Assembly (NCBI GenBank): GCA_030651285.1
Contig: JAUSCN010000012.1
Location: forward strand, 9,441-73,440
DNA from: a bacterium
GTDB lineage: Bacteria > Patescibacteriota > Minisyncoccia > Phycocordibacterales > Phycocordibacteraceae
Direction: 5' to 3'
Length of the DNA stretch: 64,000 nt
Shown: positions 1 through 64,000 of the stretch, piece after piece
Layout: each line of letters opens with the position of its first letter
Position numbering within the stretch: position 1 is the stretch's first letter
Made by a program: the position numbers and the translations under genes
Notes under the pieces: generated by a model
What the model was told of the DNA's origin: nothing
Database searches by the model: none
Seen by the model: only the letters and a program-made list of their open reading frames with translations

Positions 1-39
1 TCTCTCAGGCGCGGTCGACGAAACTGAGAAACAATAGCG

Positions 40-783
40 ATGGAAACTGCGGCCCCGAAAACCGGATTTTTTGTGAAGGCCGGTACCTATGAGGGACCGT
101 TTGAGCTCTTACTCGACCTTATCGAGGCGCGCAAATTCCTAGTCAATGACCTCGCACTCGCAAACATCACTGAAGACTTCATTCAGCACGTGCGCGGACA
201 AGCTACGTTCCCAGTCGAGGAGACCGCAAATTTCATACAGATAGCCGCGACACTTCTCCTCATAAAATCAAAGTCCCTGATTCCGGACCTCACCCTTACT
301 GAAGAGGAGAACGCAGATGTTGAAGACCTCAAGCGCCGGCTTGCTGCATATGAAAAAGTGCGTGAAGCGTCACGCGAACTCTCGCGCATATTCGGAAAGA
401 ACGTCATGTTTTCAGCAGGGGAGCGCCGTCCAGAAGCCACCTTCGCCCCTTCTCGCGATTTTTCAGCAAACGCGCTTGCCGAAGCCCTCACCCGAGTCCT
501 TGTAGCACGCGAAGCAGTCAAAGAGCTTCCTGAGGTGCGCGTGAAGCCGCTTGTCACGATTGAAGAGATAATGGACCAGCTCGCCAAGCGCGTCGAAAGA
601 TCGCTGACGCTTTCATTCAAAGAATTCGCTGGCAGCACGAAAGAAAAAGTGGAGATCATTGTGTCTTTCCTCGCACTTCTCGAACTTGTAAAGCAGGGAG
701 CAGTTGCCGCTGAGCAGCAAGACACCCATGGCGACATCCGCATCAGCCACACCGCATCATCCTCCGTCCCGCGATACGGGTGA
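40..783 (+). CDS. scpA: Segregation and condensation protein A
   Basis: YEGPFELLLDLI N-terminus, AATLLLIKSKSL and FLALLELVK C-terminal motif; scpB nearby. Confidence 0.95.
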   Translation: METAAPKTGFFVKAGTYEGPFELLLDLIEARKFLVNDLALANITEDFIQHVRGQATFPVEETANFIQIAATLLLIKSKSLIPDLTLTEEENADVEDLKRRLAAYEKVREASRELSRIFGKNVMFSAGERRPEATFAPSRDFSANALAEALTRVLVAREAVKELPEVRVKPLVTIEEIMDQLAKRVERSLTLSFKEFAGSTKEKVEIIVSFLALLELVKQGAVAAEQQDTHGDIRISHTASSSVPRYG

Positions 784-796
784 TATAATCCATTGC

Positions 797-2662
797 ATGA
801 ATAAAGGTGTAGCCTCTCTGCTAGTACTAATTTTGGCTGCAACTTTTTTACTCGGCGGCGGCGGAATACTTGCGTATCTGAAAACCAAGTCGGGCCCAAA
901 ACTTACAAATGCTAGTGGGGTACAAAAAATACCTATCGCACAATTATCAGATAAGCCTGCCCGGCACGGGAACATATTGTTTGGTGATAGAGCTTATTAC
1001 AACAATCTGTCGGATATAGAAAAATCCATAGTTGAAAGATATTTCATTAATTTTGGTTACAATCGAGACAATAATGGCCTTGAAGCTGACTCTTGCTCGT
1101 TGAAGTACTACGATGCGATTCGAGCTCTTGTTGGTTGCCACGATTCCAAAACGAAATTGAGAATCCATCGTCTTATTTCTCTCGCTGATCTGACAAGAGA
1201 AAATTTCAAACTCTTTAGATCGGAACCATCCTTTGTGAGCAACAATGGAGAGAAGATTGATTCTATAAATTTAAGTAGTGGATATGACACGAGTAGCGCT
1301 GTTTTTTCAATTGAAAATAGTGGGATTGTCTACTATGAACCAGGGGACTCCGTAATAAGAAAAATCCCAAATTCAGCACTATCTACAACAAGCGAAACCT
1401 ACAACGGAGTAAGTGACACTGACGGAGGATATATATCTGCTTATAATCCTCATTCAAGAACTCTTTCCGTCTTTGTTTATAAGCAAAACACATATCTGGA
1501 CTATAACCAGAAGATTTACGATGCAACATATACCTTACCCTCAATGACTGAGCGTTTGCCAAGCGCCCCCATACGATCGGAATCGTTAAACAAAGAAGGG
1601 CGTATGTTGCGTGAAAATTCTGCCTATGAATACCTTTCTTCGGAAGGTAAAACTATTGTTACAGACTATTATGATTCGATATGGCGTGGGGTTCCCGCGT
1701 ACGATCGCCCTGACATCTCCTACTGCCTTCTAGAGTATTATGATACCAGCAGAGCGCTTATATCATGCCCTAATGGAAAAGAGTTTCAGCCCCATGTTTC
1801 TACTCTTATAGACAGGCGCGACATGTCGAAGCTCGGATCAATGGGCAGCTATGCGCAGTATACGATATCTGACAACTATATTATTTCAGTTAATGATGAT
1901 GGCATCTCATATTATAGAGCTGGAGATTCATTAATACGTACGGTTTCAAACTCACAATTGACAGCTGGTAAAACGTATATGCTTTCCGCCGATAGTTTTG
2001 ATGCAATAACTAATCTATCTATCGATGAATTAACAGGGAAGCTTATAGTTTCAGTATATTACAAAGACAGTGCTCCCCATGTAAAACAAAAAATACGCAC
2101 TGCAAAGTTTGTGCTGCCGTCATATATAGAGAAAATCCAAATCAATGAACATAGGGCGCTGAACTCAGTGGCAGATGAAGATCTAAAAACATACACATCC
2201 GCAAAATATGGGTTTAGTTTTAAATATCCCACTACCCATGAAGTATATTCGCGAATAGGCAATATCCTTCAAAACAACCCAAACGATACTAATGATTTAT
2301 ATATAGGGAGACAGGGATTAAACGCTCAAAATTTTAGTAACGCTGCCTTTTCCATACAAGTGGGGTATGACACTTTTAATGACAACGATACGCTTGATTC
2401 ATTCAAAAAATACCTTATTCAAAATTATCAATCTGAGTTAGAAATAGGCGCGGTCAAACAGATGCCTAGAGCTATAGAAAATCTTACAGATTCAGGTGAC
2501 GAGTTTCTTGAGCTTTTCTTTTCGAATACATATTCGTCGAATTACTATTTCGTCAATAAATTGCTTCACATTACCATCCAAATGATACGGTATTCGGTAG
2601 GTAATAGGGAAGATACCACAGCTCTGGAAACGATTTTATCTTCTCTCTCATTTAATAAGTAG
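797..2662 (+). CDS. AT-rich membrane-anchored/secreted hypothetical protein with a ~190-aa internal duplication and a PsbP-like C-terminus
   Basis: ATG at 797 follows TATAAT (784-789); N-terminal hydrophobic helix; two repeats with C-x(2)-[KE]YYD-x(2)-RAL-x(2)-C and GI-x-YY-x(2)-GDS-x-IR; KTYTSAKYGFSFKYP near C-terminus. Confidence 0.75.
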   Translation: MNKGVASLLVLILAATFLLGGGGILAYLKTKSGPKLTNASGVQKIPIAQLSDKPARHGNILFGDRAYYNNLSDIEKSIVERYFINFGYNRDNNGLEADSCSLKYYDAIRALVGCHDSKTKLRIHRLISLADLTRENFKLFRSEPSFVSNNGEKIDSINLSSGYDTSSAVFSIENSGIVYYEPGDSVIRKIPNSALSTTSETYNGVSDTDGGYISAYNPHSRTLSVFVYKQNTYLDYNQKIYDATYTLPSMTERLPSAPIRSESLNKEGRMLRENSAYEYLSSEGKTIVTDYYDSIWRGVPAYDRPDISYCLLEYYDTSRALISCPNGKEFQPHVSTLIDRRDMSKLGSMGSYAQYTISDNYIISVNDDGISYYRAGDSLIRTVSNSQLTAGKTYMLSADSFDAITNLSIDELTGKLIVSVYYKDSAPHVKQKIRTAKFVLPSYIEKIQINEHRALNSVADEDLKTYTSAKYGFSFKYPTTHEVYSRIGNILQNNPNDTNDLYIGRQGLNAQNFSNAAFSIQVGYDTFNDNDTLDSFKKYLIQNYQSELEIGAVKQMPRAIENLTDSGDEFLELFFSNTYSSNYYFVNKLLHITIQMIRYSVGNREDTTALETILSSLSFNK

Positions 2663-2731
2663 GCGAATTCCCGGAGTGCGTCCACAAGTGGGAACGTTGC
2701 TGTAGGGAAGGGAGGCGGCTATGATGGGGAA

Positions 2732-3289
2732 ATGCTTACTCCTGCCGCAGCCGTAGAAGCTCTCCTTTTTGCTGCTGGCGAACCTCTCGAAAAGAAGCGG
2801 TTGGCAAACCTCCTAGGAATAAATGAATCAGATATTCAGCCGATTCTTGAGGAACTAGCTGAAGCCCTTCAAGGGCGGGGCATCGCACTTATCGAGACGG
2901 ATTCTCTCGTGGAATTACGCACATCTCCTGAGGCCGCAGAGATCGTGAAGAAGTTTCGCGACAGCGAATTCACGCGCGACCTCGGTACGGCAAGTCTTGA
3001 GACGCTTGCCGTCGTCGCGTACCAGAACGGAACGACTCGCAGCGAGATCGACTGGGTCCGTGGAGTTAATTCTTCAGCATCGCTCCGCACACTCCTTCTG
3101 CGCGGACTCATCGAGGGAAAAGAAGATGCGGTCGACAAGCGCCGCACGCGATACACACTGACACCAGATGCATTTGCGCACCTTGGCATCACGAAGCTAA
3201 GCGAACTCCCGCGAGCAGCCGAACTCTCAGCGGCGGCTGCTGCGATTATCGCGACTGAAGGTTCCCCAGCATCCGAGTCTCAAGCATAA
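2732..3289 (+). CDS. scpB: SMC-Scp complex subunit ScpB
   Basis: VEALLFAAGEPL, LETLAVVAY, TRSEIDWVRGVNS motifs. Confidence 0.95.
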   Translation: MLTPAAAVEALLFAAGEPLEKKRLANLLGINESDIQPILEELAEALQGRGIALIETDSLVELRTSPEAAEIVKKFRDSEFTRDLGTASLETLAVVAYQNGTTRSEIDWVRGVNSSASLRTLLLRGLIEGKEDAVDKRRTRYTLTPDAFAHLGITKLSELPRAAELSAAAAAIIATEGSPASESQA

Positions 3290-3298
3290 GATGTTTTC

Positions 3299-4249
3299 AT
3301 GACTATCCCTGATCTTCAGAAAATTGCTCTGCACTCGCGCTTCATGCGCGAAGCGGGCTTTACGCTCCTGATGGCTTCAGGTATTTTGGCGCTTTTTCTT
3401 TGGGTACCTACCACGCCGCCGAGGGAAACAACGACCCCATCCATCACCATCGCAACATCAACGACGCCGAGCGCGTTTGCTCAGATACCGCTTGAAGCAA
3501 AAGCGGCGATAGTCTACGACCTCGCCCTCGGGGAAACACTCTATGAGAAAAATGCCGATGCACAGCTTCCGCTCGCCTCACTCACGAAACTTCTGACTGT
3601 ATATGCCGCCATCTCTGCACTCTCACTAGAAACTCCCATAACCATTCCTCAGGATGCCACTCGCGTCGATGCACCTCGCGTATTTTCTGCAGGACAGATA
3701 TTTTCGCTCGCCGACCTTTCGCGCCTCACCCTCGTCGCATCTCTTAATGACGGCGCTGCGGCGATCGCAAACACGATCGCACTCCATCAGAACCGCTCGG
3801 AGCACGAAGCGCTGGCCGGCGTAGCTGCAGCTCTCAATCTCTCGCAAACATATGCGGTGAACGGTAGTGGTCTTGATGTTTCCGAAAATATTTCTGGCGG
3901 GTACGGCTCCGCTCGCGACCTAGCTCGCTTGGCTGGCGCTCTCGTTGAAAAAGCCCCGAACGTTACCGCCGCCACGACCAAGAAATATGCCGAAGCGAAG
4001 TCTGCTGGAGGAACAGCATTCAAGGTTAAAAATACCGACCCGATGGTAGACACCATTCCTCGGCTCCTCTTGTCAAAAACGGGGTACACTGATCTTGCGG
4101 GCGGCAATCTTGCTCTTGTAATTGATGCCGGCATCGCGCACCCTATCGCCATCATCGTCCTTGGTTCTTCCGTGAAAGATCGCTTTACGGATGGCACGGC
4201 GCTCGTGGCGGCGACGTTCGCTCATTTTGCAGGAGTACCTTCACTATGA
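3299..4249 (+). CDS. D-alanyl-D-alanine carboxypeptidase (peptidase S11)
   Basis: SxxK (ASLTKL), SxN (SLN) and KTG (KTGYTDLAG) motifs; N-terminal TM anchor. Confidence 0.9.
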   Translation: MTIPDLQKIALHSRFMREAGFTLLMASGILALFLWVPTTPPRETTTPSITIATSTTPSAFAQIPLEAKAAIVYDLALGETLYEKNADAQLPLASLTKLLTVYAAISALSLETPITIPQDATRVDAPRVFSAGQIFSLADLSRLTLVASLNDGAAAIANTIALHQNRSEHEALAGVAAALNLSQTYAVNGSGLDVSENISGGYGSARDLARLAGALVEKAPNVTAATTKKYAEAKSAGGTAFKVKNTDPMVDTIPRLLLSKTGYTDLAGGNLALVIDAGIAHPIAIIVLGSSVKDRFTDGTALVAATFAHFAGVPSL

Positions 4250-5316
4250 TCACTTCAAACCTCATAAAAGTATTCATCCCTGCCACCGCAGCATTTGCGG
4301 TCGGCATTCTTTTTGCACCACTGCTCACACACTATCTGTATAAATATCGTGTATGGAAGAAGTCAGTAGGGAAGACCGCGCTCGACGGTACGGTCGCCGT
4401 AGAATTTGAAAAACTACGTACCGATACCGAAACAAAGACTCCGCGCATGGGCGGCATCCTCATCTGGGCGAGCGTACTCATTGTTACCGCAGGCACCTGG
4501 ATCCTCGCGCACATAGTGCCGACGCCGCTTACCGAAAAACTCGACTTCCTGAGCCGCAGCCAGACATGGATACCATTCTTCACTCTGCTTGCTGGAGCCG
4601 GCATGGGATTCATTAATGACATACTTGATATCCAGCCATCAGGCGAGCGCGGCGTGCGTCTGCGCACGCGACTACTCTTTGTCACCCTGGTTTCGCTTTT
4701 CATCGGCTGGTGGTTCTATGCAAAACTTGGCGTGACCAGTATCGGCATCCCGGGCGATGGCACACTTGAGCTTGGTGCACTCATCATTCCACTCTTCATA
4801 CTCATCACACTCGGACTCTATGCCGGAGGAGTAATTGACGGTATCGACGGCCTCTCAGGCGGAGTGCTCGGTTCTGCATTCATGGCCTATGCCGGCATCG
4901 CATACTTCCAAGGCCAGCTGGACGTAGCCGCGTTTTCAGGAACAGTCACTGGCGCAATACTTGCATTCTTGTGGTTCAACATTCCTCCGGCGCGATTCTG
5001 GATGACCGAGACGGGTACCATGGGCCTCACTATGACTCTCGCAGCAGTCGCATTCATGACTGACACGCTTGGAAATGGTTATGGCATCGCAGCGCTTCCT
5101 GTCATCGCACTTCCGCTTGTCATCACGGTGCTTTCAAACATCATCCAGATCGCTTCGAAAAAATTCCGCGGGAAGAAAGTGTTCCGCATCGCACCGCTCC
5201 ATCACCACCTCGAAGCGATCGGCTGGCCATCATACAAGGTCACCATGCGCTACTGGATCATCTCCATCGTATGTGCGATCGTTGGCATGACGATCGCACT
5301 CTTGAAGCCACTATGA
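4246..5316 (+). CDS. mraY: Phospho-N-acetylmuramoyl-pentapeptide transferase
   Basis: TPRMGG, IDGIDGL, FLWFNIPPA, APLHHHLE motifs; multi-TM. Confidence 0.95.
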   Translation: MITSNLIKVFIPATAAFAVGILFAPLLTHYLYKYRVWKKSVGKTALDGTVAVEFEKLRTDTETKTPRMGGILIWASVLIVTAGTWILAHIVPTPLTEKLDFLSRSQTWIPFFTLLAGAGMGFINDILDIQPSGERGVRLRTRLLFVTLVSLFIGWWFYAKLGVTSIGIPGDGTLELGALIIPLFILITLGLYAGGVIDGIDGLSGGVLGSAFMAYAGIAYFQGQLDVAAFSGTVTGAILAFLWFNIPPARFWMTETGTMGLTMTLAAVAFMTDTLGNGYGIAALPVIALPLVITVLSNIIQIASKKFRGKKVFRIAPLHHHLEAIGWPSYKVTMRYWIISIVCAIVGMTIALLKPL

Positions 5317-6410
5317 AGTTCATTACCGGCGACCGCATATTCCTGATGCTCGTACTTGGGATCTCCCTCGCCGGCTTTGCCATTTTTTCTTCCGCAAATC
5401 TCGGGTTCCTCGCACGAGAGGGAAGCTCAATATCTCAGGACATCCTTCTTCAAGGGGGTCTAGGCCTCGGTCTCGGATTCTTAGCATTTCTTATCGCTCG
5501 CTCCGTACCACTCATACACGTAAAGCGTTTTGCGCCATACATCTACGTCGCTTCGCTTATTTTTACTGCACTAGTGTTCGTGCCAGGCATCGGGCTTCAT
5601 GCAAACGGAGCGACCCGCTGGATCAACCTAGGATTTACCACCATACAACCTGCCGAATTCCTGAAGATCGGCATTATACTCATGCTCGCACGATGGCTTT
5701 CATCCAACGCGCAACAGCTTTCGAATCCCAAAAAAGGTCTCGCACCTTTTCTGGCATTTCTCGCGGGACCAATCGCTCTTCTGCTCGCACAGCCAAACAC
5801 TTCAACCACCCTTCTCATACTTGCTACGGGCACCGTCATGTATTTCGCTGCGGGAGCTCCATGGCGCGATTTCGGGTATTTAGCCGCGGGAGCTATCCTC
5901 GCCCTCCTTATTATCGTATCCATGCGCCCGTATGTGCTCGAACGATTCAAGACCTTCTTTGATCCATCCGCAAATTCTTTGAGCAGCGGGTACCAGATCC
6001 AACAGTCATTGATCGCCATAGGTTCCGGTGGCCTACTCGGACGAGGGTTCGGACAAAGCGTAGGAAAGTTCAACTACTTACCAGAACCGGATGGCGACTC
6101 GGTCTTCGCTGTTTTCTCAGAAGAGACCGGCTTCTTAGGCGCGATGATCCTAGTCGTTCTATTCTTGGCGCTGTCCGCTCGTGGCATCGTGATAGCAGGA
6201 CACTCATCAGACCTTTTCGGAGGAAGCTTAGCTCTCGGTTTTTCGTTCATCATCATCCTGCAAGCATTTATCAATATCTCCGCGATGCTCGGCATCATCC
6301 CGCTTACTGGATTGCCACTCCCATTCCTATCTCATGGGGGCACCGCGCTTATGGCCGTCCTAATCATGTGCGGATTTATCCTGAACGTCGCCGCTCATAA
6401 AAAGGCCTAG
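5313..6410 (+). CDS. ftsW: SEDS peptidoglycan polymerase FtsW/RodA
   Basis: GATRWI, QPAEFLK, YQIQQSLIAIGSGG, GLPLPFLSHGGT; lies between mraY and murG; ATG at 5313 overlaps the mraY stop. Confidence 0.9.
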   Translation: MKFITGDRIFLMLVLGISLAGFAIFSSANLGFLAREGSSISQDILLQGGLGLGLGFLAFLIARSVPLIHVKRFAPYIYVASLIFTALVFVPGIGLHANGATRWINLGFTTIQPAEFLKIGIILMLARWLSSNAQQLSNPKKGLAPFLAFLAGPIALLLAQPNTSTTLLILATGTVMYFAAGAPWRDFGYLAAGAILALLIIVSMRPYVLERFKTFFDPSANSLSSGYQIQQSLIAIGSGGLLGRGFGQSVGKFNYLPEPDGDSVFAVFSEETGFLGAMILVVLFLALSARGIVIAGHSSDLFGGSLALGFSFIIILQAFINISAMLGIIPLTGLPLPFLSHGGTALMAVLIMCGFILNVAAHKKA

Positions 6411-6434
6411 GAGCTGCTACAATACAAATCACGT

Positions 6435-7571
6435 ATGACTATCGTGTTTACTGGAGGAGGAACGGGAGGGCACTTTTACCCGATCATCGCTATCGCAGAA
6501 GCCATCACCGATATCGTCCGTGAGAAGCGTCTCATCGCGCCTAAGATGTATTACCTGGCTCCGAACGCGTTCGACGAAAAAGCTCTCTTCGAGAACGGAA
6601 TCGTCCATATCAAGATTCCTGCTGGCAAAGTGCGCCGCTATGCATCGATCAAGAATGTCACCGATTCTTTCCTTACACTCATCGGACTTATCACGGCGAT
6701 CGCCGCCCTCTTCCGTCTATATCCAGACGTAGTGGTCAGTAAGGGCGGCTATGGCAGCGTACCGACGATTCTTGCAGCACGACTGCTACGCATTCCTGTC
6801 GTGATTCATGAATCAGATGCAAAACCTGGTCGCGCGAATCTTCTCGCTGCAAAATTTGCACAGAAGATAGCTATTTCTTTTGAGAGCGCAGGTGCATATT
6901 TCCCTAAAGAGGTTCAGTCAAAGATTGCTCGTACTGGCATTCCAATCCGCAAAGCGCTCATGCGCGTAGAGGCCGAAGGCGCACGGCAATATCTCGGACT
7001 CGAAAAAGACATACCAACCGTTCTAATTCTTGGAGGGTCCCAGGGCTCAGTACGCATAAACGAAACCGTGCTCTCGTGCCTGACGCGTCTCCTATCAATC
7101 GCCAACATCATCCACCAGACAGGCCAAGCAAATTTCAAAGATGTGCAGTCGGTAGCAAACGTCATCCTCAGCGAGGATCCGCAAGCGGCTCGTTACCATC
7201 CGATCAACTATCTTTCAGAGACTTCGCTACAGCGGGTGGCAAGCATAGCAGATATCGTCATCTCGCGCGGCGGCGCAAACTCAATCGCCGAAATCGGTCT
7301 TTGGAGAAAACCAGCAATCCTTATCCCAATTCCAGAGTCAATTAGCCATGACCAGCGTTCGAATGCTTACTCATTTGCAAAAACAGGGGCGGCCATTGTG
7401 ATCGACGAAGAAAATCTCAATCCGCATATTCTCGCTTCCGAGATTGAGCGCATCCTCCATAATCCGGAGCTCAGCAAGCGCATGGGCGCTGCAGCAGAAG
7501 GATTTACTGACCCAGACGCAGCACGCGTCCTAGCTAACGAAGTGCTAAACATCGCCGTTTCGCACGAATAA
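6435..7571 (+). CDS. murG: UDP-GlcNAc:lipid I N-acetylglucosaminyltransferase
   Basis: GGGTGGHFYP, KGGYGS, GGSQGS, HDQRSNA motifs. Confidence 0.96.
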   Translation: MTIVFTGGGTGGHFYPIIAIAEAITDIVREKRLIAPKMYYLAPNAFDEKALFENGIVHIKIPAGKVRRYASIKNVTDSFLTLIGLITAIAALFRLYPDVVVSKGGYGSVPTILAARLLRIPVVIHESDAKPGRANLLAAKFAQKIAISFESAGAYFPKEVQSKIARTGIPIRKALMRVEAEGARQYLGLEKDIPTVLILGGSQGSVRINETVLSCLTRLLSIANIIHQTGQANFKDVQSVANVILSEDPQAARYHPINYLSETSLQRVASIADIVISRGGANSIAEIGLWRKPAILIPIPESISHDQRSNAYSFAKTGAAIVIDEENLNPHILASEIERILHNPELSKRMGAAAEGFTDPDAARVLANEVLNIAVSHE

Positions 7572-7573
7572 TC

Positions 7574-8908
7574 ATGAGCACCGTTATTACCCGCATCCCA
7601 CCGAGCCCGACCGGTCGATTCCACATCGGCACGGCTCGCACTGCGCTCTTCAATTATCTATTCGCCCGGCACAATGGGGGCAAAGTCGTGTTTCGCAGCG
7701 AAGACACGGATCGTGCGCGCAGCAAAAAAGAGTTTGAGGAAGAGATCATGAACGGCATTAAGTGGCTTGGGCTATCGTGGGATGAATTTTCGCGTCAGAG
7801 CGAACATACCGACCGGTACCGAGAACTGCTTGAGAAGATAATCCGGGACGATACCGCTTACGTTTCTGCAGAACCCGCCAAGGACGATCCGAGCAAGATG
7901 GTCGAGGTTATACGCTTACGCAATCCAGGAAAGAGCGTCACGTTTACCGACCTCATTCGCGGAGACATCACATTCGATACGACTGAACTCGGTGACTTCG
8001 TCATTGCACGATCGATGACCGATGCTTTATATCACTTCGCCGTTGTTGCAGACGACATGGACTCAGGAATTACACATGTCATACGCGGCGAAGATCACAT
8101 ATCAAATACCCCGCGTCAGATTTTAATACAAGAAGCACTCGGTGCGCCGCGCCCGGCCTATGCGCACCTGCCGCTCATTCTTGATGAAAAACGCGCGAAG
8201 CTTTCCAAACGCACTGGAGCAACAAGCGTGATGGATTATCGCGACGAAGGCTTCCTGCCAGAAGCACTCGTGAACTATCTCGCACTTATTGGCTGGAACC
8301 CGGGCGACAATCGTGAAGACTTTTCTCTCGCACAACTCGTCGAAGAATTTTCGCTCGAGGGTGCACAGAAAGGCGGCGCAGCGTGGAATCGCGAGAAGCT
8401 TCTCTCGGTAAATCAGCGCTGGATGCGTAAACTCTCGACTGAAGAATTTATTTCGCGTGGAAATCTCACGGCGTCAGATACGAAGAAACTCTATCTGTCC
8501 GCACCACTCCTCAAAGACCGCGCACGGACATTTCATGAGGCTCGAGAGATGCTTTCGGGCGAGCTTTTATGCCTCTTTACTGAACCGTCTGTAGCCCGGG
8601 AAAGCCTGGTCATGAAAGAGCCTCCGGACCGCCCAGAAATGACCAAATTTGCCCTAGAAAGCCTTTCTGAGGCCATAAAAGGGCTTCCTGAGGACGTTTC
8701 TATAGAGGTGGTAAAAGAGATACTTATGCCGCTTGCTGACGCTGAGGAGGCGAAAGGGAAGGGGGGTCGTGGAGCAGTCCTCTGGCCCCTCCGGTATGCC
8801 CTCTCTGGACAAGAGCGCTCCCCCGACCCATTTACGCTCGTCTCAATCCTCGGAAAAGAAGAGTCCGTTGCGCGAACACAGAAAGCTATTGCTATACTCG
8901 AGGGATGA
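7574..8908 (+). CDS. gltX: Glutamate--tRNA ligase
   Basis: TRIPPSPTG-HIGT, THVIRGEDH, KLSKR. Confidence 0.95.
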   Translation: MSTVITRIPPSPTGRFHIGTARTALFNYLFARHNGGKVVFRSEDTDRARSKKEFEEEIMNGIKWLGLSWDEFSRQSEHTDRYRELLEKIIRDDTAYVSAEPAKDDPSKMVEVIRLRNPGKSVTFTDLIRGDITFDTTELGDFVIARSMTDALYHFAVVADDMDSGITHVIRGEDHISNTPRQILIQEALGAPRPAYAHLPLILDEKRAKLSKRTGATSVMDYRDEGFLPEALVNYLALIGWNPGDNREDFSLAQLVEEFSLEGAQKGGAAWNREKLLSVNQRWMRKLSTEEFISRGNLTASDTKKLYLSAPLLKDRARTFHEAREMLSGELLCLFTEPSVARESLVMKEPPDRPEMTKFALESLSEAIKGLPEDVSIEVVKEILMPLADAEEAKGKGGRGAVLWPLRYALSGQERSPDPFTLVSILGKEESVARTQKAIAILEG

Positions 8909-10242
8909 TGCGCATTGGGTTTCTGCTTTGTACCGTGTTTGCCGGAGCTGTTTTTGGAATTCCGCATATCGCATTTGCTCAATCAGCTTCAGATATTCAG
9001 TCAAAGATTACTGCCAATAAAAGTCAGATTGAATCTCTTGAGGCAGAGGTAGCTGCGTTCCAAAAACAGCTTGATAAACTTGGGTCGCAAAAAAACACAC
9101 TTCAGTCGACCATAGACACGCTCACAATCTCTCAGAAGCAACTCGCGGCGCAGATCCAGGTCACACAGAGCAAGATTGCATCTGCAAATCTCGAGATACA
9201 GAATCTCTCCAGTTCAATCGGTGATAAGGAAGAGACTATATCTGCAAATCAGGAAGCCATCGCGAAGATCTTGCGTCGCACCGCGCAAGACGAACGCACA
9301 CCACTCGTCGCGAACCTCATCTCATCAGATTCGCTCAGCGATGCGTGGCGAATAACCGACCAGGCCGTACAGTTTAATCGAGCCCTTTCTGAAGACATCG
9401 AGGAATTGCGTGTCGCCAGAACAGAGCTCACGAAAGATCGCGACCAAGTGACTGCTGCGAAAGCGAAACTCGTCTCACTCCACACTGACCTCACCCTGCA
9501 GAAGCGTTCCGTAGATGCAAGTAAGCAAACACAGCAGCAACTCCTCTCGCAGACCAAAAATCAAGAGAAGAATTATCAACGACTTATTGCCCAGAAAGAA
9601 GCGGCGGAAAAGGCTTTTGAACAAGATCTTGTCAACCTACAGGGACAGCTCAACCTGATAGTGAACCCGAACCTACTACCGAAAGTCGGTTCGGGAGTCC
9701 TTTCATGGCCACTTAGCAAGCTCTTCATGTTCAACTGCACGAAGCGCAGTAAAGTTTTTGGGAACCTGTTCTGCATCACGCAGTATTTTGGAAATACCCC
9801 GTTCTCGACCGCAAATGCGCAGGTATATAACAATCATGGACACAATGCAATCGATATGGGCATACCTATCGGTACGCCCATACTCTCATCAGCTGATGGC
9901 GTCGTTCTCGGAACAGGAGATACTGACATTGCACGCGGATGTTATTCCTTTGGAAAGTGGGTGATGGTGACTCATGGCAATGGCCTCAGTACCCTGTACG
10001 CACACCTCTCGAGCATCGATGTAGTAAAAGGACAAAATGTATCGACCGGCCAAGTACTCGGACTCTCGGGTATGACCGGCTATGCCACGGGTCCGCACAT
10101 TCACTTCGGCGTCTATGCGACCCAAGGCGTACAAATTTTGAAGCTCGGGGACTATCGGAGCAGCGCAAAAACCCCGTGCGCTGGAGTCACTATGCCTGTC
10201 GCGACTCTGACTGCCTATCTTAATCCGCTTTCGTATCTTTAA
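8905..10242 (+). CDS. Secreted coiled-coil + M23 peptidoglycan endopeptidase (EnvC/MepM-like)
   Basis: Signal peptide, long coiled coil, HNAID, YAHLS and TGPHIHF M23 motifs. Confidence 0.88.
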   Translation: MMRIGFLLCTVFAGAVFGIPHIAFAQSASDIQSKITANKSQIESLEAEVAAFQKQLDKLGSQKNTLQSTIDTLTISQKQLAAQIQVTQSKIASANLEIQNLSSSIGDKEETISANQEAIAKILRRTAQDERTPLVANLISSDSLSDAWRITDQAVQFNRALSEDIEELRVARTELTKDRDQVTAAKAKLVSLHTDLTLQKRSVDASKQTQQQLLSQTKNQEKNYQRLIAQKEAAEKAFEQDLVNLQGQLNLIVNPNLLPKVGSGVLSWPLSKLFMFNCTKRSKVFGNLFCITQYFGNTPFSTANAQVYNNHGHNAIDMGIPIGTPILSSADGVVLGTGDTDIARGCYSFGKWVMVTHGNGLSTLYAHLSSIDVVKGQNVSTGQVLGLSGMTGYATGPHIHFGVYATQGVQILKLGDYRSSAKTPCAGVTMPVATLTAYLNPLSYL

Positions 10243-10909
10243 TTATTGCTGATCGAGTTCTCCAAAGTAAGAGTGATGCGTAGGACCGGTGCGGCGACCA
10301 TTTTTTTGAAATTGCGAGCAGGGAAGTGCGCGGGGTGTTTTTGGGAAGGTCGTAGATCATTTCGATCGCACGAACAAGACCTAGATCACTGATGGAGAAC
10401 ACGTCTTCGCGGCCAAGGGAATTCATCATGAACATGTCGACCGACCAAGGACCGAGACCCCATATCTGTAGCAATTGTTGAGACGCCTCTGATTCGGGAA
10501 GTCGCTTAAGTACGAGGAGGTCTAAAGAGTTATCCCCAACTGCCTTTGCAATGGATTTGAGCGTTTTTACCTTTGCGGCCGAAATACCAGCCCTGCGTAG
10601 CTCGGCTTCCCGAGTTTTAAAAACGGACTCAGAAGTCACTCTCCTCCCACAGGCTTTCTTTACATTTGAAGTAATCGTGTTCGCTGCAGCAATACCCAGC
10701 TGCTGTGCAATAACGATGGATACCAATGATTCAAATAATTCCTTGCGTGTACGTCTCTCAGGAAGCTCTCCCGGGAGAGAAGCGTGGTGAGCCGAGGTCG
10801 CTTTATAAAAGCGCGGATCAACTCGCTTGAGATGCTTCAGTGCCGCATCCTTTCTCGACCCCTTAGAATCACCCGACTTTAACCCCTTGTTTCTAACGGG
10901 TCTCGTCAT
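10220..10909 (-). CDS. DNA-3-methyladenine glycosylase II (AlkA/HhH-GPD family)
   Basis: FESLVSIVIAQQL, HhH LLQIWGLGPWSVDM, DLG, KWSPHRSYA; start MTRPV inferred. Confidence 0.88.
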   Translation of the reverse strand: MTRPVRNKGLKSGDSKGSRKDAALKHLKRVDPRFYKATSAHHASLPGELPERRTRKELFESLVSIVIAQQLGIAAANTITSNVKKACGRRVTSESVFKTREAELRRAGISAAKVKTLKSIAKAVGDNSLDLLVLKRLPESEASQQLLQIWGLGPWSVDMFMMNSLGREDVFSISDLGLVRAIEMIYDLPKNTPRTSLLAISKKWSPHRSYASLLLWRTRSAIIKDTKAD

Positions 10910-10961
10910 GCCGAGATAGTACCATTGTCCCTGTAAGGTGCTGTATAATAGGGGGAACCCC

Positions 10962-11144
10962 ATGTATCCTATATTTAAGGCAATTTTCTGGGTGTTCGTC
11001 CTACTCCTTGCGTTTTCGTTTTTCGGCATCTCGATTCAGTCGGTCATAAACTCTCCCGCTGGTCAGCAAAATTTTGGCTATGCACTCAACCTTCTTTCGC
11101 AAACTTGGGATTGGCTCGTACACTTTGTCCGCAGCATTCCATAG
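10962..11144 (+). CDS. Small membrane protein
   Basis: 60-aa ORF with TM helix; TATAAT upstream. Confidence 0.55.
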   Translation: MYPIFKAIFWVFVLLLAFSFFGISIQSVINSPAGQQNFGYALNLLSQTWDWLVHFVRSIP

Positions 11145-11535
11145 ACAATTACATGCGGAAGGACTTGATACATACTGACAGAGCCTCGTCGTCTAGAGAC
11201 TCTAGGGTAGTGTCGTAAAAGATATATTGTGCGACGTATAGCTACTTCGAGCCTTGTACTCAATATCTATATCTATGATGACCTATGCCCTCTTGTACAA
11301 AGGGAAAGAAAATACGCCCGAACAAAAGTCATGTGAGGTTACGTATCTACACACATTAGAAAATAAATCCTGATGCTTATAGCAAATATTTTCTTGCCGT
11401 CGTCATACTCTTCTCACAAAAAGAAACAGACAAGGGGAGCGTGATTATAAGGATCCGTGACGGGGACTTCCCTATTCGAACGACATTGGTTAGCAATTAA
11501 CGCCTGAGAGATATTGGGCGTATACTTCACTGCAT

Positions 11536-11778
11536 ATGAACCCAAACGATGTACCGAAGAAATTGGTTGATCAAGCTACTGTAGGCAGTAATCCAGCGTT
11601 GTTTATGATTCTCTTCGCCACCGGTAACGAGAACCATGGGTTTGCGATAACGCCCGAAGGAGCGAAGGCATTCTACGAGAACCTAGGTGCGCATATAAAA
11701 GAATATGAAGCCACTGTTCGATCCATTGATACAACGGGTCTTGCGCCACAGATTTTGTCACCGATTCAAAAAAAGTAA
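11536..11778 (+). CDS. Hypothetical protein (DUF3467-like)
   Basis: 80-aa ORF after TATACT; ITPEGAK...L...IKEYE pattern recalls DUF3467 (from memory). Confidence 0.5.
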   Translation: MNPNDVPKKLVDQATVGSNPALFMILFATGNENHGFAITPEGAKAFYENLGAHIKEYEATVRSIDTTGLAPQILSPIQKK

Positions 11779-12071
11779 AGCGGCCCGTCTTGCCATCCTC
11801 ACCGCAACACGAGCAAGGCATTCTGGCCGATTCCAGTAACTCCTGAAGTTATTTTTTTATTGCAAGAAGAATCACCTGCGCCAAACTAATGAAGGTGCTC
11901 ATGAGTCCCGTCCAGAACGCGTAGACTTCAAGATTATTTCTCCAGCCTTTTTTCTTTACCATAGGGAAGAGGATAGCACGTGCCCCTCCCTCACTTCCCT
12001 TTCTATGTGCATTGCGATAGAAGGCTTTGCTCAAGAGCCGTTTTTGACTGTAATCCATTCCCATAAAAATG

Positions 12072-12845
12072 TTAACAAGAGACGTTTGCGGTCACTTGCT
12101 CGTATGCTTCGTCGACAGAATCGACAATGGTGTAGAGGGTCATGTCTTTTTCATCGATTGCACCACGACTCTTGTATAAGGTCTGCTCGATAAACGCATG
12201 GAGCGGTTCCCAATATGCTTTTCCAAAAAGAATGATTGGCACTTTGCGAATCTTCTTGGTCTGCACCAAGGTAACGATTTCAAAAAACTCATCCAGCGTT
12301 CCAAAACCTCCCGGGAAATAGACATATACCTCAGATGCGTACGTAAGCATCACTTTGCGCACAAAGAAATGATCGAAGCCGAACTTCTCGGTAAGGTACG
12401 GATTGTAGTGCTGTGCCTGCGGAAGATTGATATTAAGCCCGACAGAGGCACCACCAACTTCAAATGCCCCCTGATTTCCTGCCTGCATGATGCCAGAACT
12501 ACCGCCAGTCACGACAGCAAACCCTTTCTTAGCCAGTCGCTGTGCAAGCTCTCGAGCATTCTTATAGGTCTCGTCATCGATTGATACGCGTGCACTGCCA
12601 AAAAAGGTCACTGCAAGCCCGTAGCGGCGGATAATGTCGAATCCCTCGATGAATTCTGACATTATCTTGAAGACGCGCCACGATTCTATCTTTTGTGGCT
12701 TACAGACAAGGAGCGGATGCTCTTCTGGCATCGTGCGCTGACCTTCGTGAACCACTTTTGCAAGACGCTCGGCCGTCTTGTTGATCGACACATCGCGCGA
12801 GAGCAGGTCTGAGGACTGAGTAGCGCTAGTCGAATGTTCATTCAT
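12072..12845 (-). CDS. LOG family nucleotide phosphoribohydrolase (TIGR00730-like)
   Basis: VTFFGSAR, TGG..GIM.AGN, FFVRK, PGGFGTLDE. Confidence 0.93.
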   Translation of the reverse strand: MNEHSTSATQSSDLLSRDVSINKTAERLAKVVHEGQRTMPEEHPLLVCKPQKIESWRVFKIMSEFIEGFDIIRRYGLAVTFFGSARVSIDDETYKNARELAQRLAKKGFAVVTGGSSGIMQAGNQGAFEVGGASVGLNINLPQAQHYNPYLTEKFGFDHFFVRKVMLTYASEVYVYFPGGFGTLDEFFEIVTLVQTKKIRKVPIILFGKAYWEPLHAFIEQTLYKSRGAIDEKDMTLYTIVDSVDEAYEQVTANVSC

Positions 12846-12866
12846 GTTCTCAACTATGATACCAGA

Positions 12867-13229
12867 TTAAATTCCCGGGCAATTCGTTGCAGGAGAATAA
12901 CCGGCCCTTCGTGCCACATCGATAGACTCGAACCAGACTTTATTAGCATCTGAAATGCGCGTCGCACCTGAACACTGAGGGAGATAGTATTTCGTCCCAT
13001 TTCTTGAGGCAACCACCTTCCCTTCCCCAGGCGAAACTTCGGGGGAAATGTTCTCTGGACTGACTTCTACGAGCGAAAATTGGGTTGTTTGGGCTGTATC
13101 CCGGCCAGCCAGGTACCCGAGCCCGAAACTGAGGGAAGAAGCCAGTAAAAGGATAGTAATGATCAGCACATCCCGGGGTATACTGCCTATAAAGGCTTTG
13201 CATTTCTTATGGGATTCTGATATAGTCAT
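12867..13229 (-). CDS. Membrane-anchored protein with Ada metal-binding-like C-terminal domain
   Basis: TM helix then VASRNGTKYYLPQC...WF.S...A..AGY.P..NC. Confidence 0.7.
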   Translation of the reverse strand: MTISESHKKCKAFIGSIPRDVLIITILLLASSLSFGLGYLAGRDTAQTTQFSLVEVSPENISPEVSPGEGKVVASRNGTKYYLPQCSGATRISDANKVWFESIDVARRAGYSPATNCPGI

Positions 13230-13248
13230 CGTGTAAAACTATACCACC

Positions 13249-13521
13249 ATGGCATCAACAAAAGCAGGCGGCTCAGCGAAAAACCTCAATACTTCAAACC
13301 CGAAATACCTCGGAGTGAAGCTTGCTGATGGTGCTTCGGCTCGTCCAGGAATGGTCATCGTCCGCCAGCGCGGCACGAAGATCGAGGCAGGAAAGAACGT
13401 CGGCATCGGCCGCGATCACACCCTCTTCTCTCTCGCTACTGGTACCGTCTCGTACCGCACTCGCCGAAAGACGAGCTTCACGGGAAAGAATTTCGCGAAG
13501 AAAGTAGCAGACGTTATCTAA
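13249..13521 (+). CDS. rpmA: 50S ribosomal protein L27
   Basis: [27 protein letters not shown]. Confidence 0.96.
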
Positions 13522-13542
13522 CTCTAAGTTTTCAGTAGGAAC

Positions 13543-13580
13543 AAAAGAAAAACCGCGGCATAAACCGCGGTTTTTCTTTT
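13543..13580. terminator. Bidirectional intrinsic terminator between rpmA and rplI
   Basis: AAAAGAAAAACCGCGG-cataaa-CCGCGGTTTTTCTTTT. Confidence 0.85.
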
Positions 13581-13597
13581 AGTTTTTTTAGGAAAAA

Positions 13598-14041
13598 CTA
13601 TTCAGCCTCGATAGTGATTGAGAACTTTCCGAATGCTCCCGCGACAGCGACCGGCACTTCGAAGGTACCGCATTCTTTGAACGGCTTTTCAAGCTTGATG
13701 GCGTCGTCAGAAAGGTCGACATGTGCCTGCTCCTTTGCTGCCTGACGGATCTCATTTTCCCCTATTGCATCATAGAGATGATTCTTCTCATTTACCTTCG
13801 CCTTTATGACGATACGTGCCTCGACAAGAGCAGCGACATTCTGAGCGAGGAGCGCTGCGTCGAGCGCCGAACGGTCAACCACCTGCTTGCGGCGAAGTTC
13901 CGCCTCCTTCTGGGCCGTCGGGGTTGCCGAAACAGCAAAATGCTTCGGGATTAGGTAGTTCAGAGCATGACCATCGGCCATGTCGACCGTCTCATGCTTG
14001 CGCCCAATGCCCTTGATATCCTTCAACAAAATTACTTTCAT
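13598..14041 (-). CDS. rplI: 50S ribosomal protein L9
   Basis: MKVILLKDIKGIG...DGHALNYLIP. Confidence 0.95.
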   Translation of the reverse strand: MKVILLKDIKGIGRKHETVDMADGHALNYLIPKHFAVSATPTAQKEAELRRKQVVDRSALDAALLAQNVAALVEARIVIKAKVNEKNHLYDAIGENEIRQAAKEQAHVDLSDDAIKLEKPFKECGTFEVPVAVAGAFGKFSITIEAE

Positions 14042-14059
14042 GTGAACCAGCGTACATCA

Positions 14060-15316
14060 TCACTTGCCGGTAGTCAAAAAGTCTACCGCCCGCTTCATCT
14101 GCGGATCGCGCTTCGCCTCAGCATCAGCTGCCGTGAACGGCGCTGCGATATCCGGCGCGATACCGTTACCCATGATCCAGTGCCCTGCGGGAGTGACCCA
14201 GCGGGCAATAGTGACTTTGAGCGAGCCACCATCGAGATCGTAGAGGGTCTGCACTGATCCTTTTCCGAACGATTTCGTTCCAATCAGAGTTGCGACTTTT
14301 GCGTCTTGCAGAGCGCCGGCAAGAATTTCAGACGCTGAAGCGGAACCGCCATCAATAAGCACGACGACTTTCGCTCCTTGAGGAAGATCGTTATAGCCAT
14401 GACTCGAGTGCACCTGATTTGGTTCTTTGCCGCCGAAATCTTCCGTTACGACCACTGTACCTTTCGGAAGGAAATGACTTGCAATATCGACTGCTGCGTC
14501 GAGATATCCGCCCGGATTAGAACGCAGGTCGACAATGAGCTTTTTTGAGCCAGAAGCCTTGAATCGGGAGAACGCCTGACTGAAGAGACTCGCTGAATTC
14601 GAGGTGAATTCATACAGCGCAATGCTATAGACACCACTCTTTTCATCGAGAGAATCTTTAGTCTCAGGCACTTGGATCGTATCGCGCACGACTTTTATCT
14701 CGAATGGCGTGCCGCCATTGCGGATAATGGTGAACTCAACGGTCGTACCGATCTCGCCACGTATCTTCTTCACAGCTTTTTCAGTCGAAAGACCGTCGGT
14801 CGATTTTCCATCGATGGCGATGATTTGATCGCCTGCTCGTATGCCCGCAGCCTCTGCCGGAGTGCCTTTAAGAGGAGCTACGACGGTCAGCACACCCTCT
14901 TTCACACCGATCTCCATGCCGACACCGGCAAAACTTCCTGAAATATTTTCAGCGAACGATTTCGCCTCTTCTGGCGGGAAAAATACCGTATATGGATCGC
15001 CATATGAAGAAGCGAGGCCACTGATGGCACCATGCAACCGCTCTTTCACAGTAGGAAGCGTCGAAGATGCGTGTGTGCTTATGTAATTTTCATTAAGCGC
15101 GTTCCACGCCTTCCAGAAAACAACGAGATCAGCGCTCTGATCCGGCGTCGCATTAAGCCCATCACCGATGAACGGAACGCGCGACGCAATCGTCATGCCG
15201 GAGCTGCTCGTACCGACAGAAAGGCCTATGAAAAAGAAAAGTACGGCAATAAGCGCAGACGAAATACCGCGCGTCGCTACGCTAGTACCGGAGCGAGATA
15301 AGTCTTTAGATTCCAT
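14060..15316 (-). CDS. ctpA: Carboxyl-terminal processing protease (S41A, PDZ)
   Basis: GDPYT, PDZ (GTPAEAAGIRAGD), DLRSNPGG, SASASEI, SFGKGSVQ; start MESKD inferred. Confidence 0.9.
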   Translation of the reverse strand: MESKDLSRSGTSVATRGISSALIAVLFFFIGLSVGTSSSGMTIASRVPFIGDGLNATPDQSADLVVFWKAWNALNENYISTHASSTLPTVKERLHGAISGLASSYGDPYTVFFPPEEAKSFAENISGSFAGVGMEIGVKEGVLTVVAPLKGTPAEAAGIRAGDQIIAIDGKSTDGLSTEKAVKKIRGEIGTTVEFTIIRNGGTPFEIKVVRDTIQVPETKDSLDEKSGVYSIALYEFTSNSASLFSQAFSRFKASGSKKLIVDLRSNPGGYLDAAVDIASHFLPKGTVVVTEDFGGKEPNQVHSSHGYNDLPQGAKVVVLIDGGSASASEILAGALQDAKVATLIGTKSFGKGSVQTLYDLDGGSLKVTIARWVTPAGHWIMGNGIAPDIAAPFTAADAEAKRDPQMKRAVDFLTTGK

Positions 15317-15430
15317 TGTACGAAGTGTAACATGCGATGCTTCATCGCACTGTCGAGTGTGACGCCTCGACAGACAGTCGGTCAAGTGAGACACAATTAT
15401 GCACATGATCGCGTATGCTATTCTTTGCAT

Positions 15431-16351
15431 ATGATATTTCGCTACGAGTATCACGGCGGCGTCTGGATTGATCTTGAACAACCGACTGAAGAAGAATTGC
15501 GCGACATCACGCACGAATTCTCGATCAGCAGCCGCATCGAAAAAGAACTCGTCTCCCCGACCCCGACCCCGCTCGTCATAAGCGACCCTGACGCTACATT
15601 GCTCGTACTTCATTTCCCGACGCACGGGGCAGAAAAAGGCAAAATAGGAAGCCAGGAAATTGATATCGTCGTTGGCACCAAGTTCATCATCACCGTACGA
15701 TACGAAGTTATCGCACCGCTCTACCATCTGAAGAAGCAGCTTGAGACTCAGCAGCTTGTCGCCCCGCGCGCACTTATCACCGCTGAAGTATTGTTCGAAA
15801 TACTCTTCGTGCACCTCTACACCTCAGTGCACGACCAGATCAATCACACAGCCGACCACCTTACGCGCATCGAGCAGGACATGTTCGACAATCATGAGCG
15901 TATGACCGTGCGTTCGATTTCAAACATCATCCGGGAATTCCTACACATGGAAGCTACTCTGGCCAACCAGGAAGAACCTCTCAGTCGCTATATGGACGTG
16001 CTCTCGCGACACAAGTTCTTCAAAGCATCTTTCTCAGAGCGTGCCGATCATATTCTCGCGGAGCGCTCGCAAGCCTCCCGCCTCATCGAGACTCACCGCG
16101 CCGTCGCAACTGAACTCCGCGAAACGAACATGGCGCTCCTGGAAGTGCGCCAGAATGAGATCATAAAAGCGCTCACGCTGATCACGGTCATCGTGCTGCC
16201 GCTCGAACTCATCGCCGTCATCTTCGGTATACACGCCCCTGGCACCCCTATAGAAGGCGACCCAAATGCATTCTGGATCATCATGGGCATCATGTTCTCC
16301 ACCGTAGGACTCATGACGATATATTTCGCGCGAAAGCGTTGGATCTCGTAA
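15431..16351 (+). CDS. CorA family divalent cation transporter
   Basis: WIDLEQPT N-terminus, QNEIIKALT before two C-terminal TMs; GMN motif appears as GIH. Confidence 0.85.
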   Translation: MIFRYEYHGGVWIDLEQPTEEELRDITHEFSISSRIEKELVSPTPTPLVISDPDATLLVLHFPTHGAEKGKIGSQEIDIVVGTKFIITVRYEVIAPLYHLKKQLETQQLVAPRALITAEVLFEILFVHLYTSVHDQINHTADHLTRIEQDMFDNHERMTVRSISNIIREFLHMEATLANQEEPLSRYMDVLSRHKFFKASFSERADHILAERSQASRLIETHRAVATELRETNMALLEVRQNEIIKALTLITVIVLPLELIAVIFGIHAPGTPIEGDPNAFWIIMGIMFSTVGLMTIYFARKRWIS

Positions 16352-16378
16352 TATACTCAAACAACATCCTTATATCGC

Positions 16379-17839
16379 ATGAACTGGCTCGCTCGTATTT
16401 TCAAGAAAAGCACCGATACCACACCGGCCCGCGTGCCACAGATATTTTTCACTAATACCCTTTCCGGCACTAAGGAAGTGTTCGTATCCCTGAAGCCGGG
16501 TATGGCACTCCTCTACTCGTGCGGACCGACCGTCTACAGCAAAGTACACATCGGTAACTTGCGCGCATACATATTTTCAGACACAATCGCGCGCACACTT
16601 TCTGCTGCAGGATATCGCGTCCGTCGCGTCATGAACATCACAGATGTCGGCCACCTCGTCGGCGACGCCGATGGCGGAGAAGACAAAATGGCGGTCGGTG
16701 CCGCGCGAGAGCACACAACCCCCGAGTCGATCGCGGAGCGCTACACGAAACTCTTCATCGGAGATTTGGGAGATCTCAATGTCGATACCGACGACATCAC
16801 CTTCCCGCGTGCCACCGACTACATCAAAGAACAGATCGCGCTCGCAAAGACACTTGAAGAAAAAGGATTCGCCTATCAGCTTGCAGATGGGCTTTATTTC
16901 GATACTCACAAGTTCCCGAACTACGGAAAACTGGGCGGTCTTTCACAAGCCAATCTCGAGGCTGGAGCACGTGTAGAACTCGTCAGAGGCAAGCGCAATC
17001 CGACCGATTTCGTGCTCTGGAGAGCTGCGAAGCCGCATGACCTGCAGCAATGGGATAGTCCCTGGGGCCGCGGTAATCCTGGTTGGCACATCGAGTGCTC
17101 CGCGATGTCTCGCGCTCTTCTCGGACAGGAAATAGACATTCACACGGGCGGTGAAGATCTCGCACAGATACATCACAATAATGAGATCGCTCAGTCAGAA
17201 GCGGCAAGCAACCGGACATTCGTACGGTACTGGATGCACAATGCCTTCCTCACCATGAACGGCGAAAAAGCATCCAAGTCGCTAGGAAACGTAGTCTATC
17301 TTTCAGACATCATCGAGAAAGGATTTAACCCCCTCTCGCTGCGCTACTTCTTCCTTCAGGCGCACTACCGCACACCGCTTTCCTTCTCCTGGGATGCACT
17401 CGCAGGCGCCGCAAGCGCACTCGAGCGTCTCTGGAAGCTATCAGAGGAGATCGCTGACGAGTCTGGACGAGCGAGTGCACCTTCCGAGGCTCGCGATCGC
17501 TTCCTCGCCTTGATGCGCGATGACCTGTCCACCCCACAAGCGCTCGGCACCATCTGGGAGTCGCTTAAAAGCGAGGAATACACACCCGCAGAAAAATGGG
17601 GCCTCCTTGAAGCTGCCGATGCTCACTTCGGCCTTCTTCTGGTTAATCCGCCGACTCCTAAGGCTCTGACGGAAAAAGATTTACCTGAGGCGATACGGAA
17701 AATGCTTGCAGAACGCATTGCAGCCCGTACCAGCCGCAACTTCAAAGAAGCCGACCGTATCCGGACTGATATCGAAGCCGCGGGGTACTGCATCGAAGAC
17801 GGGCCGGGGGGAGCCATATTAACTAAGACCCCTCTTTGA
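16379..17839 (+). CDS. cysS: Cysteine--tRNA ligase
   Basis: YSCGPTVY..HIGN, PGWHIECSAM, DIHTGGED, KASKS. Confidence 0.97.
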   Translation: MNWLARIFKKSTDTTPARVPQIFFTNTLSGTKEVFVSLKPGMALLYSCGPTVYSKVHIGNLRAYIFSDTIARTLSAAGYRVRRVMNITDVGHLVGDADGGEDKMAVGAAREHTTPESIAERYTKLFIGDLGDLNVDTDDITFPRATDYIKEQIALAKTLEEKGFAYQLADGLYFDTHKFPNYGKLGGLSQANLEAGARVELVRGKRNPTDFVLWRAAKPHDLQQWDSPWGRGNPGWHIECSAMSRALLGQEIDIHTGGEDLAQIHHNNEIAQSEAASNRTFVRYWMHNAFLTMNGEKASKSLGNVVYLSDIIEKGFNPLSLRYFFLQAHYRTPLSFSWDALAGAASALERLWKLSEEIADESGRASAPSEARDRFLALMRDDLSTPQALGTIWESLKSEEYTPAEKWGLLEAADAHFGLLLVNPPTPKALTEKDLPEAIRKMLAERIAARTSRNFKEADRIRTDIEAAGYCIEDGPGGAILTKTPL

Positions 17840-17853
17840 TATACTGAGCGGCA

Positions 17854-19209
17854 ATGGCCGTCGACCGAGTTCCCCCTCAATCCCTTGAATCAGAACGCGC
17901 CCTTCTTGGCGCCCTACTCCTAAAGCCTGACGCCATCCACGACGTCTCGGACCTGATCCGCTCAGATTCGTACTACGCAGAGAAACACCGCATCATATTC
18001 AGCGCAATGCGCGAGCTTTCCGAGCGCGGGGAGCCAATAGACCAACTCTCCCTCTCCGAACGCCTACAGGGCCAGGGACTTCTTGAACGCAGTGGTGGCC
18101 GCAGCTATCTCGCCGAGCTCGCCGACTCAGCCCCAGCTCCAGGCAATTTCGCCCACTATGCAGAACTCGTATCACGCAAATTCTTGATGCGTTCGCTCAT
18201 CGACGCTGCGCATGGCATCTCTGAATCTGCCTATGACGACTCGCGCGAGACCATGGAAGTGCTCGACGAAGCCGAGAAAAGCATCTATGCGATCGGCAAC
18301 GCATCTGCCGCGCACAAATTCACCGCGATCGGCGATAAAGTGCACGAGGCATGGGACCGCATCGAGGCACTCTCGAAAAAAGAAGACGGTATTCGTGGCG
18401 TTCCTTCCGGCTTCCCCGCTCTCGACAACCTCCTCTCCGGATTTCACCCTTCTGACCTCGTAATCCTTGCGGCACGTCCATCGATGGGTAAGACCTCGCT
18501 TGCGCTCGACATCGCCAGGAACGCCGCAGTGCGCCACAATGTTCCAGTCGGTATCTTCTCGCTCGAAATGAGCTCTGAGCAACTCATCGACCGCATGCTT
18601 GCGGCGGAATCATTCGTCAACTCATGGAAACTGCGCACTGGCCAAGTCCGAGATGAAGAGGATTTCAATCGTATCCGTGATGCTCTTGAAACACTCTCGA
18701 AGGCTCCGATTTTCATCGATGATAAACCGGGCAATAATATTCTCGCCATGCGCGCAGTCGCGCGCCGCCTGAAGCGTGAACGCGGCATCGGGCTTATCGT
18801 TGTGGACTATCTTCAGCTCATGACACCAACTTCGACTAAGGCCTCTGATTCCATGGTTCAGCAAGTGACTGAAATATCCCGCTCTCTCAAGTCTCTTGCT
18901 CGCGAACTCAGTGTGCCAGTGATCGCCCTTTCGCAGCTCTCGCGTGCCGTCGAGCAGCGCGGGGGCAAACCTCGCCTGAGCGACCTTCGCGACTCCGGAA
19001 GTATCGAGCAAGATGCCGACGTCGTGATGTTTATTCACCGCGAAGACAAAAAGAATCCAGACAGCGACCGACACCACATCGCCGAAATCATCATCGAAAA
19101 ACACCGCAACGGCCCGACCGGTACCGCAGAACTCTTCTTCGACGAGAAGCGCGCCTCCTTCCAGCCGCTCGATACTTCCGGTTATGGCGAGCTCGCTACG
19201 GAATTTTAG
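17854..19209 (+). CDS. dnaB: Replicative DNA helicase
   Basis: AARPSMGKT, FSLEMS, VVDYLQLM, SQLSR, LRDSGSIEQDAD. Confidence 0.98.
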   Translation: MAVDRVPPQSLESERALLGALLLKPDAIHDVSDLIRSDSYYAEKHRIIFSAMRELSERGEPIDQLSLSERLQGQGLLERSGGRSYLAELADSAPAPGNFAHYAELVSRKFLMRSLIDAAHGISESAYDDSRETMEVLDEAEKSIYAIGNASAAHKFTAIGDKVHEAWDRIEALSKKEDGIRGVPSGFPALDNLLSGFHPSDLVILAARPSMGKTSLALDIARNAAVRHNVPVGIFSLEMSSEQLIDRMLAAESFVNSWKLRTGQVRDEEDFNRIRDALETLSKAPIFIDDKPGNNILAMRAVARRLKRERGIGLIVVDYLQLMTPTSTKASDSMVQQVTEISRSLKSLARELSVPVIALSQLSRAVEQRGGKPRLSDLRDSGSIEQDADVVMFIHREDKKNPDSDRHHIAEIIIEKHRNGPTGTAELFFDEKRASFQPLDTSGYGELATEF

Positions 19210-19221
19210 CCTTGCACTACA

Positions 19222-19824
19222 ATGGATCGGATCGACGAACTTGCTCACGCCCTCGCTCGCCTTCCCGGCATCGGTCCACGCCAGAGCAAGCGCTTCGTGT
19301 TTTATCTCCTCTCTGCCCCTGCAACCGAGCGAGCAAAGCTCGCAGAGCTCATAACCGCTCTTGGCAAAGATGTACACCAGTGCCCTAAATGCTTACGCTT
19401 TTTTAATGGTGCCTCAGCAAACATCTGCAACTACTGTTCAGATACTCGCCGCGATGACTCGCTCCTGATGCTTGTCGAAAAAGACCAAGACTTAGCGGCA
19501 GTCGAACGTGCTGGCACGTATCGCGGCCGATATTTCGTACTGGGCGGCGTTCTCACCCTCACTGGTAAGGGCTCAATTCGCGGGAAGGAATTGGTACGTA
19601 CAGTGGAAGAACGCCTCAAAGAAAGCCTCAAGGAGGTCGTGCTGGCTCTTTCTGCAACGAGTGAGGGTGAACACACGGCAGATCACATTCGCGAACTGCT
19701 CATGCCCTATCGCGATCATTTAAAGATATCAGCGCTCGGTCGCGGCCTCGCAACTGGTAGCGAGCTTGAATACTCTGACGCAGAAACTCTCCGCGCAGCT
19801 CTCATAAATCGCACCGAGGCATAG
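19222..19824 (+). CDS. recR: Recombination mediator RecR
   Basis: LPGIGPR HhH, C4 zinc finger, YFVLGG, TSEGEHT, ELEYSD. Confidence 0.95.
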   Translation: MDRIDELAHALARLPGIGPRQSKRFVFYLLSAPATERAKLAELITALGKDVHQCPKCLRFFNGASANICNYCSDTRRDDSLLMLVEKDQDLAAVERAGTYRGRYFVLGGVLTLTGKGSIRGKELVRTVEERLKESLKEVVLALSATSEGEHTADHIRELLMPYRDHLKISALGRGLATGSELEYSDAETLRAALINRTEA

Positions 19825-19844
19825 GATTTGGTAGAATACACGGT

Positions 19845-20231
19845 ATGGTAAAAAAGATCGTTTACTTTTTCGATAAACTAGAAGACAAAGTCCGCATCAC
19901 TCTGAGCCATCGCCCGATTCTCTACGCCATTGTCGGCGGTATCGGCATCATCCTTTTCTGGAAGGGTGTGTGGGAAATAGCAGAGGTCTTCCCTATCTTG
20001 CACGGCCTGGGCTCAGTCGTTCTTGGTGTATTCATCCTCCTCATGACCGGCCTGCTTGTATCCTTTTTTATCGGCGACAGCATCATTCTTTCTGGATATA
20101 ATCGCGAGAAAAAACTTGCAGAGAAAACCGAGATGGAGGTTCGCGAAGAAAGAAACACCGATGAATGTATCATTGAACACCTCGAGGCGATTGAGAAAAA
20201 ATTGGACGCTCAAGAAAAAGATAAACGATAG
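19845..20231 (+). CDS. Conserved membrane hypothetical protein
   Basis: Two TM helices (GIILFWKGVW), charged C-tail; TAGAAT upstream. Confidence 0.75.
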   Translation: MVKKIVYFFDKLEDKVRITLSHRPILYAIVGGIGIILFWKGVWEIAEVFPILHGLGSVVLGVFILLMTGLLVSFFIGDSIILSGYNREKKLAEKTEMEVREERNTDECIIEHLEAIEKKLDAQEKDKR

Positions 20232-20233
20232 GT

Positions 20234-20269
20234 ATACAAAAAGCACCTCCGTAGAGGTGCTTTTTGTAT
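20234..20269. terminator. Bidirectional intrinsic terminator
   Basis: ATACAAAAAGCACCTC-cgta-GAGGTGCTTTTTGTAT between convergent genes. Confidence 0.85.
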
Positions 20270-20281
20270 TGTAAGAAACGA

Positions 20282-21652
20282 TTATCTCTCCTGAACAAAG
20301 GTCAGCGCGCGACCCTTGAGCGAAGCACGGCCGGTGCGGCCGATGCGGTGCACGTAGTCCTCGTAGGTCGACGGCAAGTCATAGTTGATGACGTGCGAGA
20401 CTGCGGGAATATCGAGACCGCGAGCAGCAACGTCAGTGGCCACAAGCACGCTCACCCTGCCCGCCTTGAAGGCCTCGAGGGCGCGTATGCGCGCTCCGTG
20501 TGACTTGTTGCCATGGATGCTCTCCGAATGGATACGCATGTGAGAAAGGGCCTTTGCAAGCTTCTCGACACCGAACTTCGTGCGTCCGAAGACGAGCACG
20601 CGACTGAACTCACGGTCCTTGAGGAGCTCCGTAAGCACGTCAAACTTCTCCTTTCCGCGCGGGATGCGGACGACGTCCTGATCGATGTTCTTGGAAGTTT
20701 CGCGAGTTCTTACCGAGATGATAGTTGGGCTCGAGAGAAATTCGCCGATGAGACGCTCGATCTCCTTCGACATCGTCGCCGAGAAGAAGAGTGTGTGACG
20801 CTCCTTGTTCATCTTCGCGAGGATCAAGCGCATGTCGTCGATGAAGCCCATGTCGAGCATGCGGTCCGCCTCGTCGAGAACGACTGTACCGAAACTTGAG
20901 AGATCAAGTGAACGGCGCTCCATAAGATCCTTCAAGCGCCCCGGAGTACCGATGACGAATGCCGGATTATGACGGAGCTGTGAGACCTGGGGGCCGATGT
21001 TTGCACCTCCCACAGCGACCATACCGCGAAATCCGAGACCCTTTGCAAATCCTGCGAGCTCTTTTTCGATCTGTACCGCGAGCTCACGCGTCGGCGCCAT
21101 GATGAGAATACGATCACCCTTCTGCTTCATGACCTTGTCGATGAGGGGGATGAGGAAGGCAGCCGTCTTTCCTGTACCAGTCTCAGCGAGACCGACGACG
21201 TCCTGCCCGAGAAGTACGTGCGGAATGGCTTTGTCTTGAATCGGAGTCGGGAGCTCATAACCTCGCCCTTCGATATTCTTCTTCAAATGCGCATTGATAT
21301 CGAAATCTGCGAACTTGTGCTCAGGGACGAAGACCGGCTCTTCAGTCGTGACTACCGCCCTGTTCATGAATTTTGAAATTTCAGCCTCTGTTTCGCCGAA
21401 GGAGCCGAAGCCACCACGTCGACGCGCCGGCGCGCGCCCCCCGCCACGGCCACCAGAAAATCCTCCACTAAAGCCACCCCTACCCTCTGAGCGACGCGGG
21501 CCACCGAAGCCTCCGCCGCGCTGTGGTGGACGCGATGAATATGAGCGCTCGCTGCTGCCGCCGCGAGAGTCTCTAGAGAAGCCTGAAGAACGCTCGCTTC
21601 TCTGCGAGCCATGTGCTGATGATGATTGATGATTCCAACGCCCTACCTGCAT
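20282..21652 (-). CDS. DEAD-box RNA helicase with N-terminal Gly/Arg/Ser-rich extension
   Basis: Q motif PTPIQ, AETGTGKT, PTRELA, DEAD, SAT, HRIGRTGR. Confidence 0.95.
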   Translation of the reverse strand: MQVGRWNHQSSSAHGSQRSERSSGFSRDSRGGSSERSYSSRPPQRGGGFGGPRRSEGRGGFSGGFSGGRGGGRAPARRRGGFGSFGETEAEISKFMNRAVVTTEEPVFVPEHKFADFDINAHLKKNIEGRGYELPTPIQDKAIPHVLLGQDVVGLAETGTGKTAAFLIPLIDKVMKQKGDRILIMAPTRELAVQIEKELAGFAKGLGFRGMVAVGGANIGPQVSQLRHNPAFVIGTPGRLKDLMERRSLDLSSFGTVVLDEADRMLDMGFIDDMRLILAKMNKERHTLFFSATMSKEIERLIGEFLSSPTIISVRTRETSKNIDQDVVRIPRGKEKFDVLTELLKDREFSRVLVFGRTKFGVEKLAKALSHMRIHSESIHGNKSHGARIRALEAFKAGRVSVLVATDVAARGLDIPAVSHVINYDLPSTYEDYVHRIGRTGRASLKGRALTFVQER

Positions 21653-21832
21653 AATTGTATGTAACTAGATAAATAAAGAGTACTTTGCTCCCTGCGCTTG
21701 TCTCACAAGAGCAAATGCGGACATTTGTTCTTGACTCAACTCGCTTGGTAGTAAAATGAAAAAGGCTAAAGCCTTCTTTTGTAGGTCTGTATTCGCCAAT
21801 GCGACGATATGTCGCTTTAAAAACAAGGAGTC

Positions 21833-22150
21833 TTAAGAGATCGAATCGATCTTCACTTCGAGAAACGGCTGGCGATGGCCTTTGCGCTTGTAATAGCGAC
21901 TCTTCGGCTTATATTTCACCACCTCGAGCTTCTTTCCTAGTCCGGCGAGAACAACAGTGCCCTTGACCTCTGCACCCTTGATAACAGGTGCACCGATGGT
22001 CGTGTCCGAGCCGTTGTCGACGAGGAGCACCTCGTTAAAGACAACTGTGTCACCTTTTTTCAAATCCCCTGGGAGCTTCTCAATAGCGATAGTGTCGCCT
22101 TTTGAGACGACATACTGCTTCCCACCAGTCTTGATTACGGCCACTTCCAT
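21833..22150 (-). CDS. rplU: 50S ribosomal protein L21
   Basis: AVIKTGGKQY, KGHRQPF. Confidence 0.96.
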   Translation of the reverse strand: MEVAVIKTGGKQYVVSKGDTIAIEKLPGDLKKGDTVVFNEVLLVDNGSDTTIGAPVIKGAEVKGTVVLAGLGKKLEVVKYKPKSRYYKRKGHRQPFLEVKIDSIS

Positions 22151-22279
22151 AGTCTGTGCAATGTAGCACGCTTGGTCGCAAAAAGCAAACTGACGACTCA
22201 ACAGATGATGGGGCTGTTAAAAACGAAAAAGCCCCGCGAGAAGCTTGGGGCTTCTTCGCTGGGGCCTATTGCCGATGCG

Positions 22280-22507
22280 TCAAGGCAGAGAAACTTCCTG
22301 AAGCTTGTAGAGCTTCACAACGTTCTCCCACGGACGGCACCCGTTCTGGGCTTGCTGACGGGCGTCGTTGTCATCCTTGGCGAGGGTAACCAAGATAGTC
22401 CGCGACGGCGCTCCCGATGAGTGTGTGAGAGCAATATACTCGGTTATGGCGAGCGCTTTTGCCATTTTCTCGCGATCTACTAGGACTGCATTGTCATTTT
22501 CGGACAT
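22280..22507 (-). CDS. Small hypothetical protein
   Basis: 75-aa ORF with AGGAGG SD; downstream hairpin at ~22228-22256. Confidence 0.6.
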   Translation of the reverse strand: MSENDNAVLVDREKMAKALAITEYIALTHSSGAPSRTILVTLAKDDNDARQQAQNGCRPWENVVKLYKLQEVSLP

Positions 22508-22700
22508 GGTATCCTCCTATCTGCTTAAAAGGGAGAGGAGATATTCCTCTCTGGCTATCTGTTGTAGGATAGCACGCAGTGTATTTTATGTCAATACCCG
22601 CTTACTCTTTCCTGTTATCCTACAATTAAAACTGTTTGTGAAATAAGAAAAACGCACGTACCCGAAGGCCGTGCGTTTCCATGTTGTGATTGACAAATAA

Positions 22701-22961
22701 TCATCTCCTTTTACCGAAAACCGGTGGAACAATGCAATGAAGATCGTGCACCACGCAGTAAGCCCAGAGTGCAAAACTAATTAGAGCTGGCCCTCCAAAA
22801 ACGAAGAACAAATCTTCGGAGATGCCGGCAGCATGGCCCAGCAGCTGTAGACAAGTCGAAATTAAAACTGAAAGAGCGCAGCACAAGGCAACGCCCCACA
22901 ATTTATCTTTTTCCCAAATAACCAACCAGATAACCTTTGTGACATCTACAATTCTCTTCAT
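22701..22961 (-). CDS. Small membrane protein
   Basis: GGAGG SD before MKRIV; two hydrophobic segments; downstream hairpin at ~22650-22679. Confidence 0.55.
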   Translation of the reverse strand: MKRIVDVTKVIWLVIWEKDKLWGVALCCALSVLISTCLQLLGHAAGISEDLFFVFGGPALISFALWAYCVVHDLHCIVPPVFGKRR

Positions 22962-23042
22962 TAGAGTCCTCCCAGTCCTCAAGTTAGAGCTTAATCCGTT
23001 TTTGTTGTATTATAAAGACATTATTATGTCAACTCACCGCTT

Positions 23043-23214
23043 GGTTTTTCGAGGAGTTCCGGTTCGATGCCAATTTTTGATTCGCTGATGCGGTAGACAT
23101 CTTTATCTATCTTGCCGAGCTCTTTGTAGCCCGCATTATAATGGCTCACGGAGGTGCCGAGCGAGACGCCGAGCTTGCGATAGAACTCTTCGTAGGCGGC
23201 AACATGCTTCCCTA
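23043..23214 (-). pseudogene. Duplicated, diverged 3' end of rmuC
   Basis: Direct repeat of 23615-23786 (offset 572 bp); translates GKHVAAYEEFYRKLGVSLGTSVSHYNAGYKELGKIDKDVYRISE. Confidence 0.92.
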
Positions 23215-23260
23215 TAAAAAACAAGACCGCGCGGATTCCTCCAACGCGGTCTCAATTCGA

Positions 23261-23518
23261 TTATCTCCAAGATGGACAGGCACGCCCCATGATCCCGATA
23301 GTCCGCACAACGGACTGCTGAACGTAAGACTCTTCGTCTCGACTCTCTGCGTACGACACCAAGGCGATGACCCCGATATTCACTACGAGCGCGAGGGTCA
23401 TGAATGCCCAAATTCGCCCACTGGTTTTTTGCTCCGAAGGTCCAGAAATCAATACCAAAGCCGGAGCAACAGCTGCGAGCATGCCTGCAAACACCATTAG
23501 AATTGTATAGGTCAACAT
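23261..23518 (-). CDS. Small two-TM membrane protein between rmuC and its duplicated 3' end
   Basis: AAGGAG SD, two TM helices, hairpin at ~23225-23252 downstream. Confidence 0.6.
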   Translation of the reverse strand: MLTYTILMVFAGMLAAVAPALVLISGPSEQKTSGRIWAFMTLALVVNIGVIALVSYAESRDEESYVQQSVVRTIGIMGRACPSWR

Positions 23519-23595
23519 TGCAGTCTCCTTAATGATTTGTAGCGAATCTGCTACAGGAACTATCTACCTGTAAACATAATACACTGTTCCTATAT

Positions 23596-24645
23596 TTAGT
23601 CAAGTGCATCCACCGGCTTGTCGAGTAGTTCGGGCTCGATGCCGATTTTTGTTTCGCTGATGCGGTAGACATCTTTATCTATCTTGCCGAGCTCTTTGTA
23701 GCCCGCGTTGTAGTGGGACACCGAAGTACCGAGCGATACGCCAAGTTTCTTATAAAACTGCTCATAGGCGGCAACATGCTTCCCTAGCTCCCCTACCCGC
23801 TGCTGTATCTCAACCGCCTTTTCTTCAATCTGGAGCGCCTTTAGGCCCTGCATGACCGTCTGGAGGTAAGCGAGAAATGATGTTGGCGAGACGATGATGA
23901 CCTTATACTTCCCCGCCGCTCTCTGGATGAGATTCTCGTCTTCTCCGCCACCTACTTGGTTCGTGAGAAGGTCGTAATAAATGCCTTCGGAGGGAATGAA
24001 CATGAAAGCGAAATCCATCGTCCCCTCATCGGGACGGATGTACTTGGCGGTCTCAGTGATGCGCATCTTGAGATCGTTCACAAATGCTTTCTCAAACGCC
24101 GGACGCTCCGCGTCCGGCGCGTGCACGAGGCGGTTGTAGTTATCAAGTGAAAACTTCGAGTCGATAGGAACAATCTTGTCGCTCACGAACACAGCCGCAT
24201 CGACAATCTCGCCGTTCTTGAAGGGGTACTGCATCTGATACATGCCGGGCGGGAGTACATTTTTCAAAACAGTTTCGAGATAGTATTCGCCAAGAATGCC
24301 GCGCTGCTTCGGATTCTTCAAAATATCCTGCAGATTTTGCAACTGCTCGGCGAAACCCTGCGTCTGCCGACCAATCTCTTTCACCGAGGTAACTTCTTGT
24401 GTGATCTCTTTAATCAACCGATTCGACTCAGAAAACTGTTTATGAGAGCTTTCTTGCATCGCGCGCGACGACTCCGACATGCGAGTGTCGAGGGTCCGAG
24501 CAAGTTCCTGCATCTGAGCCTGAAGCAGCATCATGCCATTACCCTCTTCAACAGGAGCTTCCTTGCGACGAAGTATGAGATACACACCGATCCCTTGCAC
24601 GATAATAAGAACTACGACGATGATTGTGATGCTGATAAAACTCAT
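23596..24645 (-). CDS. rmuC: DNA recombination protein RmuC
   Basis: PKQRGILGE, VPIDSKF, TMDFAFMFIPSE, IVSPTS. Confidence 0.94.
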   Translation of the reverse strand: MSFISITIIVVVLIIVQGIGVYLILRRKEAPVEEGNGMMLLQAQMQELARTLDTRMSESSRAMQESSHKQFSESNRLIKEITQEVTSVKEIGRQTQGFAEQLQNLQDILKNPKQRGILGEYYLETVLKNVLPPGMYQMQYPFKNGEIVDAAVFVSDKIVPIDSKFSLDNYNRLVHAPDAERPAFEKAFVNDLKMRITETAKYIRPDEGTMDFAFMFIPSEGIYYDLLTNQVGGGEDENLIQRAAGKYKVIIVSPTSFLAYLQTVMQGLKALQIEEKAVEIQQRVGELGKHVAAYEQFYKKLGVSLGTSVSHYNAGYKELGKIDKDVYRISETKIGIEPELLDKPVDALD

Positions 24646-24671
24646 ATGTTAGGTATAGTATACTCTGACAC

Positions 24672-25127
24672 ATGGCTATACACGAAACAATAAAGCAATC
24701 GATTCCTGAGGCACTCCGCGCGCACGACGAAGTGCGGCTGCGCACCCTCCGCTCGCTCGTGACCGCGATGACCAACGAAGTTGTCGCCAAGAAACGCAAG
24801 CCGAACGAATTCCTTACCGACGACGAGGCTATCGCCGTCGTGAAGCGCGCCGCCAACCAGCGCAAGGACTCCATCGAGCAGTTTGAAAAGGCGTCCCGTA
24901 ACGACCTCGTCGAGCCGGAGAAGGCCGAGCTCGCCATCCTCGAGTCGTACCTCCCCACTCTGATGAGCCGCGAAGAAATCGTGCCCATCGCGAAAGCGAA
25001 AATGACTGAGCTCGGCGTCTCGACCAAAGCCGACGCGGGAAAATTCACCGGCGCTCTGATGAAAGACCTCAAAGGTAAGGCCGATGGGAACGACGTTAAA
25101 GCAGTTGTGGATAGCTTGCTTTCTTAG
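24672..25127 (+). CDS. GatB/YqeY domain protein
   Basis: QRKDSIEQFEKASRNDL...EL.IL..YLP, GKADG. Confidence 0.92.
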   Translation: MAIHETIKQSIPEALRAHDEVRLRTLRSLVTAMTNEVVAKKRKPNEFLTDDEAIAVVKRAANQRKDSIEQFEKASRNDLVEPEKAELAILESYLPTLMSREEIVPIAKAKMTELGVSTKADAGKFTGALMKDLKGKADGNDVKAVVDSLLS

Positions 25128-25181
25128 GTAAAGAGTGGTATAGTCTTCCTTAGGTAACCCTTCACACATAGGAGGTGTCCT

Positions 25182-25451
25182 TTGGTTAAAGAAGACCCTA
25201 AGTTTTCAGAGATCGACGTTGCTGAGGGCTGGCTTTTTTCAAAAAGGAAACACCATTTTCCTATCGACAAGCCGACCCTGAAAAAGAGAGCCGAAATGGC
25301 TCTCAAAAGACAGCACGATTGCCCCACGCTCTCCTTTCAGGAAATCATGCGGATCGTTCTGTCTGACATTGACTTCTCTGAACGCAGAGCTTATGCCTCC
25401 GGCATTGGCAAAATGTTCAGCATTCGAAATCACCAACACGTTCCGGCCTAG
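25182..25451 (+). CDS. Hypothetical protein
   Basis: 89-aa ORF with AGGAGGT SD before a TTG start. Confidence 0.55.
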   Translation: MVKEDPKFSEIDVAEGWLFSKRKHHFPIDKPTLKKRAEMALKRQHDCPTLSFQEIMRIVLSDIDFSERRAYASGIGKMFSIRNHQHVPA

Positions 25452-25535
25452 CACTTACGAGTGGACTGCTTACCAGCCCACTCGTATCATTTCTATCTTT
25501 CCTCCACTCCTTTTTTCTGTTATAAAACAAAGGAC

Positions 25536-25610
25536 GGCCTCATCGTCTAACGGTTAGGACACAAGCTTCTCAAGCTTGGAATCGGGGTTCGATTCCCCGT
25601 GAGGTCACCA
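25536..25610 (+). tRNA. tRNA-Glu(CTC)
   Basis: Acceptor GGCCTCA/TGAGGTC, anticodon arm CAAGC-TTCTCAA-GCTTG, T-arm CGGGG-TTCGATT-CCCCG, encoded CCA. Confidence 0.97.
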
Positions 25611-25630
25611 GTCAATTTCTCTAGTCTTGA

Positions 25631-25660
25631 CAACAAACGGCTCGGTTGAGCCGTTTGTTG
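25631..25660 (+). terminator. Hairpin downstream of tRNA-Glu; a homologous hairpin is at 26348-26375
   Basis: CAACAAACGGCTC-ggtt-GAGCCGTTTGTTG. Confidence 0.75.
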
Positions 25661-25722
25661 TGTTCAGCCCTACGGGGACTCGAACTCATTTCTATTTTTG
25701 ATGCTTTTGCTACTATTGGCAC

Positions 25723-26160
25723 ATGGAAATCAAATCGAGAATTTTAGAAGTTTTGCAGAGCGGACATCTCATGAGTCTTGCCACTTCAGATGAAAATGGT
25801 TTGTGGGTGTCGGATGTAGTTTATATTTTCGACGAAGACCTAAATATCTATTGGATGTCTGATCCGGATGTTCACCACTCAAAATCAATTGTAAAGAATG
25901 GGCAAGCCGCAGGCACTATAACCATCAGCAACAAAAGCAAAGGGTCTAATCTCGGGATTCAGTTTTCTGGAATAGCCAGCAAGATAGACGGACCGAGATA
26001 TGATTTGGCAAAAAAGCATTTGAAGAAAAGGAGTCATCCTGAACCGAAAGAGGAGGATGACGTATTGAAGGGGGATTCCTGGTACGTTCTAAAACCAAAT
26101 AAAATTGATCTTATCGATGAGGCACAATGGGGTTACGACAAGAAGAGTTTAAGTTTATAA
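25723..26160 (+). CDS. Pyridoxamine 5'-phosphate oxidase-like (split-barrel FMN-binding) protein
   Basis: MSLATS, YWMSD..HHSK, AGTI, GIQFSG pattern. Confidence 0.8.
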   Translation: MEIKSRILEVLQSGHLMSLATSDENGLWVSDVVYIFDEDLNIYWMSDPDVHHSKSIVKNGQAAGTITISNKSKGSNLGIQFSGIASKIDGPRYDLAKKHLKKRSHPEPKEEDDVLKGDSWYVLKPNKIDLIDEAQWGYDKKSLSL

Positions 26161-26195
26161 AGGTTCGTACGCCAAAGGCGTGAAGGGACCCCTAA

Positions 26196-26312
26196 CTATG
26201 CTGCACGCTTTTGGTCTTTGACGACTGGTATACTTTCCTCTACGTCAACGCTCATGAAAATATCCAGTATCTGCCTTATGCGAGTTCGAGGTTTATCCCG
26301 ATAAGGATCACA
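26196..26312. repeat. 117-bp att-like repeat, copy 1
   Basis: About 20 mismatches to copy 2 by hand count; shared core CGTCAACGCTCATGAAAATATCCAGTATCTG. Confidence 0.92.
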
Positions 26313-26407
26313 ACTGAACTGTGGGGTTAATTTCCCTGTCTTGACACGAAAAATGGCTCAACGGAGCCATTTTTCTTTTAGAATCTTTCCGTAAATAACG
26401 ATGACCC

Positions 26408-26632
26408 TTAAGGGGACTCGAACTCGATCATTGTTTTTAATTCTTCGAGAATTTCCTTTGCGTGTTTTGTATCTTCCCTAGCGAGACGTTTCGAAATTCC
26501 TACAACGATTATCGCGAACTCTCGCAGATTCTCACGCGCAGCTTCTCGTTCCGCCTCAGTCGCATTCGGCATGTAGCGATCGAGGATAAGGTCACCCGGA
26601 CGATGATTCGAGGGATTCGGTTTGTGGTCCAC
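26408..26632 (-). CDS. Small hypothetical protein
   Basis: 74-aa ORF (RPGDLILDRYMPNATEAEREAAREN); its end EFESP* is written in a tRNA T-arm-like sequence. Confidence 0.55.
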   Translation of the reverse strand: MDHKPNPSNHRPGDLILDRYMPNATEAEREAARENLREFAIIVVGISKRLAREDTKHAKEILEELKTMIEFESP

Positions 26633-26716
26633 AGAGATATGACCGCTTGGTTATGAACGGTCAGTCCGATGATCCTCCACTCAACCGAATAGATACCGAT
26701 AAAGTATACTGGGGCG

Positions 26717-27166
26717 ATGATTGATTGCGTTTACTGTAATTCACCCGAGATAAAAGGCAGAACTATTTTTCGGAACGATCTTGCATGGGCATTCCCGACA
26801 AATATGCCAATTACTCCTGGGCACATCCTTATATCACCTGTTCGCCACGTCAGAACATTTGAGGAACTAACGGATGATGAACGAGATGCCCTATTCACAC
26901 TCACCATTAAAATGAAAATCGCACTGAAGACTCTCTTCGGTGCAGAAGGATTCCATCACGCATGGAACGAGAGCGAGGTAGGCGGCCAATCGGTTCCTCA
27001 TTTTCATCTTCATATTGTGCCAAGGAAGAATGGAGATGCGGGAATTACGGAATATGAGCCGAGAAAGTTCCTCTACCGGCCAGGATCACGGGAATCCACT
27101 CCGGAGGATGAATTGAGAGTAGTTGCGGAACAAATCAAAGACAAATATCTAGAATCTGAGTCCTAG
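26717..27166 (+). CDS. HIT family nucleotide hydrolase
   Basis: CVYC, PITPGHILI, GQSVPHFHLHIVPR (HxHxH). Confidence 0.93.
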   Translation: MIDCVYCNSPEIKGRTIFRNDLAWAFPTNMPITPGHILISPVRHVRTFEELTDDERDALFTLTIKMKIALKTLFGAEGFHHAWNESEVGGQSVPHFHLHIVPRKNGDAGITEYEPRKFLYRPGSRESTPEDELRVVAEQIKDKYLESES

Positions 27167-27200
27167 GGATATTTGAACATTCAGCAGAAGTTTCCATTTA

Positions 27201-27317
27201 CTATGCCGCGTACTTCAGTTCTGTCACGACCGGTAAAATTTCCTCCGCGTCAACGCTCATGAAAATATCCAGTATCTGTCTCACGCGAGTTCGAGGTCTA
27301 TCCCGATGAGGGTCACA
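27201..27317. repeat. 117-bp att-like repeat, copy 2
   Basis: Ends GAGTTCGAGGTCTATCCCGATGAGGGTCACA versus tRNA GGGTTCGATTCCCCGTGAGGTCACCA. Confidence 0.92.
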
Positions 27318-27393
27318 TGTCAAGACGTGAGAACGTGCCAAATAGGCAACATTTCAAGCGTAACGCCTCAGATAAGTAGAGGTGTTTAGCTGT

Positions 27394-28257
27394 ATGAAAG
27401 CCCTTATCTCGAAACTAGAAAAGAACTCATATGTCAGATCTATAGCCCTGCTTGCCTTAGTCCTTGGAGCTTTCATAACGATCGGCACCTTTGTACGAGG
27501 AATCGGAGGCTATTTAAGCGAGGACGTTTTTGTATCAAGAAATATATCCAAACAACTTGAACATCTCTCAGCCGGACAAAGTATTGATTACTTCAAGAAG
27601 TATTTGGGCCCACAAATTCTTCAACGAGAGGTTGGCGCGAAAATGTCTGAGAGCGTCTTCTACTACAAAGGAGCGTACATCCAGGCTTTGGTGGACAAGA
27701 GCAACAATGAGGCGGTTTATTGGGCTGTTACCTATTGCGAGCCTCTTGTACTCAACCGCCCAGTTTTTTCAATGGGAAGATATGTTGCCGCCAAGGATGT
27801 TTTGAAACCAGGTGCGGGCACAACCATACTTGCGCCAAGACTGATTTTGAACAAGTCAACTTTCACTGATTTCTTGAAAGACGAGAGGGGTGAATTGCAT
27901 GAATTTATCTCAGGAGCAACGGCCAATTCTTATGCATATGAAGCCGTGTACTTGGGCAATCCTAGTGCATATCAAACTCTCCTCGTTGGCGTCAATGACA
28001 TTTGCCCATCATCATCAGATCTAGACGACCATTTAGATGCTGATCCGATGTGGTTAGAGTCAGGGGAAAAGCCAACCGAAGATGCCATCAAAAGATTTAG
28101 GGAGGGGGTGCGAATAAATACATATGGGGAAACGGCGCCCTTCATGGGGGAGGAGGTGGTTAAGCTATTAAATGCTGTTCACTCCGACAAATTGGAAGAG
28201 CCCTATTTAAATTTTGGGGTTGATAGGATTAGAGTTCGTTACTTCCCTGACCGATAG
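27394..28257 (+). CDS. Membrane-anchored hypothetical protein (ETEC_3214-like)
   Basis: N-terminal TM; LSAGQSIDYF..LGP, YIQALVD, YLGNPSAYQ resemble the ETEC_3214 domain (from memory). Confidence 0.65.
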   Translation: MKALISKLEKNSYVRSIALLALVLGAFITIGTFVRGIGGYLSEDVFVSRNISKQLEHLSAGQSIDYFKKYLGPQILQREVGAKMSESVFYYKGAYIQALVDKSNNEAVYWAVTYCEPLVLNRPVFSMGRYVAAKDVLKPGAGTTILAPRLILNKSTFTDFLKDERGELHEFISGATANSYAYEAVYLGNPSAYQTLLVGVNDICPSSSDLDDHLDADPMWLESGEKPTEDAIKRFREGVRINTYGETAPFMGEEVVKLLNAVHSDKLEEPYLNFGVDRIRVRYFPDR

Positions 28258-28301
28258 ACCTTAGGGACGTTGTTCAGACTCCCGTTTCTCAACTTATATA
28301 C

Positions 28302-28562
28302 CTAGCTGCTCTGAATAGAGCCTATTTTCTTCTGCCCCCTTTCCCAAGTTTTTCGAGAAAGATAGCGCGCAAACCAAACAGCAAAGATGAGAGCGGCAAT
28401 TGCCCCTACTGATGAAATATCTTCGTTTTCTAGCCCCAGATGACTAAATACAAGAATGGCTATAACAGCAGTTCGGATGATTAACCACGAGACAAGTAGA
28501 GCCATGAGGCATTGCCACCATGAATTTCTAAAAGTCATCTTGAATTCATTTTGTGTTTCCAT
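28302..28562 (-). CDS. Small two-TM membrane protein
   Basis: 86-aa ORF, two hydrophobic helices, flanked by 23-bp direct repeats. Confidence 0.6.
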   Translation of the reverse strand: METQNEFKMTFRNSWWQCLMALLVSWLIIRTAVIAILVFSHLGLENEDISSVGAIAALIFAVWFARYLSRKTWERGQKKIGSIQSS

Positions 28563-28710
28563 ATTCAGAAACTATAGCATCCGCCTGCCTGGGGACTTGG
28601 GGATATTAGGGACGTTGCTCGGACTCCCATTCCCTTTTCACCTTCTTCACATACCGCTTCAGGTTGTATTCCTCTATCTTCTTCCAGCCCGCGTTTGGTT
28701 TTTTCTTTGG

Positions 28711-28827
28711 TATGAAATCTTCTTCGTCATCTGTCACGGTGGGAGATTTTTCCTCCTGGTCAACGCTAGTGAAAATATCTAGTATCTGCTTGATACGAGT
28801 TCGAGGTTCATCTCGGTGCTGGTCACA
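28711..28827. repeat. att-like repeat, copy 3 (more diverged; its minus-strand frame runs on to 28606)
   Basis: GTCAACGCTAGTGAAAATATCTAGTATCTG...CGAGTTCGAGGT...GGTCACA. Confidence 0.88.
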
Positions 28828-28831
28828 ATGC

Positions 28832-28865
28832 AAAGCGTAGGCCGCCGAAAGGCGGCTTTTGCGTT
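28832..28865. terminator. Intrinsic terminator after the last repeat
   Basis: GCCGCC-gaaa-GGCGGC-TTTT. Confidence 0.75.
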
Positions 28866-28877
28866 GTAACCTCGGAA

Positions 28878-29504
28878 CTATGTTTTTCTTTCGAGCAAAA
28901 CTATGAGTGGAGAGCAGGCAGAAAAATATTTACTACGATCTCTCCCGATAAGGACAATGAGCTGTTCCAGTAATTCACGCACATCCTTCTGGTCGCCGAT
29001 CTTGTCTCGCTTATGAGCGACCAAGGCATCGTGCTCAATAGAAAACTCCTTCCAGGTATGCCCGCCCTGAATATAGTTAATAATCATCGGAATAAACTTA
29101 TCAACCGCATTCACGAAACGAGCTTCAGGATCGCTTCGTTTTTCATACGTTTCGATCGTCTCGTGTAAATCCGTGAATTCAGGGAATTCGCCAGCGATCC
29201 GAACACGAGCATTCTTTTCCCTGTCCTTTTTTGTTTTCAATCCCTCCTGATCAAATATGTAGGTGTCTCCGGCATATGCTTCATGCAGGTCATGTGCAAG
29301 AGCATACTGAAGCACTTTCTCTTTAGAATATTCTAATCGCAACGTATCACAGAGATACCAGCAAAGCATGGCAAGAAAATATGAGTGCTCTACATCATTT
29401 TCTCGGCGCGAAAGATCTCCCGTATGAGCCACCCTCTCAACTGACTGGAAGGTGTGCAGCAATCGCACGAAGGCCGCAGCTCGTTCCGCATCGGGAATCA
29501 TCAT
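28878..29504 (-). CDS. HD-domain phosphohydrolase (HDDC2/YfbR-like)
   Basis: RRENDVEHS, ALAHDLHEAYAGD, EARFV.AVDK. Confidence 0.9.
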   Translation of the reverse strand: MMIPDAERAAAFVRLLHTFQSVERVAHTGDLSRRENDVEHSYFLAMLCWYLCDTLRLEYSKEKVLQYALAHDLHEAYAGDTYIFDQEGLKTKKDREKNARVRIAGEFPEFTDLHETIETYEKRSDPEARFVNAVDKFIPMIINYIQGGHTWKEFSIEHDALVAHKRDKIGDQKDVRELLEQLIVLIGRDRSKYFSACSPLIVLLERKT

Positions 29505-29543
29505 AAGGCGAAGTATACTCTCACACTTTACTGCGTAAAGAAC

Positions 29544-29597
29544 GCACAGTAATAATGCAAAACCGCCCCTTATGGCGGTTTTGCATTATTACTGTGC
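29544..29597. repeat. Perfect 24-bp inverted repeat (long terminator-like hairpin)
   Basis: GCACAGTAATAATGCAAAACCGCC-ccttat-GGCGGTTTTGCATTATTACTGTGC. Confidence 0.9.
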
Positions 29598-29608
29598 ACT
29601 TGGAAATA

Positions 29609-30070
29609 CTATTCAACAATCAGGTTCCCCCTCTGGCCGAGTTGGCGATGATTGTATTTGCTGCAGTAGTACTCGAACGTTCCTGCCTTATCTGCCACGA
29701 ACTCTACAGTCACCGGCTGATTGAGTGGAGTGTCTTTCCTGATGCCAAACTCATCGAGAGTGAAGTCGTGTGTGCCTGCGGTATTAGTAATAGTGATTTT
29801 TACCGTGTCACCCTTTTTCACCTTCATTTCGCTCAAAGAAAAATGAGGCGACATCTTCCCGTCTGCGGTCTTATCCATCCACGAGGTCATCATGAACTCT
29901 TTTATGCCAGCAGTCGTGGTGGCAGTATTCTGAACATCTGAATTTGGAACAGTGGCCGTAACATCTGCTTTCGGCACACCACTATTTCCGCGATCTGCAC
30001 CATAAAACGCATAGCCCCCGAGTAACGTGAGCACGATCAATATTGGAAGGATAATTTTCATATGTTGCAT
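29609..30070 (-). CDS. Membrane-anchored cupredoxin domain protein
   Basis: VKKGDTV, THDF, FVADKAGTFEYYCSKYNHRQLGQ. Confidence 0.85.
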   Translation of the reverse strand: MQHMKIILPILIVLTLLGGYAFYGADRGNSGVPKADVTATVPNSDVQNTATTTAGIKEFMMTSWMDKTADGKMSPHFSLSEMKVKKGDTVKITITNTAGTHDFTLDEFGIRKDTPLNQPVTVEFVADKAGTFEYYCSKYNHRQLGQRGNLIVE

Positions 30071-30126
30071 ACATTATTAATCAAACATCGTTGCTAGTAT
30101 ATACCCCCGATTCACGCGCGCGAAAC

Positions 30127-31398
30127 CTACAACTTCTTCCACGCGCTCTCTTGGCGGACGAGCTTTGCGACGTCAGAACGATTAGCAAGGAGCGCCTCCA
30201 CGATTCGCTCAGTACGAACGGACTGCGAGCCTTTCACGAGAATGACATCGCCCTTCTGAACGAGCTCCGGGAGCGCGTGCACGACAGCTTGAGCAGTATC
30301 AAACGACTGCACCTCGGCATCTCCAGGAACGGTGACGAACGCACGAGAACGGATACCAACAGCGACGACAACGTCAGCCGCGCTGCGTGCCAGCTTGCCG
30401 ATGTGCTCGTGCTCCATCACCGAGTAGCGCCCAAGCTCTAGCATGTCGCCCAAGACGGCAATGCGCCTCTTCGCGTGAGGAAAATGCTTTAGTGTCTCCA
30501 AAGCTTCTTCCACTGCCGCTGGGGAAGCATTATACGAATCATCGATGATGATGGAACCATTCAGTCCTTCGAGGATACGGCCTCGGCCAGGTGGCGGCAC
30601 ATATGCTTCAAGCGCTTTAATCGCTTCAGGAAGCGGTATGTGAAATGCGCGCCCGACAGCAAGCGCTGCAGCCGCAGGAAGGAGCTGTACACTCCCAACC
30701 GATCCATGCACCACAAGTTCTCCCTTCTCACCCTCTACGCTTACGTTCGCCTGCATGCCAATGACTTTGCGCGACTTCTCATGACATTTTGCACTACTGA
30801 TACGCACCATAGCATTTTCCGAACTGCCATAAGAGATGATGTGTGCAGGAATACGCATCGCCATATCTAGCGCATACTGATCGTCAGATGAAATGATGAG
30901 CGGAGAGGCAGGAGGGAGCGCATATGCGGGAGAAAACTCCTCCTCGCGCACTGCTTCTGGCGAAGCATACGCTTCGACGTGTACTGGAATCTCGGGCAAT
31001 CGCGTCACCACGACCGCATCTGGAGTTGCAATGCGGACAATTCGTTTAAGATCGCCTGGTCGGTCGGCCCCCACTTCAAGCACGAGCATGTTCGGATAAT
31101 GATTGGGTAACACAAGAAGCGCGAGCGTGCTTCGTACTATCGAAAGCCATGCGAGCGGATTGCCCCACGGATTTGAAACACCAAGAATGGTAAATGGTAC
31201 GCCAAATTCGCTATTAAAACTCTTTTCACTCTTGCGCACATAGAACCGCGATGCGAGTACGGTCGCCACAGCATCTTTGGTCGATGTCTTCCCTACCGAG
31301 CCAGTGATCATCACGATGCGCGGATGATACCGCTGCACGACAGATCGTGCGGCAATTGCAAGCATCGAGACGACGATTGATTTCAGTATGTTTTTCAT
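30127..31398 (-). CDS. murF: UDP-MurNAc-tripeptide--D-Ala-D-Ala ligase
   Basis: ITGSVGKTSTK, DDSYNASP, LGDMLELG, VKGSQ. Confidence 0.93.
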   Translation of the reverse strand: MKNILKSIVVSMLAIAARSVVQRYHPRIVMITGSVGKTSTKDAVATVLASRFYVRKSEKSFNSEFGVPFTILGVSNPWGNPLAWLSIVRSTLALLVLPNHYPNMLVLEVGADRPGDLKRIVRIATPDAVVVTRLPEIPVHVEAYASPEAVREEEFSPAYALPPASPLIISSDDQYALDMAMRIPAHIISYGSSENAMVRISSAKCHEKSRKVIGMQANVSVEGEKGELVVHGSVGSVQLLPAAAALAVGRAFHIPLPEAIKALEAYVPPPGRGRILEGLNGSIIIDDSYNASPAAVEEALETLKHFPHAKRRIAVLGDMLELGRYSVMEHEHIGKLARSAADVVVAVGIRSRAFVTVPGDAEVQSFDTAQAVVHALPELVQKGDVILVKGSQSVRTERIVEALLANRSDVAKLVRQESAWKKL

Positions 31399-33131
31399 AG
31401 CGGTGTAGTGGTGGCGATGCCGCGATCCGGCGGTACCGCGTAATAGTCAATGAGGAAGTGCACTAGGTCAAGGAAGGTCGTACCGAGCGTATCTGACGCA
31501 TACGTGACGTTCTTGGGATCGTTCGTGTACAGCAGAATGATGAATCGAGGATTATACGACGGGAAAAACCCTGCAAACGAGTGGAAGAATCGGTCCGAAG
31601 CGTAACCTCCACGACCATCAGTAAGCTGGGCAGTACCCGTCTTCGCAGCCACTGACATCGTAGGAATCTTCGCCTTGCCGTTCTCAAGCTTTTCATCAAC
31701 GACAGCCGTCATCATTTCTGCGGTATCACGAACGGCTGTCGCCGAGAATACCTGGACCCCTTTACCCCAATCAAGTTTCCGATCAATACCTGAATTGAGG
31801 CGTATCGTGCTCACTAAATGCGGCTGCACCATCACACCCCCGTTTGCGAGCGCACCAAGAGCACGGATCATCTGAATTGGTGTGACGGCGATACCTTGCC
31901 CATATGATGCAGTGTCATAGTTGATTTGTTGCGGCTTCGAAAGATTGCTGAGAAGCGCTCGGCCCTCATTTGGAAGATCTATACCCGTTTTCTGACCAAA
32001 TATTTTTGTAAAATATTCACGGAATGAATCCTGACCCAATTCTGTCGCCACCCATGATGCCCCGACGTTGAGCGACTGTACGATGATTTGCCTCATAGGA
32101 ATGACGCCTCGAGGCTTTAAATCCCAATTACAGATGCGCGCCGTGTTCACGGTGATACAGCCTGTGTCGTTATATGTCGTCTGCGGCGTGATAACTCCCG
32201 CATCAAGCCCCGACGTCATGGTAATCGGCTTCATGATCGAGCCGAATTCATGCACGTTTTCTACGAGAGGATTCCTGAGCGCTGACGGACCTACCTCTTG
32301 GCGATTATTTTCATCAAAGGTCGGGAACGAAGCAAGCGCGATTATTTCTCCGGTCGCCGGATCCATAATGATGCCCCCCGACTCCCGACTCGAGTAACGA
32401 TCATTCAATTTTGCAAGATCGTTTTCAAGACGTGTCTGCACTTCAGGCTCGATCGTCGTCACGACGTCTCCTTCTCGTGCATCTCTTGCGGAAACCAGTA
32501 GGTTGCCGACATTGGAGAATAGCTCTGCAAAAAAATTCTTATATAGACCATTGCCCGAGCGCATAAGCGGCACATCGTACGCAGCCTCAAGACCTGTCTG
32601 GCCGCTCAGTGTATCGCTTGAGCCATACGACACGGTACCAATCGAATGCGCGGAGAGTGTGGCGCCAGGATAGTAGCGCCAGCGTTCGCGCAGCACCTGC
32701 ACGCCAGGAATAGCTTTTTCGGCGAGCGTTTTACCATCTGCCTCAGAAAGGCGATGAGCGACTTCAATGTATACCTGCGTCTTCTTTGTGGCCGCAGCGA
32801 GAAATGCGCTTTTCGATAATGTCGAAGAAGAGACTGCGCTTATAGCTCCATACGCACCTTCAGGATCAGCGAGCGTCTGCGGGTTTATCGCGACAAGGAA
32901 CCCTGTAGTGACCGTGGCAGCAGAAATGAGCGTGCCATCTTTTCGAGTGAAATAAATTGAGCCCCGATCAAAGAGGCCGCTTCCGCCAGACGCAAATTGG
33001 CGATCAGCTTTCTGCGAGTATTCCTCACCATGGACTATCTGTATGAAATAAAGGCGAGTGAGGATGAGGAGAGCTGCAAGGACAATGAACGCGAGAATGA
33101 GACGTATGCGGGAGCGAAACTGGGCGCGCAT
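31395..33131 (-). CDS. ftsI: Class B penicillin-binding protein (FtsI-like)
   Basis: GSIMKP (SxxK), SLN, KTGTAQ; located in mraZ-rsmH cluster. Confidence 0.88.
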   Translation of the reverse strand: MRAQFRSRIRLILAFIVLAALLILTRLYFIQIVHGEEYSQKADRQFASGGSGLFDRGSIYFTRKDGTLISAATVTTGFLVAINPQTLADPEGAYGAISAVSSSTLSKSAFLAAATKKTQVYIEVAHRLSEADGKTLAEKAIPGVQVLRERWRYYPGATLSAHSIGTVSYGSSDTLSGQTGLEAAYDVPLMRSGNGLYKNFFAELFSNVGNLLVSARDAREGDVVTTIEPEVQTRLENDLAKLNDRYSSRESGGIIMDPATGEIIALASFPTFDENNRQEVGPSALRNPLVENVHEFGSIMKPITMTSGLDAGVITPQTTYNDTGCITVNTARICNWDLKPRGVIPMRQIIVQSLNVGASWVATELGQDSFREYFTKIFGQKTGIDLPNEGRALLSNLSKPQQINYDTASYGQGIAVTPIQMIRALGALANGGVMVQPHLVSTIRLNSGIDRKLDWGKGVQVFSATAVRDTAEMMTAVVDEKLENGKAKIPTMSVAAKTGTAQLTDGRGGYASDRFFHSFAGFFPSYNPRFIILLYTNDPKNVTYASDTLGTTFLDLVHFLIDYYAVPPDRGIATTTPL

Positions 33132-33142
33132 ACGTATTCACT

Positions 33143-33439
33143 CTAGCGCAGGGCTGTCACGCTTTTAGCCGGCACGAAGATCTTTGCGCTCGGCTCTGCA
33201 TATCCGGCTGCGACGTAGTCCGTCTTCGAGATGCGTGCCATTGTCGCCAGATATTCTCCCTCGAGCATCGCGACCGCCGTCTCATCATTTCTCACCGACT
33301 GCGAGAATTCTACCGTGTGCGCGGCATAGCTCATGACAACAGCAATGAGTCCGATGTACGAGACCGCGAGCGCCATGACGAGGCCAAAAGCAATCTTAAC
33401 TGGAGAATATGGGAAATGAGTAATGAGGTTATATGACAT
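33143..33439 (-). CDS. Single-TM protein at the FtsL position
   Basis: TM + coiled coil, between rsmH and ftsI (synteny inference). Confidence 0.6.
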   Translation of the reverse strand: MSYNLITHFPYSPVKIAFGLVMALAVSYIGLIAVVMSYAAHTVEFSQSVRNDETAVAMLEGEYLATMARISKTDYVAAGYAEPSAKIFVPAKSVTALR

Positions 33440-34379
33440 AAGAAAGAGCTGAGGCTGGTATTTCTGAACCGGCGGTTTCTGCGACGGAACGCTCGAAGAC
33501 CCGAAGCTTCGCGCTTCGTGCGCGTCGATTCTTGAGAATCTCCGCACGCGACGGAACAATCGGCTTCTTCGGGTTCAACGTGCCCATCCCTACTTCAACG
33601 GCGTCGCGCAGCAAACCCTTCACAACACGGTCTTCGATACTGTGGAATGAGATCACTGCAAGCTTCCCGCTCGGCGCAAGTGCCGAAAGACCTGCAGCAA
33701 TACCTTGGCGCATCGCACCGATCTCGTCGTTTACTGCAATACGGAGCGCCTGGAAGGTCTTGGTTGCCGGATGAATTTTTCGATCGTGATACGCACGTGG
33801 AGTGCCCGCCTTCACTGCAGCGACGAGCGCAGCAGTCGTCAGGATGCGCTCCTTCGAACGCGCAGCGACAATCGCGCGTGCGATACCGCGAGCAAAGCGC
33901 TCCTCGCCGTACGTAAAAATGATGTCTGCAATCTCTTCTTCGGTAGCAGAATTCACGATGTCTGCTGCTGTCTCCCCTCCTTCGCCATACGTCATAAGTA
34001 GCAGCTCATCGTTCTGGAAAGAAAATCCGCGAGGAGCAGCGATCTGGTATCCGCTCCACCCGAGATCGAAAAGCATTTTGTTGACCTGACCGACGCCGAG
34101 TCGTTCAAGGATGTGCGAAATATTACGAAAATTGTCGTTCACAAGATGCGCGACAGGGCGCTCCGGGCGGCGATCCTGCGCGTATGCTTCGCGAGCGCGC
34201 TCTACCGCTGCAGAGTCAGCATCAATACCGATGACGATACCTCCCTCGCCAAGAGCGGAAAGAATCTCTTTGAAGTGACCGGCTCCCCCGAGAGTTGCGT
34301 CTATGACCGTGTCGCCCGCCTGCACATCGAGTGCCTCGAGCACCTCATCCATAAGTACGCTGTCGTGGCGAGCTTCCAT
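33429..34379 (-). CDS. rsmH: 16S rRNA m4C1402 methyltransferase
   Basis: IDATLGGAGH, DLGWS, TFQALRIAVNDE, SFHSIEDR, RSAKLR. Confidence 0.96.
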   Translation of the reverse strand: MEARHDSVLMDEVLEALDVQAGDTVIDATLGGAGHFKEILSALGEGGIVIGIDADSAAVERAREAYAQDRRPERPVAHLVNDNFRNISHILERLGVGQVNKMLFDLGWSGYQIAAPRGFSFQNDELLLMTYGEGGETAADIVNSATEEEIADIIFTYGEERFARGIARAIVAARSKERILTTAALVAAVKAGTPRAYHDRKIHPATKTFQALRIAVNDEIGAMRQGIAAGLSALAPSGKLAVISFHSIEDRVVKGLLRDAVEVGMGTLNPKKPIVPSRAEILKNRRARSAKLRVFERSVAETAGSEIPASALSYVI

Positions 34380-34380
34380 A

Positions 34381-34812
34381 TCAGTTTTGGGTGTCACCGA
34401 GTTTCTCAGCGAACGCGTCAGCATCACGCTCGATAGCAGCCGTATATGCCTTCCATGCATCCTCATCCCAGATCTCAATGCGGCTTGCAACACCTGCGAT
34501 GACCGTCTTCGCAGAAAGCCCTGCAAAGCTCTTCAGGTGGTCCGGAATAAGCACACGACCAACAGCATCGACCTCTGCCTCCATGGCACCGGCAAGAAAA
34601 AGGCGGGCGAGACCGCGTGCTGCCGCTGTCCCTCCCGCATGAGCTGCCCGTGCCTCGGCCTCCTTTGCCCACGCCTTCTTCGGATACACGAAGAGGCAAT
34701 GATCGAGACCTCGCGTCATAACCACTGTACGACCTAGATCCTTCCGGAATTTTGCCGGAAGCGAAATACGATTCTTAGGATCTAGGGTGTGCAGGTATTC
34801 GCCGATAAACAT
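34381..34812 (-). CDS. mraZ: Division/cell-wall cluster repressor MraZ
   Basis: MFIGEYLHTLDPKNRISLPAKFR, D..GRVLIP. Confidence 0.95.
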   Translation of the reverse strand: MFIGEYLHTLDPKNRISLPAKFRKDLGRTVVMTRGLDHCLFVYPKKAWAKEAEARAAHAGGTAAARGLARLFLAGAMEAEVDAVGRVLIPDHLKSFAGLSAKTVIAGVASRIEIWDEDAWKAYTAAIERDADAFAEKLGDTQN

Positions 34813-34852
34813 GGTGAAATTTTTGAGACAGAGCGGAAGGAAGATTACTCTT

Positions 34853-34923
34853 CTTCCCACTTCATCCCACTGGTATTGAATTATATGCCACTTCCTCCCA
34901 CTACCCTACTCTTCTTATCCACA
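34853..34923 (-). promoter_or_regulatory. MraZ-type GTGG direct repeats plus a perfect DnaA box upstream of mraZ
   Basis: Minus strand GTGGGATGAAGTGGGAAG and GTGGGAGGAAGTGG (10-bp spacing); TTATCCACA at 34915-34923. Confidence 0.65.
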
Positions 34924-34997
34924 CTTTTGCATACCGAGAACAACGAAAAACTGGCGCAGAAATGTGCCAGTTTTTCATTGCTATGTCCCGGTAATTC

Positions 34998-36449
34998 CTA
35001 TCGCGGACGCATCAGAGGAAATATCTGCCCCTCCCGCACAGAAACACCTTCAAGGAAGCTGAAGAGTCGCTCAGAAACACCGAAGCCGAATGCGGGTGGC
35101 ATACCATATTCTAGAGCTTCTACATACTCGGCGTCTGGCATCTGCGCTTCTTCATCGCCAGCGTCACGCAGCTGTTGTTGACGCTTGAAACGCTCAGTCT
35201 GATCGACAGGATCGTTCAACTCGCTGAATCCTTTCCCTATCTCCGAACCGGCAATCATTACCTGGAAGCGCTCGACAACACGCGGATCTTTTATACTTTT
35301 TTTCGCGAGTGGCTCCATATAGACCGGCACATTTACGAGAAACCCGGGGCCTTGCAGAGTTTTCCGAATCTGTTTCCATGCAATATCAACAAGTCGTTCA
35401 ATGCCAGCACCGGACTCGAATGGAATATTTCTCTTTCCCAGTGCAGATATCCAATCAGCTTTCTCATCAAGCGGATCGAGACCGTACTCCTTTTTCATCA
35501 GTGCACAGAAATCATACGTCTCCCATTCCTTATCCAGGTCGATAGTAGAATCTTTAATCTTGAAAACGCGTGTGCCGTAGACTTTGTCTGCGATCGTGCG
35601 ATACAGATCGGTAACCATCTCCATGCCAGCCCCATAATCTTTAAATGCCTCGTAACACTCCATCTGCGTATAATCTTGCGCATGTTCCGCTGACATCCCT
35701 TCATTACGGAAGATGCGTCCGATTTCAAACACCTTCGGAAGTCCGGCGATGATAAGACGCTTCTGCCAGAGTTCTCCAGCAGAAATGCGCAGATACACAT
35801 CTATGTCGAGCGCATTGTGATGCGTCTCAAACGGGCGCGCTTCCGCGCCGCCAGTCGTCGTCTCCAGCACGGGTGTTTCCACTTCGACGAAGTCCCGTTC
35901 AAGGAGGTACGAACGGATAACATTCCAAAACTTCGAACGTCTGCGGATACGGTCAGCGAGATCCTTCGAAAGCAAGATATCGAGATAGCGTTTTCGAAAT
36001 CGTTCATCCTCGTCCTTGATACCGTACCACTCATCGGGCAAAGGTCGCAGCGACTTCGCGAGCATCCGCCATCCGGTCACATCCAATGACGGCACGCCGC
36101 GCTTGGTCGTAAATGCCAGACCGGAAAACTCAACGATATCGCCAGCATCGACAGTACCAACAAAAAGATTGTAGGATGATTCCCCGAGCTTATCGCGCTG
36201 TACATAGCACTGCCCCTTTATTCCATCAAAAATATCAACGAAAAGCGAACCTCCGTGTTCGCGTATGGACATCACTCGCCCAGCGAGCATCACCTGCTCA
36301 CTGTCCTTCTCGAGAGAAGGATGATTCTCAAGAAACTGGTCGACCGCATGCGTACGCCCCGTGTGAGCCGGGTACGAATCCATACCCGCCTCTTTGAGAC
36401 GTTCTATTTTCGCCAGTCTCTCGGTGCGCACCGTTTCAAGCAAAGCCAT
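34998..36449 (-). CDS. lysS: Lysine--tRNA ligase (class II)
   Basis: GGAEARPFETHHNALD, FEIGRIFRNEG, ALEYGMPP. Confidence 0.97.
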   Translation of the reverse strand: MALLETVRTERLAKIERLKEAGMDSYPAHTGRTHAVDQFLENHPSLEKDSEQVMLAGRVMSIREHGGSLFVDIFDGIKGQCYVQRDKLGESSYNLFVGTVDAGDIVEFSGLAFTTKRGVPSLDVTGWRMLAKSLRPLPDEWYGIKDEDERFRKRYLDILLSKDLADRIRRRSKFWNVIRSYLLERDFVEVETPVLETTTGGAEARPFETHHNALDIDVYLRISAGELWQKRLIIAGLPKVFEIGRIFRNEGMSAEHAQDYTQMECYEAFKDYGAGMEMVTDLYRTIADKVYGTRVFKIKDSTIDLDKEWETYDFCALMKKEYGLDPLDEKADWISALGKRNIPFESGAGIERLVDIAWKQIRKTLQGPGFLVNVPVYMEPLAKKSIKDPRVVERFQVMIAGSEIGKGFSELNDPVDQTERFKRQQQLRDAGDEEAQMPDAEYVEALEYGMPPAFGFGVSERLFSFLEGVSVREGQIFPLMRPR

Positions 36450-36472
36450 ACGCACTACTATACATCAGATTG

Positions 36473-36946
36473 TTACGCGACCTTCTCGATCATGTACGTC
36501 TGCTTGCCGTTTGGAGTGCTGAAGGTGAATACATCACCTTTCTTCTTTCCCATGAGCGCAGAGCCGAGCGGAGAGAGGTGCGAGAGCTTTTTTACGCGCA
36601 TGTCTGCCTCTTCACTACCGACGATAGTGTATTCGTGCAAGTCAGCGCTACCCTCCTTTTTGATGCTGACCTTCGAGCCAAAACTAACCTCACTCTTCTT
36701 CTTGCCGTCGGTGATAATCTTCGTAAATTTCACTAGCTCTTCAAGCTTCTTGATGCGTTCTTCAGTCGCAGCCTGCAAGTCACGGGCCTCCTGATACTCT
36801 GCGTTTTCTGAAAGGTCGCCGAGCGAGCGAGCGTATTCGAGACTCTTTGCTATCTCAGTGCGACGCACTGTTTTCAAGTGATCGAGCTCTTGTAGCATCT
36901 CATCGAACTTTTCCTGCGACACTACGGCTTGTTGTGCATCGGGCAT
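36473..36946 (-). CDS. greA: Transcription elongation factor GreA
   Basis: GDLSENAEY, YTIVGSEEAD, SPLGSALMGK. Confidence 0.96.
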   Translation of the reverse strand: MPDAQQAVVSQEKFDEMLQELDHLKTVRRTEIAKSLEYARSLGDLSENAEYQEARDLQAATEERIKKLEELVKFTKIITDGKKKSEVSFGSKVSIKKEGSADLHEYTIVGSEEADMRVKKLSHLSPLGSALMGKKKGDVFTFSTPNGKQTYMIEKVA

Positions 36947-37021
36947 ATGATCGTGGTATGGGAAGCATTGTACGCGGTCCATACCAGAGCGCAATAGCAC
37001 ACTCAAACAAAGAAAATAAAA

Positions 37022-37049
37022 GAGGGACAGGTCGTATGACCTGTCCCTC
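37022..37049 (-). terminator. ppdK terminator
   Basis: GAGGGACAGGTC-gtat-GACCTGTCCCTC followed by a T-run on the minus strand. Confidence 0.82.
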
Positions 37050-37065
37050 CGAATGCTCAGCGCTT

Positions 37066-39849
37066 TTAATTAGCGCCAGAAGCCTCCTTTCCTTGTTCAT
37101 CATTAAGAGCTGCATGTGCTGCCGCCAATTTCGCAACCGGAACGCGATAGGGCGAGCAACTGACATAATCCAAACCTAACTCGTGACAGAACTCGACAGA
37201 ACTCGGATCACCGCCATGCTCACCACAGATTCCAAGCTTGATAGCAGGCCTGGTCTTGCGTCCGCCAGCGATTGCGATCTTCATCAAGGCTCCAACCCCT
37301 TCACGATCAAGTGTCGCAAAAGGATCAAACCCCATGAGTCCATTCTCCCTGTAGAACTCAATGAACTTCGCAGCATCGTCGCGGGAAAACCCGAACGTGG
37401 TCTGCGTAAGATCATTGGTTCCAAAGGAAAAGAACTCTGCCTCATTCGCAATCCGATCTGCGGTAACTGCCGCACGCGGCAGCTCGATCATGGTTCCCAC
37501 AAGGTACGACAGCTTCACGCCGTAGCGCTTCATGGTCTCCTCTGCGACTTCACGAACGAGATCCTTCTGCGACTTCATTTCGGACTCCATGCCCACAAGA
37601 GGAATCATGATCTCCGGAACGATCCTAATGCCTTCTTTTGCCAACTCGCAGGCTGCCTCGATAATAGCTCTGGCCTGCATTCTGGTGATTTCTGGCATCG
37701 TGATACCCAACCGACATCCGCGGAGGCCGAGCATGGGATTGAACTCATGCAGTTCCTCCACTCGTGCCAGCAGCTGTCGCTTTTCTTTCAGCTTCTCCTC
37801 ATACCCACGCATATATTCCAACCGCGCGACATCGACCATCAGGTCCTCACGCTTCGGCAGGAATTCATGCAATGGCGGATCGAGCAGCCGGATCGTCACC
37901 GGATAGCCCTGCATTTCACGATAGATGCCGATAAAATCCTCCTTCTGTAGCGGCAAGAGTTGTGCGAGATACTTTTCCCGCTCCTCGCCCGTGCTCGCCA
38001 AAATCATGGACTGAATAATCGGAAGTCGATTATCGCCGAAGAACATGTGCTCGGTGCGACAGAGACCAATCCCTTCCGCACCGAAGCCTCGCGCAATCTT
38101 CGCCTGACCCGGCGTATCTGCATTTGCACGAACCCTCAACCCCGCAACACCACTGGCCCACAAGAGAATCATCATGAACGCGTCATACTTCTTCGACCTC
38201 TCTTCAGCCAGTTCTCCCTTGATCACTTGAATGATTTCGGATTCCATCACGGGAATTTCTCCCTTGTAGACGTTCCCGGTCGAACCATTCAACGAAATGA
38301 GATCGCCTTCGCGAAACACTTCTTCACCGATCCTTACAGACTGGGTATCGAGAACCACAACAGCCTCACACCCTGCCACGCAGACTCTGCCCATCTGCCT
38401 GGCCACAACTGCAGCATGAGATGTCATCCCGCCACGAGCAGTCAGAAATCCAGCTGCGGCATTCATTCCATGAATGTCGTCTGGACTTGTTTCTTGCCGT
38501 ACGAGCACGACTTTCGCCCCTGCTGCCGCCATCTTGACCGCGCGGTCAGACGTAAAGACAATCTTCCCCGCAGCTGCACCAGGACCCGCAGGCAATCCTT
38601 TGCCTATCGGAGTCAACTGCTTCTCTGCTTTGGCGTCGAAAATGGGATAGAGACACTGAATCAATTGATCCGGATCGATCCGCTGCACAGCCGTTCGCGG
38701 TGATATGAGTCCTTCTATAACCATATCAACAGCAATCTGCACAGCGGCAGGACCAGTTCGTTTTCCGACACGCACCTGAAGCATGTAGAGCTTGCCCTCC
38801 TGGATTGTGAATTCCAGGTCGAGCATGTCGCGATAGTGCACCTCCAATATCTTGTAGGTTTTCACCAATTCCCGATAGGCTGCAGGGACCAAGTCCTCAA
38901 GTTTGTTCACCGGTAGTGGCGTGCGAATGCCCGCCACTACGTCTTCTCCCTGAGCGTTCATCAAGCATTCTCCGTAGAAATTCTTGTCGCCCGTAGCAGG
39001 ATCACGCGTGAACGCAACACCCGTACCACTCGTCTCCCCCATATTTCCGAAAACCATGGCAACGACATTGACTGCCGTTCCCCAATCTCCAGGAATGTGA
39101 TGGATCTCCCGATACGTAATGGCCCGAGCGCAGTTCCAGGAAGAGAACACGGCGTGGATGGCCATCCTCAACTGATCCATAGGATCGTCGGGAAAAACTT
39201 GTCCCGTCATATTCTTCACCAGATCTTTGAACTCGATGACGAGCTGCGCCAACACCGAAGCATCAAGGTCAGTATCATTCTTTGCGCCGACCCTTCTCTT
39301 CGTGTCCCTGAGCAGATGCTCGAAGGAGTCACGCTCGACGCCCATCACGATACTCCCGAACATGGCAATGAACCGACGATAGCAATCCTGCGCAAATCGC
39401 TCATTGTGAGTTCTTCGCGACAGTCCTTCGACCGTCTTCGTGGTCAGCCCGACGTTTAGGACCGTATCCATCATTCCAGGCATGGATGCCCGAGAACCGG
39501 ACCGGACTGCAACGAGGAGCGGATTTTCTGCATCACCGAAATTCATTCCCATCAACGATTCAACACGTCGCAAGGCCTGTAAGGCCTGCTCCCACATTCC
39601 GGGAGGAAAGTGTTTATTTTGCCGATAGTACTCGATACAGGCGGTAGTCGGAATCGTAAATCCCGGGGAAACAGAGATACCAAGATTGGCCATCTCGGCC
39701 AGACCGGCACCTTTGCCACCCAGCAATTCCTTCATGTCCTTTTTACCTTCCGCCTTGCCACCGCCGAAGGCGTATGTCCACTTCGGGTCACTCACATTTT
39801 TTGCACCCACAGACTTTTCACTCCCCGAACCTGTCGCTAGCGTCATCAT
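37066..39849 (-). CDS. ppdK: Pyruvate, phosphate dikinase
   Basis: LLGGKGAGLAEM, SMPGMMDT, GGMTSHAAVVAR (phospho-His), GLCRTEHMF, SFGTNDLTQ, ICGEHGG; GGAGG SD. Confidence 0.97.
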   Translation of the reverse strand: MMTLATGSGSEKSVGAKNVSDPKWTYAFGGGKAEGKKDMKELLGGKGAGLAEMANLGISVSPGFTIPTTACIEYYRQNKHFPPGMWEQALQALRRVESLMGMNFGDAENPLLVAVRSGSRASMPGMMDTVLNVGLTTKTVEGLSRRTHNERFAQDCYRRFIAMFGSIVMGVERDSFEHLLRDTKRRVGAKNDTDLDASVLAQLVIEFKDLVKNMTGQVFPDDPMDQLRMAIHAVFSSWNCARAITYREIHHIPGDWGTAVNVVAMVFGNMGETSGTGVAFTRDPATGDKNFYGECLMNAQGEDVVAGIRTPLPVNKLEDLVPAAYRELVKTYKILEVHYRDMLDLEFTIQEGKLYMLQVRVGKRTGPAAVQIAVDMVIEGLISPRTAVQRIDPDQLIQCLYPIFDAKAEKQLTPIGKGLPAGPGAAAGKIVFTSDRAVKMAAAGAKVVLVRQETSPDDIHGMNAAAGFLTARGGMTSHAAVVARQMGRVCVAGCEAVVVLDTQSVRIGEEVFREGDLISLNGSTGNVYKGEIPVMESEIIQVIKGELAEERSKKYDAFMMILLWASGVAGLRVRANADTPGQAKIARGFGAEGIGLCRTEHMFFGDNRLPIIQSMILASTGEEREKYLAQLLPLQKEDFIGIYREMQGYPVTIRLLDPPLHEFLPKREDLMVDVARLEYMRGYEEKLKEKRQLLARVEELHEFNPMLGLRGCRLGITMPEITRMQARAIIEAACELAKEGIRIVPEIMIPLVGMESEMKSQKDLVREVAEETMKRYGVKLSYLVGTMIELPRAAVTADRIANEAEFFSFGTNDLTQTTFGFSRDDAAKFIEFYRENGLMGFDPFATLDREGVGALMKIAIAGGRKTRPAIKLGICGEHGGDPSSVEFCHELGLDYVSCSPYRVPVAKLAAAHAALNDEQGKEASGAN

Positions 39850-40060
39850 TCTTCGCCTCCCTAGTGAAGTGTAATTGAGTGACACCGACCTGAACTCTAA
39901 GACGATGCGGCTCCTAGCACTAAGATCCCCGTATAGACTCTCCTTTCTTCTGTCTGTCTGTTTAGGTTTGTTTTATGTACTTAGCAACGTACCTCCGAGG
40001 CAACTATAATGAGAATTATGGTGTCTGTCAAAATTATTCGCCCTATCAATTTGCAGCATT

Positions 40061-41797
40061 TTATTGCACAGTTTGACCAGCTGAAACACGGATGTGCTGG
40101 CCACCTGGCAGCCGCACAGTCGTGGTAGCAGTCCCGCCGACATACGGAGAATTTTCTGCATATAGAGATTCAAAAAGTTCGCGCATCACACTCACTGCTT
40201 GCGACCCAGCACCAGCAGGACCGCGCTCAAGTGCGACCGTAAATGCGTATTGCGGATTATCATAAGGAAAGAAGCCCACCACCCACGAATTGTCGAACTG
40301 GTTGCGCGTACCGGTCTGCGCCGTACCAGTCTTCGCAGCTACTTTCACATATGGAAAATTCAGGGCACTAGCAAGTGCCTCCGTAACAGTCTTTCTCATG
40401 CCCTCTTGCACGACCTTGAGTGCAGCCGCATCGACCGGTACGACCGCAAATTCAGGGATCTGATCCGCAAGAAGTTTTGGCGCGAGAAGTTTTCCGCCAT
40501 TAGACACGGCTGCAATCGCCCGAACCATCTGTATCGGCGTCACTTGCACCGAGTATTGCCCGATTGATGTAAAGAACGTGTCACCGAGATACCACGGTTC
40601 GTTAAACGTTTCTTTTTTCCATTCAGGAGTCGGAATGAGCCCACTTACCTCTCCGGGCACATCGATACCCGTCACACTCCCAAGCCCGAATTGGTGGTAC
40701 CAATATGCGAGCCGATCTATACCGAGACCCTTTTGCCCGCCAAATCCGCCACCGACCGTATAGAAAAAGACGTCCGATGACCATGCGATCGCCTTCCGCA
40801 CATCAACTGGACCGAGCGCCTTCCAACCCTTGAAGACGAATGATTTGCCTGGGTGGTACGGATCTGGCATTGAGAGAGACCCTGGGTCATTGATGACCGT
40901 ATCAGGCGTGATGATGCCGTCGGTAAGCGCTCCTGAGGCCACGAGCGGCTTCACGATGGAACCCGGCGCGTACACACCCTGCACAGCATGATCTAGGAAT
41001 GGATGCCCCGGATCTTTAGAGTACTGAGCGATAATATCTGAAGGACCGCCACTTGCCATGACATTTGGATCGTAGCTCGGATAGGAGACGATCGCGCGCA
41101 CCGCGCCTGTGTGTACGTCCATAATGACGCCGGCACCTGCAATGAATCGCTTGGACTCAACCACGTCGGCGATAATCTTTGCGAATGTTTCCTCAAGGGC
41201 GGCATCGACCGATAACTGTAGCGTCCCGCCTACCTCAGCGGGCACGACAGTACCCTGAGAACGGACCTGTCCGAGAGCATCGACTTCGGTAAGTAGTTTT
41301 CCATTTTTCCCCGCAAGGAGCGCGTCATACTTCGCCTCAAGACCGGCAAGACCGGTTTGTTTCGTGTCGTAATACACCCCCTTTGAGTCTTTCTTCGGGT
41401 ACGACACGTAGCCGATGATGTGCCCAAGAGCCGGAACAGGATAATTTCGCCGCACACTCCTGTCTTCTTTTTCAATGTTTTCAGCAACAACCGCCCCAAA
41501 CACGTCCGTAATGATGCCTCTCGGCGCAAAAAGTGTTCTGACCTCAAGCGCATTATCTGCACTGTTGGTAGCAAATTCTTTGCCCTGGACGATCTGCAGA
41601 TCCCAAGCACGCACCGAAAGAACGAGGAAAAGGATGGTGAGTGCAATACCGAGCGAGAAGAATGCACTGTGCGAAAGAGGCTTCTCGAGTCGTCCTTCAA
41701 AACGCGCCCGATCAAAATCAGGTGCGTTTGATGCATCTAGGAATATCTCATCAGGAGCGATCTCCGGATCTTTCCGTCTTTTCTTTCGCCACAGCAT
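40061..41797 (-). CDS. mrdA: Penicillin-binding protein 2
   Basis: PGSIVKP, SSD, KTGTAQ; downstream of mreB-mreC. Confidence 0.9.
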   Translation of the reverse strand: MLWRKKRRKDPEIAPDEIFLDASNAPDFDRARFEGRLEKPLSHSAFFSLGIALTILFLVLSVRAWDLQIVQGKEFATNSADNALEVRTLFAPRGIITDVFGAVVAENIEKEDRSVRRNYPVPALGHIIGYVSYPKKDSKGVYYDTKQTGLAGLEAKYDALLAGKNGKLLTEVDALGQVRSQGTVVPAEVGGTLQLSVDAALEETFAKIIADVVESKRFIAGAGVIMDVHTGAVRAIVSYPSYDPNVMASGGPSDIIAQYSKDPGHPFLDHAVQGVYAPGSIVKPLVASGALTDGIITPDTVINDPGSLSMPDPYHPGKSFVFKGWKALGPVDVRKAIAWSSDVFFYTVGGGFGGQKGLGIDRLAYWYHQFGLGSVTGIDVPGEVSGLIPTPEWKKETFNEPWYLGDTFFTSIGQYSVQVTPIQMVRAIAAVSNGGKLLAPKLLADQIPEFAVVPVDAAALKVVQEGMRKTVTEALASALNFPYVKVAAKTGTAQTGTRNQFDNSWVVGFFPYDNPQYAFTVALERGPAGAGSQAVSVMRELFESLYAENSPYVGGTATTTVRLPGGQHIRVSAGQTVQ

Positions 41798-41854
41798 CCC
41801 CCCATGATACTCGTCCCGTTAGAGATAGAAAGTCCTTGGAGACTGGTTTTAACA

Positions 41855-42112
41855 TCACAGATCTCTAACAGGACTCGCTCTGACGCGATTACGCAGCACG
41901 AATGCGATGGCTGTACAGATCGCGCCATAGATCGTAAAGAGTGGGACCGTATGCGCCTGTGGCGTGTAGTACAACACATCAGCCAGGATTCCGGCGGCGA
42001 GTGGTACGAGCGGCTCCATGAACGACACGCTGATCGCAAGTACCGCAGCAAACTTCCAGGGGAAAAAGATGACGGACAAGAGCGTAGCTATCGTGAGTGT
42101 CGCCCTCATCAT
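41855..42112 (-). CDS. Small membrane protein at the MreD position
   Basis: 85-aa hydrophobic ORF (AGILADVL) between mreC and mrdA. Confidence 0.6.
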   Translation of the reverse strand: MMRATLTIATLLSVIFFPWKFAAVLAISVSFMEPLVPLAAGILADVLYYTPQAHTVPLFTIYGAICTAIAFVLRNRVRASPVRDL

Positions 42113-42951
42113 GGTGAGGTTGAAGTTGCTGAAGACTTACCCAGAAGCCCCACGCCCGTGTCGCGCAACATGACCCACGTAACTGAGAAAAGATTTACCG
42201 CAGGTATAATACGGAGCACGACCTCAGGAGCTGCAGGATCATCATCGATGCGCGTAACGCTCCCGATGGGAAGCGCTCCCGGGCCCGGGACATACACGAC
42301 ATCGCCTACTGCGACGTTTGCAGAGCGCGCAAGAGTCGCGCTCATCGCACCGCCACCCGCACCTTCGATGGTAAGCGGCACATGAGCGTACCCGACCCAA
42401 CCATGGGTCACCATGCCTGGCGCTGAAAAAAGCGTGACTCGAGAATACTCGGGCAAGACTGAAGAGATGGCACCAATAGGTACGCCCCCCGCACCAAATA
42501 CTTCCATCCCAACCGTGACACCTGCATCAATTCCTTCAGAGAGTACGAGCGTGTCATAAGGACTTTCAGGCGGACGAACGATAACGCTCGCAAGAATTCC
42601 GCTGACAGCAGTCTTCCCCGATGTCGTAGAACTCAGGAGAGCCGAGAGACTGGAGACCTTCACGAGGAGCGCACGATTTTCACTCGCAAGGGCGGCATTT
42701 TCACTCGCAAGCAGCTCATTCTTAGAGGAGAGAGTTGCGGCGTCGCCAAAACTGGAGACGAACCCATGACCAGCGGCAGCAACAGAATCGGCCCCGCGAT
42801 AGAGCGGAGCGAATAGATTCCAGAAAAAATTTGGCGCGAAGAACCGTACAAGAAAGACGATAAGTACGAACATGAGCGCAGCAACGCCCCACGAGAAACT
42901 CTCGGGCGAAAATATCGCGTTACTACGCCTCGTTAAGTATGTCCTCTTCAT
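42109..42951 (-). CDS. mreC: Rod shape-determining protein MreC
   Basis: TM, coiled coil (LASENAALASEN), beta-rich domain; follows mreB. Confidence 0.88.
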   Translation of the reverse strand: MKRTYLTRRSNAIFSPESFSWGVAALMFVLIVFLVRFFAPNFFWNLFAPLYRGADSVAAAGHGFVSSFGDAATLSSKNELLASENAALASENRALLVKVSSLSALLSSTTSGKTAVSGILASVIVRPPESPYDTLVLSEGIDAGVTVGMEVFGAGGVPIGAISSVLPEYSRVTLFSAPGMVTHGWVGYAHVPLTIEGAGGGAMSATLARSANVAVGDVVYVPGPGALPIGSVTRIDDDPAAPEVVLRIIPAVNLFSVTWVMLRDTGVGLLGKSSATSTSP

Positions 42952-43975
42952 CGATGAAAAATTCCGCGTATGGTTCGGGATTTTCGGTCACGATGCCAGC
43001 GCCGCGCACTACGGTCGTGAGAGGGTCTGCTGCGACCCTCACTGGCACACCGAGCATCTTTGCGAGCACCTGCGGGAGTCCGCGCAGGAGCGCGCCACCA
43101 CCGAACACAGTAACCCCGTGCTGTAATACGTCCGAAAGAAGCTCGGGCGGCGTCGACTCAATCACTTCCTTCATAGATTCCATGAGCGAATCAAGCGACG
43201 AAGAAATCGCCTCTCGAACATGCGAATCGGTCAGAATGATCTCTCGCGGAAGCCCCGTCGCAAGATCTCTCCCGCGCACGCTTCGCGAAAGAGCTTCAGG
43301 AAGTTCAGTGACTGCCCCAATCGATATTTTCACATCTTCCGCTGTGCGCTCGCCGATGCCGAGCTTGAACTCGCTTCGCACGAAGTCGATAATGTTGTCA
43401 TTGAAACGATCGCCCGCGACATGAGAGCTCTTAGACGCCACGACCCCTCTAAGAGCAATGACTGCAATGTCGGTCGTGCCGCCGCCGATGTCGAGCACCA
43501 TCGTCCCAACAGCATCAGTCACCGGCAGCTTCGCACCAATGGCGCCTGCGACCGGCTCTTCAATAATGATTGCTTCGCGTGCACCCGCATTCCTCGCCGC
43601 ATCACGCACAGCTCGACTCTGTACGTTGGTGACGCCGGTCGGCACACCCACCACCACGCGCGGTCCAAAGAGTCGTGCACGACCGCTCTGTGCTTTATTG
43701 ATGAAATACGTGAGCAATTCTTCCGTCACCTCGAAGTCAGAGATGACGCCATGGGAAAGTGGGCGCACGACGCGAATATGCTCGGGAGTCTTCCCGAGCA
43801 TCGTCTTTGCTTCTCTTCCCACGGCCACAACTTGACGCGTCTTGTCATTGACCGCGACGACCGACGGCTCATTGATGATGACTCCTTTCCCGCGCACGTA
43901 CACGAGCGTATTCGCAGTTCCTAGATCGATCGCAATGTCGGTACTGAAGAATGCATTCTTTGAAAATCTAGCCAT
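42923..43975 (-). CDS. mreB: Rod shape-determining protein MreB (operon copy)
   Basis: IAIDLGTANT, EPSVVAV, DIGGGTTD, GGGALL. Confidence 0.95.
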   Translation of the reverse strand: MARFSKNAFFSTDIAIDLGTANTLVYVRGKGVIINEPSVVAVNDKTRQVVAVGREAKTMLGKTPEHIRVVRPLSHGVISDFEVTEELLTYFINKAQSGRARLFGPRVVVGVPTGVTNVQSRAVRDAARNAGAREAIIIEEPVAGAIGAKLPVTDAVGTMVLDIGGGTTDIAVIALRGVVASKSSHVAGDRFNDNIIDFVRSEFKLGIGERTAEDVKISIGAVTELPEALSRSVRGRDLATGLPREIILTDSHVREAISSSLDSLMESMKEVIESTPPELLSDVLQHGVTVFGGGALLRGLPQVLAKMLGVPVRVAADPLTTVVRGAGIVTENPEPYAEFFIDEEDILNEA

Positions 43976-43977
43976 AC

Positions 43978-45222
43978 TTAAGAGAGAAGCTCTGTGCGCG
44001 TCTTCTTTGCGACCTCTCCAGTTGCGCGAGTAACCACCTCGAACTGACCTGTAGCGACTGCATCGCGACCGACAATGATGCGGCGTGGAATACCCAAAAG
44101 ATCGCTCTCCGTAAATTTCTGACCAGCAGATATATCACGATCGTCATAAAGAACCTCGACTCCCGCTTTCACAAAATCAGCATACAGAGCATCAGCCATC
44201 TGGAATGCTTCGTCTCCTGACTTTCCAAGAGACATGAGGTGCACTGAAAATGGAGCGACACTCTCCGGCCACACAAGCCCGTTCTCATCGGCCATGAGCT
44301 CGACAATCGTACCCATCAGGCGCCCCGGACCAATACCATAGCTTCCCATGAAGACCGGTGTCGCCTTCCCTTCCGCATCCTTATAGGAAAGACCAAGCGC
44401 TTCTGAAAATCGCGTACTGAGCGTGAAGATGTTTCCTACCTCAATCGCTTTCGCCTCCTTTAGATTTGCTTTGTCGATGCCGGTTGTCGCATACACTTCT
44501 GCATCGTCATACACTTCCTTATTGAGCGCGAGCCGCTTCGAATCATCGATATAAATGGTGTCCTCACCAGCACCACAAATGGTCTGATACTCGTGCGAAT
44601 ACTTGCTGAAGGAGCCGCCGGAAGCAAATGTGCGATAGGTTTTCTCGCCGATGCCGACGCGTTTGAAAATGTTCTCGTATGCTGCGGCGACCTTTTCATA
44701 AAACTCGTTATGGCTCTCGAGATTCGTCGAGAAGGAGTAGAGGTCCTTCATGATGAACTCCCGCGCGCGCATGATGCCGGACTTCGCACGAGTCTCGTTA
44801 CGAAATTTATTCTGGAACTGATACACGTAGCGCGGCAAGTCTTTGTAGGACGAGATGTGTTCGGTCATGAGCGCGGTCAGCGCCTCTTCGTGCGTATTGC
44901 CGAGACCGAGCTCGCTACCATTCTTCAAGTGCGTCTTGAACCACACATCGACGACCGAATCATCCCAGCGACCGCTTTTCTTCCAAGCTTCAGGGTCTTG
45001 GAGCGTCGTCAGGAGCACCTCCTCTCCACCAATCGCATTCATCTCCTCACGGATAATGCCGATAATCTTATTGAGCGTACGCAGACCGAGCGGTAGGAAG
45101 GAGTAGACACCCGCCATCTCTTTGTGAATGTAGCCGGCACGCACCAGGAGCTGCGCGTTCTTCGCGACTTCATCTGAAGGCGCCTCGCGCCGAGCCTTCG
45201 TGAAGAGTCTTGATTGCCTCAT
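43978..45222 (-). CDS. proS: Proline--tRNA ligase (short form without INS editing domain)
   Basis: LLVRAGYI, THEE, QFQNKFRNE, REFIMKDLYSF, MGSYGIG. Confidence 0.94.
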   Translation of the reverse strand: MRQSRLFTKARREAPSDEVAKNAQLLVRAGYIHKEMAGVYSFLPLGLRTLNKIIGIIREEMNAIGGEEVLLTTLQDPEAWKKSGRWDDSVVDVWFKTHLKNGSELGLGNTHEEALTALMTEHISSYKDLPRYVYQFQNKFRNETRAKSGIMRAREFIMKDLYSFSTNLESHNEFYEKVAAAYENIFKRVGIGEKTYRTFASGGSFSKYSHEYQTICGAGEDTIYIDDSKRLALNKEVYDDAEVYATTGIDKANLKEAKAIEVGNIFTLSTRFSEALGLSYKDAEGKATPVFMGSYGIGPGRLMGTIVELMADENGLVWPESVAPFSVHLMSLGKSGDEAFQMADALYADFVKAGVEVLYDDRDISAGQKFTESDLLGIPRRIIVGRDAVATGQFEVVTRATGEVAKKTRTELLS

Positions 45223-45254
45223 GCGCCACAGTATACGCCCCCGCCCCGCTCCCA

Positions 45255-45307
45255 GCAAAACAAGGCTTGACCTTGGGAAGGCGGATTAAGGTCGAGCCTT
45301 GTTTTGC
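45255..45307. repeat. 20-bp inverted repeat (REP-like)
   Basis: GCAAAACAAGGCTTGACCTT-13 nt-AAGGTCGAGCCTTGTTTTGC, one mismatch. Confidence 0.8.
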
Positions 45308-45407
45308 GTTACATTACCCGACGATCTTGAAGAGGTTGTACGCGGCGGGACAGTCTGTGGATATATACGCAACGCCTCCTCACAGCGGCCGTGATACACT
45401 TTTTCGC

Positions 45408-45743
45408 ATGATTACCGATGCGGACATTACGAAACTCAAAGGGGTCTTTGCGACGAAGGATGACTTAAAGGGGTTCGCAACAAAAGATGACTTAGGGAGG
45501 TTTGCGACGAAGGATGCTCTCGCTGAATTACGTGCAGATATGCAAGTGGGGTTTGGCGAGGTAAACGAAAAGATAGATACACTCGCGACCGCTTTCAGCC
45601 GTATGGAGAATACCTTGGATGGCATCGTCGGAGCAATCCAGGATTTGCGAACAGAAAACGGCGCGGGTACCACCCACCTCCTACGACATGATCGGCAGAT
45701 AGAAGCGCTCGCGCTCGCAACAAAAGTCACACTCCCCAATTAG
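45408..45743 (+). CDS. Coiled-coil protein with FATKDDL repeats
   Basis: Three 27-bp tandem units at ~45447-45520; TACACT 7 nt upstream of ATG. Confidence 0.75.
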   Translation: MITDADITKLKGVFATKDDLKGFATKDDLGRFATKDALAELRADMQVGFGEVNEKIDTLATAFSRMENTLDGIVGAIQDLRTENGAGTTHLLRHDRQIEALALATKVTLPN

Positions 45744-45776
45744 TGACAACATCGCGTGCTGTTAATTTTTTAAGAA

Positions 45777-46877
45777 TTACCTGACGATCTTGAAAATGTC
45801 GTGCGCGGTGACAAGCACCATAAGGAGGATGAGGAACGCGAAGCCGACCATGTTGATGGAATTAGCCAGACTTGTCTTGATCGGGCGGCGAATGATGCTC
45901 TCAATGATCACGAAGAGGAGTCTGCCGCCATCGAGTGCAGGAATTGGAATGAGGTTGATGAGCGCCAAGTTGATCGAGATCACTGCCATGATGGAGAGTA
46001 AGTCGCCAAATCCTTGTGCAGAGGCACTACCGACAGCTCCCGCAATACCAACAGGACCCGACACCTGCGAGAGATCAGCCGAGAGCGTGAGGATGCCATA
46101 GAAGAAGTGACCGAGCCCGATCGCGGTCATCTTGGTAGCCGTCCAGGTAAGCTGCGCACCTTCGACGATCGCATCAACAAACGAGAGCGGTACGGTACCG
46201 ACAGTTGCAACCTCTACACCAAGAGCGTAGCGAGACGGATCATTCTGATTAAGACCACTCTTCGCTACTGCTTCGACTATCTTCTCTTCCCCATTATGCT
46301 TCACTGTGAGCGTTACAGGAGTGCCCCCACTCGAAGCGACGAATGCCGAAAAGCTTTTTGGATCAGACGCGCCCCATTCCCCTTTCGCGCCCTTCGCATT
46401 CAAGATCGAATCGCCAGGAACGAGACCTGCCTGTGCGGCAGGAGTACCAGGAAGCACGTTTGCCACCATAAGTTCCAAGTTGCGAGCGTTCGCAACTTCG
46501 CTCTCCGAAAGCACACGCGGCGTACCCGCAATAAGTGCACCGGTTATGAGCACGTACGCGAAGACAAGGTTCATCGTGATACCTGCAACGAGCACAATCG
46601 CCTGCGCGAGACGCGGCCTCGCAGAGAATGCATGGGGATCCTTGGGCGCGCCAGGGGTCAAACCATCTTCACCATAAATTTTCACGAACCCGCCAAACGG
46701 TAGCCAGTTAAGTGTGTATTCGGTACCACCAATTTTCCCAATCGTGAACGCGCGCGGAGGGTATCCGAGACCAAATTCATCAACACGCATTCCCGAGAGC
46801 TTCGCAGCGACAAGATGTCCAAACTCGTGAACAACGATGAGAGCAACGATGACGCAGAGGAAAATCAGGATGCTCAT
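45777..46877 (-). CDS. rseP: Site-2 (M50) intramembrane protease RseP
   Basis: HEFGH, PDZ, NLIPIPALDGG. Confidence 0.94.
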   Translation of the reverse strand: MSILIFLCVIVALIVVHEFGHLVAAKLSGMRVDEFGLGYPPRAFTIGKIGGTEYTLNWLPFGGFVKIYGEDGLTPGAPKDPHAFSARPRLAQAIVLVAGITMNLVFAYVLITGALIAGTPRVLSESEVANARNLELMVANVLPGTPAAQAGLVPGDSILNAKGAKGEWGASDPKSFSAFVASSGGTPVTLTVKHNGEEKIVEAVAKSGLNQNDPSRYALGVEVATVGTVPLSFVDAIVEGAQLTWTATKMTAIGLGHFFYGILTLSADLSQVSGPVGIAGAVGSASAQGFGDLLSIMAVISINLALINLIPIPALDGGRLLFVIIESIIRRPIKTSLANSINMVGFAFLILLMVLVTAHDIFKIVR

Positions 46878-46880
46878 AAT

Positions 46881-47432
46881 TTATTGGGCGATTTCCGTTT
46901 CTTTCTTCTCGAGCGCTTTCACAAGAGCCTCATTACCGGTATCAATAAGTTTCTGCACTTCGGTCTTAAGACGCTGGAGCTCGTCTTTGCCCATACCACC
47001 ATCTTCACTCGCCGCCTCTAACGTATGCAGCGCATCGGTACGATGGGAGCGGAGTGTCACTTTCGCCTGCTCAGTCTTGTCTTTAGCGATCTTCGAAAGC
47101 TGCGTACGGCGTTCGCTCGTGAGCTCGGGAAACGAAATGCGGAGACCTTGATCATCAGTCGATACACCGACACCAAGGTTTGCATCGATAACCCCTTTTT
47201 CTATCGCCTTCAAAAGCGACATGTCCCACGGGATGATACGCAGTGTGCGAGCGTCCTCAACGGAAATAGCAGCAAGCTCTCGCATTGGCGAGCGCGTGCC
47301 GTATGCCTCAGGCTTCACGCCGTCGAGCAGTGTCGGCGTCGCGCGACCAGTGCGAACACCTGAAAGCTCGCGTGAGAGCCATTCTTCAGTCTCCATAATA
47401 TTCGTCTTTAATTTTGAAAAATCATATGCCAT
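46881..47432 (-). CDS. frr: Ribosome recycling factor
   Basis: VRTGRATP, PWD, PELTSERR. Confidence 0.95.
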   Translation of the reverse strand: MAYDFSKLKTNIMETEEWLSRELSGVRTGRATPTLLDGVKPEAYGTRSPMRELAAISVEDARTLRIIPWDMSLLKAIEKGVIDANLGVGVSTDDQGLRISFPELTSERRTQLSKIAKDKTEQAKVTLRSHRTDALHTLEAASEDGGMGKDELQRLKTEVQKLIDTGNEALVKALEKKETEIAQ

Positions 47433-47452
47433 ATAGCAACATCATAACAAAC

Positions 47453-48145
47453 CTACGTATGCACAGATAGGTCTTTCGGCACGACAATTGCGAGATGCTC
47501 AAGAATCATGCGTACTGGCGCACTCCGGTCATACAAATGGCTCCGTAACTCGGAGATTTCCGAAAGAAGCTCGACACTAGCTTTGTATTTTTTTACGCGC
47601 AGCGCTGCATATGCCGCGACTTCAATACCATTCACGATCTCTATTGCCTCATCACGACGAGCTCGCCGATCATCCTCGTCCTTCCCGCTCGTCAGTTTCT
47701 TTATCATCGTACTGCGTTTCTCGCGACTCGATTCTATAAACTTCTGCGCCATTTCTGAAATAGCGTCGGCAGGGAGTCTTTCAGAGGAAGTAAGTAGAAC
47801 GACGCGCGAGCGCAATGTCGGCAACAGACCGCCAAGCGTCGGCAGCACTAAGAAAAGATATGTTCCCCGAGGTGGTTCTTCAAAAATCTTCAGCAACGCA
47901 TTCTGCGCCTCATGATACGCGCGACCAGCAGTGATGATGAGCGCTTTGTATTGACCCTCAAATGGCGCTTGCGCAGCAATATCAGCGATTCGGCGTGCAT
48001 CAGAAACCGACAAGAGCCCATAGCGGAGTACGACCACATCAGAATTCCCTTTCGATTCCATCTTGAGCTCGCTCGAGAGCCATCGCTCCGCGATGCCAAC
48101 TCCCTTTTCCATATTCGCCTCGATAACAAACGCATGGTGCCGCAT
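47453..48145 (-). CDS. DNA polymerase III delta' subunit-like protein (short)
   Basis: EAQNALLKIFEEPP, LLPTLRSR. Confidence 0.8.
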   Translation of the reverse strand: MRHHAFVIEANMEKGVGIAERWLSSELKMESKGNSDVVVLRYGLLSVSDARRIADIAAQAPFEGQYKALIITAGRAYHEAQNALLKIFEEPPRGTYLFLVLPTLGGLLPTLRSRVVLLTSSERLPADAISEMAQKFIESSREKRSTMIKKLTSGKDEDDRRARRDEAIEIVNGIEVAAYAALRVKKYKASVELLSEISELRSHLYDRSAPVRMILEHLAIVVPKDLSVHT

Positions 48146-48280
48146 GAAAATAAGTATAGCTCCTCCCCTCAATTTCTCGCGGGTATATTGACATATTATA
48201 TATAATATGCTGAAATAGATTTAGAGACACTGCTTGGCGACTCAAAAACCAATGAGATCTTTTATAGAAAGGGGTATGCG

Positions 48281-48649
48281 ATGAGGAACTCAATCGCAAC
48301 AGTTATGCTGTTTTGTTTAGTGGGCCTGATATGCAGTTGTGGCCTCTCAAAAGAGGAAAAAGAAGCAGCTGAGATTCCAGCCGAACCACAAATGACTCCC
48401 TGGGTCCCGGAAGAAACCTTTGTGACCATCCGGCCAGTCGAAAGAGTCAAGGATTCCACAAAAGGGTTCGTACCAGTTCGCCGACTGAAAACTGGTAGCG
48501 TATACTCCGCCGAGCTCGAAATATATCGAGAGGTTCCCGTCGGATCCAAAGTCACGGTATCCAAAATGGATTGGCCGATAAGCAGCGCTCAGAGATTTGG
48601 CTCTGATGCGGCGCACCTCATTATTACGGAAGCTTTGATAGACAAGTAA
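48281..48649 (+). CDS. Putative lipoprotein
   Basis: Signal peptide with lipobox-like ICSC; own terminator. Confidence 0.65.
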   Translation: MRNSIATVMLFCLVGLICSCGLSKEEKEAAEIPAEPQMTPWVPEETFVTIRPVERVKDSTKGFVPVRRLKTGSVYSAELEIYREVPVGSKVTVSKMDWPISSAQRFGSDAAHLIITEALIDK

Positions 48650-48661
48650 TACCTGTATAGC

Positions 48662-48689
48662 GGGCTCCTGACGGAAACGTCAGGAGCCC
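48662..48689 (+). terminator. Intrinsic terminator
   Basis: GGGCTCCTGACG-gaaa-CGTCAGGAGCCC-TTTCTTTT. Confidence 0.85.
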
Positions 48690-48695
48690 TTTCTT

Positions 48696-49721
48696 TTATT
48701 GCTTCGCGATGATGCTCTTCTGATACGTGTCCAGGTGCTTCAGTGCGATGCCGGTACCGCGCGCGACGCAGAAGTAAGGGTCCGTCGCAAGTTTTGCGAC
48801 CACACCCGTACGACGAAAGACGAGTTCTGGGAGCTGACGCAACTGCGAAGAACCACCAGTAAGAATGATGCCATTGTCGATGATATCTGCAGCAAGCTCG
48901 GGCGGAGTCTCTTGAAGCACTTTGCGAATCGCCTGCATCATCTCACGAAGTTCGCGTGCCATCGCCTGCACAAGATCATTAGAAGTGAGCTCAATGGTGC
49001 GCGGAAGACCACTTACCATATCGCGCCCCTTTACTGACATCGTAAGCTCGTCATTAAGCGGTACGGCAGTGCCAATCTTTATCTTTACTTCCTCAGCAGT
49101 CTTGTCGCCGATCGAAAGATTGTGCTGTTTCTTTACATAATCGATGACGGCACGATCAAGACGATCCCCCGCACACTTCACACTCGTCGATGCAACGATG
49201 CCGCCGAGCGAGATCACTGCTACGTCGATCGTGCCGCCGCCAATATCTACAACCATGCGCCCCATCGGCTCATGAATCGGGATGCCAGCGCCAATAGCAG
49301 CAAGGATCGGCTCTTTCACCACGTACGCATTTTTTGCCCCGGCTTTTACTGCAGCCTCGATAACCGCACGCTTCTCTGTCGATGTGACTCCTGCAGGGAC
49401 CGAAATAAGCATTGTCGGCTTGAACGGGTTTCGGCCAAGTGCTTTTCGTATGAAATACCGGAGCATTGCTTCAGTTACGCGGTAATTCGCGATCACGCCA
49501 TCTTTCATGGGGCGGTACGCGACGATGTCATCCGGGGTGCGGCCGATCATCTTCTTTGCATCTGCGCCTATGGCAAGAATCTTGTTACTTCCGCGTTTTC
49601 CATGCTCCTTGCCGACCGCAACAACCGACGGTTCATTGATCACAACCCCCTTCCCAGGCACAAATACGAGCACATTGGTTGTCCCCAGATCAATACCGAG
49701 CTTCGGAGAAAAGAAAGACAT
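48696..49721 (-). CDS. mreB: MreB/Mbl paralog
   Basis: LGIDLGTTN, RPMKDGVIA, DIGGGT, LTGGSS. Confidence 0.92.
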   Translation of the reverse strand: MSFFSPKLGIDLGTTNVLVFVPGKGVVINEPSVVAVGKEHGKRGSNKILAIGADAKKMIGRTPDDIVAYRPMKDGVIANYRVTEAMLRYFIRKALGRNPFKPTMLISVPAGVTSTEKRAVIEAAVKAGAKNAYVVKEPILAAIGAGIPIHEPMGRMVVDIGGGTIDVAVISLGGIVASTSVKCAGDRLDRAVIDYVKKQHNLSIGDKTAEEVKIKIGTAVPLNDELTMSVKGRDMVSGLPRTIELTSNDLVQAMARELREMMQAIRKVLQETPPELAADIIDNGIILTGGSSQLRQLPELVFRRTGVVAKLATDPYFCVARGTGIALKHLDTYQKSIIAKQ

Positions 49722-49838
49722 TGTTCGCATACTACCAAATGCTCCCTGTTTTGCACCCAATGGCACGATGAGACATCGCCCAAGAGCGCAGCGATTGGCT
49801 TTTGCAAACAGCAGTCCTTTAGGGGTAAGATACTTCGC

Positions 49839-51149
49839 ATGCCAAGTGGAATAAACTTTAAGATCGAGGGCGGGAAGAAACTGAAAGGGCGCGTTGAGAC
49901 AAGTCGTTCGAAAAATGGCGCTGTGGCACTCCTGGCGGCATCACTCCTTAATAAAGGACGCACCACGCTCGAGCACATGCCGAAGATCGAGGAGGTCAAC
50001 CGCCTCATCGAAGTACTGCGCTCGATCGGCGTCTCGGTCGAGTGGCAGGGATCAAGCGTCGTGATTCAGCTGCCGAAGAAAATCTCTTTGAAAACTATCG
50101 ACCGTACCGCAGCGACTCGGACCCGCAGCATCCTGATGTTCATTGGCCCCCTGCTCCACGTATTTAAGAAATTCGATTTGCCACAGTCAGGCGGCTGCAC
50201 GCTTGGGCTCCGCTCCGCACGCCCGCACCTGATGGCGCTCGAGAAGTTCGGTGTCGATATTGAGGCCCGCTCCGAATCTTTCACCGTCACTTGCGAGAAG
50301 CCCGTCCCCGCCGACGTCATCCTCTACGAGTCGAGCGACACAGCGACCATTAACGCACTGTACGCAGCCGCACGCACAGATGGTGTAAGCACTATCAGAT
50401 ACGCATCTGCGAACTACCAGGTGCAGGAAGTCTGCGGATTCTTGCAGGCACTTGGCGTCTCAATTGAAGGAATCGGGTCAACATCGCTCACGATTCACGG
50501 CGTAACCGATATCAATCGTGATATTTCCTACAGCATCGCCGAAGACCCGACCGATGCGATGTTCTTCATAGCGACCGCAGTAGTGACAACCTCTGCAATC
50601 ACGATCGCTGGCGCACCTATCGAGTTCCTCGAAGTCGAGCTTCTTCTGCTCGAAAAGATGGGCCTCAAATTCTCCCTTTCAAATCCTCGCCTATCTGACA
50701 ACGGCATCACAAAGCTTGTCGATATATCGATCAAGCCCTCAAAACTGGTAGCATTCCCTGAAAAGATTCACGCACGCCCGTACCCTGGTCTTAACATCGA
50801 CAACCTTCCCTTCTTCGCAGTCATTGCGACACAAGCAGAAGGCATCACACTCATTCATGACTGGGTCTACGAGAAGCGCGCCATCTACTACACCGAGCTC
50901 GATCGTCTTGGCGCATCCACCACTCTTCACGACCCGCATCGCATTTCAATCAAAGGCGTTTCAAGACTGAAGCCAGCTGAAGTCATATGTCCGCCAGCAC
51001 TTCGCCCTGCGACCATCATTCTTGTAGCGATGCTCGCAGCAAAGGGTCACTCACTGCTTCGCAACGTGTACAGCATCAATCGTGGATACGAAGATATCGT
51101 AGCTCGCCTACAGAAACTCGGCGCTTCGATCGAAGCACACACTGACTAA
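49839..51149 (+). CDS. murA: UDP-N-acetylglucosamine 1-carboxyvinyltransferase
   Basis: SKNGAVALL, GGCTLG.R (catalytic Cys), PYPG, INRGYE; start MPSG inferred. Confidence 0.94.
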   Translation: MPSGINFKIEGGKKLKGRVETSRSKNGAVALLAASLLNKGRTTLEHMPKIEEVNRLIEVLRSIGVSVEWQGSSVVIQLPKKISLKTIDRTAATRTRSILMFIGPLLHVFKKFDLPQSGGCTLGLRSARPHLMALEKFGVDIEARSESFTVTCEKPVPADVILYESSDTATINALYAAARTDGVSTIRYASANYQVQEVCGFLQALGVSIEGIGSTSLTIHGVTDINRDISYSIAEDPTDAMFFIATAVVTTSAITIAGAPIEFLEVELLLLEKMGLKFSLSNPRLSDNGITKLVDISIKPSKLVAFPEKIHARPYPGLNIDNLPFFAVIATQAEGITLIHDWVYEKRAIYYTELDRLGASTTLHDPHRISIKGVSRLKPAEVICPPALRPATIILVAMLAAKGHSLLRNVYSINRGYEDIVARLQKLGASIEAHTD

Positions 51150-51153
51150 TTCA

Positions 51154-51447
51154 ATGAAATCAATCAAAGACATTCTTCCCGATATTCAGAAAAAGGCAGC
51201 AGAAGCGCCAAAGGGAAAGAAGCGTCAGACCGAGCGTGGAGAACTCATGCGCTTCTTCCTGCGCCACCTTAATCACGCCCGCACACACGACGGCCTCGCA
51301 CCCATGACCATGGCACACCTCGGTGTCGTGCTTGAACAAATTCCAACCGCAGACCTCTACTACCTGAAGAGCGTATGCAGTCAAGCAAAGAATTTCAGCA
51401 AGAAATTCTGGTGGGAACTAGACCCCACGAAGCACCCGTCTCCTTGA
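51154..51447 (+). CDS. Hypothetical protein
   Basis: 97-aa ORF in operon context, DLYYLKSVC...FSKKFWW. Confidence 0.65.
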   Translation: MKSIKDILPDIQKKAAEAPKGKKRQTERGELMRFFLRHLNHARTHDGLAPMTMAHLGVVLEQIPTADLYYLKSVCSQAKNFSKKFWWELDPTKHPSP

Positions 51448-51468
51448 TTTTTTGCTATAGTTCGCCGC

Positions 51469-52815
51469 ATGAAAGAGATCGTGCAAGATGGTGCGCCCGT
51501 ACTGCGTAAAGTCGCAGAACTAGTCCCCGAAGAACTCTTCGGGACGCCTGCGCTTGCGCGCATGATTAAAGATATGGAGGAGGCTCTTGATAAGGAGCTC
51601 GATGGTGTCGCGCTCGCAGCACCGCAAATCGATCTCTCATACCAAATATTTATCGTGCGCAAAGACCGCACACTCCCACCACTTCCAAAAGGAACGCAAA
51701 ACACTCCCTCATCTTCGGAAACAGACATATATATCAATCCGAAAATTGTGCGAACTTCTCGCAAGCGCGCAAAAAGAGATGAGGGCTGTCTCTCCGTGCG
51801 CGGTGTCTACGGCACCACTGATAGGCACGAGCGCGTCACCATCAAAGCGCGTCGACCAGACGGTTCCCAGGTCGAGCGCGGTGCAGGTGGCCTCATGGCA
51901 CAGATATTCGAACACGAAATCGACCACCTCAATGGCATTCTTTTCATTGACCACGCTACACAGCTCGTACAGGTTGCGCGCGGTTCAGAACGCCGCTTCG
52001 CCTACTTCGGCACACCGAAAGTCTCGAGCGACACGCTTTCCATCCTTATTGAGAACGGCTTCATTCCTGCAGTCGTCATCACCTCGCCAGATGCGCCGCG
52101 CGGCCGCGGCCTCACGCTCACGCCCTCAGAAACGAAGTCTGTAGCGCTTGAGCACGACATTCCTGTCCTGACCCCGGAAAAACTCGATGCCGATGCAATT
52201 GCCGCAATCCACGCATACGAGTGTGACTATGCGCTCGTCGTCGCCTACGGAAAGATATTTCCCGAGACACTTATTGAATCTTTCCCGCACGGAGTCCTGA
52301 ACGTGCACTATTCCCTGCTTCCGAAATACCGCGGAGCAACACCAATGGAAGCTGCGCTCCTTGCTGGCGACCCGACGACCGGCGTGACCATTCAGAAGAT
52401 GGTGAAAGAGCTCGACGCAGGAGACATCATCGCCCAAAAAGAAACGAAGATAGAGTCAGATGAAACCGCTCGCGAACTACGCCCAAGACTCATCGAGATG
52501 GGTGCTGGACTACTCGTTGCGACGCTTCCAGACTATCTGAGCGACGCCATCACCCCAGTTCCGCAAGACCACTCAAAAGCGTCGCGCTCCCGCAAGACCA
52601 AGAAAGAGGAAGGTCAACTTTCCCTTGATGCATCAGCACTCGAGAATTGGAATAAATACCGCGCATACGCTGATTCTATCGGCACGTATTTCTTCGAAAA
52701 CGGAAAACGGATCAAGATAACTTCGGCGGCACTCAAGAACGGAAACTTCGTCATCGAACGAGTCATCCCCGAAGGCAAGAAAGAAATGTCGTACAGCGAC
52801 TTCTCCAAAAAATAA
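51469..52815 (+). CDS. def-fmt: Fused peptide deformylase / methionyl-tRNA formyltransferase
   Basis: GVALAAPQ, EGCLS, HEIDHLNG then FAYFGTP, VVAYG, NVHYSLLPKYRGATP, LDAGDI in one frame. Confidence 0.9.
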   Translation: MKEIVQDGAPVLRKVAELVPEELFGTPALARMIKDMEEALDKELDGVALAAPQIDLSYQIFIVRKDRTLPPLPKGTQNTPSSSETDIYINPKIVRTSRKRAKRDEGCLSVRGVYGTTDRHERVTIKARRPDGSQVERGAGGLMAQIFEHEIDHLNGILFIDHATQLVQVARGSERRFAYFGTPKVSSDTLSILIENGFIPAVVITSPDAPRGRGLTLTPSETKSVALEHDIPVLTPEKLDADAIAAIHAYECDYALVVAYGKIFPETLIESFPHGVLNVHYSLLPKYRGATPMEAALLAGDPTTGVTIQKMVKELDAGDIIAQKETKIESDETARELRPRLIEMGAGLLVATLPDYLSDAITPVPQDHSKASRSRKTKKEEGQLSLDASALENWNKYRAYADSIGTYFFENGKRIKITSAALKNGNFVIERVIPEGKKEMSYSDFSKK

Positions 52816-52842
52816 AGCCCGCATTGTGCGGGCTTTATTTTT
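52808..52842. terminator. Bidirectional intrinsic terminator
   Basis: AAAAATAAAGCCCGCA-ttg-TGCGGGCTTTATTTTT. Confidence 0.85.
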
Positions 52843-52848
52843 CAATGC

Positions 52849-53211
52849 TTAGCGTCCGAAACGGAGGAGACTCTTCAGTGCTGCACCGCCCCGCCGGAAG
52901 AGTTTCCGTGCGCGCCCGCGCGAGCGGCGTATCTCCGCTTCAAGATCGCCGCGTACCCTATCTGCCGCCGTCGCCGCCGTCGGCTTCACTACTTCAGCGC
53001 GATATACTTCATTATCAACCTTGATACGCGCAACAAGACGACAAGGTTCCGCTGAACGCCCTTCTGCCGGAGCATTCTCGATCTCGATTTCAAGCAATGC
53101 TGTTTCAGCCTTATCTCCGAGAAGGCGCAGCGGCGCCGATAACTTTTCCTTAAGAAGAGCTTCTGTCTCGGGAGTGAGGTTATATCTCGTCGCTCTAATG
53201 GTGATGTTCAT
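52849..53211 (-). CDS. Ribosome hibernation factor HPF/RaiA family
   Basis: MNITIRA...LTP...EKL pattern, 120 aa. Confidence 0.75.
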   Translation of the reverse strand: MNITIRATRYNLTPETEALLKEKLSAPLRLLGDKAETALLEIEIENAPAEGRSAEPCRLVARIKVDNEVYRAEVVKPTAATAADRVRGDLEAEIRRSRGRARKLFRRGGAALKSLLRFGR

Positions 53212-53222
53212 GGTGAGGATTA

Positions 53223-53447
53223 TCAGCTGATAACACTGATCATTTTACCGCGAGAACGGTGCCCTGTCAGGATACGCACTTTCCCCAACGGCCTCCCGAG
53301 CCGCAGTGCGACCAGCTCACGCACCCGATCGTTTGCACGGTTCTGAGCCGCGGGCTCTTTGACTGAAATTAGAAGCATCTCCCCTTTTTCTTCGATCTTC
53401 TCCTTCTTCGCATCTGGCGTGACGAATACTTTTATATACATCATCAA
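53223..53447 (-). CDS. DUF167 (YggU) family protein
   Basis: VTPDAK, VKEPA..NRAN, I..GH.SR.K. Confidence 0.85.
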   Translation of the reverse strand: MMMYIKVFVTPDAKKEKIEEKGEMLLISVKEPAAQNRANDRVRELVALRLGRPLGKVRILTGHRSRGKMISVIS

Positions 53448-53533
53448 AAGTATACTCTCCTCAAGCAGGCTTTGCGGCTGACGCTGTTTAGGCTAGAATG
53501 CCTAAGCGCTTTCTAGGAAGCGTACAGAACCAT

Positions 53534-53605
53534 TCCGCGGTAGCTCAATGGTAGAGCAGCGCCCTGTTAAGGCGTTGGTTGTAGGTTCGAGTCCTACCCG
53601 CGGAG
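53534..53605 (+). tRNA. tRNA-Asn(GTT)
   Basis: Acceptor TCCGCGG/CCGCGGA, anticodon arm GCGCC-CTGTTAA-GGCGT, T-arm GTAGG-TTCGAGT-CCTAC; CCA not encoded. Confidence 0.96.
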
Positions 53606-55303
53606 CAGAGTTGGACAAGCAGCGACAAAATCCTCATTTCGACTAGAAGTATCAACGATATTTCTAGGTTCGAACCGGGGATTTTTCGCTTTTACCTCAA
53701 GTAAGCCGTCCGCAAATATTTGGAGCGGTTTCTTCAAGCAAACATTGAGTTTTTTATCGTGCAGAGTTAGGTTCTGACTGATCTCGATAAGAGCGTCTTT
53801 CTTGGCATCGAAGTCATCACTCAAGAAGACTTCCGAAAGTCCGACCGGAAACGAAAACACCCTCGCGGCCGCGTCTTTACGCTCTCCTGCGGTATCCTTC
53901 AGTTTTTCCCTGATCTCCTCTATATCGGCCAATATGGGGGCGGAGAGCCGCATAAACTTATCTTCCTCAATCAACCCCTTTGCGTGCATACCGACGAGCC
54001 CATCATATTCGTGTTCCTTCTTGGAAAGTTCCCGTTCCCAAGCCACCGTTACGTCCTTTGCGAGAAGCGCGTCTTTCTTCTCGAGCTCGTTGAGATAGGC
54101 TAGGCACCATTCACTTAGAGCTGGAGAGATCTCGAGGTTTTCTTGCACATAACTCGCCATAGTCTCATTTGCTTTGCGTTCCTCGACGCTCTTCTGACGA
54201 CAACCTTTCCGACCCCAGCGGGAGCAATGCAGGTAGATGTAGCGTAGGAACTTCGCCCCTTTCATCTTGCTGATGGAGAGCTCACAATTTGGGCATTCAT
54301 CTCTGTTGAGGTAGGAAAACTTGTGGCGGCACTCGGGACAGATGATCTGGTGCTTTATCTCTGCGGTAACGGGGCCTCCGCAATCCACACACTTTGCCAG
54401 TCCGCTGTATGCAGAGAGATTCTTGCGAGTTTGTGGGCGCGGCCGGTCCGAGCAGCCCATCATCGTGAGAATGCGGTAATGCTGTTCTCGAGTGATCATA
54501 CGAGGAACCGCCGGATTCACCTGATACTCCTGACGTTCTCCATTCTCGTTGATGGCGTAGAAGAATCCGGCATAGTACGGGTCTTTGAGCGTTCGGTAGA
54601 GTTGAGAGAGTTTGATTGGCTTACCGCCTTCTTTCTTGCGCTGGATCGTACGGAAGCCAAGCACCTTGTCCGAATATTCGTGAACCTCGCGGACCGAATA
54701 CTTGCCCGTCAGGTACATCTCAAACATTTTCTTGACCAGCTCAAACCGCTCTGGATCGGGAAGAATCTTGCAATCGCCCTTCTTGCCGTAATCGTTCACA
54801 TATCCCGGCTTCGCTATTCCGGGCACGACACCTTGCTCGTACTTCTTCCTCAAACCTCGCTTCACATCCACGCCCTTATTATCGTTCTCAAGCTTCGCTT
54901 GGCTTGTGAGCATATTGAAGAAGAACTTGTCCGAGGGAGTGTTCTTGAAAGTCTGAGAGGGCGTCACAATTTCAAGTAGCAAACCGCGGTCCATCAGGTC
55001 AATGAGCCGCGCTGCATCTATCGCATTGCGCGAAAGTCGATTCGGGTGCCAAGCGATGATTCCCTGAAAACGGCCCCTCTCAATACGCTTGATGAGGTCC
55101 TCAAATACGGTTCGTTGAAATGGTAGTTTTGCCGAACGCGATTCCGAGAAAATGAAATCGTCGTCGACTTTGATACCCTGACGTTTTGCCAAAGAGCCGT
55201 CTTCCGAGATTTGAGATTCTATCGAAAGCGCTTGGCGATCCTCAGCCTCACTCGACTTGCGAGCGTAGATTGCATACTTGATCAGTTTGGTAAGAGTTTT
55301 CAT
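53594..55303 (-). CDS. Large serine recombinase (integrase)
   Basis: YARKSSE catalytic motif, NRLSRN, recombinase domain, zinc ribbon (CVDCG, CPEC, CPNC), coiled coil; stop codon inside tRNA-Asn. Confidence 0.93.
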   Translation of the reverse strand: MKTLTKLIKYAIYARKSSEAEDRQALSIESQISEDGSLAKRQGIKVDDDFIFSESRSAKLPFQRTVFEDLIKRIERGRFQGIIAWHPNRLSRNAIDAARLIDLMDRGLLLEIVTPSQTFKNTPSDKFFFNMLTSQAKLENDNKGVDVKRGLRKKYEQGVVPGIAKPGYVNDYGKKGDCKILPDPERFELVKKMFEMYLTGKYSVREVHEYSDKVLGFRTIQRKKEGGKPIKLSQLYRTLKDPYYAGFFYAINENGERQEYQVNPAVPRMITREQHYRILTMMGCSDRPRPQTRKNLSAYSGLAKCVDCGGPVTAEIKHQIICPECRHKFSYLNRDECPNCELSISKMKGAKFLRYIYLHCSRWGRKGCRQKSVEERKANETMASYVQENLEISPALSEWCLAYLNELEKKDALLAKDVTVAWERELSKKEHEYDGLVGMHAKGLIEEDKFMRLSAPILADIEEIREKLKDTAGERKDAAARVFSFPVGLSEVFLSDDFDAKKDALIEISQNLTLHDKKLNVCLKKPLQIFADGLLEVKAKNPRFEPRNIVDTSSRNEDFVAACPTLLRG

Positions 55304-55489
55304 AGAGAGAAAGCAAAAGTGGGACAACAACGGAGCTACTTAATCGCCAGACCAAGTACCGTTATTGTCCCGCTTTTACTGACAAGCGAAAAATATTCGA
55401 TTGTCGCACTTGGTCTGGCGTTTCTATCATATCGTAGATATTCGTTCTTTTGAGTAAACACAACTGACACTCGGCTCAGAGATAGACCC

Positions 55490-55712
55490 CCTTTACCCCC
55501 AGCGAACTTTCAGTTCAGGGGATACGCCGTACTCTTGTTCCGATTTCTCCCGGAGAGTGACGAGTTTCTATTCTCGGACGGGTCATTTGTTCCCGAACGG
55601 TAGACCTGATTACGCCAGAAACTATCAGCGTCACACGTAATCAGCGTTGGCTTACTTGGCCGACACACGGCATCCCTGTACCGCGGGATCACGGAGCCAG
55701 TCCTGTGCCTAT
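55490..55712. ncRNA. Candidate structured non-coding element upstream of the recombinase
   Basis: Several stems: GAACT/AGTTC within CCCC/GGGG, CTGATTACG/CGTAATCAG, GTTGGC/GCCGAC, ATCCC/GGGAT, GCCGT/ACGGC closing. Confidence 0.35.
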
Positions 55713-55769
55713 TCTGTTTTTACAAGCCTCGCACAGGGTTCCCCCCAAGGCTTGAAGAGGTGCGTATTT

Positions 55770-55982
55770 CTACGCACTGGTCTTTGGGTCCAAGAGGATT
55801 TCTCCTCTTGCCTGAACGGACGAAACACGTTCCTCCCCTCGGGCAAGAGCAGTACGAGCAAGGCGAGCCAGACGCAACAGCGAAACGCCCAATTCATTCG
55901 CTTGGTCGTTCGAGACTGATACACCGTAGTCACGGCGCATAATCTGCTGCAAATCGGTTCTCGCTTTGTCGCTCAAGACCAT
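55770..55982 (-). CDS. Small hypothetical protein upstream of the recombinase
   Basis: 70-aa ORF MVLSDKARTDLQQIMRRDYG...ANELGVSLL, co-oriented with the integrase. Confidence 0.65.
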   Translation of the reverse strand: MVLSDKARTDLQQIMRRDYGVSVSNDQANELGVSLLRLARLARTALARGEERVSSVQARGEILLDPKTSA

Positions 55983-56119
55983 TCCTTCAGCGTAAGGAAA
56001 GTGAGGATTCTCCGTAATTGTCCTAGGGTTGTCGGCGACTTATCAAAAATGGGGAAAACTACTTCTCGTTGTCCACAACAAAAGCGGGGCGGTACTGTGT
56101 GTTGGGGGTATAATGATGC

Positions 56120-56265
56120 TGTGCGAAGCCCGTTGGTAGCGGGCATTATGAGAGCGCTGTTGTCTGTACGCTGGGACTCTTGCGGTAAATACTACCTCAA
56201 GCACTCTCAGCCCAAGGGGACCAGCGTACAGGCCGCAGCAAAAGCTCATAGGGATGGTTCGCACA
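56120..56265 (+). ncRNA. Candidate ~145-nt long-hairpin small RNA
   Basis: TATAAT at 56109-56114; nested stems TGTGCGAA/TTCGCACA, TATGAG/CTCATA, GTCTGTACGCTGG/CCAGCGTACAGGC. Confidence 0.55.
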
Positions 56266-56488
56266 AAAATCCTTACCAAAGGACGGTGTGATTATTAGCT
56301 ATGTGATTGTTGCTATGGCAAAAAAAGACGACGTAACGTCTCCCAAGAACGCGAAGCTTGCTTCTGCGATTCTCCGAGGCGCGATAAAGAAGCCGACAAT
56401 GGCCCAAATTAAGACCTTGGCCGCCATTACGCTTGATAACGCAGCGAACAAGAAGAGGAAGTAGTCCTTTCGCCGCTTGTTGGGTTAA

Positions 56489-56519
56489 GAACAGCACCAC
56501 GATTGTCGTGGTGCTGTTC
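56489..56519 (-). terminator. 14-bp perfect hairpin after the 56534-57238 gene
   Basis: GAACAGCACCACGA-ttg-TCGTGGTGCTGTTC. Confidence 0.65.
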
Positions 56520-56533
56520 GGTTCTAATAAGAA

Positions 56534-57238
56534 CTAGCTTACCTGAATGTTGTACTGTTCTGTATTCAAAAAGTATCCGGTAGCCGTACTGTGCCGGATA
56601 AGTGGGTATGGGAGCTTAAGGGTCTCTAGTACTGCTGCATTTATCGTGCGAACCAGTCTCGAGGTATTGGAATCGCTACTGGAGTTGAGGATCAAGGTCA
56701 TCTTCTTCAGGCTCAATCTTTCTTTTTGCAAACCTGTATAGATCAAGCGAATACAGTCCGCCTCCTTCGGCGCGAGCTCAACGACGGGTTCAAGATTTTC
56801 AAAAACTCGTAAAGTGCCAGCGCGAGCGTTTATCTGAATATTTGTCTTCTGACCTAACGGGAAGGAATGTTCTCTCTCCGAAAGTTTCTCATCGATTTTC
56901 TGTAATGGAAGAGAGTTCAGGCCAATGAGAAAGCCGTCGACTGATACTTTCGGAGGTCTAATCCGAAGAGCACCGATTCCCGCACGAACGTCGGGTTCTT
57001 TGTGAATCGTCTTATGGACCGCAAGGAGTACCTCGGCAGCTTCTATGACCTGTGCAATTTGCAGACCTTGTTTTGCTAACTCAGTTAGCGAGATCCGTTC
57101 AAGGGGTTTGAGTGTGTCTCGTTGGGTCGCTTCTGCTAAGGGGATGAGTGCCCGAACTAGACGCCACGTCGAGTGAAGCTGGGACGCGGGGAAACTATCT
57201 AATACAGCATTGAGAGCGTGGTCTGGCGACATCTCCAT
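56534..57238 (-). CDS. Hypothetical protein with possible C-terminal winged-helix domain
   Basis: LAPKEADCIRLI...SRLVRTIN...LI....TGYFLN resembles an OmpR-type wHTH. Confidence 0.6.
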   Translation of the reverse strand: MEMSPDHALNAVLDSFPASQLHSTWRLVRALIPLAEATQRDTLKPLERISLTELAKQGLQIAQVIEAAEVLLAVHKTIHKEPDVRAGIGALRIRPPKVSVDGFLIGLNSLPLQKIDEKLSEREHSFPLGQKTNIQINARAGTLRVFENLEPVVELAPKEADCIRLIYTGLQKERLSLKKMTLILNSSSDSNTSRLVRTINAAVLETLKLPYPLIRHSTATGYFLNTEQYNIQVS

Positions 57239-57325
57239 AACTATACGCCACTGTGATAATATTTATCTGTAAACCGAATAAAGAGGCCTAAACCGGCGGC
57301 GCAAGCCTCGGCACGGCCGAAAAGT

Positions 57326-57429
57326 CCTTGGAAGATAGAAAACCCATCACGTGGGCCTGTCTTCCAAGGCCATATCGGGAAACCGGTATGGGGGCCGCAA
57401 GGCCCCACCCACGTGGTGGGTTTTCTGTT
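57326..57429 (+). ncRNA. Candidate cloverleaf regulatory RNA with alternative pairing
   Basis: 19-bp outer stem, GAAA and GCAA tetraloop hairpins, loop complementary to upstream CCTTGGAAGA. Confidence 0.6.
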
Positions 57430-57463
57430 ACCTGCCGCGCGTTAGTAGCTAACGCCGACGACT

Positions 57464-57859
57464 ATGAATCTTTACCGTTCTGTTTTTTCAGGTCAGTGGA
57501 ACAGGAAGCAGTACATCATCGCCCTAGTCGTGCTTCTGTTTGTCGGCGGTGTTGCTGCACAAGTTGGTAAGGAAATCGGACCCGGAGCCTTTGTTCTTGT
57601 GTGGAGTGCGGTTTATCTGCTCACGAGCATTCTCGACGCAAAGAGACTGCGAGATCTGGAGGTGCCGGGGAAAGTTGCGCTCGCTGTAGCGCTTATTTAT
57701 ATAGCCGTTTGGGCTCCGTACACGTACGATGTTTTGGTAGGTGCGCGTCTCCCGTATCCGACCTCGAGCACACTTACATTCGTTCAGTTCTGTTATCTCG
57801 GAGGGCACTTGTACTTACTTTTTGCCAAGGGTAGCAAGAAGACCGCGCAACTCGTATGA
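57464..57859 (+). CDS. DUF805-like membrane protein
   Basis: FSGQWNRKQY, KRLRD, LYLLFAKG; TM helices. Confidence 0.75.
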   Translation: MNLYRSVFSGQWNRKQYIIALVVLLFVGGVAAQVGKEIGPGAFVLVWSAVYLLTSILDAKRLRDLEVPGKVALAVALIYIAVWAPYTYDVLVGARLPYPTSSTLTFVQFCYLGGHLYLLFAKGSKKTAQLV

Positions 57860-57919
57860 CCTCGTTGATACCAAAGGACGCTTGGTGTCGCACTTGCAGG
57901 CGAGCAATCATTTTCAAAA

Positions 57920-58204
57920 ATGACAGTACCCGCTGTCCGCACTGTGGCACTCAAACAAGATGGGTATCGCGACTTTTCTATTCGTTCTTGCGGAAGCTCC
58001 CAAACTATCTTCCTTGATATGGAGAGCTTAATCACTATTCTCGGCCAGACTTTCCTCCGTATGGATATTCCGCGAGTAGCGCGAATGGTTGACACCAGCA
58101 GAGCGAATGCTGAGGCGCAGATTCAGTCCCTAGCAGACGCTTGGCATAACGGGGACATTCGAAGCGCCATACAGGCGTTCGAGAGCGATCTCTTGCACGG
58201 ATAG
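57920..58204 (+). CDS. Hypothetical protein
   Basis: 94-aa ORF. Confidence 0.45.
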   Translation: MTVPAVRTVALKQDGYRDFSIRSCGSSQTIFLDMESLITILGQTFLRMDIPRVARMVDTSRANAEAQIQSLADAWHNGDIRSAIQAFESDLLHG

Positions 58205-58262
58205 AATCTATGGAACCGGGAATTGTATGGGAACAGGCGATAAATGTTTCCGAAAATGAGGC

Positions 58263-58685
58263 TCAAAGGCGACTGGAAGCCGCCTTCGACATATTGTTTG
58301 AAGAAACAGAACGTCGATGCCAACTAGACGTAAGACGGTGCCAGTGATTCCTTTTCAGCAGCATAATAACCAGCCAGCTTTTATAATGATTGGCCAAGCC
58401 GCCGTTTATCAGGCGCGTAAACTGGTGCACCTTAAGTAGCTCTAGGGCATCCCGGTACTCTGGGTACTTTTTTGACCAAGCATTGAGGGTATCCCTGTGT
58501 ACACCGAGATACAGGGCAAACCCCTCGATCATAGGCAATCTGACGTGCCAGCGTCCTGTGGCCACATCATAAACGTCCACGCAGCCCGCCATATAGGCCT
58601 CAAGCAGAACGCCGACCCCTGATACGTACTTCGTAGGCCTCCCACGCTTCGTAACGGCTTTTGGAGCCTGTAGAACTGCTTGCAT
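58263..58685 (-). CDS. Phage terminase small subunit-like / DNA-packaging protein
   Basis: RGRPTKY...LP.IEGFALYLGVHRDTL..W...PEY.DAL HTH pattern; TATAAT 6 nt upstream. Confidence 0.65.
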   Translation of the reverse strand: MQAVLQAPKAVTKRGRPTKYVSGVGVLLEAYMAGCVDVYDVATGRWHVRLPMIEGFALYLGVHRDTLNAWSKKYPEYRDALELLKVHQFTRLINGGLANHYKSWLVIMLLKRNHWHRLTSSWHRRSVSSNNMSKAASSRL

Positions 58686-58820
58686 AGACCCATTATAGCC
58701 CCGCTTAAAACACGGCGGAAAATGGGCCTCCTAAAGCGTCGGAAAAATACTTAAAAAGTCTCTAGAGCAAGCCTCGCGCCCCATAATTCTGCGACAGGAG
58801 TATGATATTGACACAATTCT

Positions 58821-60566
58821 ATGTATCTACGAGAACTAAACATTTCCCGTTTCCGTTCCTGCAAGGAAACGGTCGTTGAGTTTCAAAAAGAACTGACAGT
58901 GCTTGTAGGTGAGAACAACGGTGGCAAGTCAAATATATTAGACGCCATTCGGCTCCTTACCGCGCCGTTAAACGGTCGCCGTGAACGATACGCGGAGGAC
59001 ACCGATCTTAGACACGGCTCAGACCCTGCTCACTTTGAGATAGCAGGTCGATACGACGATCTAAGCGACACGCTCAAGGGGTTGCTTATAAGTGCAGTAC
59101 CGGATCCCACGAAAAACATCGCCGCTTTCGGATGTCGTTATGAGCCACGACCGGGGCGTGGAGCTCGCGGACGATATTCCTCGTGGGCTGGAAAGTTCGA
59201 TACGACGGAACCAGAGAGCGGTTCTACTGATTTGATACGGCACGTATATTTGCCTGCACTGCGTGACGCTCATCAAGCATTGGGTTCTGGAGGAGCAACG
59301 AGGGTTATGGCACTCCTTCGACATTTTCTTCCTGAAGCCGAGCAGCAGCAATTCATCGACGAAGTTCAACGCGGTGCAAATATGCCCGATGTTTTAACGA
59401 GGATGAACACTGATATCGGTGACGCGCTTACGGAACTCACGAGTGGGGTACGGCCTCAAACAGCACAGGTAAACTTCGGCAGCGAAAGTGTTCAAGATAT
59501 CGCAAGAGATTTGCGCTTCAAAATAGGAGATAGCGGCGGGGCTCTGGACGAGATTCGCACATCAGGTCTTGGGTACTCCAACCTTCTCTATATGGCCACA
59601 GTTATCGTTGAACTAACCAAGGCAAAAGAAGCCGATTTGACACTTTTTCTAGTTGAAGAACCGGAGGCTCATTTGCATCCACAACTTCAAATGATGGTGC
59701 TCGAGTTTCTTCTCGAGAAGGCAACAGCATCATTCTCTCGTGATCCTATTTCGGGCCAGCCAGAAGGACGTATACAGGTGATTGTATCAACCCATTCACC
59801 AAATCTAACCGCTTGGGCATCACCTAAGCATCTCGTTGTTGTACGCTCGCACCGTTCTAACGGCGACCTCGTTCCCTCGACTGCGTGCGTACCTGTTTCG
59901 AGCCTAGGGTTACCAGATCCTGTGCTGAGTAAAATAAACCGTTACCTTGACGTCACACGGTCAGCATTGCTTTTCGGTAGCCACGCAGCTTTGGTTGAGG
60001 GTATTGCTGAGGCATTGTTGTTACCATTATTTGCAAGAAAGTTTGTGCTTTCTAATGATCGGGATGCTCTCCTACGTTTTCGTGGCACGGTCCTTGTCCC
60101 GATAGATGGAGTAGATTTCCGACCGTATGTTGAAACGCTCTTGCGGGCTCATAGGGAAACACGCATTGCGGATCGTGTCGTTGTTATAACCGATGCCGAC
60201 CCAGCCTTGGCTGGCAACAGAAAAACTGATTTAGAGACACTGGCGACTGAACTCGGCGCAAGAGACAATCTACACGTATTTACAAACGAGGTGACCCTTG
60301 AGTACGAGCTATTCACTGCAGGCAATCGGGATTTGCTCAAAACGGTCTTCTTATGTTTGCGTCCCAGATCCGAGACTGTATGGGACGCAATGATTACGGC
60401 TAAACCAGAAGCCGAGCAAGCGCAGGCTTTCGTAGATTTGATTACAACCTCGCGTGTTCGCAAAGGCGATTTTGCGCAGGAACTTGCAGCACGTATTGAA
60501 ACCGGTGAAGCGCTCCAAGTCCCTGAATATCTCCAACAGGCGATCCGCAAAATCGCAGAGGTATGA
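58821..60566 (+). CDS. OLD-family ATP-dependent nuclease (GajA-like)
   Basis: Walker A GENNGGKS, SGLG, VEEPEAHLHPQ, STHS, TOPRIM VEGIAE and TDAD. Confidence 0.92.
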   Translation: MYLRELNISRFRSCKETVVEFQKELTVLVGENNGGKSNILDAIRLLTAPLNGRRERYAEDTDLRHGSDPAHFEIAGRYDDLSDTLKGLLISAVPDPTKNIAAFGCRYEPRPGRGARGRYSSWAGKFDTTEPESGSTDLIRHVYLPALRDAHQALGSGGATRVMALLRHFLPEAEQQQFIDEVQRGANMPDVLTRMNTDIGDALTELTSGVRPQTAQVNFGSESVQDIARDLRFKIGDSGGALDEIRTSGLGYSNLLYMATVIVELTKAKEADLTLFLVEEPEAHLHPQLQMMVLEFLLEKATASFSRDPISGQPEGRIQVIVSTHSPNLTAWASPKHLVVVRSHRSNGDLVPSTACVPVSSLGLPDPVLSKINRYLDVTRSALLFGSHAALVEGIAEALLLPLFARKFVLSNDRDALLRFRGTVLVPIDGVDFRPYVETLLRAHRETRIADRVVVITDADPALAGNRKTDLETLATELGARDNLHVFTNEVTLEYELFTAGNRDLLKTVFLCLRPRSETVWDAMITAKPEAEQAQAFVDLITTSRVRKGDFAQELAARIETGEALQVPEYLQQAIRKIAEV

Positions 60567-62326
60567 ATCTAACGCCGGAGCAGCAGCGTTTCGCCGAACA
60601 TCCTACAGAAGCGTTCGTGCAGGCCTGCCCGGGATCTGGCAAAACTAGAACGGTAGTGGCGCGTTTGGCTAATATCGCAGTTACCCTTCCGCCACGGAGA
60701 GGAATTGCGATACTTTCTTTCACAAATAAGGCAATCGAGGAGTTTAAATCTCGTGCCGCCGCAGAGGGCGTCGGGCTTCTTTTGCAACATCCGGGATATA
60801 TCGGCACCTTTGACGCATTCGTTAGACACTTTCTTTTCCTGCCTTCCGGCATTGTGGGGAGCTCTGCTAAACCACACGTAGTGGATAGTTGGGATAGTTT
60901 AGATGTTGAAATACGACTTACAGGAAGAAACGCTTTTGCTGGGGATGGGGTCAGTTTAGACCTATTTGATCCGTCAACTAACTCCGTCGATCTAACTCGA
61001 ATAACGAATGTGGCCCTCAGAACACACGTTACCAATCATAAGTTGGACTATGAGCGCTCTGCGCAAAATCGACGCCAAAATCTAATACGACAAGGATACT
61101 TTAGTGCAAGTGACGCACGCGCTGTTGCCCTAGAGCGAATAAGGCACGAGGAGTGGGGTCAAGCTCTCGGACGTGCAATGGCTGGGCGTTTCCAAGAGAT
61201 AGTTGTTGATGAAGCGCAAGATTGTAATCCGCTCGATCTTGAGGTCCTCGCGTGGCTTCGGAGCCACGGAATACAAGTGACACTCGTGTGTGATATGGAC
61301 CAGTCCATTTATGCGTTTCGAGACGGTACCCGCGCTCATCTAGAAGCATTTGCGAATACTTACAAGGAAGAAGATCGACTTACGTTGACCGGAAACTTTA
61401 GGAGTAGTCCTGCCATTTGTTCGCTTGGAGCCTCTCTTCGCACCAGAGAAGACGTCGACATTCCACTTGGTCCAGCTAGAGAAGTGGAACATCCAATCGC
61501 CTTATATCCTTACGATGGTCGATCCATATCTTCCGAAATTGGCAGATGGTTTATTAGTCACGCAGGTAGCACCAATATAAATATTCCCGTCTCGCAACTC
61601 ATAGTTCTCGCCCACAGTGAACGTGCCGCTCGTTTAGCCTCCGGCAGTTACGTTTTACCCCCTTCGGGGAAATCGAAGATTGAACGATTAGCGTGTGCCG
61701 TTAGTGAGTTTTGGGCGGGTACAACGCGACACGGGAAAAGTAAGGCCCTGTCGTCTCTCGAGAGACTTCTGCTTGATGTGACCGGACAACGAGTTGACAG
61801 CGAACCCGTAGCCCACGCGATTCAACGACTTGGTCTCGACAAGCGCTTACTTAGACGACAAGCACTTGAACTTGTGATGAGGTTGCCAAAAACCTGCCCC
61901 GACACTGATGCAGATCGTGTGGCGTGGATAGAATGTGCTAGAGCTCTTGTGTTGGAGTTAGCAATCCCATTACAACCCGGGCAGACAATCAGAACTTCTC
62001 TACAAAGTCCGCGAAACGCAGACTGGTCCAAGCATCTCGAGCAAACAGACGTCGGTACAGGATTACGCTATTCAACCATTCATAACGCTAAGGGAAGTGA
62101 GTATACGGGGGTATGTGTAGTCATACCCCCTGACGATAGGCGCGTTTTCACTGGCCAGCTTGTTGATGCGTGGGAGAGGCGATCAGACCACGAGCCCAAA
62201 CGAGTGATATACGTAGGAGCAACACGAGCAACGCACTTAGCAGCTCTTGCCGTGCCAGCGGCCATCATAGATCGTTGTGCGGCCATACTTGCTGCTGCGG
62301 AAGTGCCGCACCAAATCTGCGCTTAG
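60563..62326 (+). CDS. UvrD/Rep-like helicase (GajB-like)
   Basis: ACPGSGKT, SFTN, VDEAQD, DQSIYAFR, NFRS, TIHNAKG, YVGATRA; ATGA overlap with the OLD gene. Confidence 0.92.
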   Translation: MNLTPEQQRFAEHPTEAFVQACPGSGKTRTVVARLANIAVTLPPRRGIAILSFTNKAIEEFKSRAAAEGVGLLLQHPGYIGTFDAFVRHFLFLPSGIVGSSAKPHVVDSWDSLDVEIRLTGRNAFAGDGVSLDLFDPSTNSVDLTRITNVALRTHVTNHKLDYERSAQNRRQNLIRQGYFSASDARAVALERIRHEEWGQALGRAMAGRFQEIVVDEAQDCNPLDLEVLAWLRSHGIQVTLVCDMDQSIYAFRDGTRAHLEAFANTYKEEDRLTLTGNFRSSPAICSLGASLRTREDVDIPLGPAREVEHPIALYPYDGRSISSEIGRWFISHAGSTNINIPVSQLIVLAHSERAARLASGSYVLPPSGKSKIERLACAVSEFWAGTTRHGKSKALSSLERLLLDVTGQRVDSEPVAHAIQRLGLDKRLLRRQALELVMRLPKTCPDTDADRVAWIECARALVLELAIPLQPGQTIRTSLQSPRNADWSKHLEQTDVGTGLRYSTIHNAKGSEYTGVCVVIPPDDRRVFTGQLVDAWERRSDHEPKRVIYVGATRATHLAALAVPAAIIDRCAAILAAAEVPHQICA

Positions 62327-62341
62327 CGGTACAAAAGCCCG

Positions 62342-63913
62342 TTACATTCTCCTTTTAAGCTCAGAAAGAGATTGTTGTAATTCTTGGACTTTCTCCACTA
62401 TCCGTTTCTGCTCAGCGAGAGGAGGGAGAGGAATCAGGTGCGAGAGTATCTTCTCTCCTGATATGTTTGGCTGAGCAGCGCCTGCGCCTTTAGCGATGAG
62501 CGAAGGACGAGACTGGAGCATATATAAAAACAAGTATCGGACATCAACATACGGGGATGGGGTTCCACCCCACACGGCTTGATTCGTCACCCCCTTGTTT
62601 TCAAGAATGGAAACTCTGCCGGCTGTTGCACCGTACATCGCGATAAGTAAGTCGCCCGGCACATTCATCCGCAAATGGCATTCCTTCAGAGCTATATCAC
62701 TCACTTTTTCTTCTGCATCATCGGTTAGTACCCCGTCATTCAATTCTCCTGATTTGTACCAGTTCACGTCGCCGCTGAAATATCCATCATTCCCACGGCT
62801 AGGGGTAGAACCTGAACCGTAATCAGAGAAAACACTCCCGAAACGGGACCACTCCCACGATTCTGGTATATCGAAAGGTATCTCCTCAGGCACAACGGGC
62901 AACAATACTTTTGACCTACGCGTTTTGATAATTTCGCGCTCGGTAACGTCATCTTCTTCTTTGTTCTGTGGAACCAACTTGCCTGATACCGCTAAGGTGA
63001 GTACTGCCATCTCAAGCTCTTGGAGATCTGTTCGTGTCCTTATGAGTTCAGTAAGATGTTCGAGCGCCAACGTGTCCTCATTCTCACCGAAACGACGCAT
63101 CGCACTTCGTGTAAGCCGTTCCCGCACCGCATCTTGTTCTTTCTTCTTTGCCTCGAGATCATCGAGCTCTTTCATTACTGCCTCGACCTTTTTTACAATC
63201 CGCTTCTGTTCCGCCAGCGGCGGCAAAGTGAATGGGAAAGCTTGAAGTTGGTCCTGAGTGATACCGTCGACTGTGACACCTTTTCCTTTTATATCGAAAG
63301 TTTGATACTGAAGATAAAAATATTCAACATCGATATGTTTACTTAAAATAAGTGCTTTCAGATCTTGGTTAATCGCCATATCCCTCATCAGGATTCCGAT
63401 TTTGCCCAGCCCCATACGAGTACAAACGATGACAGAGCCTGCTTTTTTTAATAATTCTGATTTTGAACGCAAGCCCTTCTCGGTTATATGATCCTTGGTA
63501 TCGTCAATATATTTCTTGCCCGTCATATCTTTCACGCTAGCCCAAGGGATAGACCCATCCCAAAAAGAAGGATTTTGTTTCGATGGCGTACCCCCTCCTG
63601 AGATTGAGAGAATAATTTCTCCCAAACGGACCCATTTCCAAGACTTCGGAATCCCGAACGGCATCTCATCTGCGCTGACTGATTGGAGCTCTTTTGTCTT
63701 GTTCTTACGTCCGACGTTTAATGCACTCCTTGATCGTTCTTCTTGTATTTTCTTAAAGAGTTCGTCGGCGGTCCCTTCCTCTGACGCCTGCGGCACAAGC
63801 CGTCCAGAGACAGCAAGAGTGAGGACTGCTCTACGAAGGCGCACTATGCCGTCAGGCAACTCTAGAAAGTCATCTAGGTTGGCGACGATTGTACGCACAT
63901 CATTTAGTTCCAT
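62342..63913 (-). CDS. hsdS: Type I restriction-modification specificity subunit
   Basis: Two TRDs, repeated LAVSG.LVPQ, IP.SW.W.R.G and LPPLAEQKRIV conserved regions. Confidence 0.94.
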   Translation of the reverse strand: MELNDVRTIVANLDDFLELPDGIVRLRRAVLTLAVSGRLVPQASEEGTADELFKKIQEERSRSALNVGRKNKTKELQSVSADEMPFGIPKSWKWVRLGEIILSISGGGTPSKQNPSFWDGSIPWASVKDMTGKKYIDDTKDHITEKGLRSKSELLKKAGSVIVCTRMGLGKIGILMRDMAINQDLKALILSKHIDVEYFYLQYQTFDIKGKGVTVDGITQDQLQAFPFTLPPLAEQKRIVKKVEAVMKELDDLEAKKKEQDAVRERLTRSAMRRFGENEDTLALEHLTELIRTRTDLQELEMAVLTLAVSGKLVPQNKEEDDVTEREIIKTRRSKVLLPVVPEEIPFDIPESWEWSRFGSVFSDYGSGSTPSRGNDGYFSGDVNWYKSGELNDGVLTDDAEEKVSDIALKECHLRMNVPGDLLIAMYGATAGRVSILENKGVTNQAVWGGTPSPYVDVRYLFLYMLQSRPSLIAKGAGAAQPNISGEKILSHLIPLPPLAEQKRIVEKVQELQQSLSELKRRM

Positions 63914-64000
63914 TGTGCGATAGAGCGTCCTCCAAAAGCGCTCTGATTTTATCCAGTGCTTTCTTGGTTTCCTCCTGCTTGGTGCGATAGGTAGCAAGAA
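63900..64000 (-). CDS. 3' end of upstream gene, probably type I methyltransferase (partial)
   Basis: Open frame LATYRTKQEETKKALDKIRALLEDALSHNGTK* overlapping the hsdS start; hsdM is a synteny inference. Confidence 0.5.
   Translation of the reverse strand, partial: LATYRTKQEETKKALDKIRALLEDALSHNGTK

Follow-up and report, generated by a model that had tools for sequence, protein, structure and literature searches.

Repeats behind a tRNA-Glu gene in a Phycocordibacteraceae genome resemble displaced tails of a large serine recombinase and delimit recombinase-less gene units

What divides the DNA behind a tRNA gene into a row of short, unrelated gene units when none of those units carries a recombinase? 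The question is raised by tRNA-Glu(ctc) in a 64,000-nucleotide stretch (the window) of contig JAUSCN010000012.1, assembly GCA_030651285.1, from a member of the Phycocordibacteraceae. The 3.2 kb downstream of this tRNA gene are divided by three direct repeats into three units (Table 1). The initial annotation had placed the repeats at 26196-26312, 27201-27317 and 28711-28827, which both a repeat search and BLASTN bear out. The repeat search returned one three-copy family (26215-26323, 27220-27328 and 28730-28838, with 81% and 74% identity to the reference copy) as well as a 131-nt pair (26182-26312 and 27187-27317, 80% identity), and BLASTN against the whole 855,539-bp genome holding the array (G000) found no copy beyond these three. 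The ungapped alignment of copies 1 and 2 spans 118 nt at 83.05% identity (E 6e-30), so an earlier hand count of about 83% with no indels was correct; copy 3 matches at 80% identity over 80 nt and at 76.5% over 98 nt (E 1e-14). Similarity among the repeats is far beyond chance. The roughly 60-95 nt that follow the tRNA and repeat 1 are also homologous to each other; this stretch holds a hairpin and the terminal part of a small ORF.

Table 1. Features of the array downstream of tRNA-Glu(ctc), in window coordinates. Arm assignments are predicted.
Feature	Position	Strand	Evidence
tRNA-Glu(ctc)	25536..25610	+	ARAGORN; Rfam tRNA 62 bits
Unit 1 putative left arm (P'), short variant; two-way terminator hairpin ~25633-25658	25611..25667	.	
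Relic of 74-aa partner gene, last ~11 codons + stop	25668..25702	-	Repeat D8 + alignment
Unit 1 cargo, PNPOx_N / YhbP-like protein, 145 aa	25723..26160	+	Pfam PF01243, NCBIfam YhbP
Repeat 1, probable orphan LSR tail (38 codons + stop), putative unit 1 right arm (P)	26196..26312	-	Tail HMM E 7.8e-22
Unit 2 putative left arm (P'), long variant; hairpin ~26349-26374	26313..26407	.	Homologous to G014 and L048 arms
74-aa gene; palindrome just upstream ~26636-26665	26408..26632	-	
Unit 2 cargo, HIT-family protein, 149 aa	26717..27166	+	Pfam PF01230, 2e-21
Repeat 2, probable orphan LSR tail (38 codons + stop), putative unit 2 right arm (P)	27201..27317	-	Tail HMM 3.4e-23
Unit 3 putative left end, second type	27318..27381	+	Junction sequences
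Unit 3 cargo, ETEC_3214-domain protein, 291 aa	27382..28257	+	NCBIfam NF043066, 1.5e-19
26-bp copy of long tail's end	28261..28286	-	Repeat D5, 88%
Predicted membrane protein, 86 aa	28302..28562	-	ORF; Pfam membrane families weak, all below curated cutoffs
Repeat 3, probable long LSR tail form (73 codons + stop), putative unit 3 right arm (P)	28606..28827	-	
Putative original tRNA-Glu trailer (B' arm + terminator hairpin)	28828..28871	.	Matches G005, G027

The cargo genes are unrelated from unit to unit, and the names first given to them (PNPOx-like, HIT, ETEC_3214 with a membrane ORF) hold in Pfam and NCBIfam searches, with both matches of the unit 1 protein lying below curated cutoffs (PF01243, E 3.9e-5 and 24.5 bits against a gathering threshold of 28.1; YhbP, 1.2e-13). 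The 86-aa membrane gene is bracketed by 28261-28286 and 28606-28631 and is possibly a nested insert. The left end of unit 3 holds the first part of a short relic ORF common to genome G565 and metagenome locus L053, both of which have ORFs starting at the tRNA end, and repeat D8 pairs 25668-25687 with 26406-26425 at 90% identity. As had been claimed, the units are integrase-free: a scan of 10 ORFs at 25182-30070 gave no match to a recombinase family in Pfam or NCBIfam. Tyrosine recombinase matches (PF00589) in the genome are confined to contigs C11 and C22, with none in the window. The GC content of the array is 42-47%, versus 50-54% in its flanks.

Translation of the minus strand of the repeats returned the same three peptides as first written, and none has a convincing start. 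Upstream of repeat 1 a stop is reached after 15 codons with no ATG, GTG or TTG between, and repeats 2 and 3 are preceded only by in-frame TTG codons situated in neighboring DNA. The tRNA-like end ascribed to each repeat is also real, as the GTGAC and TCGAAC words of the tRNA antisense strand are kept, with 6 extra nt between them relative to the tRNA.

The affiliation of the peptide is indicated by metagenome contig L048, which encodes a recombinase C-terminal region terminating in the repeat peptide, in an ORF cut at its 5' end. This ORF has 19 longer homologs, 17 of which contain both PF00239 and PF07508. Eleven of 12 fetched homologs terminate in the tail, and the remaining one (P0015) terminates in tRNA-Glu antisense codons. 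The full-length relatives are 513-550 aa long and end in the repeat peptide, which is collinear with their end; the 550-aa protein P0007 terminates in the same long tail as repeat 3. These relatives have Resolvase, Recombinase and Zn-ribbon domains and, in an AF2 model, a long coiled coil. Among close orphan tails, 16, 9 and 25 changes fall at codon positions 1, 2 and 3 (p 0.02), a third-position excess modest enough to count as a point against. The initial annotation had predicted that the peptide would occur at the C-terminus or far end of serine-recombinase elements, and its presence at the C-terminus in L048 and the full-length relatives supports the view that proteins of a large serine recombinase (LSR) family end in it.

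Integrated members of the family point to the way such a tail could be parted from its enzyme. In G473 and G484, two genomes of the same genus, truncated LSR copies extend into tRNA-Glu(ctc) and tRNA-Glu(ttc), and the LSR reads into a tRNA in four of 80 species-representative loci (Glu twice, Arg and Lys). In integrated copies the LSR gene breaks off at G/C-D-P codons and continues into the antisense strand of tRNA-Glu, tRNA-Arg or tRNA-Lys, and homology between repeats and LSRs, which covers the last 38-75 codons, begins exactly where integrated copies make this switch. A complete 7.85-kb element (L129) has an orphan tail at one end and an LSR reading into tRNA-Arg at the other. Since the tail ends full-length LSRs and integrated copies run into tRNA antisense at G/C-D-P, the crossover lies, by comparison, inside the recombinase gene, and the unit ends very probably derive from the attP of an LSR. 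Thus the earlier proposal that the repeats are displaced C-terminal tails, with the att site inside the gene of their own recombinase, gains support from L048, the homologs and the tRNA read-through copies. The parallel it drew to tRNA-Asn in this window stands only in part: the LSR there is a distant relative with a tRNA overlap of just 13 nt, but a closer parallel lies elsewhere in the genome, an LSR on contig C16 reading 63 nt into tRNA-Ala.

By comparison with relatives, the 3' end of tRNA-Glu(ctc) is very probably the attachment site (B arm and core), and the final bases of the gene, including the encoded CCA, appear to derive from the inserted element. The encoded CCA is absent from empty sites in relatives, and the DNA right after repeat 3 matches the DNA directly 3' of tRNA-Glu in G005 and G027. 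The tRNA-Glu(ctc) site is empty in G005:C12 and G014:C8, while the tRNA-Glu(ttc) site is empty in G000:C17 and filled in G014:C17. For the Glu, Lys and Arg tRNAs alike, TCGAAC, a candidate motif for recombinase binding, starts at +22 in P arms versus +16 in the tRNA. Rutherford et al. 2013 (PMC3783163) describe the binding motif of the zinc-ribbon domain (ZD) as 5 bp nearer the center in attB than in attP; TCGAAC here is 6 nt further from the core in the P arm than in the tRNA.

The best explanation for the observations as a whole, and one we consider probable, is that the repeats are P arms of LSR elements with an intragenic attP, and that recombinase-less units were inserted serially in trans. 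The three repeats would be the right-hand site arms of small integrative elements of the LSR family, with the attP crossover at the G/C-D-P codons, some 38 codons short of the stop or, in the long form, 73, and the stretch of gene around the crossover would imitate the antisense of the tRNA acceptor and T arm. On integration, the recombinase body would stay by the tRNA, running on into about 20 tRNA-antisense codons, while the true tail (the last 38-75 codons) would be displaced to the far end of the element. At the sequence level, integrated elements show this partition, with the body kept at the tRNA and the tail carried to the far end. Units 1 and 2 would each combine a P arm with a recurrent P' arm (a hairpin, then the 74-aa partner gene or its relic), and unit 3 would combine a long P arm with the second type of left end, also present in G565 and L053; the cargo between the arms would be replaceable. 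The units are presumed to be recombinase-less derivatives of LSR elements, and a cognate LSR supplied in trans may have inserted them successively, using either tRNA-Glu or the hybrid site that the preceding unit had left. Against this, serine integrases are known to recombine attP with attB only (PMC3783163), and stacking at an occupied site would need a hybrid site to act as target. Movement and stacking in trans are an inference, as the genome holds no cognate LSR, and for the same reason the array would at present be stranded.

Related arrays recur at several tRNA genes. A tail HMM has matches in five of 222 genomes of the genus, G000 among them, at tRNA-Glu(ctc), tRNA-Glu(ttc), tRNA-Lys(ttt) and tRNA-Arg(gcg), with different cargo at each, and every repeat mimics at its end the tRNA targeted at that locus. 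Of nine metagenome loci, four reach a tRNA-Glu 0.9-2.2 kb away, a span without recombinase. In a fifth (L056) the contig ends before the tRNA but has tRNA-Val(gac) on its flank side, as at the tRNA-Glu(ttc) locus, and the other four contigs end before a tRNA would be reached. In genus genomes and metagenome loci together, matches to the repeat cluster by tRNA-Glu with variable cargo, as had been predicted. Repeat 3 and its counterpart in G565 are 98.3% identical over 230 nt, whereas the flanking genes are only 70-85% identical. The left arms (P') of recombinase-less units are two recurrent, near-identical hairpin arms found across tRNA genes, genomes and cargo; by our own count, about 53 of 55 nt agree between the short P' arm of unit 1 and the arm beside tRNA-Glu(ttc) in L049. 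On hand comparison, the P' arm of the recombinase-less units has no clear resemblance to the LSR's own P' sequence, a point against the reading preferred here.

The distribution of the enzyme also weighs against this reading. A unit of this type with an LSR as its direct neighbor is seen on a single contig (L048). A cognate LSR is absent from G000, where the best match to P0005 (E 3.8e-12) comes from two distant LSRs; matches to P0005 in G014 and G565 are similarly weak and G533 has none among the matches listed, so no helper LSR is seen where the units are. What some units do retain is a companion of the enzyme. Of 80 LSR loci, at least 49 encode a member of the 74-aa family directly upstream of the recombinase; the protein has no Pfam or NCBIfam match, none of its 48 homologs is named beyond 'hypothetical protein', and its AF2 model (pLDDT 88) is one long helix. 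The description of the units as 'minimal' cassettes is therefore not wholly apt, since unit 2 retains this conserved partner gene and unit 1 its relic.

Retention of the partner gene is also what would be expected of a deletion derivative, and the array might instead be what remains of three complete LSR islands, integrated serially and each deprived of its recombinase by deletion in place, so that no unit ever moved without its own enzyme. In-place decay does happen, as the LSR genes at tRNA-Glu in G473 and G484 are truncated at the N-terminus, and the failure to find a helper LSR in G000 fits this account too. We nevertheless regard it as rather unlikely. The left arms are not LSR remnants but the two recurrent hairpin arms, which independent deletions would not yield, and all four metagenome loci that reach a tRNA are recombinase-free at 0.9-2.2 kb. 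We hold it very improbable that the repeats are a local tandem duplication, or independent functional genes of 38-75 aa outside any mobile element. The frame is open in every copy seen, and gene callers sometimes annotate proteins of 44-105 aa on such copies; however, repeat 1 lacks a start codon, the candidate starts of repeats 2 and 3 are in unrelated adjacent DNA, the peptide aligns collinearly with the C-terminal end of recombinases 513-550 aa in length, each unit has cargo unrelated to that of the others, and copies occur at four different tRNA genes. A structured RNA or tRNA-like regulatory element, suggested by the likeness of the repeat end to a tRNA 3' half, is scarcely credible, as no Rfam family matches even at E up to 1, the three copies fold on either strand no more stably than shuffles (z -1.36 to +1.53) and conservation tracks the protein frame across distant copies.

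With the repeats read as P arms of LSR elements, the array can be set beside known systems. The relatives share LSR domains, a long coiled coil and short sites with the serine integrase elements of phiC31, Bxb1 and A118. Unlike in those elements, the crossover here would lie in the recombinase's own coding sequence, and integration would therefore exchange the C-terminal tail; the target is a tRNA 3' end, and many units lack a recombinase. A term search of the Durrant et al. 2022 main text (PMC10083194) gives 0 occurrences of 'tRNA'. Units in the window have no Resolvase, Recombinase or Zn-ribbon gene of their own (10 ORFs, 25182-30070), unlike an autonomous LSR element.

Archaeal integrases of the SSV1 type have attP inside the integrase gene, target a tRNA gene and are split on integration. 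The intragenic att site, the tRNA target and the partition of the gene on integration are thus common features, but theirs are tyrosine recombinases of archaeal viruses, whereas here a bacterial serine recombinase would have only its last 38-75 codons displaced. A review (PMC8371274) contains the phrase 'within the integrase gene'. Cis-mobilizable CIMEs, known from ICESt3-type work, are att-flanked, integrase-less and tandem at one site, and are thought to be mobilized in trans, with tyrosine integrases and at much larger size. The units resemble them in being flanked by att arms of an autonomous element with no LSR present, and differ in their size of 0.7-2.2 kb, their one or two genes and their dependence on a serine recombinase; the directionality of such enzymes makes accretion less obvious here than for CIMEs.

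Tycheposons of Prochlorococcus, of which 27 of 937 use a large serine recombinase (bioRxiv 10.1101/2020.12.28.424599), also occupy the tRNA side of a streamlined genome, with partial tRNA copies between elements, degenerate remnants and small cargo. They are defined with an integrase and often have replication genes, and in the portions of that preprint consulted no intragenic attP or displaced tail is mentioned. The three units have no integrase, and their ORFs match no replication or packaging family, so the likeness is limited to array layout. Much the same holds for 'integron-like', the term first applied to the array. The analogy of layout stands, as both are arrays of short one-to-few-gene units with a repeated recombination site and L092 has an intact recombinase gene with units delimited by tails behind it, but there is no IntI and no attC: the repeats are direct and coding-derived, fold no better than shuffles and contain no attC hairpin site. 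In integrons, by contrast, the repeated site is not a fragment of coding sequence, as it is here.

In integration-dependent immunity of mycobacteriophages, as described, attP lies within the repressor gene and integration by a tyrosine integrase alters the C-terminus of the product. There, as here, integration would cut the element's own gene at attP and change its C-terminus; the cut gene is a repressor there and the recombinase here, where any regulatory effect is conjectural. We offer as speculation that in an LSR family spread over many phyla the intragenic attP is a built-in switch, with the free or tandem form encoding the full enzyme (a tail with helix), the integrated form a tRNA-encoded tail, and the integration state setting activity or direction. 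Orphan tails would then serve as landing pads and spare tails of an LSR-driven cassette system. Behind an LSR gene, or a visiting LSR, would come single-gene units delimited by tails, and the system would shuffle accessory genes in very small genomes and perhaps in larger ones, at which L092 hints.

A class of small ORFs without starts, and of odd repeats next to tRNA genes, may thus be explained as orphan LSR tails, which would mark past insertion boundaries and could be used for mapping them. If a serine recombinase severs its own gene when it integrates, this would be a simple way of coupling the form of the enzyme to its integration state, and the family offers natural attP/attB pairs aimed at tRNA ends. 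If the recombinase-less units of 0.7-2.2 kb are mobile, they would count with the smallest integrative elements that carry cargo, and genomes of less than 1 Mb with few other mobile elements could gain and lose single genes (HIT, PNPOx-like, toxin-antitoxin, MazG-like) through them. The array suggests that such enzyme-less gene packets are a route by which very small bacterial genomes may swap single genes.

The 3.2 kb of DNA that follow tRNA-Glu(ctc) are an insertion. In two relatives from the same genus (G005, contig C12; G014, contig C8), the same genes lead up to the tRNA, which then runs straight into a trailer of the kind that stands here after the third of three direct repeats, and we therefore regard these loci as empty sites. 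GC content is 42-47% across the array versus 50-54% in the flanking core genes. The three repeats, first reported in the initial annotation, are real: the repeat search recovered them as one family, and in BLASTN comparisons repeats 1 and 2 share 83.05% identity over 118 nt without a gap (E 6e-30), while repeat 3 aligns at 76-80% identity (E 1e-14). BLASTN found no copy beyond these three in the whole 855,539-bp assembly. The segments that the repeats close, units 1 to 3, carry cargo that had been correctly named from the start: a PNPOx_N/YhbP-like gene, a HIT gene, an ETEC_3214-domain gene and an 86-aa membrane ORF. The minus-strand peptides described for the repeats were also reproduced, with a single open frame kept in all three copies. 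In repeat 1 a stop codon precedes this frame by 15 codons and a start codon is lacking, and in repeats 2 and 3 the sole possible starts are TTG codons within adjoining DNA. A protein search with the 75-aa ORF gave no match besides the window's own product. Past repeat 3, an HD_3 gene sits between the trailer hairpin and another hairpin. As this gene was not found at the corresponding loci of G005, G014 (C8), G565 and G527 (C1), the variable region may extend beyond the repeat.

Features of the array and related elements, in window positions
Feature	Position	Observation
tRNA-Glu(ctc)	25536-25610	
Direct repeat family, three copies (repeats 1, 2 and 3; repeat search)	26215-26323, 27220-27328, 28730-28838	81% and 74% identity to the reference copy
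Palindrome	26636-26665	Directly upstream of the 74-aa gene
26-bp direct repeat	28261-28286 / 28606-28631	88% identity
tRNA trailer with terminator hairpin, 44 nt	28828-28871	Directly 3' of repeat 3; matches the DNA directly 3' of tRNA-Glu(ctc) in G005 and G027
HD_3 gene	28878-29504	
Perfect 24-bp inverted repeat	29544-29597	Similar to the tRNA-Glu trailer hairpin
Large serine recombinase gene, 578 aa	53534-55330	Minus strand

Sequence comparison shows that the repeats are displaced tails of a large serine recombinase (LSR) gene whose crossover lies inside the gene. One contig from outside the window (L048) holds two copies of the tail, one of them an orphan lacking a recombinase body and the other closing a 175-aa open frame truncated at the contig start. 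This frame has 19 longer homologues, mostly of 513 aa, of which 17 carry both Resolvase and Recombinase domains and most a Zn-ribbon. The initial annotation had interpreted the repeats as displaced C-terminal tails of an integrase, and the LSRs support this: the repeat peptide is the C-terminal end in 11 of the 12 homologues retrieved, whereas P0015 (495 aa) leaves the family sequence at its C-D codons and devotes its last 18 codons to tRNA-Glu antisense. In another relative, P0007 (550 aa), the terminal tail has the long form of repeat 3. In the window's genus, N-terminally truncated LSR copies read into tRNA-Glu(ttc) in G473 and tRNA-Glu(ctc) in G484. Among the best 80 of 516 LSR relatives from species-representative genomes, four read at least ~60 nt into an opposite-strand tRNA (tRNA-Glu(ttc) twice, tRNA-Arg(gcg) and tRNA-Lys(ttt)), all in Patescibacteria-type genomes. 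A complete element, L129, consists of an orphan tail beside rpsT, 7.85 kb of cargo and an LSR reading into tRNA-Arg. Because full-length LSRs end in the tail and integrated ones in tRNA antisense, and because L129 is complete, the crossover is placed within the recombinase gene. Integration shifts the last 38-75 codons of the LSR to the far end of the element. The AF2 model of one family member (P0005) shows the usual LSR parts, with the tail predicted as a loop and a subsequent helix (moderate confidence) and its final 14 residues as disordered. By eye, a G/C-x-P-x-R...R-T pattern is present in most of the LSR tails compared; a regular expression matched only 22 of 76.

The word GTGAC, the antisense of the tRNA acceptor end, is common to fused, orphan and tRNA-joined copies, and since these copies share it yet diverge on both sides, we locate the exchange there. 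Counted from its G, the T-arm sequence TCGAAC starts after 16 nt in the tRNA versus 22 nt in the repeat. This 6-nt offset preserves the reading frame and is also found in the Lys and Arg cases; several of the statements on half-site likeness are based on hand comparison. Rutherford et al. (PMC3783163) place the binding motif of the serine integrase zinc-ribbon domain 5 bp nearer the centre in attB than in attP, a shift that the offset between tRNA and repeat suggestively resembles.

Unit 2 encodes a 74-aa ORF that belongs to no named family according to Pfam, NCBIfam and a homologue search. In at least 49 of 80 LSR loci, its profile matches the ORF that directly precedes the LSR on the same strand. 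The predicted structure of the protein is one short and one long helix. We ruled out that it is an LSR fragment, as it has no similarity to the LSR C-terminal region. A palindrome, possibly an operator, precedes the gene; in G014 its equivalent is a perfect inverted repeat of 14 bp directly adjoining the start codon. The units run from the 74-aa gene through a two-way terminator hairpin and ~25-45 nt to the crossover word, with the 1.5-kb LSR body absent. This left arm (P' arm) has a long form in unit 2, G014 and L048, and a short form in unit 1 and the contig L049, which match at ~53 of 55 nt by hand count though they lie at different tRNA-Glu genes. Of the 74-aa gene, unit 1 retains just the final ~11 codons; we dropped the idea that its arm is a crippling deletion, since in L049 this arm adjoins a 74-aa gene that is intact. 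The tRNA's CCA comes from elements with the 74-aa-type left arm, and empty sites have no encoded CCA. Unit 3 represents a second lineage, with the long tail, and its left end opens with a gene start that is a short relic here; the gene is intact in G565 and L053. The 86-aa membrane gene lies between the two copies of the 26-bp direct repeat, whose sequence corresponds to the final codons and the stop of the long LSR tail, and the same layout surrounds an unrelated 66-aa membrane ORF in G565. The membrane gene may be a nested cassette.

Common arms with exchangeable cargo would mark these units as non-autonomous elements, apparently LSR derivatives that carry no recombinase. The array could instead be three complete LSR islands that each decayed in place, a process that does occur elsewhere, as in the truncated LSRs of G473 and G484, but one that leaves the common hairpin arms unexplained, and we consider this origin unlikely. 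It is very improbable that the repeats are independent small genes or a local duplication: start codons are missing, the peptide is collinear with LSR ends, and the cargo is unrelated between units. Least credible of all is a structured RNA, as the repeats have no Rfam match and no excess folding on either strand. A Y1/IS200-type or MITE-like element, prompted by the hairpins near the ends, was dropped when the tail matched LSR genes. The term 'integron-like' from the initial annotation stands as an analogy only, the absence of both IntI and attC ruling out an integron.

Across genomes, the repeat is rare and tRNA-linked, and it appears to be mobile. A peptide profile (A2) had matches in 5 of the 222 genomes of the genus, the window's own included (E ≤ 4e-4). 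At the syntenic tRNA-Glu(ctc), G565 has one unit with cargo different from the window's; its long repeat and repeat 3 share 98.3% identity, against 70-85% for the flanking genes. G014 carries a unit with a DUF4258/DUF2283 pair at tRNA-Glu(ttc), a locus that is empty in the window's genome, G527 has two units, at tRNA-Glu(ctc) and tRNA-Arg(gcg), and G533 one, at tRNA-Lys(ttt). The final ~30 nt of the repeat imitate the 3' end of whichever tRNA accompanies it. A scan of metagenome contigs gave nine loci. In four, 0.9-2.2 kb without any recombinase separate the repeat from a tRNA-Glu, so that the predicted pattern of matches beside tRNA-Glu with variable cargo was found both here and in the genus. 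One contig (L056) stops short of the expected tRNA but resembles the tRNA-Glu(ttc) locus in carrying tRNA-Val(gac) on its flank side; the remaining four likewise end before the tRNA position. Between the unit and tRNA-Val(gac), G014 (contig C17; L011, 5994-6686) also has a 230-aa ORF with weak helix-turn-helix matches. The window's genome holds just 131 nt at this place, so that ORF is an insertion too.

The window's genome encodes two LSRs and, on other contigs, two tyrosine recombinases. The 578-aa LSR overlaps tRNA-Asn(gtt), as the initial annotation had noted in drawing a parallel to the array, but the gene ends just 13 nt inside the tRNA and the protein is distant from the tail family. 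A T-arm-like palindrome lies ~60 nt after tRNA-Asn(gtt), within the tail region of this gene. The second LSR (537 aa; contig C16, 42303-43927; L047) reads 63 nt into the opposite-strand tRNA-Ala(tgc), which makes its final 20 codons tRNA antisense and gives it the split-gene geometry of the tail family within the same genome. Its displaced tail could not be located, and tail HMM searches revealed no further orphan tails in this genome. Both LSRs are distant from the tail family (best match to P0005: E 3.8e-12, 24% identity over 141 aa of the C-terminal region), and the helper is therefore absent from this 96.7%-complete assembly. The helper also appears to be missing from G014 and G565, which gave weak matches only, and from G533, which does not figure among the matches listed. 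Viral contigs yielded no Glu-type tail and just two fair relatives of the LSR family (49% and 41%), so nothing points to a phage helper. We infer movement in trans as the most economical account of the same arms at different tRNA genes. Serine integrases normally recombine attP with attB only (PMC3783163), which makes stacking at an occupied site a mechanistic problem. The hybrid site, its right (P) arm imitating the tRNA, may act as the target for the next unit; alternatively, homologous recombination between repeats may add units.

The components of this system are known kinds, and their arrangement is a variant on them. LSR integration is familiar, att-flanked elements without an integrase occur in tandem, and SSV-type tyrosine integrase genes are split by their own attP, as the LSR gene is here. 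Tycheposons (bioRxiv 10.1101/2020.12.28.424599) form arrays beside tRNA in streamlined genomes, as here. Among the papers listed by literature searches, no title or abstract describes a serine recombinase whose attP lies within the recombinase gene, tRNA-antisense tails, or such mini-units in Patescibacteria, though supplementary tables may contain such cases. A literature search found no paper using the phrase 'truncated upon integration'. The main text of Durrant et al. (PMC10083194) has 0 occurrences of the word 'tRNA'.

Outside the Patescibacteria-type group, nine loci have an intact LSR followed by one or two orphan tails on the same strand, 1-8 kb downstream. At L092, the LSR precedes two perfect tandem copies of a 5,037-bp tail-delimited block (11432-21505), with no tRNA within 10 kb; each copy begins with the LSR tail and contains a second tail-like repeat at 72% identity. 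This duplication may reflect either a true multimer or an error of assembly. Within the genus, the LSR query matches 139 of 222 genomes (E ≤ 1e-5). Multiple matches per genome are frequent, as are matches at contig ends, and the principal mobile elements of the genus seem to be of the LSR type.
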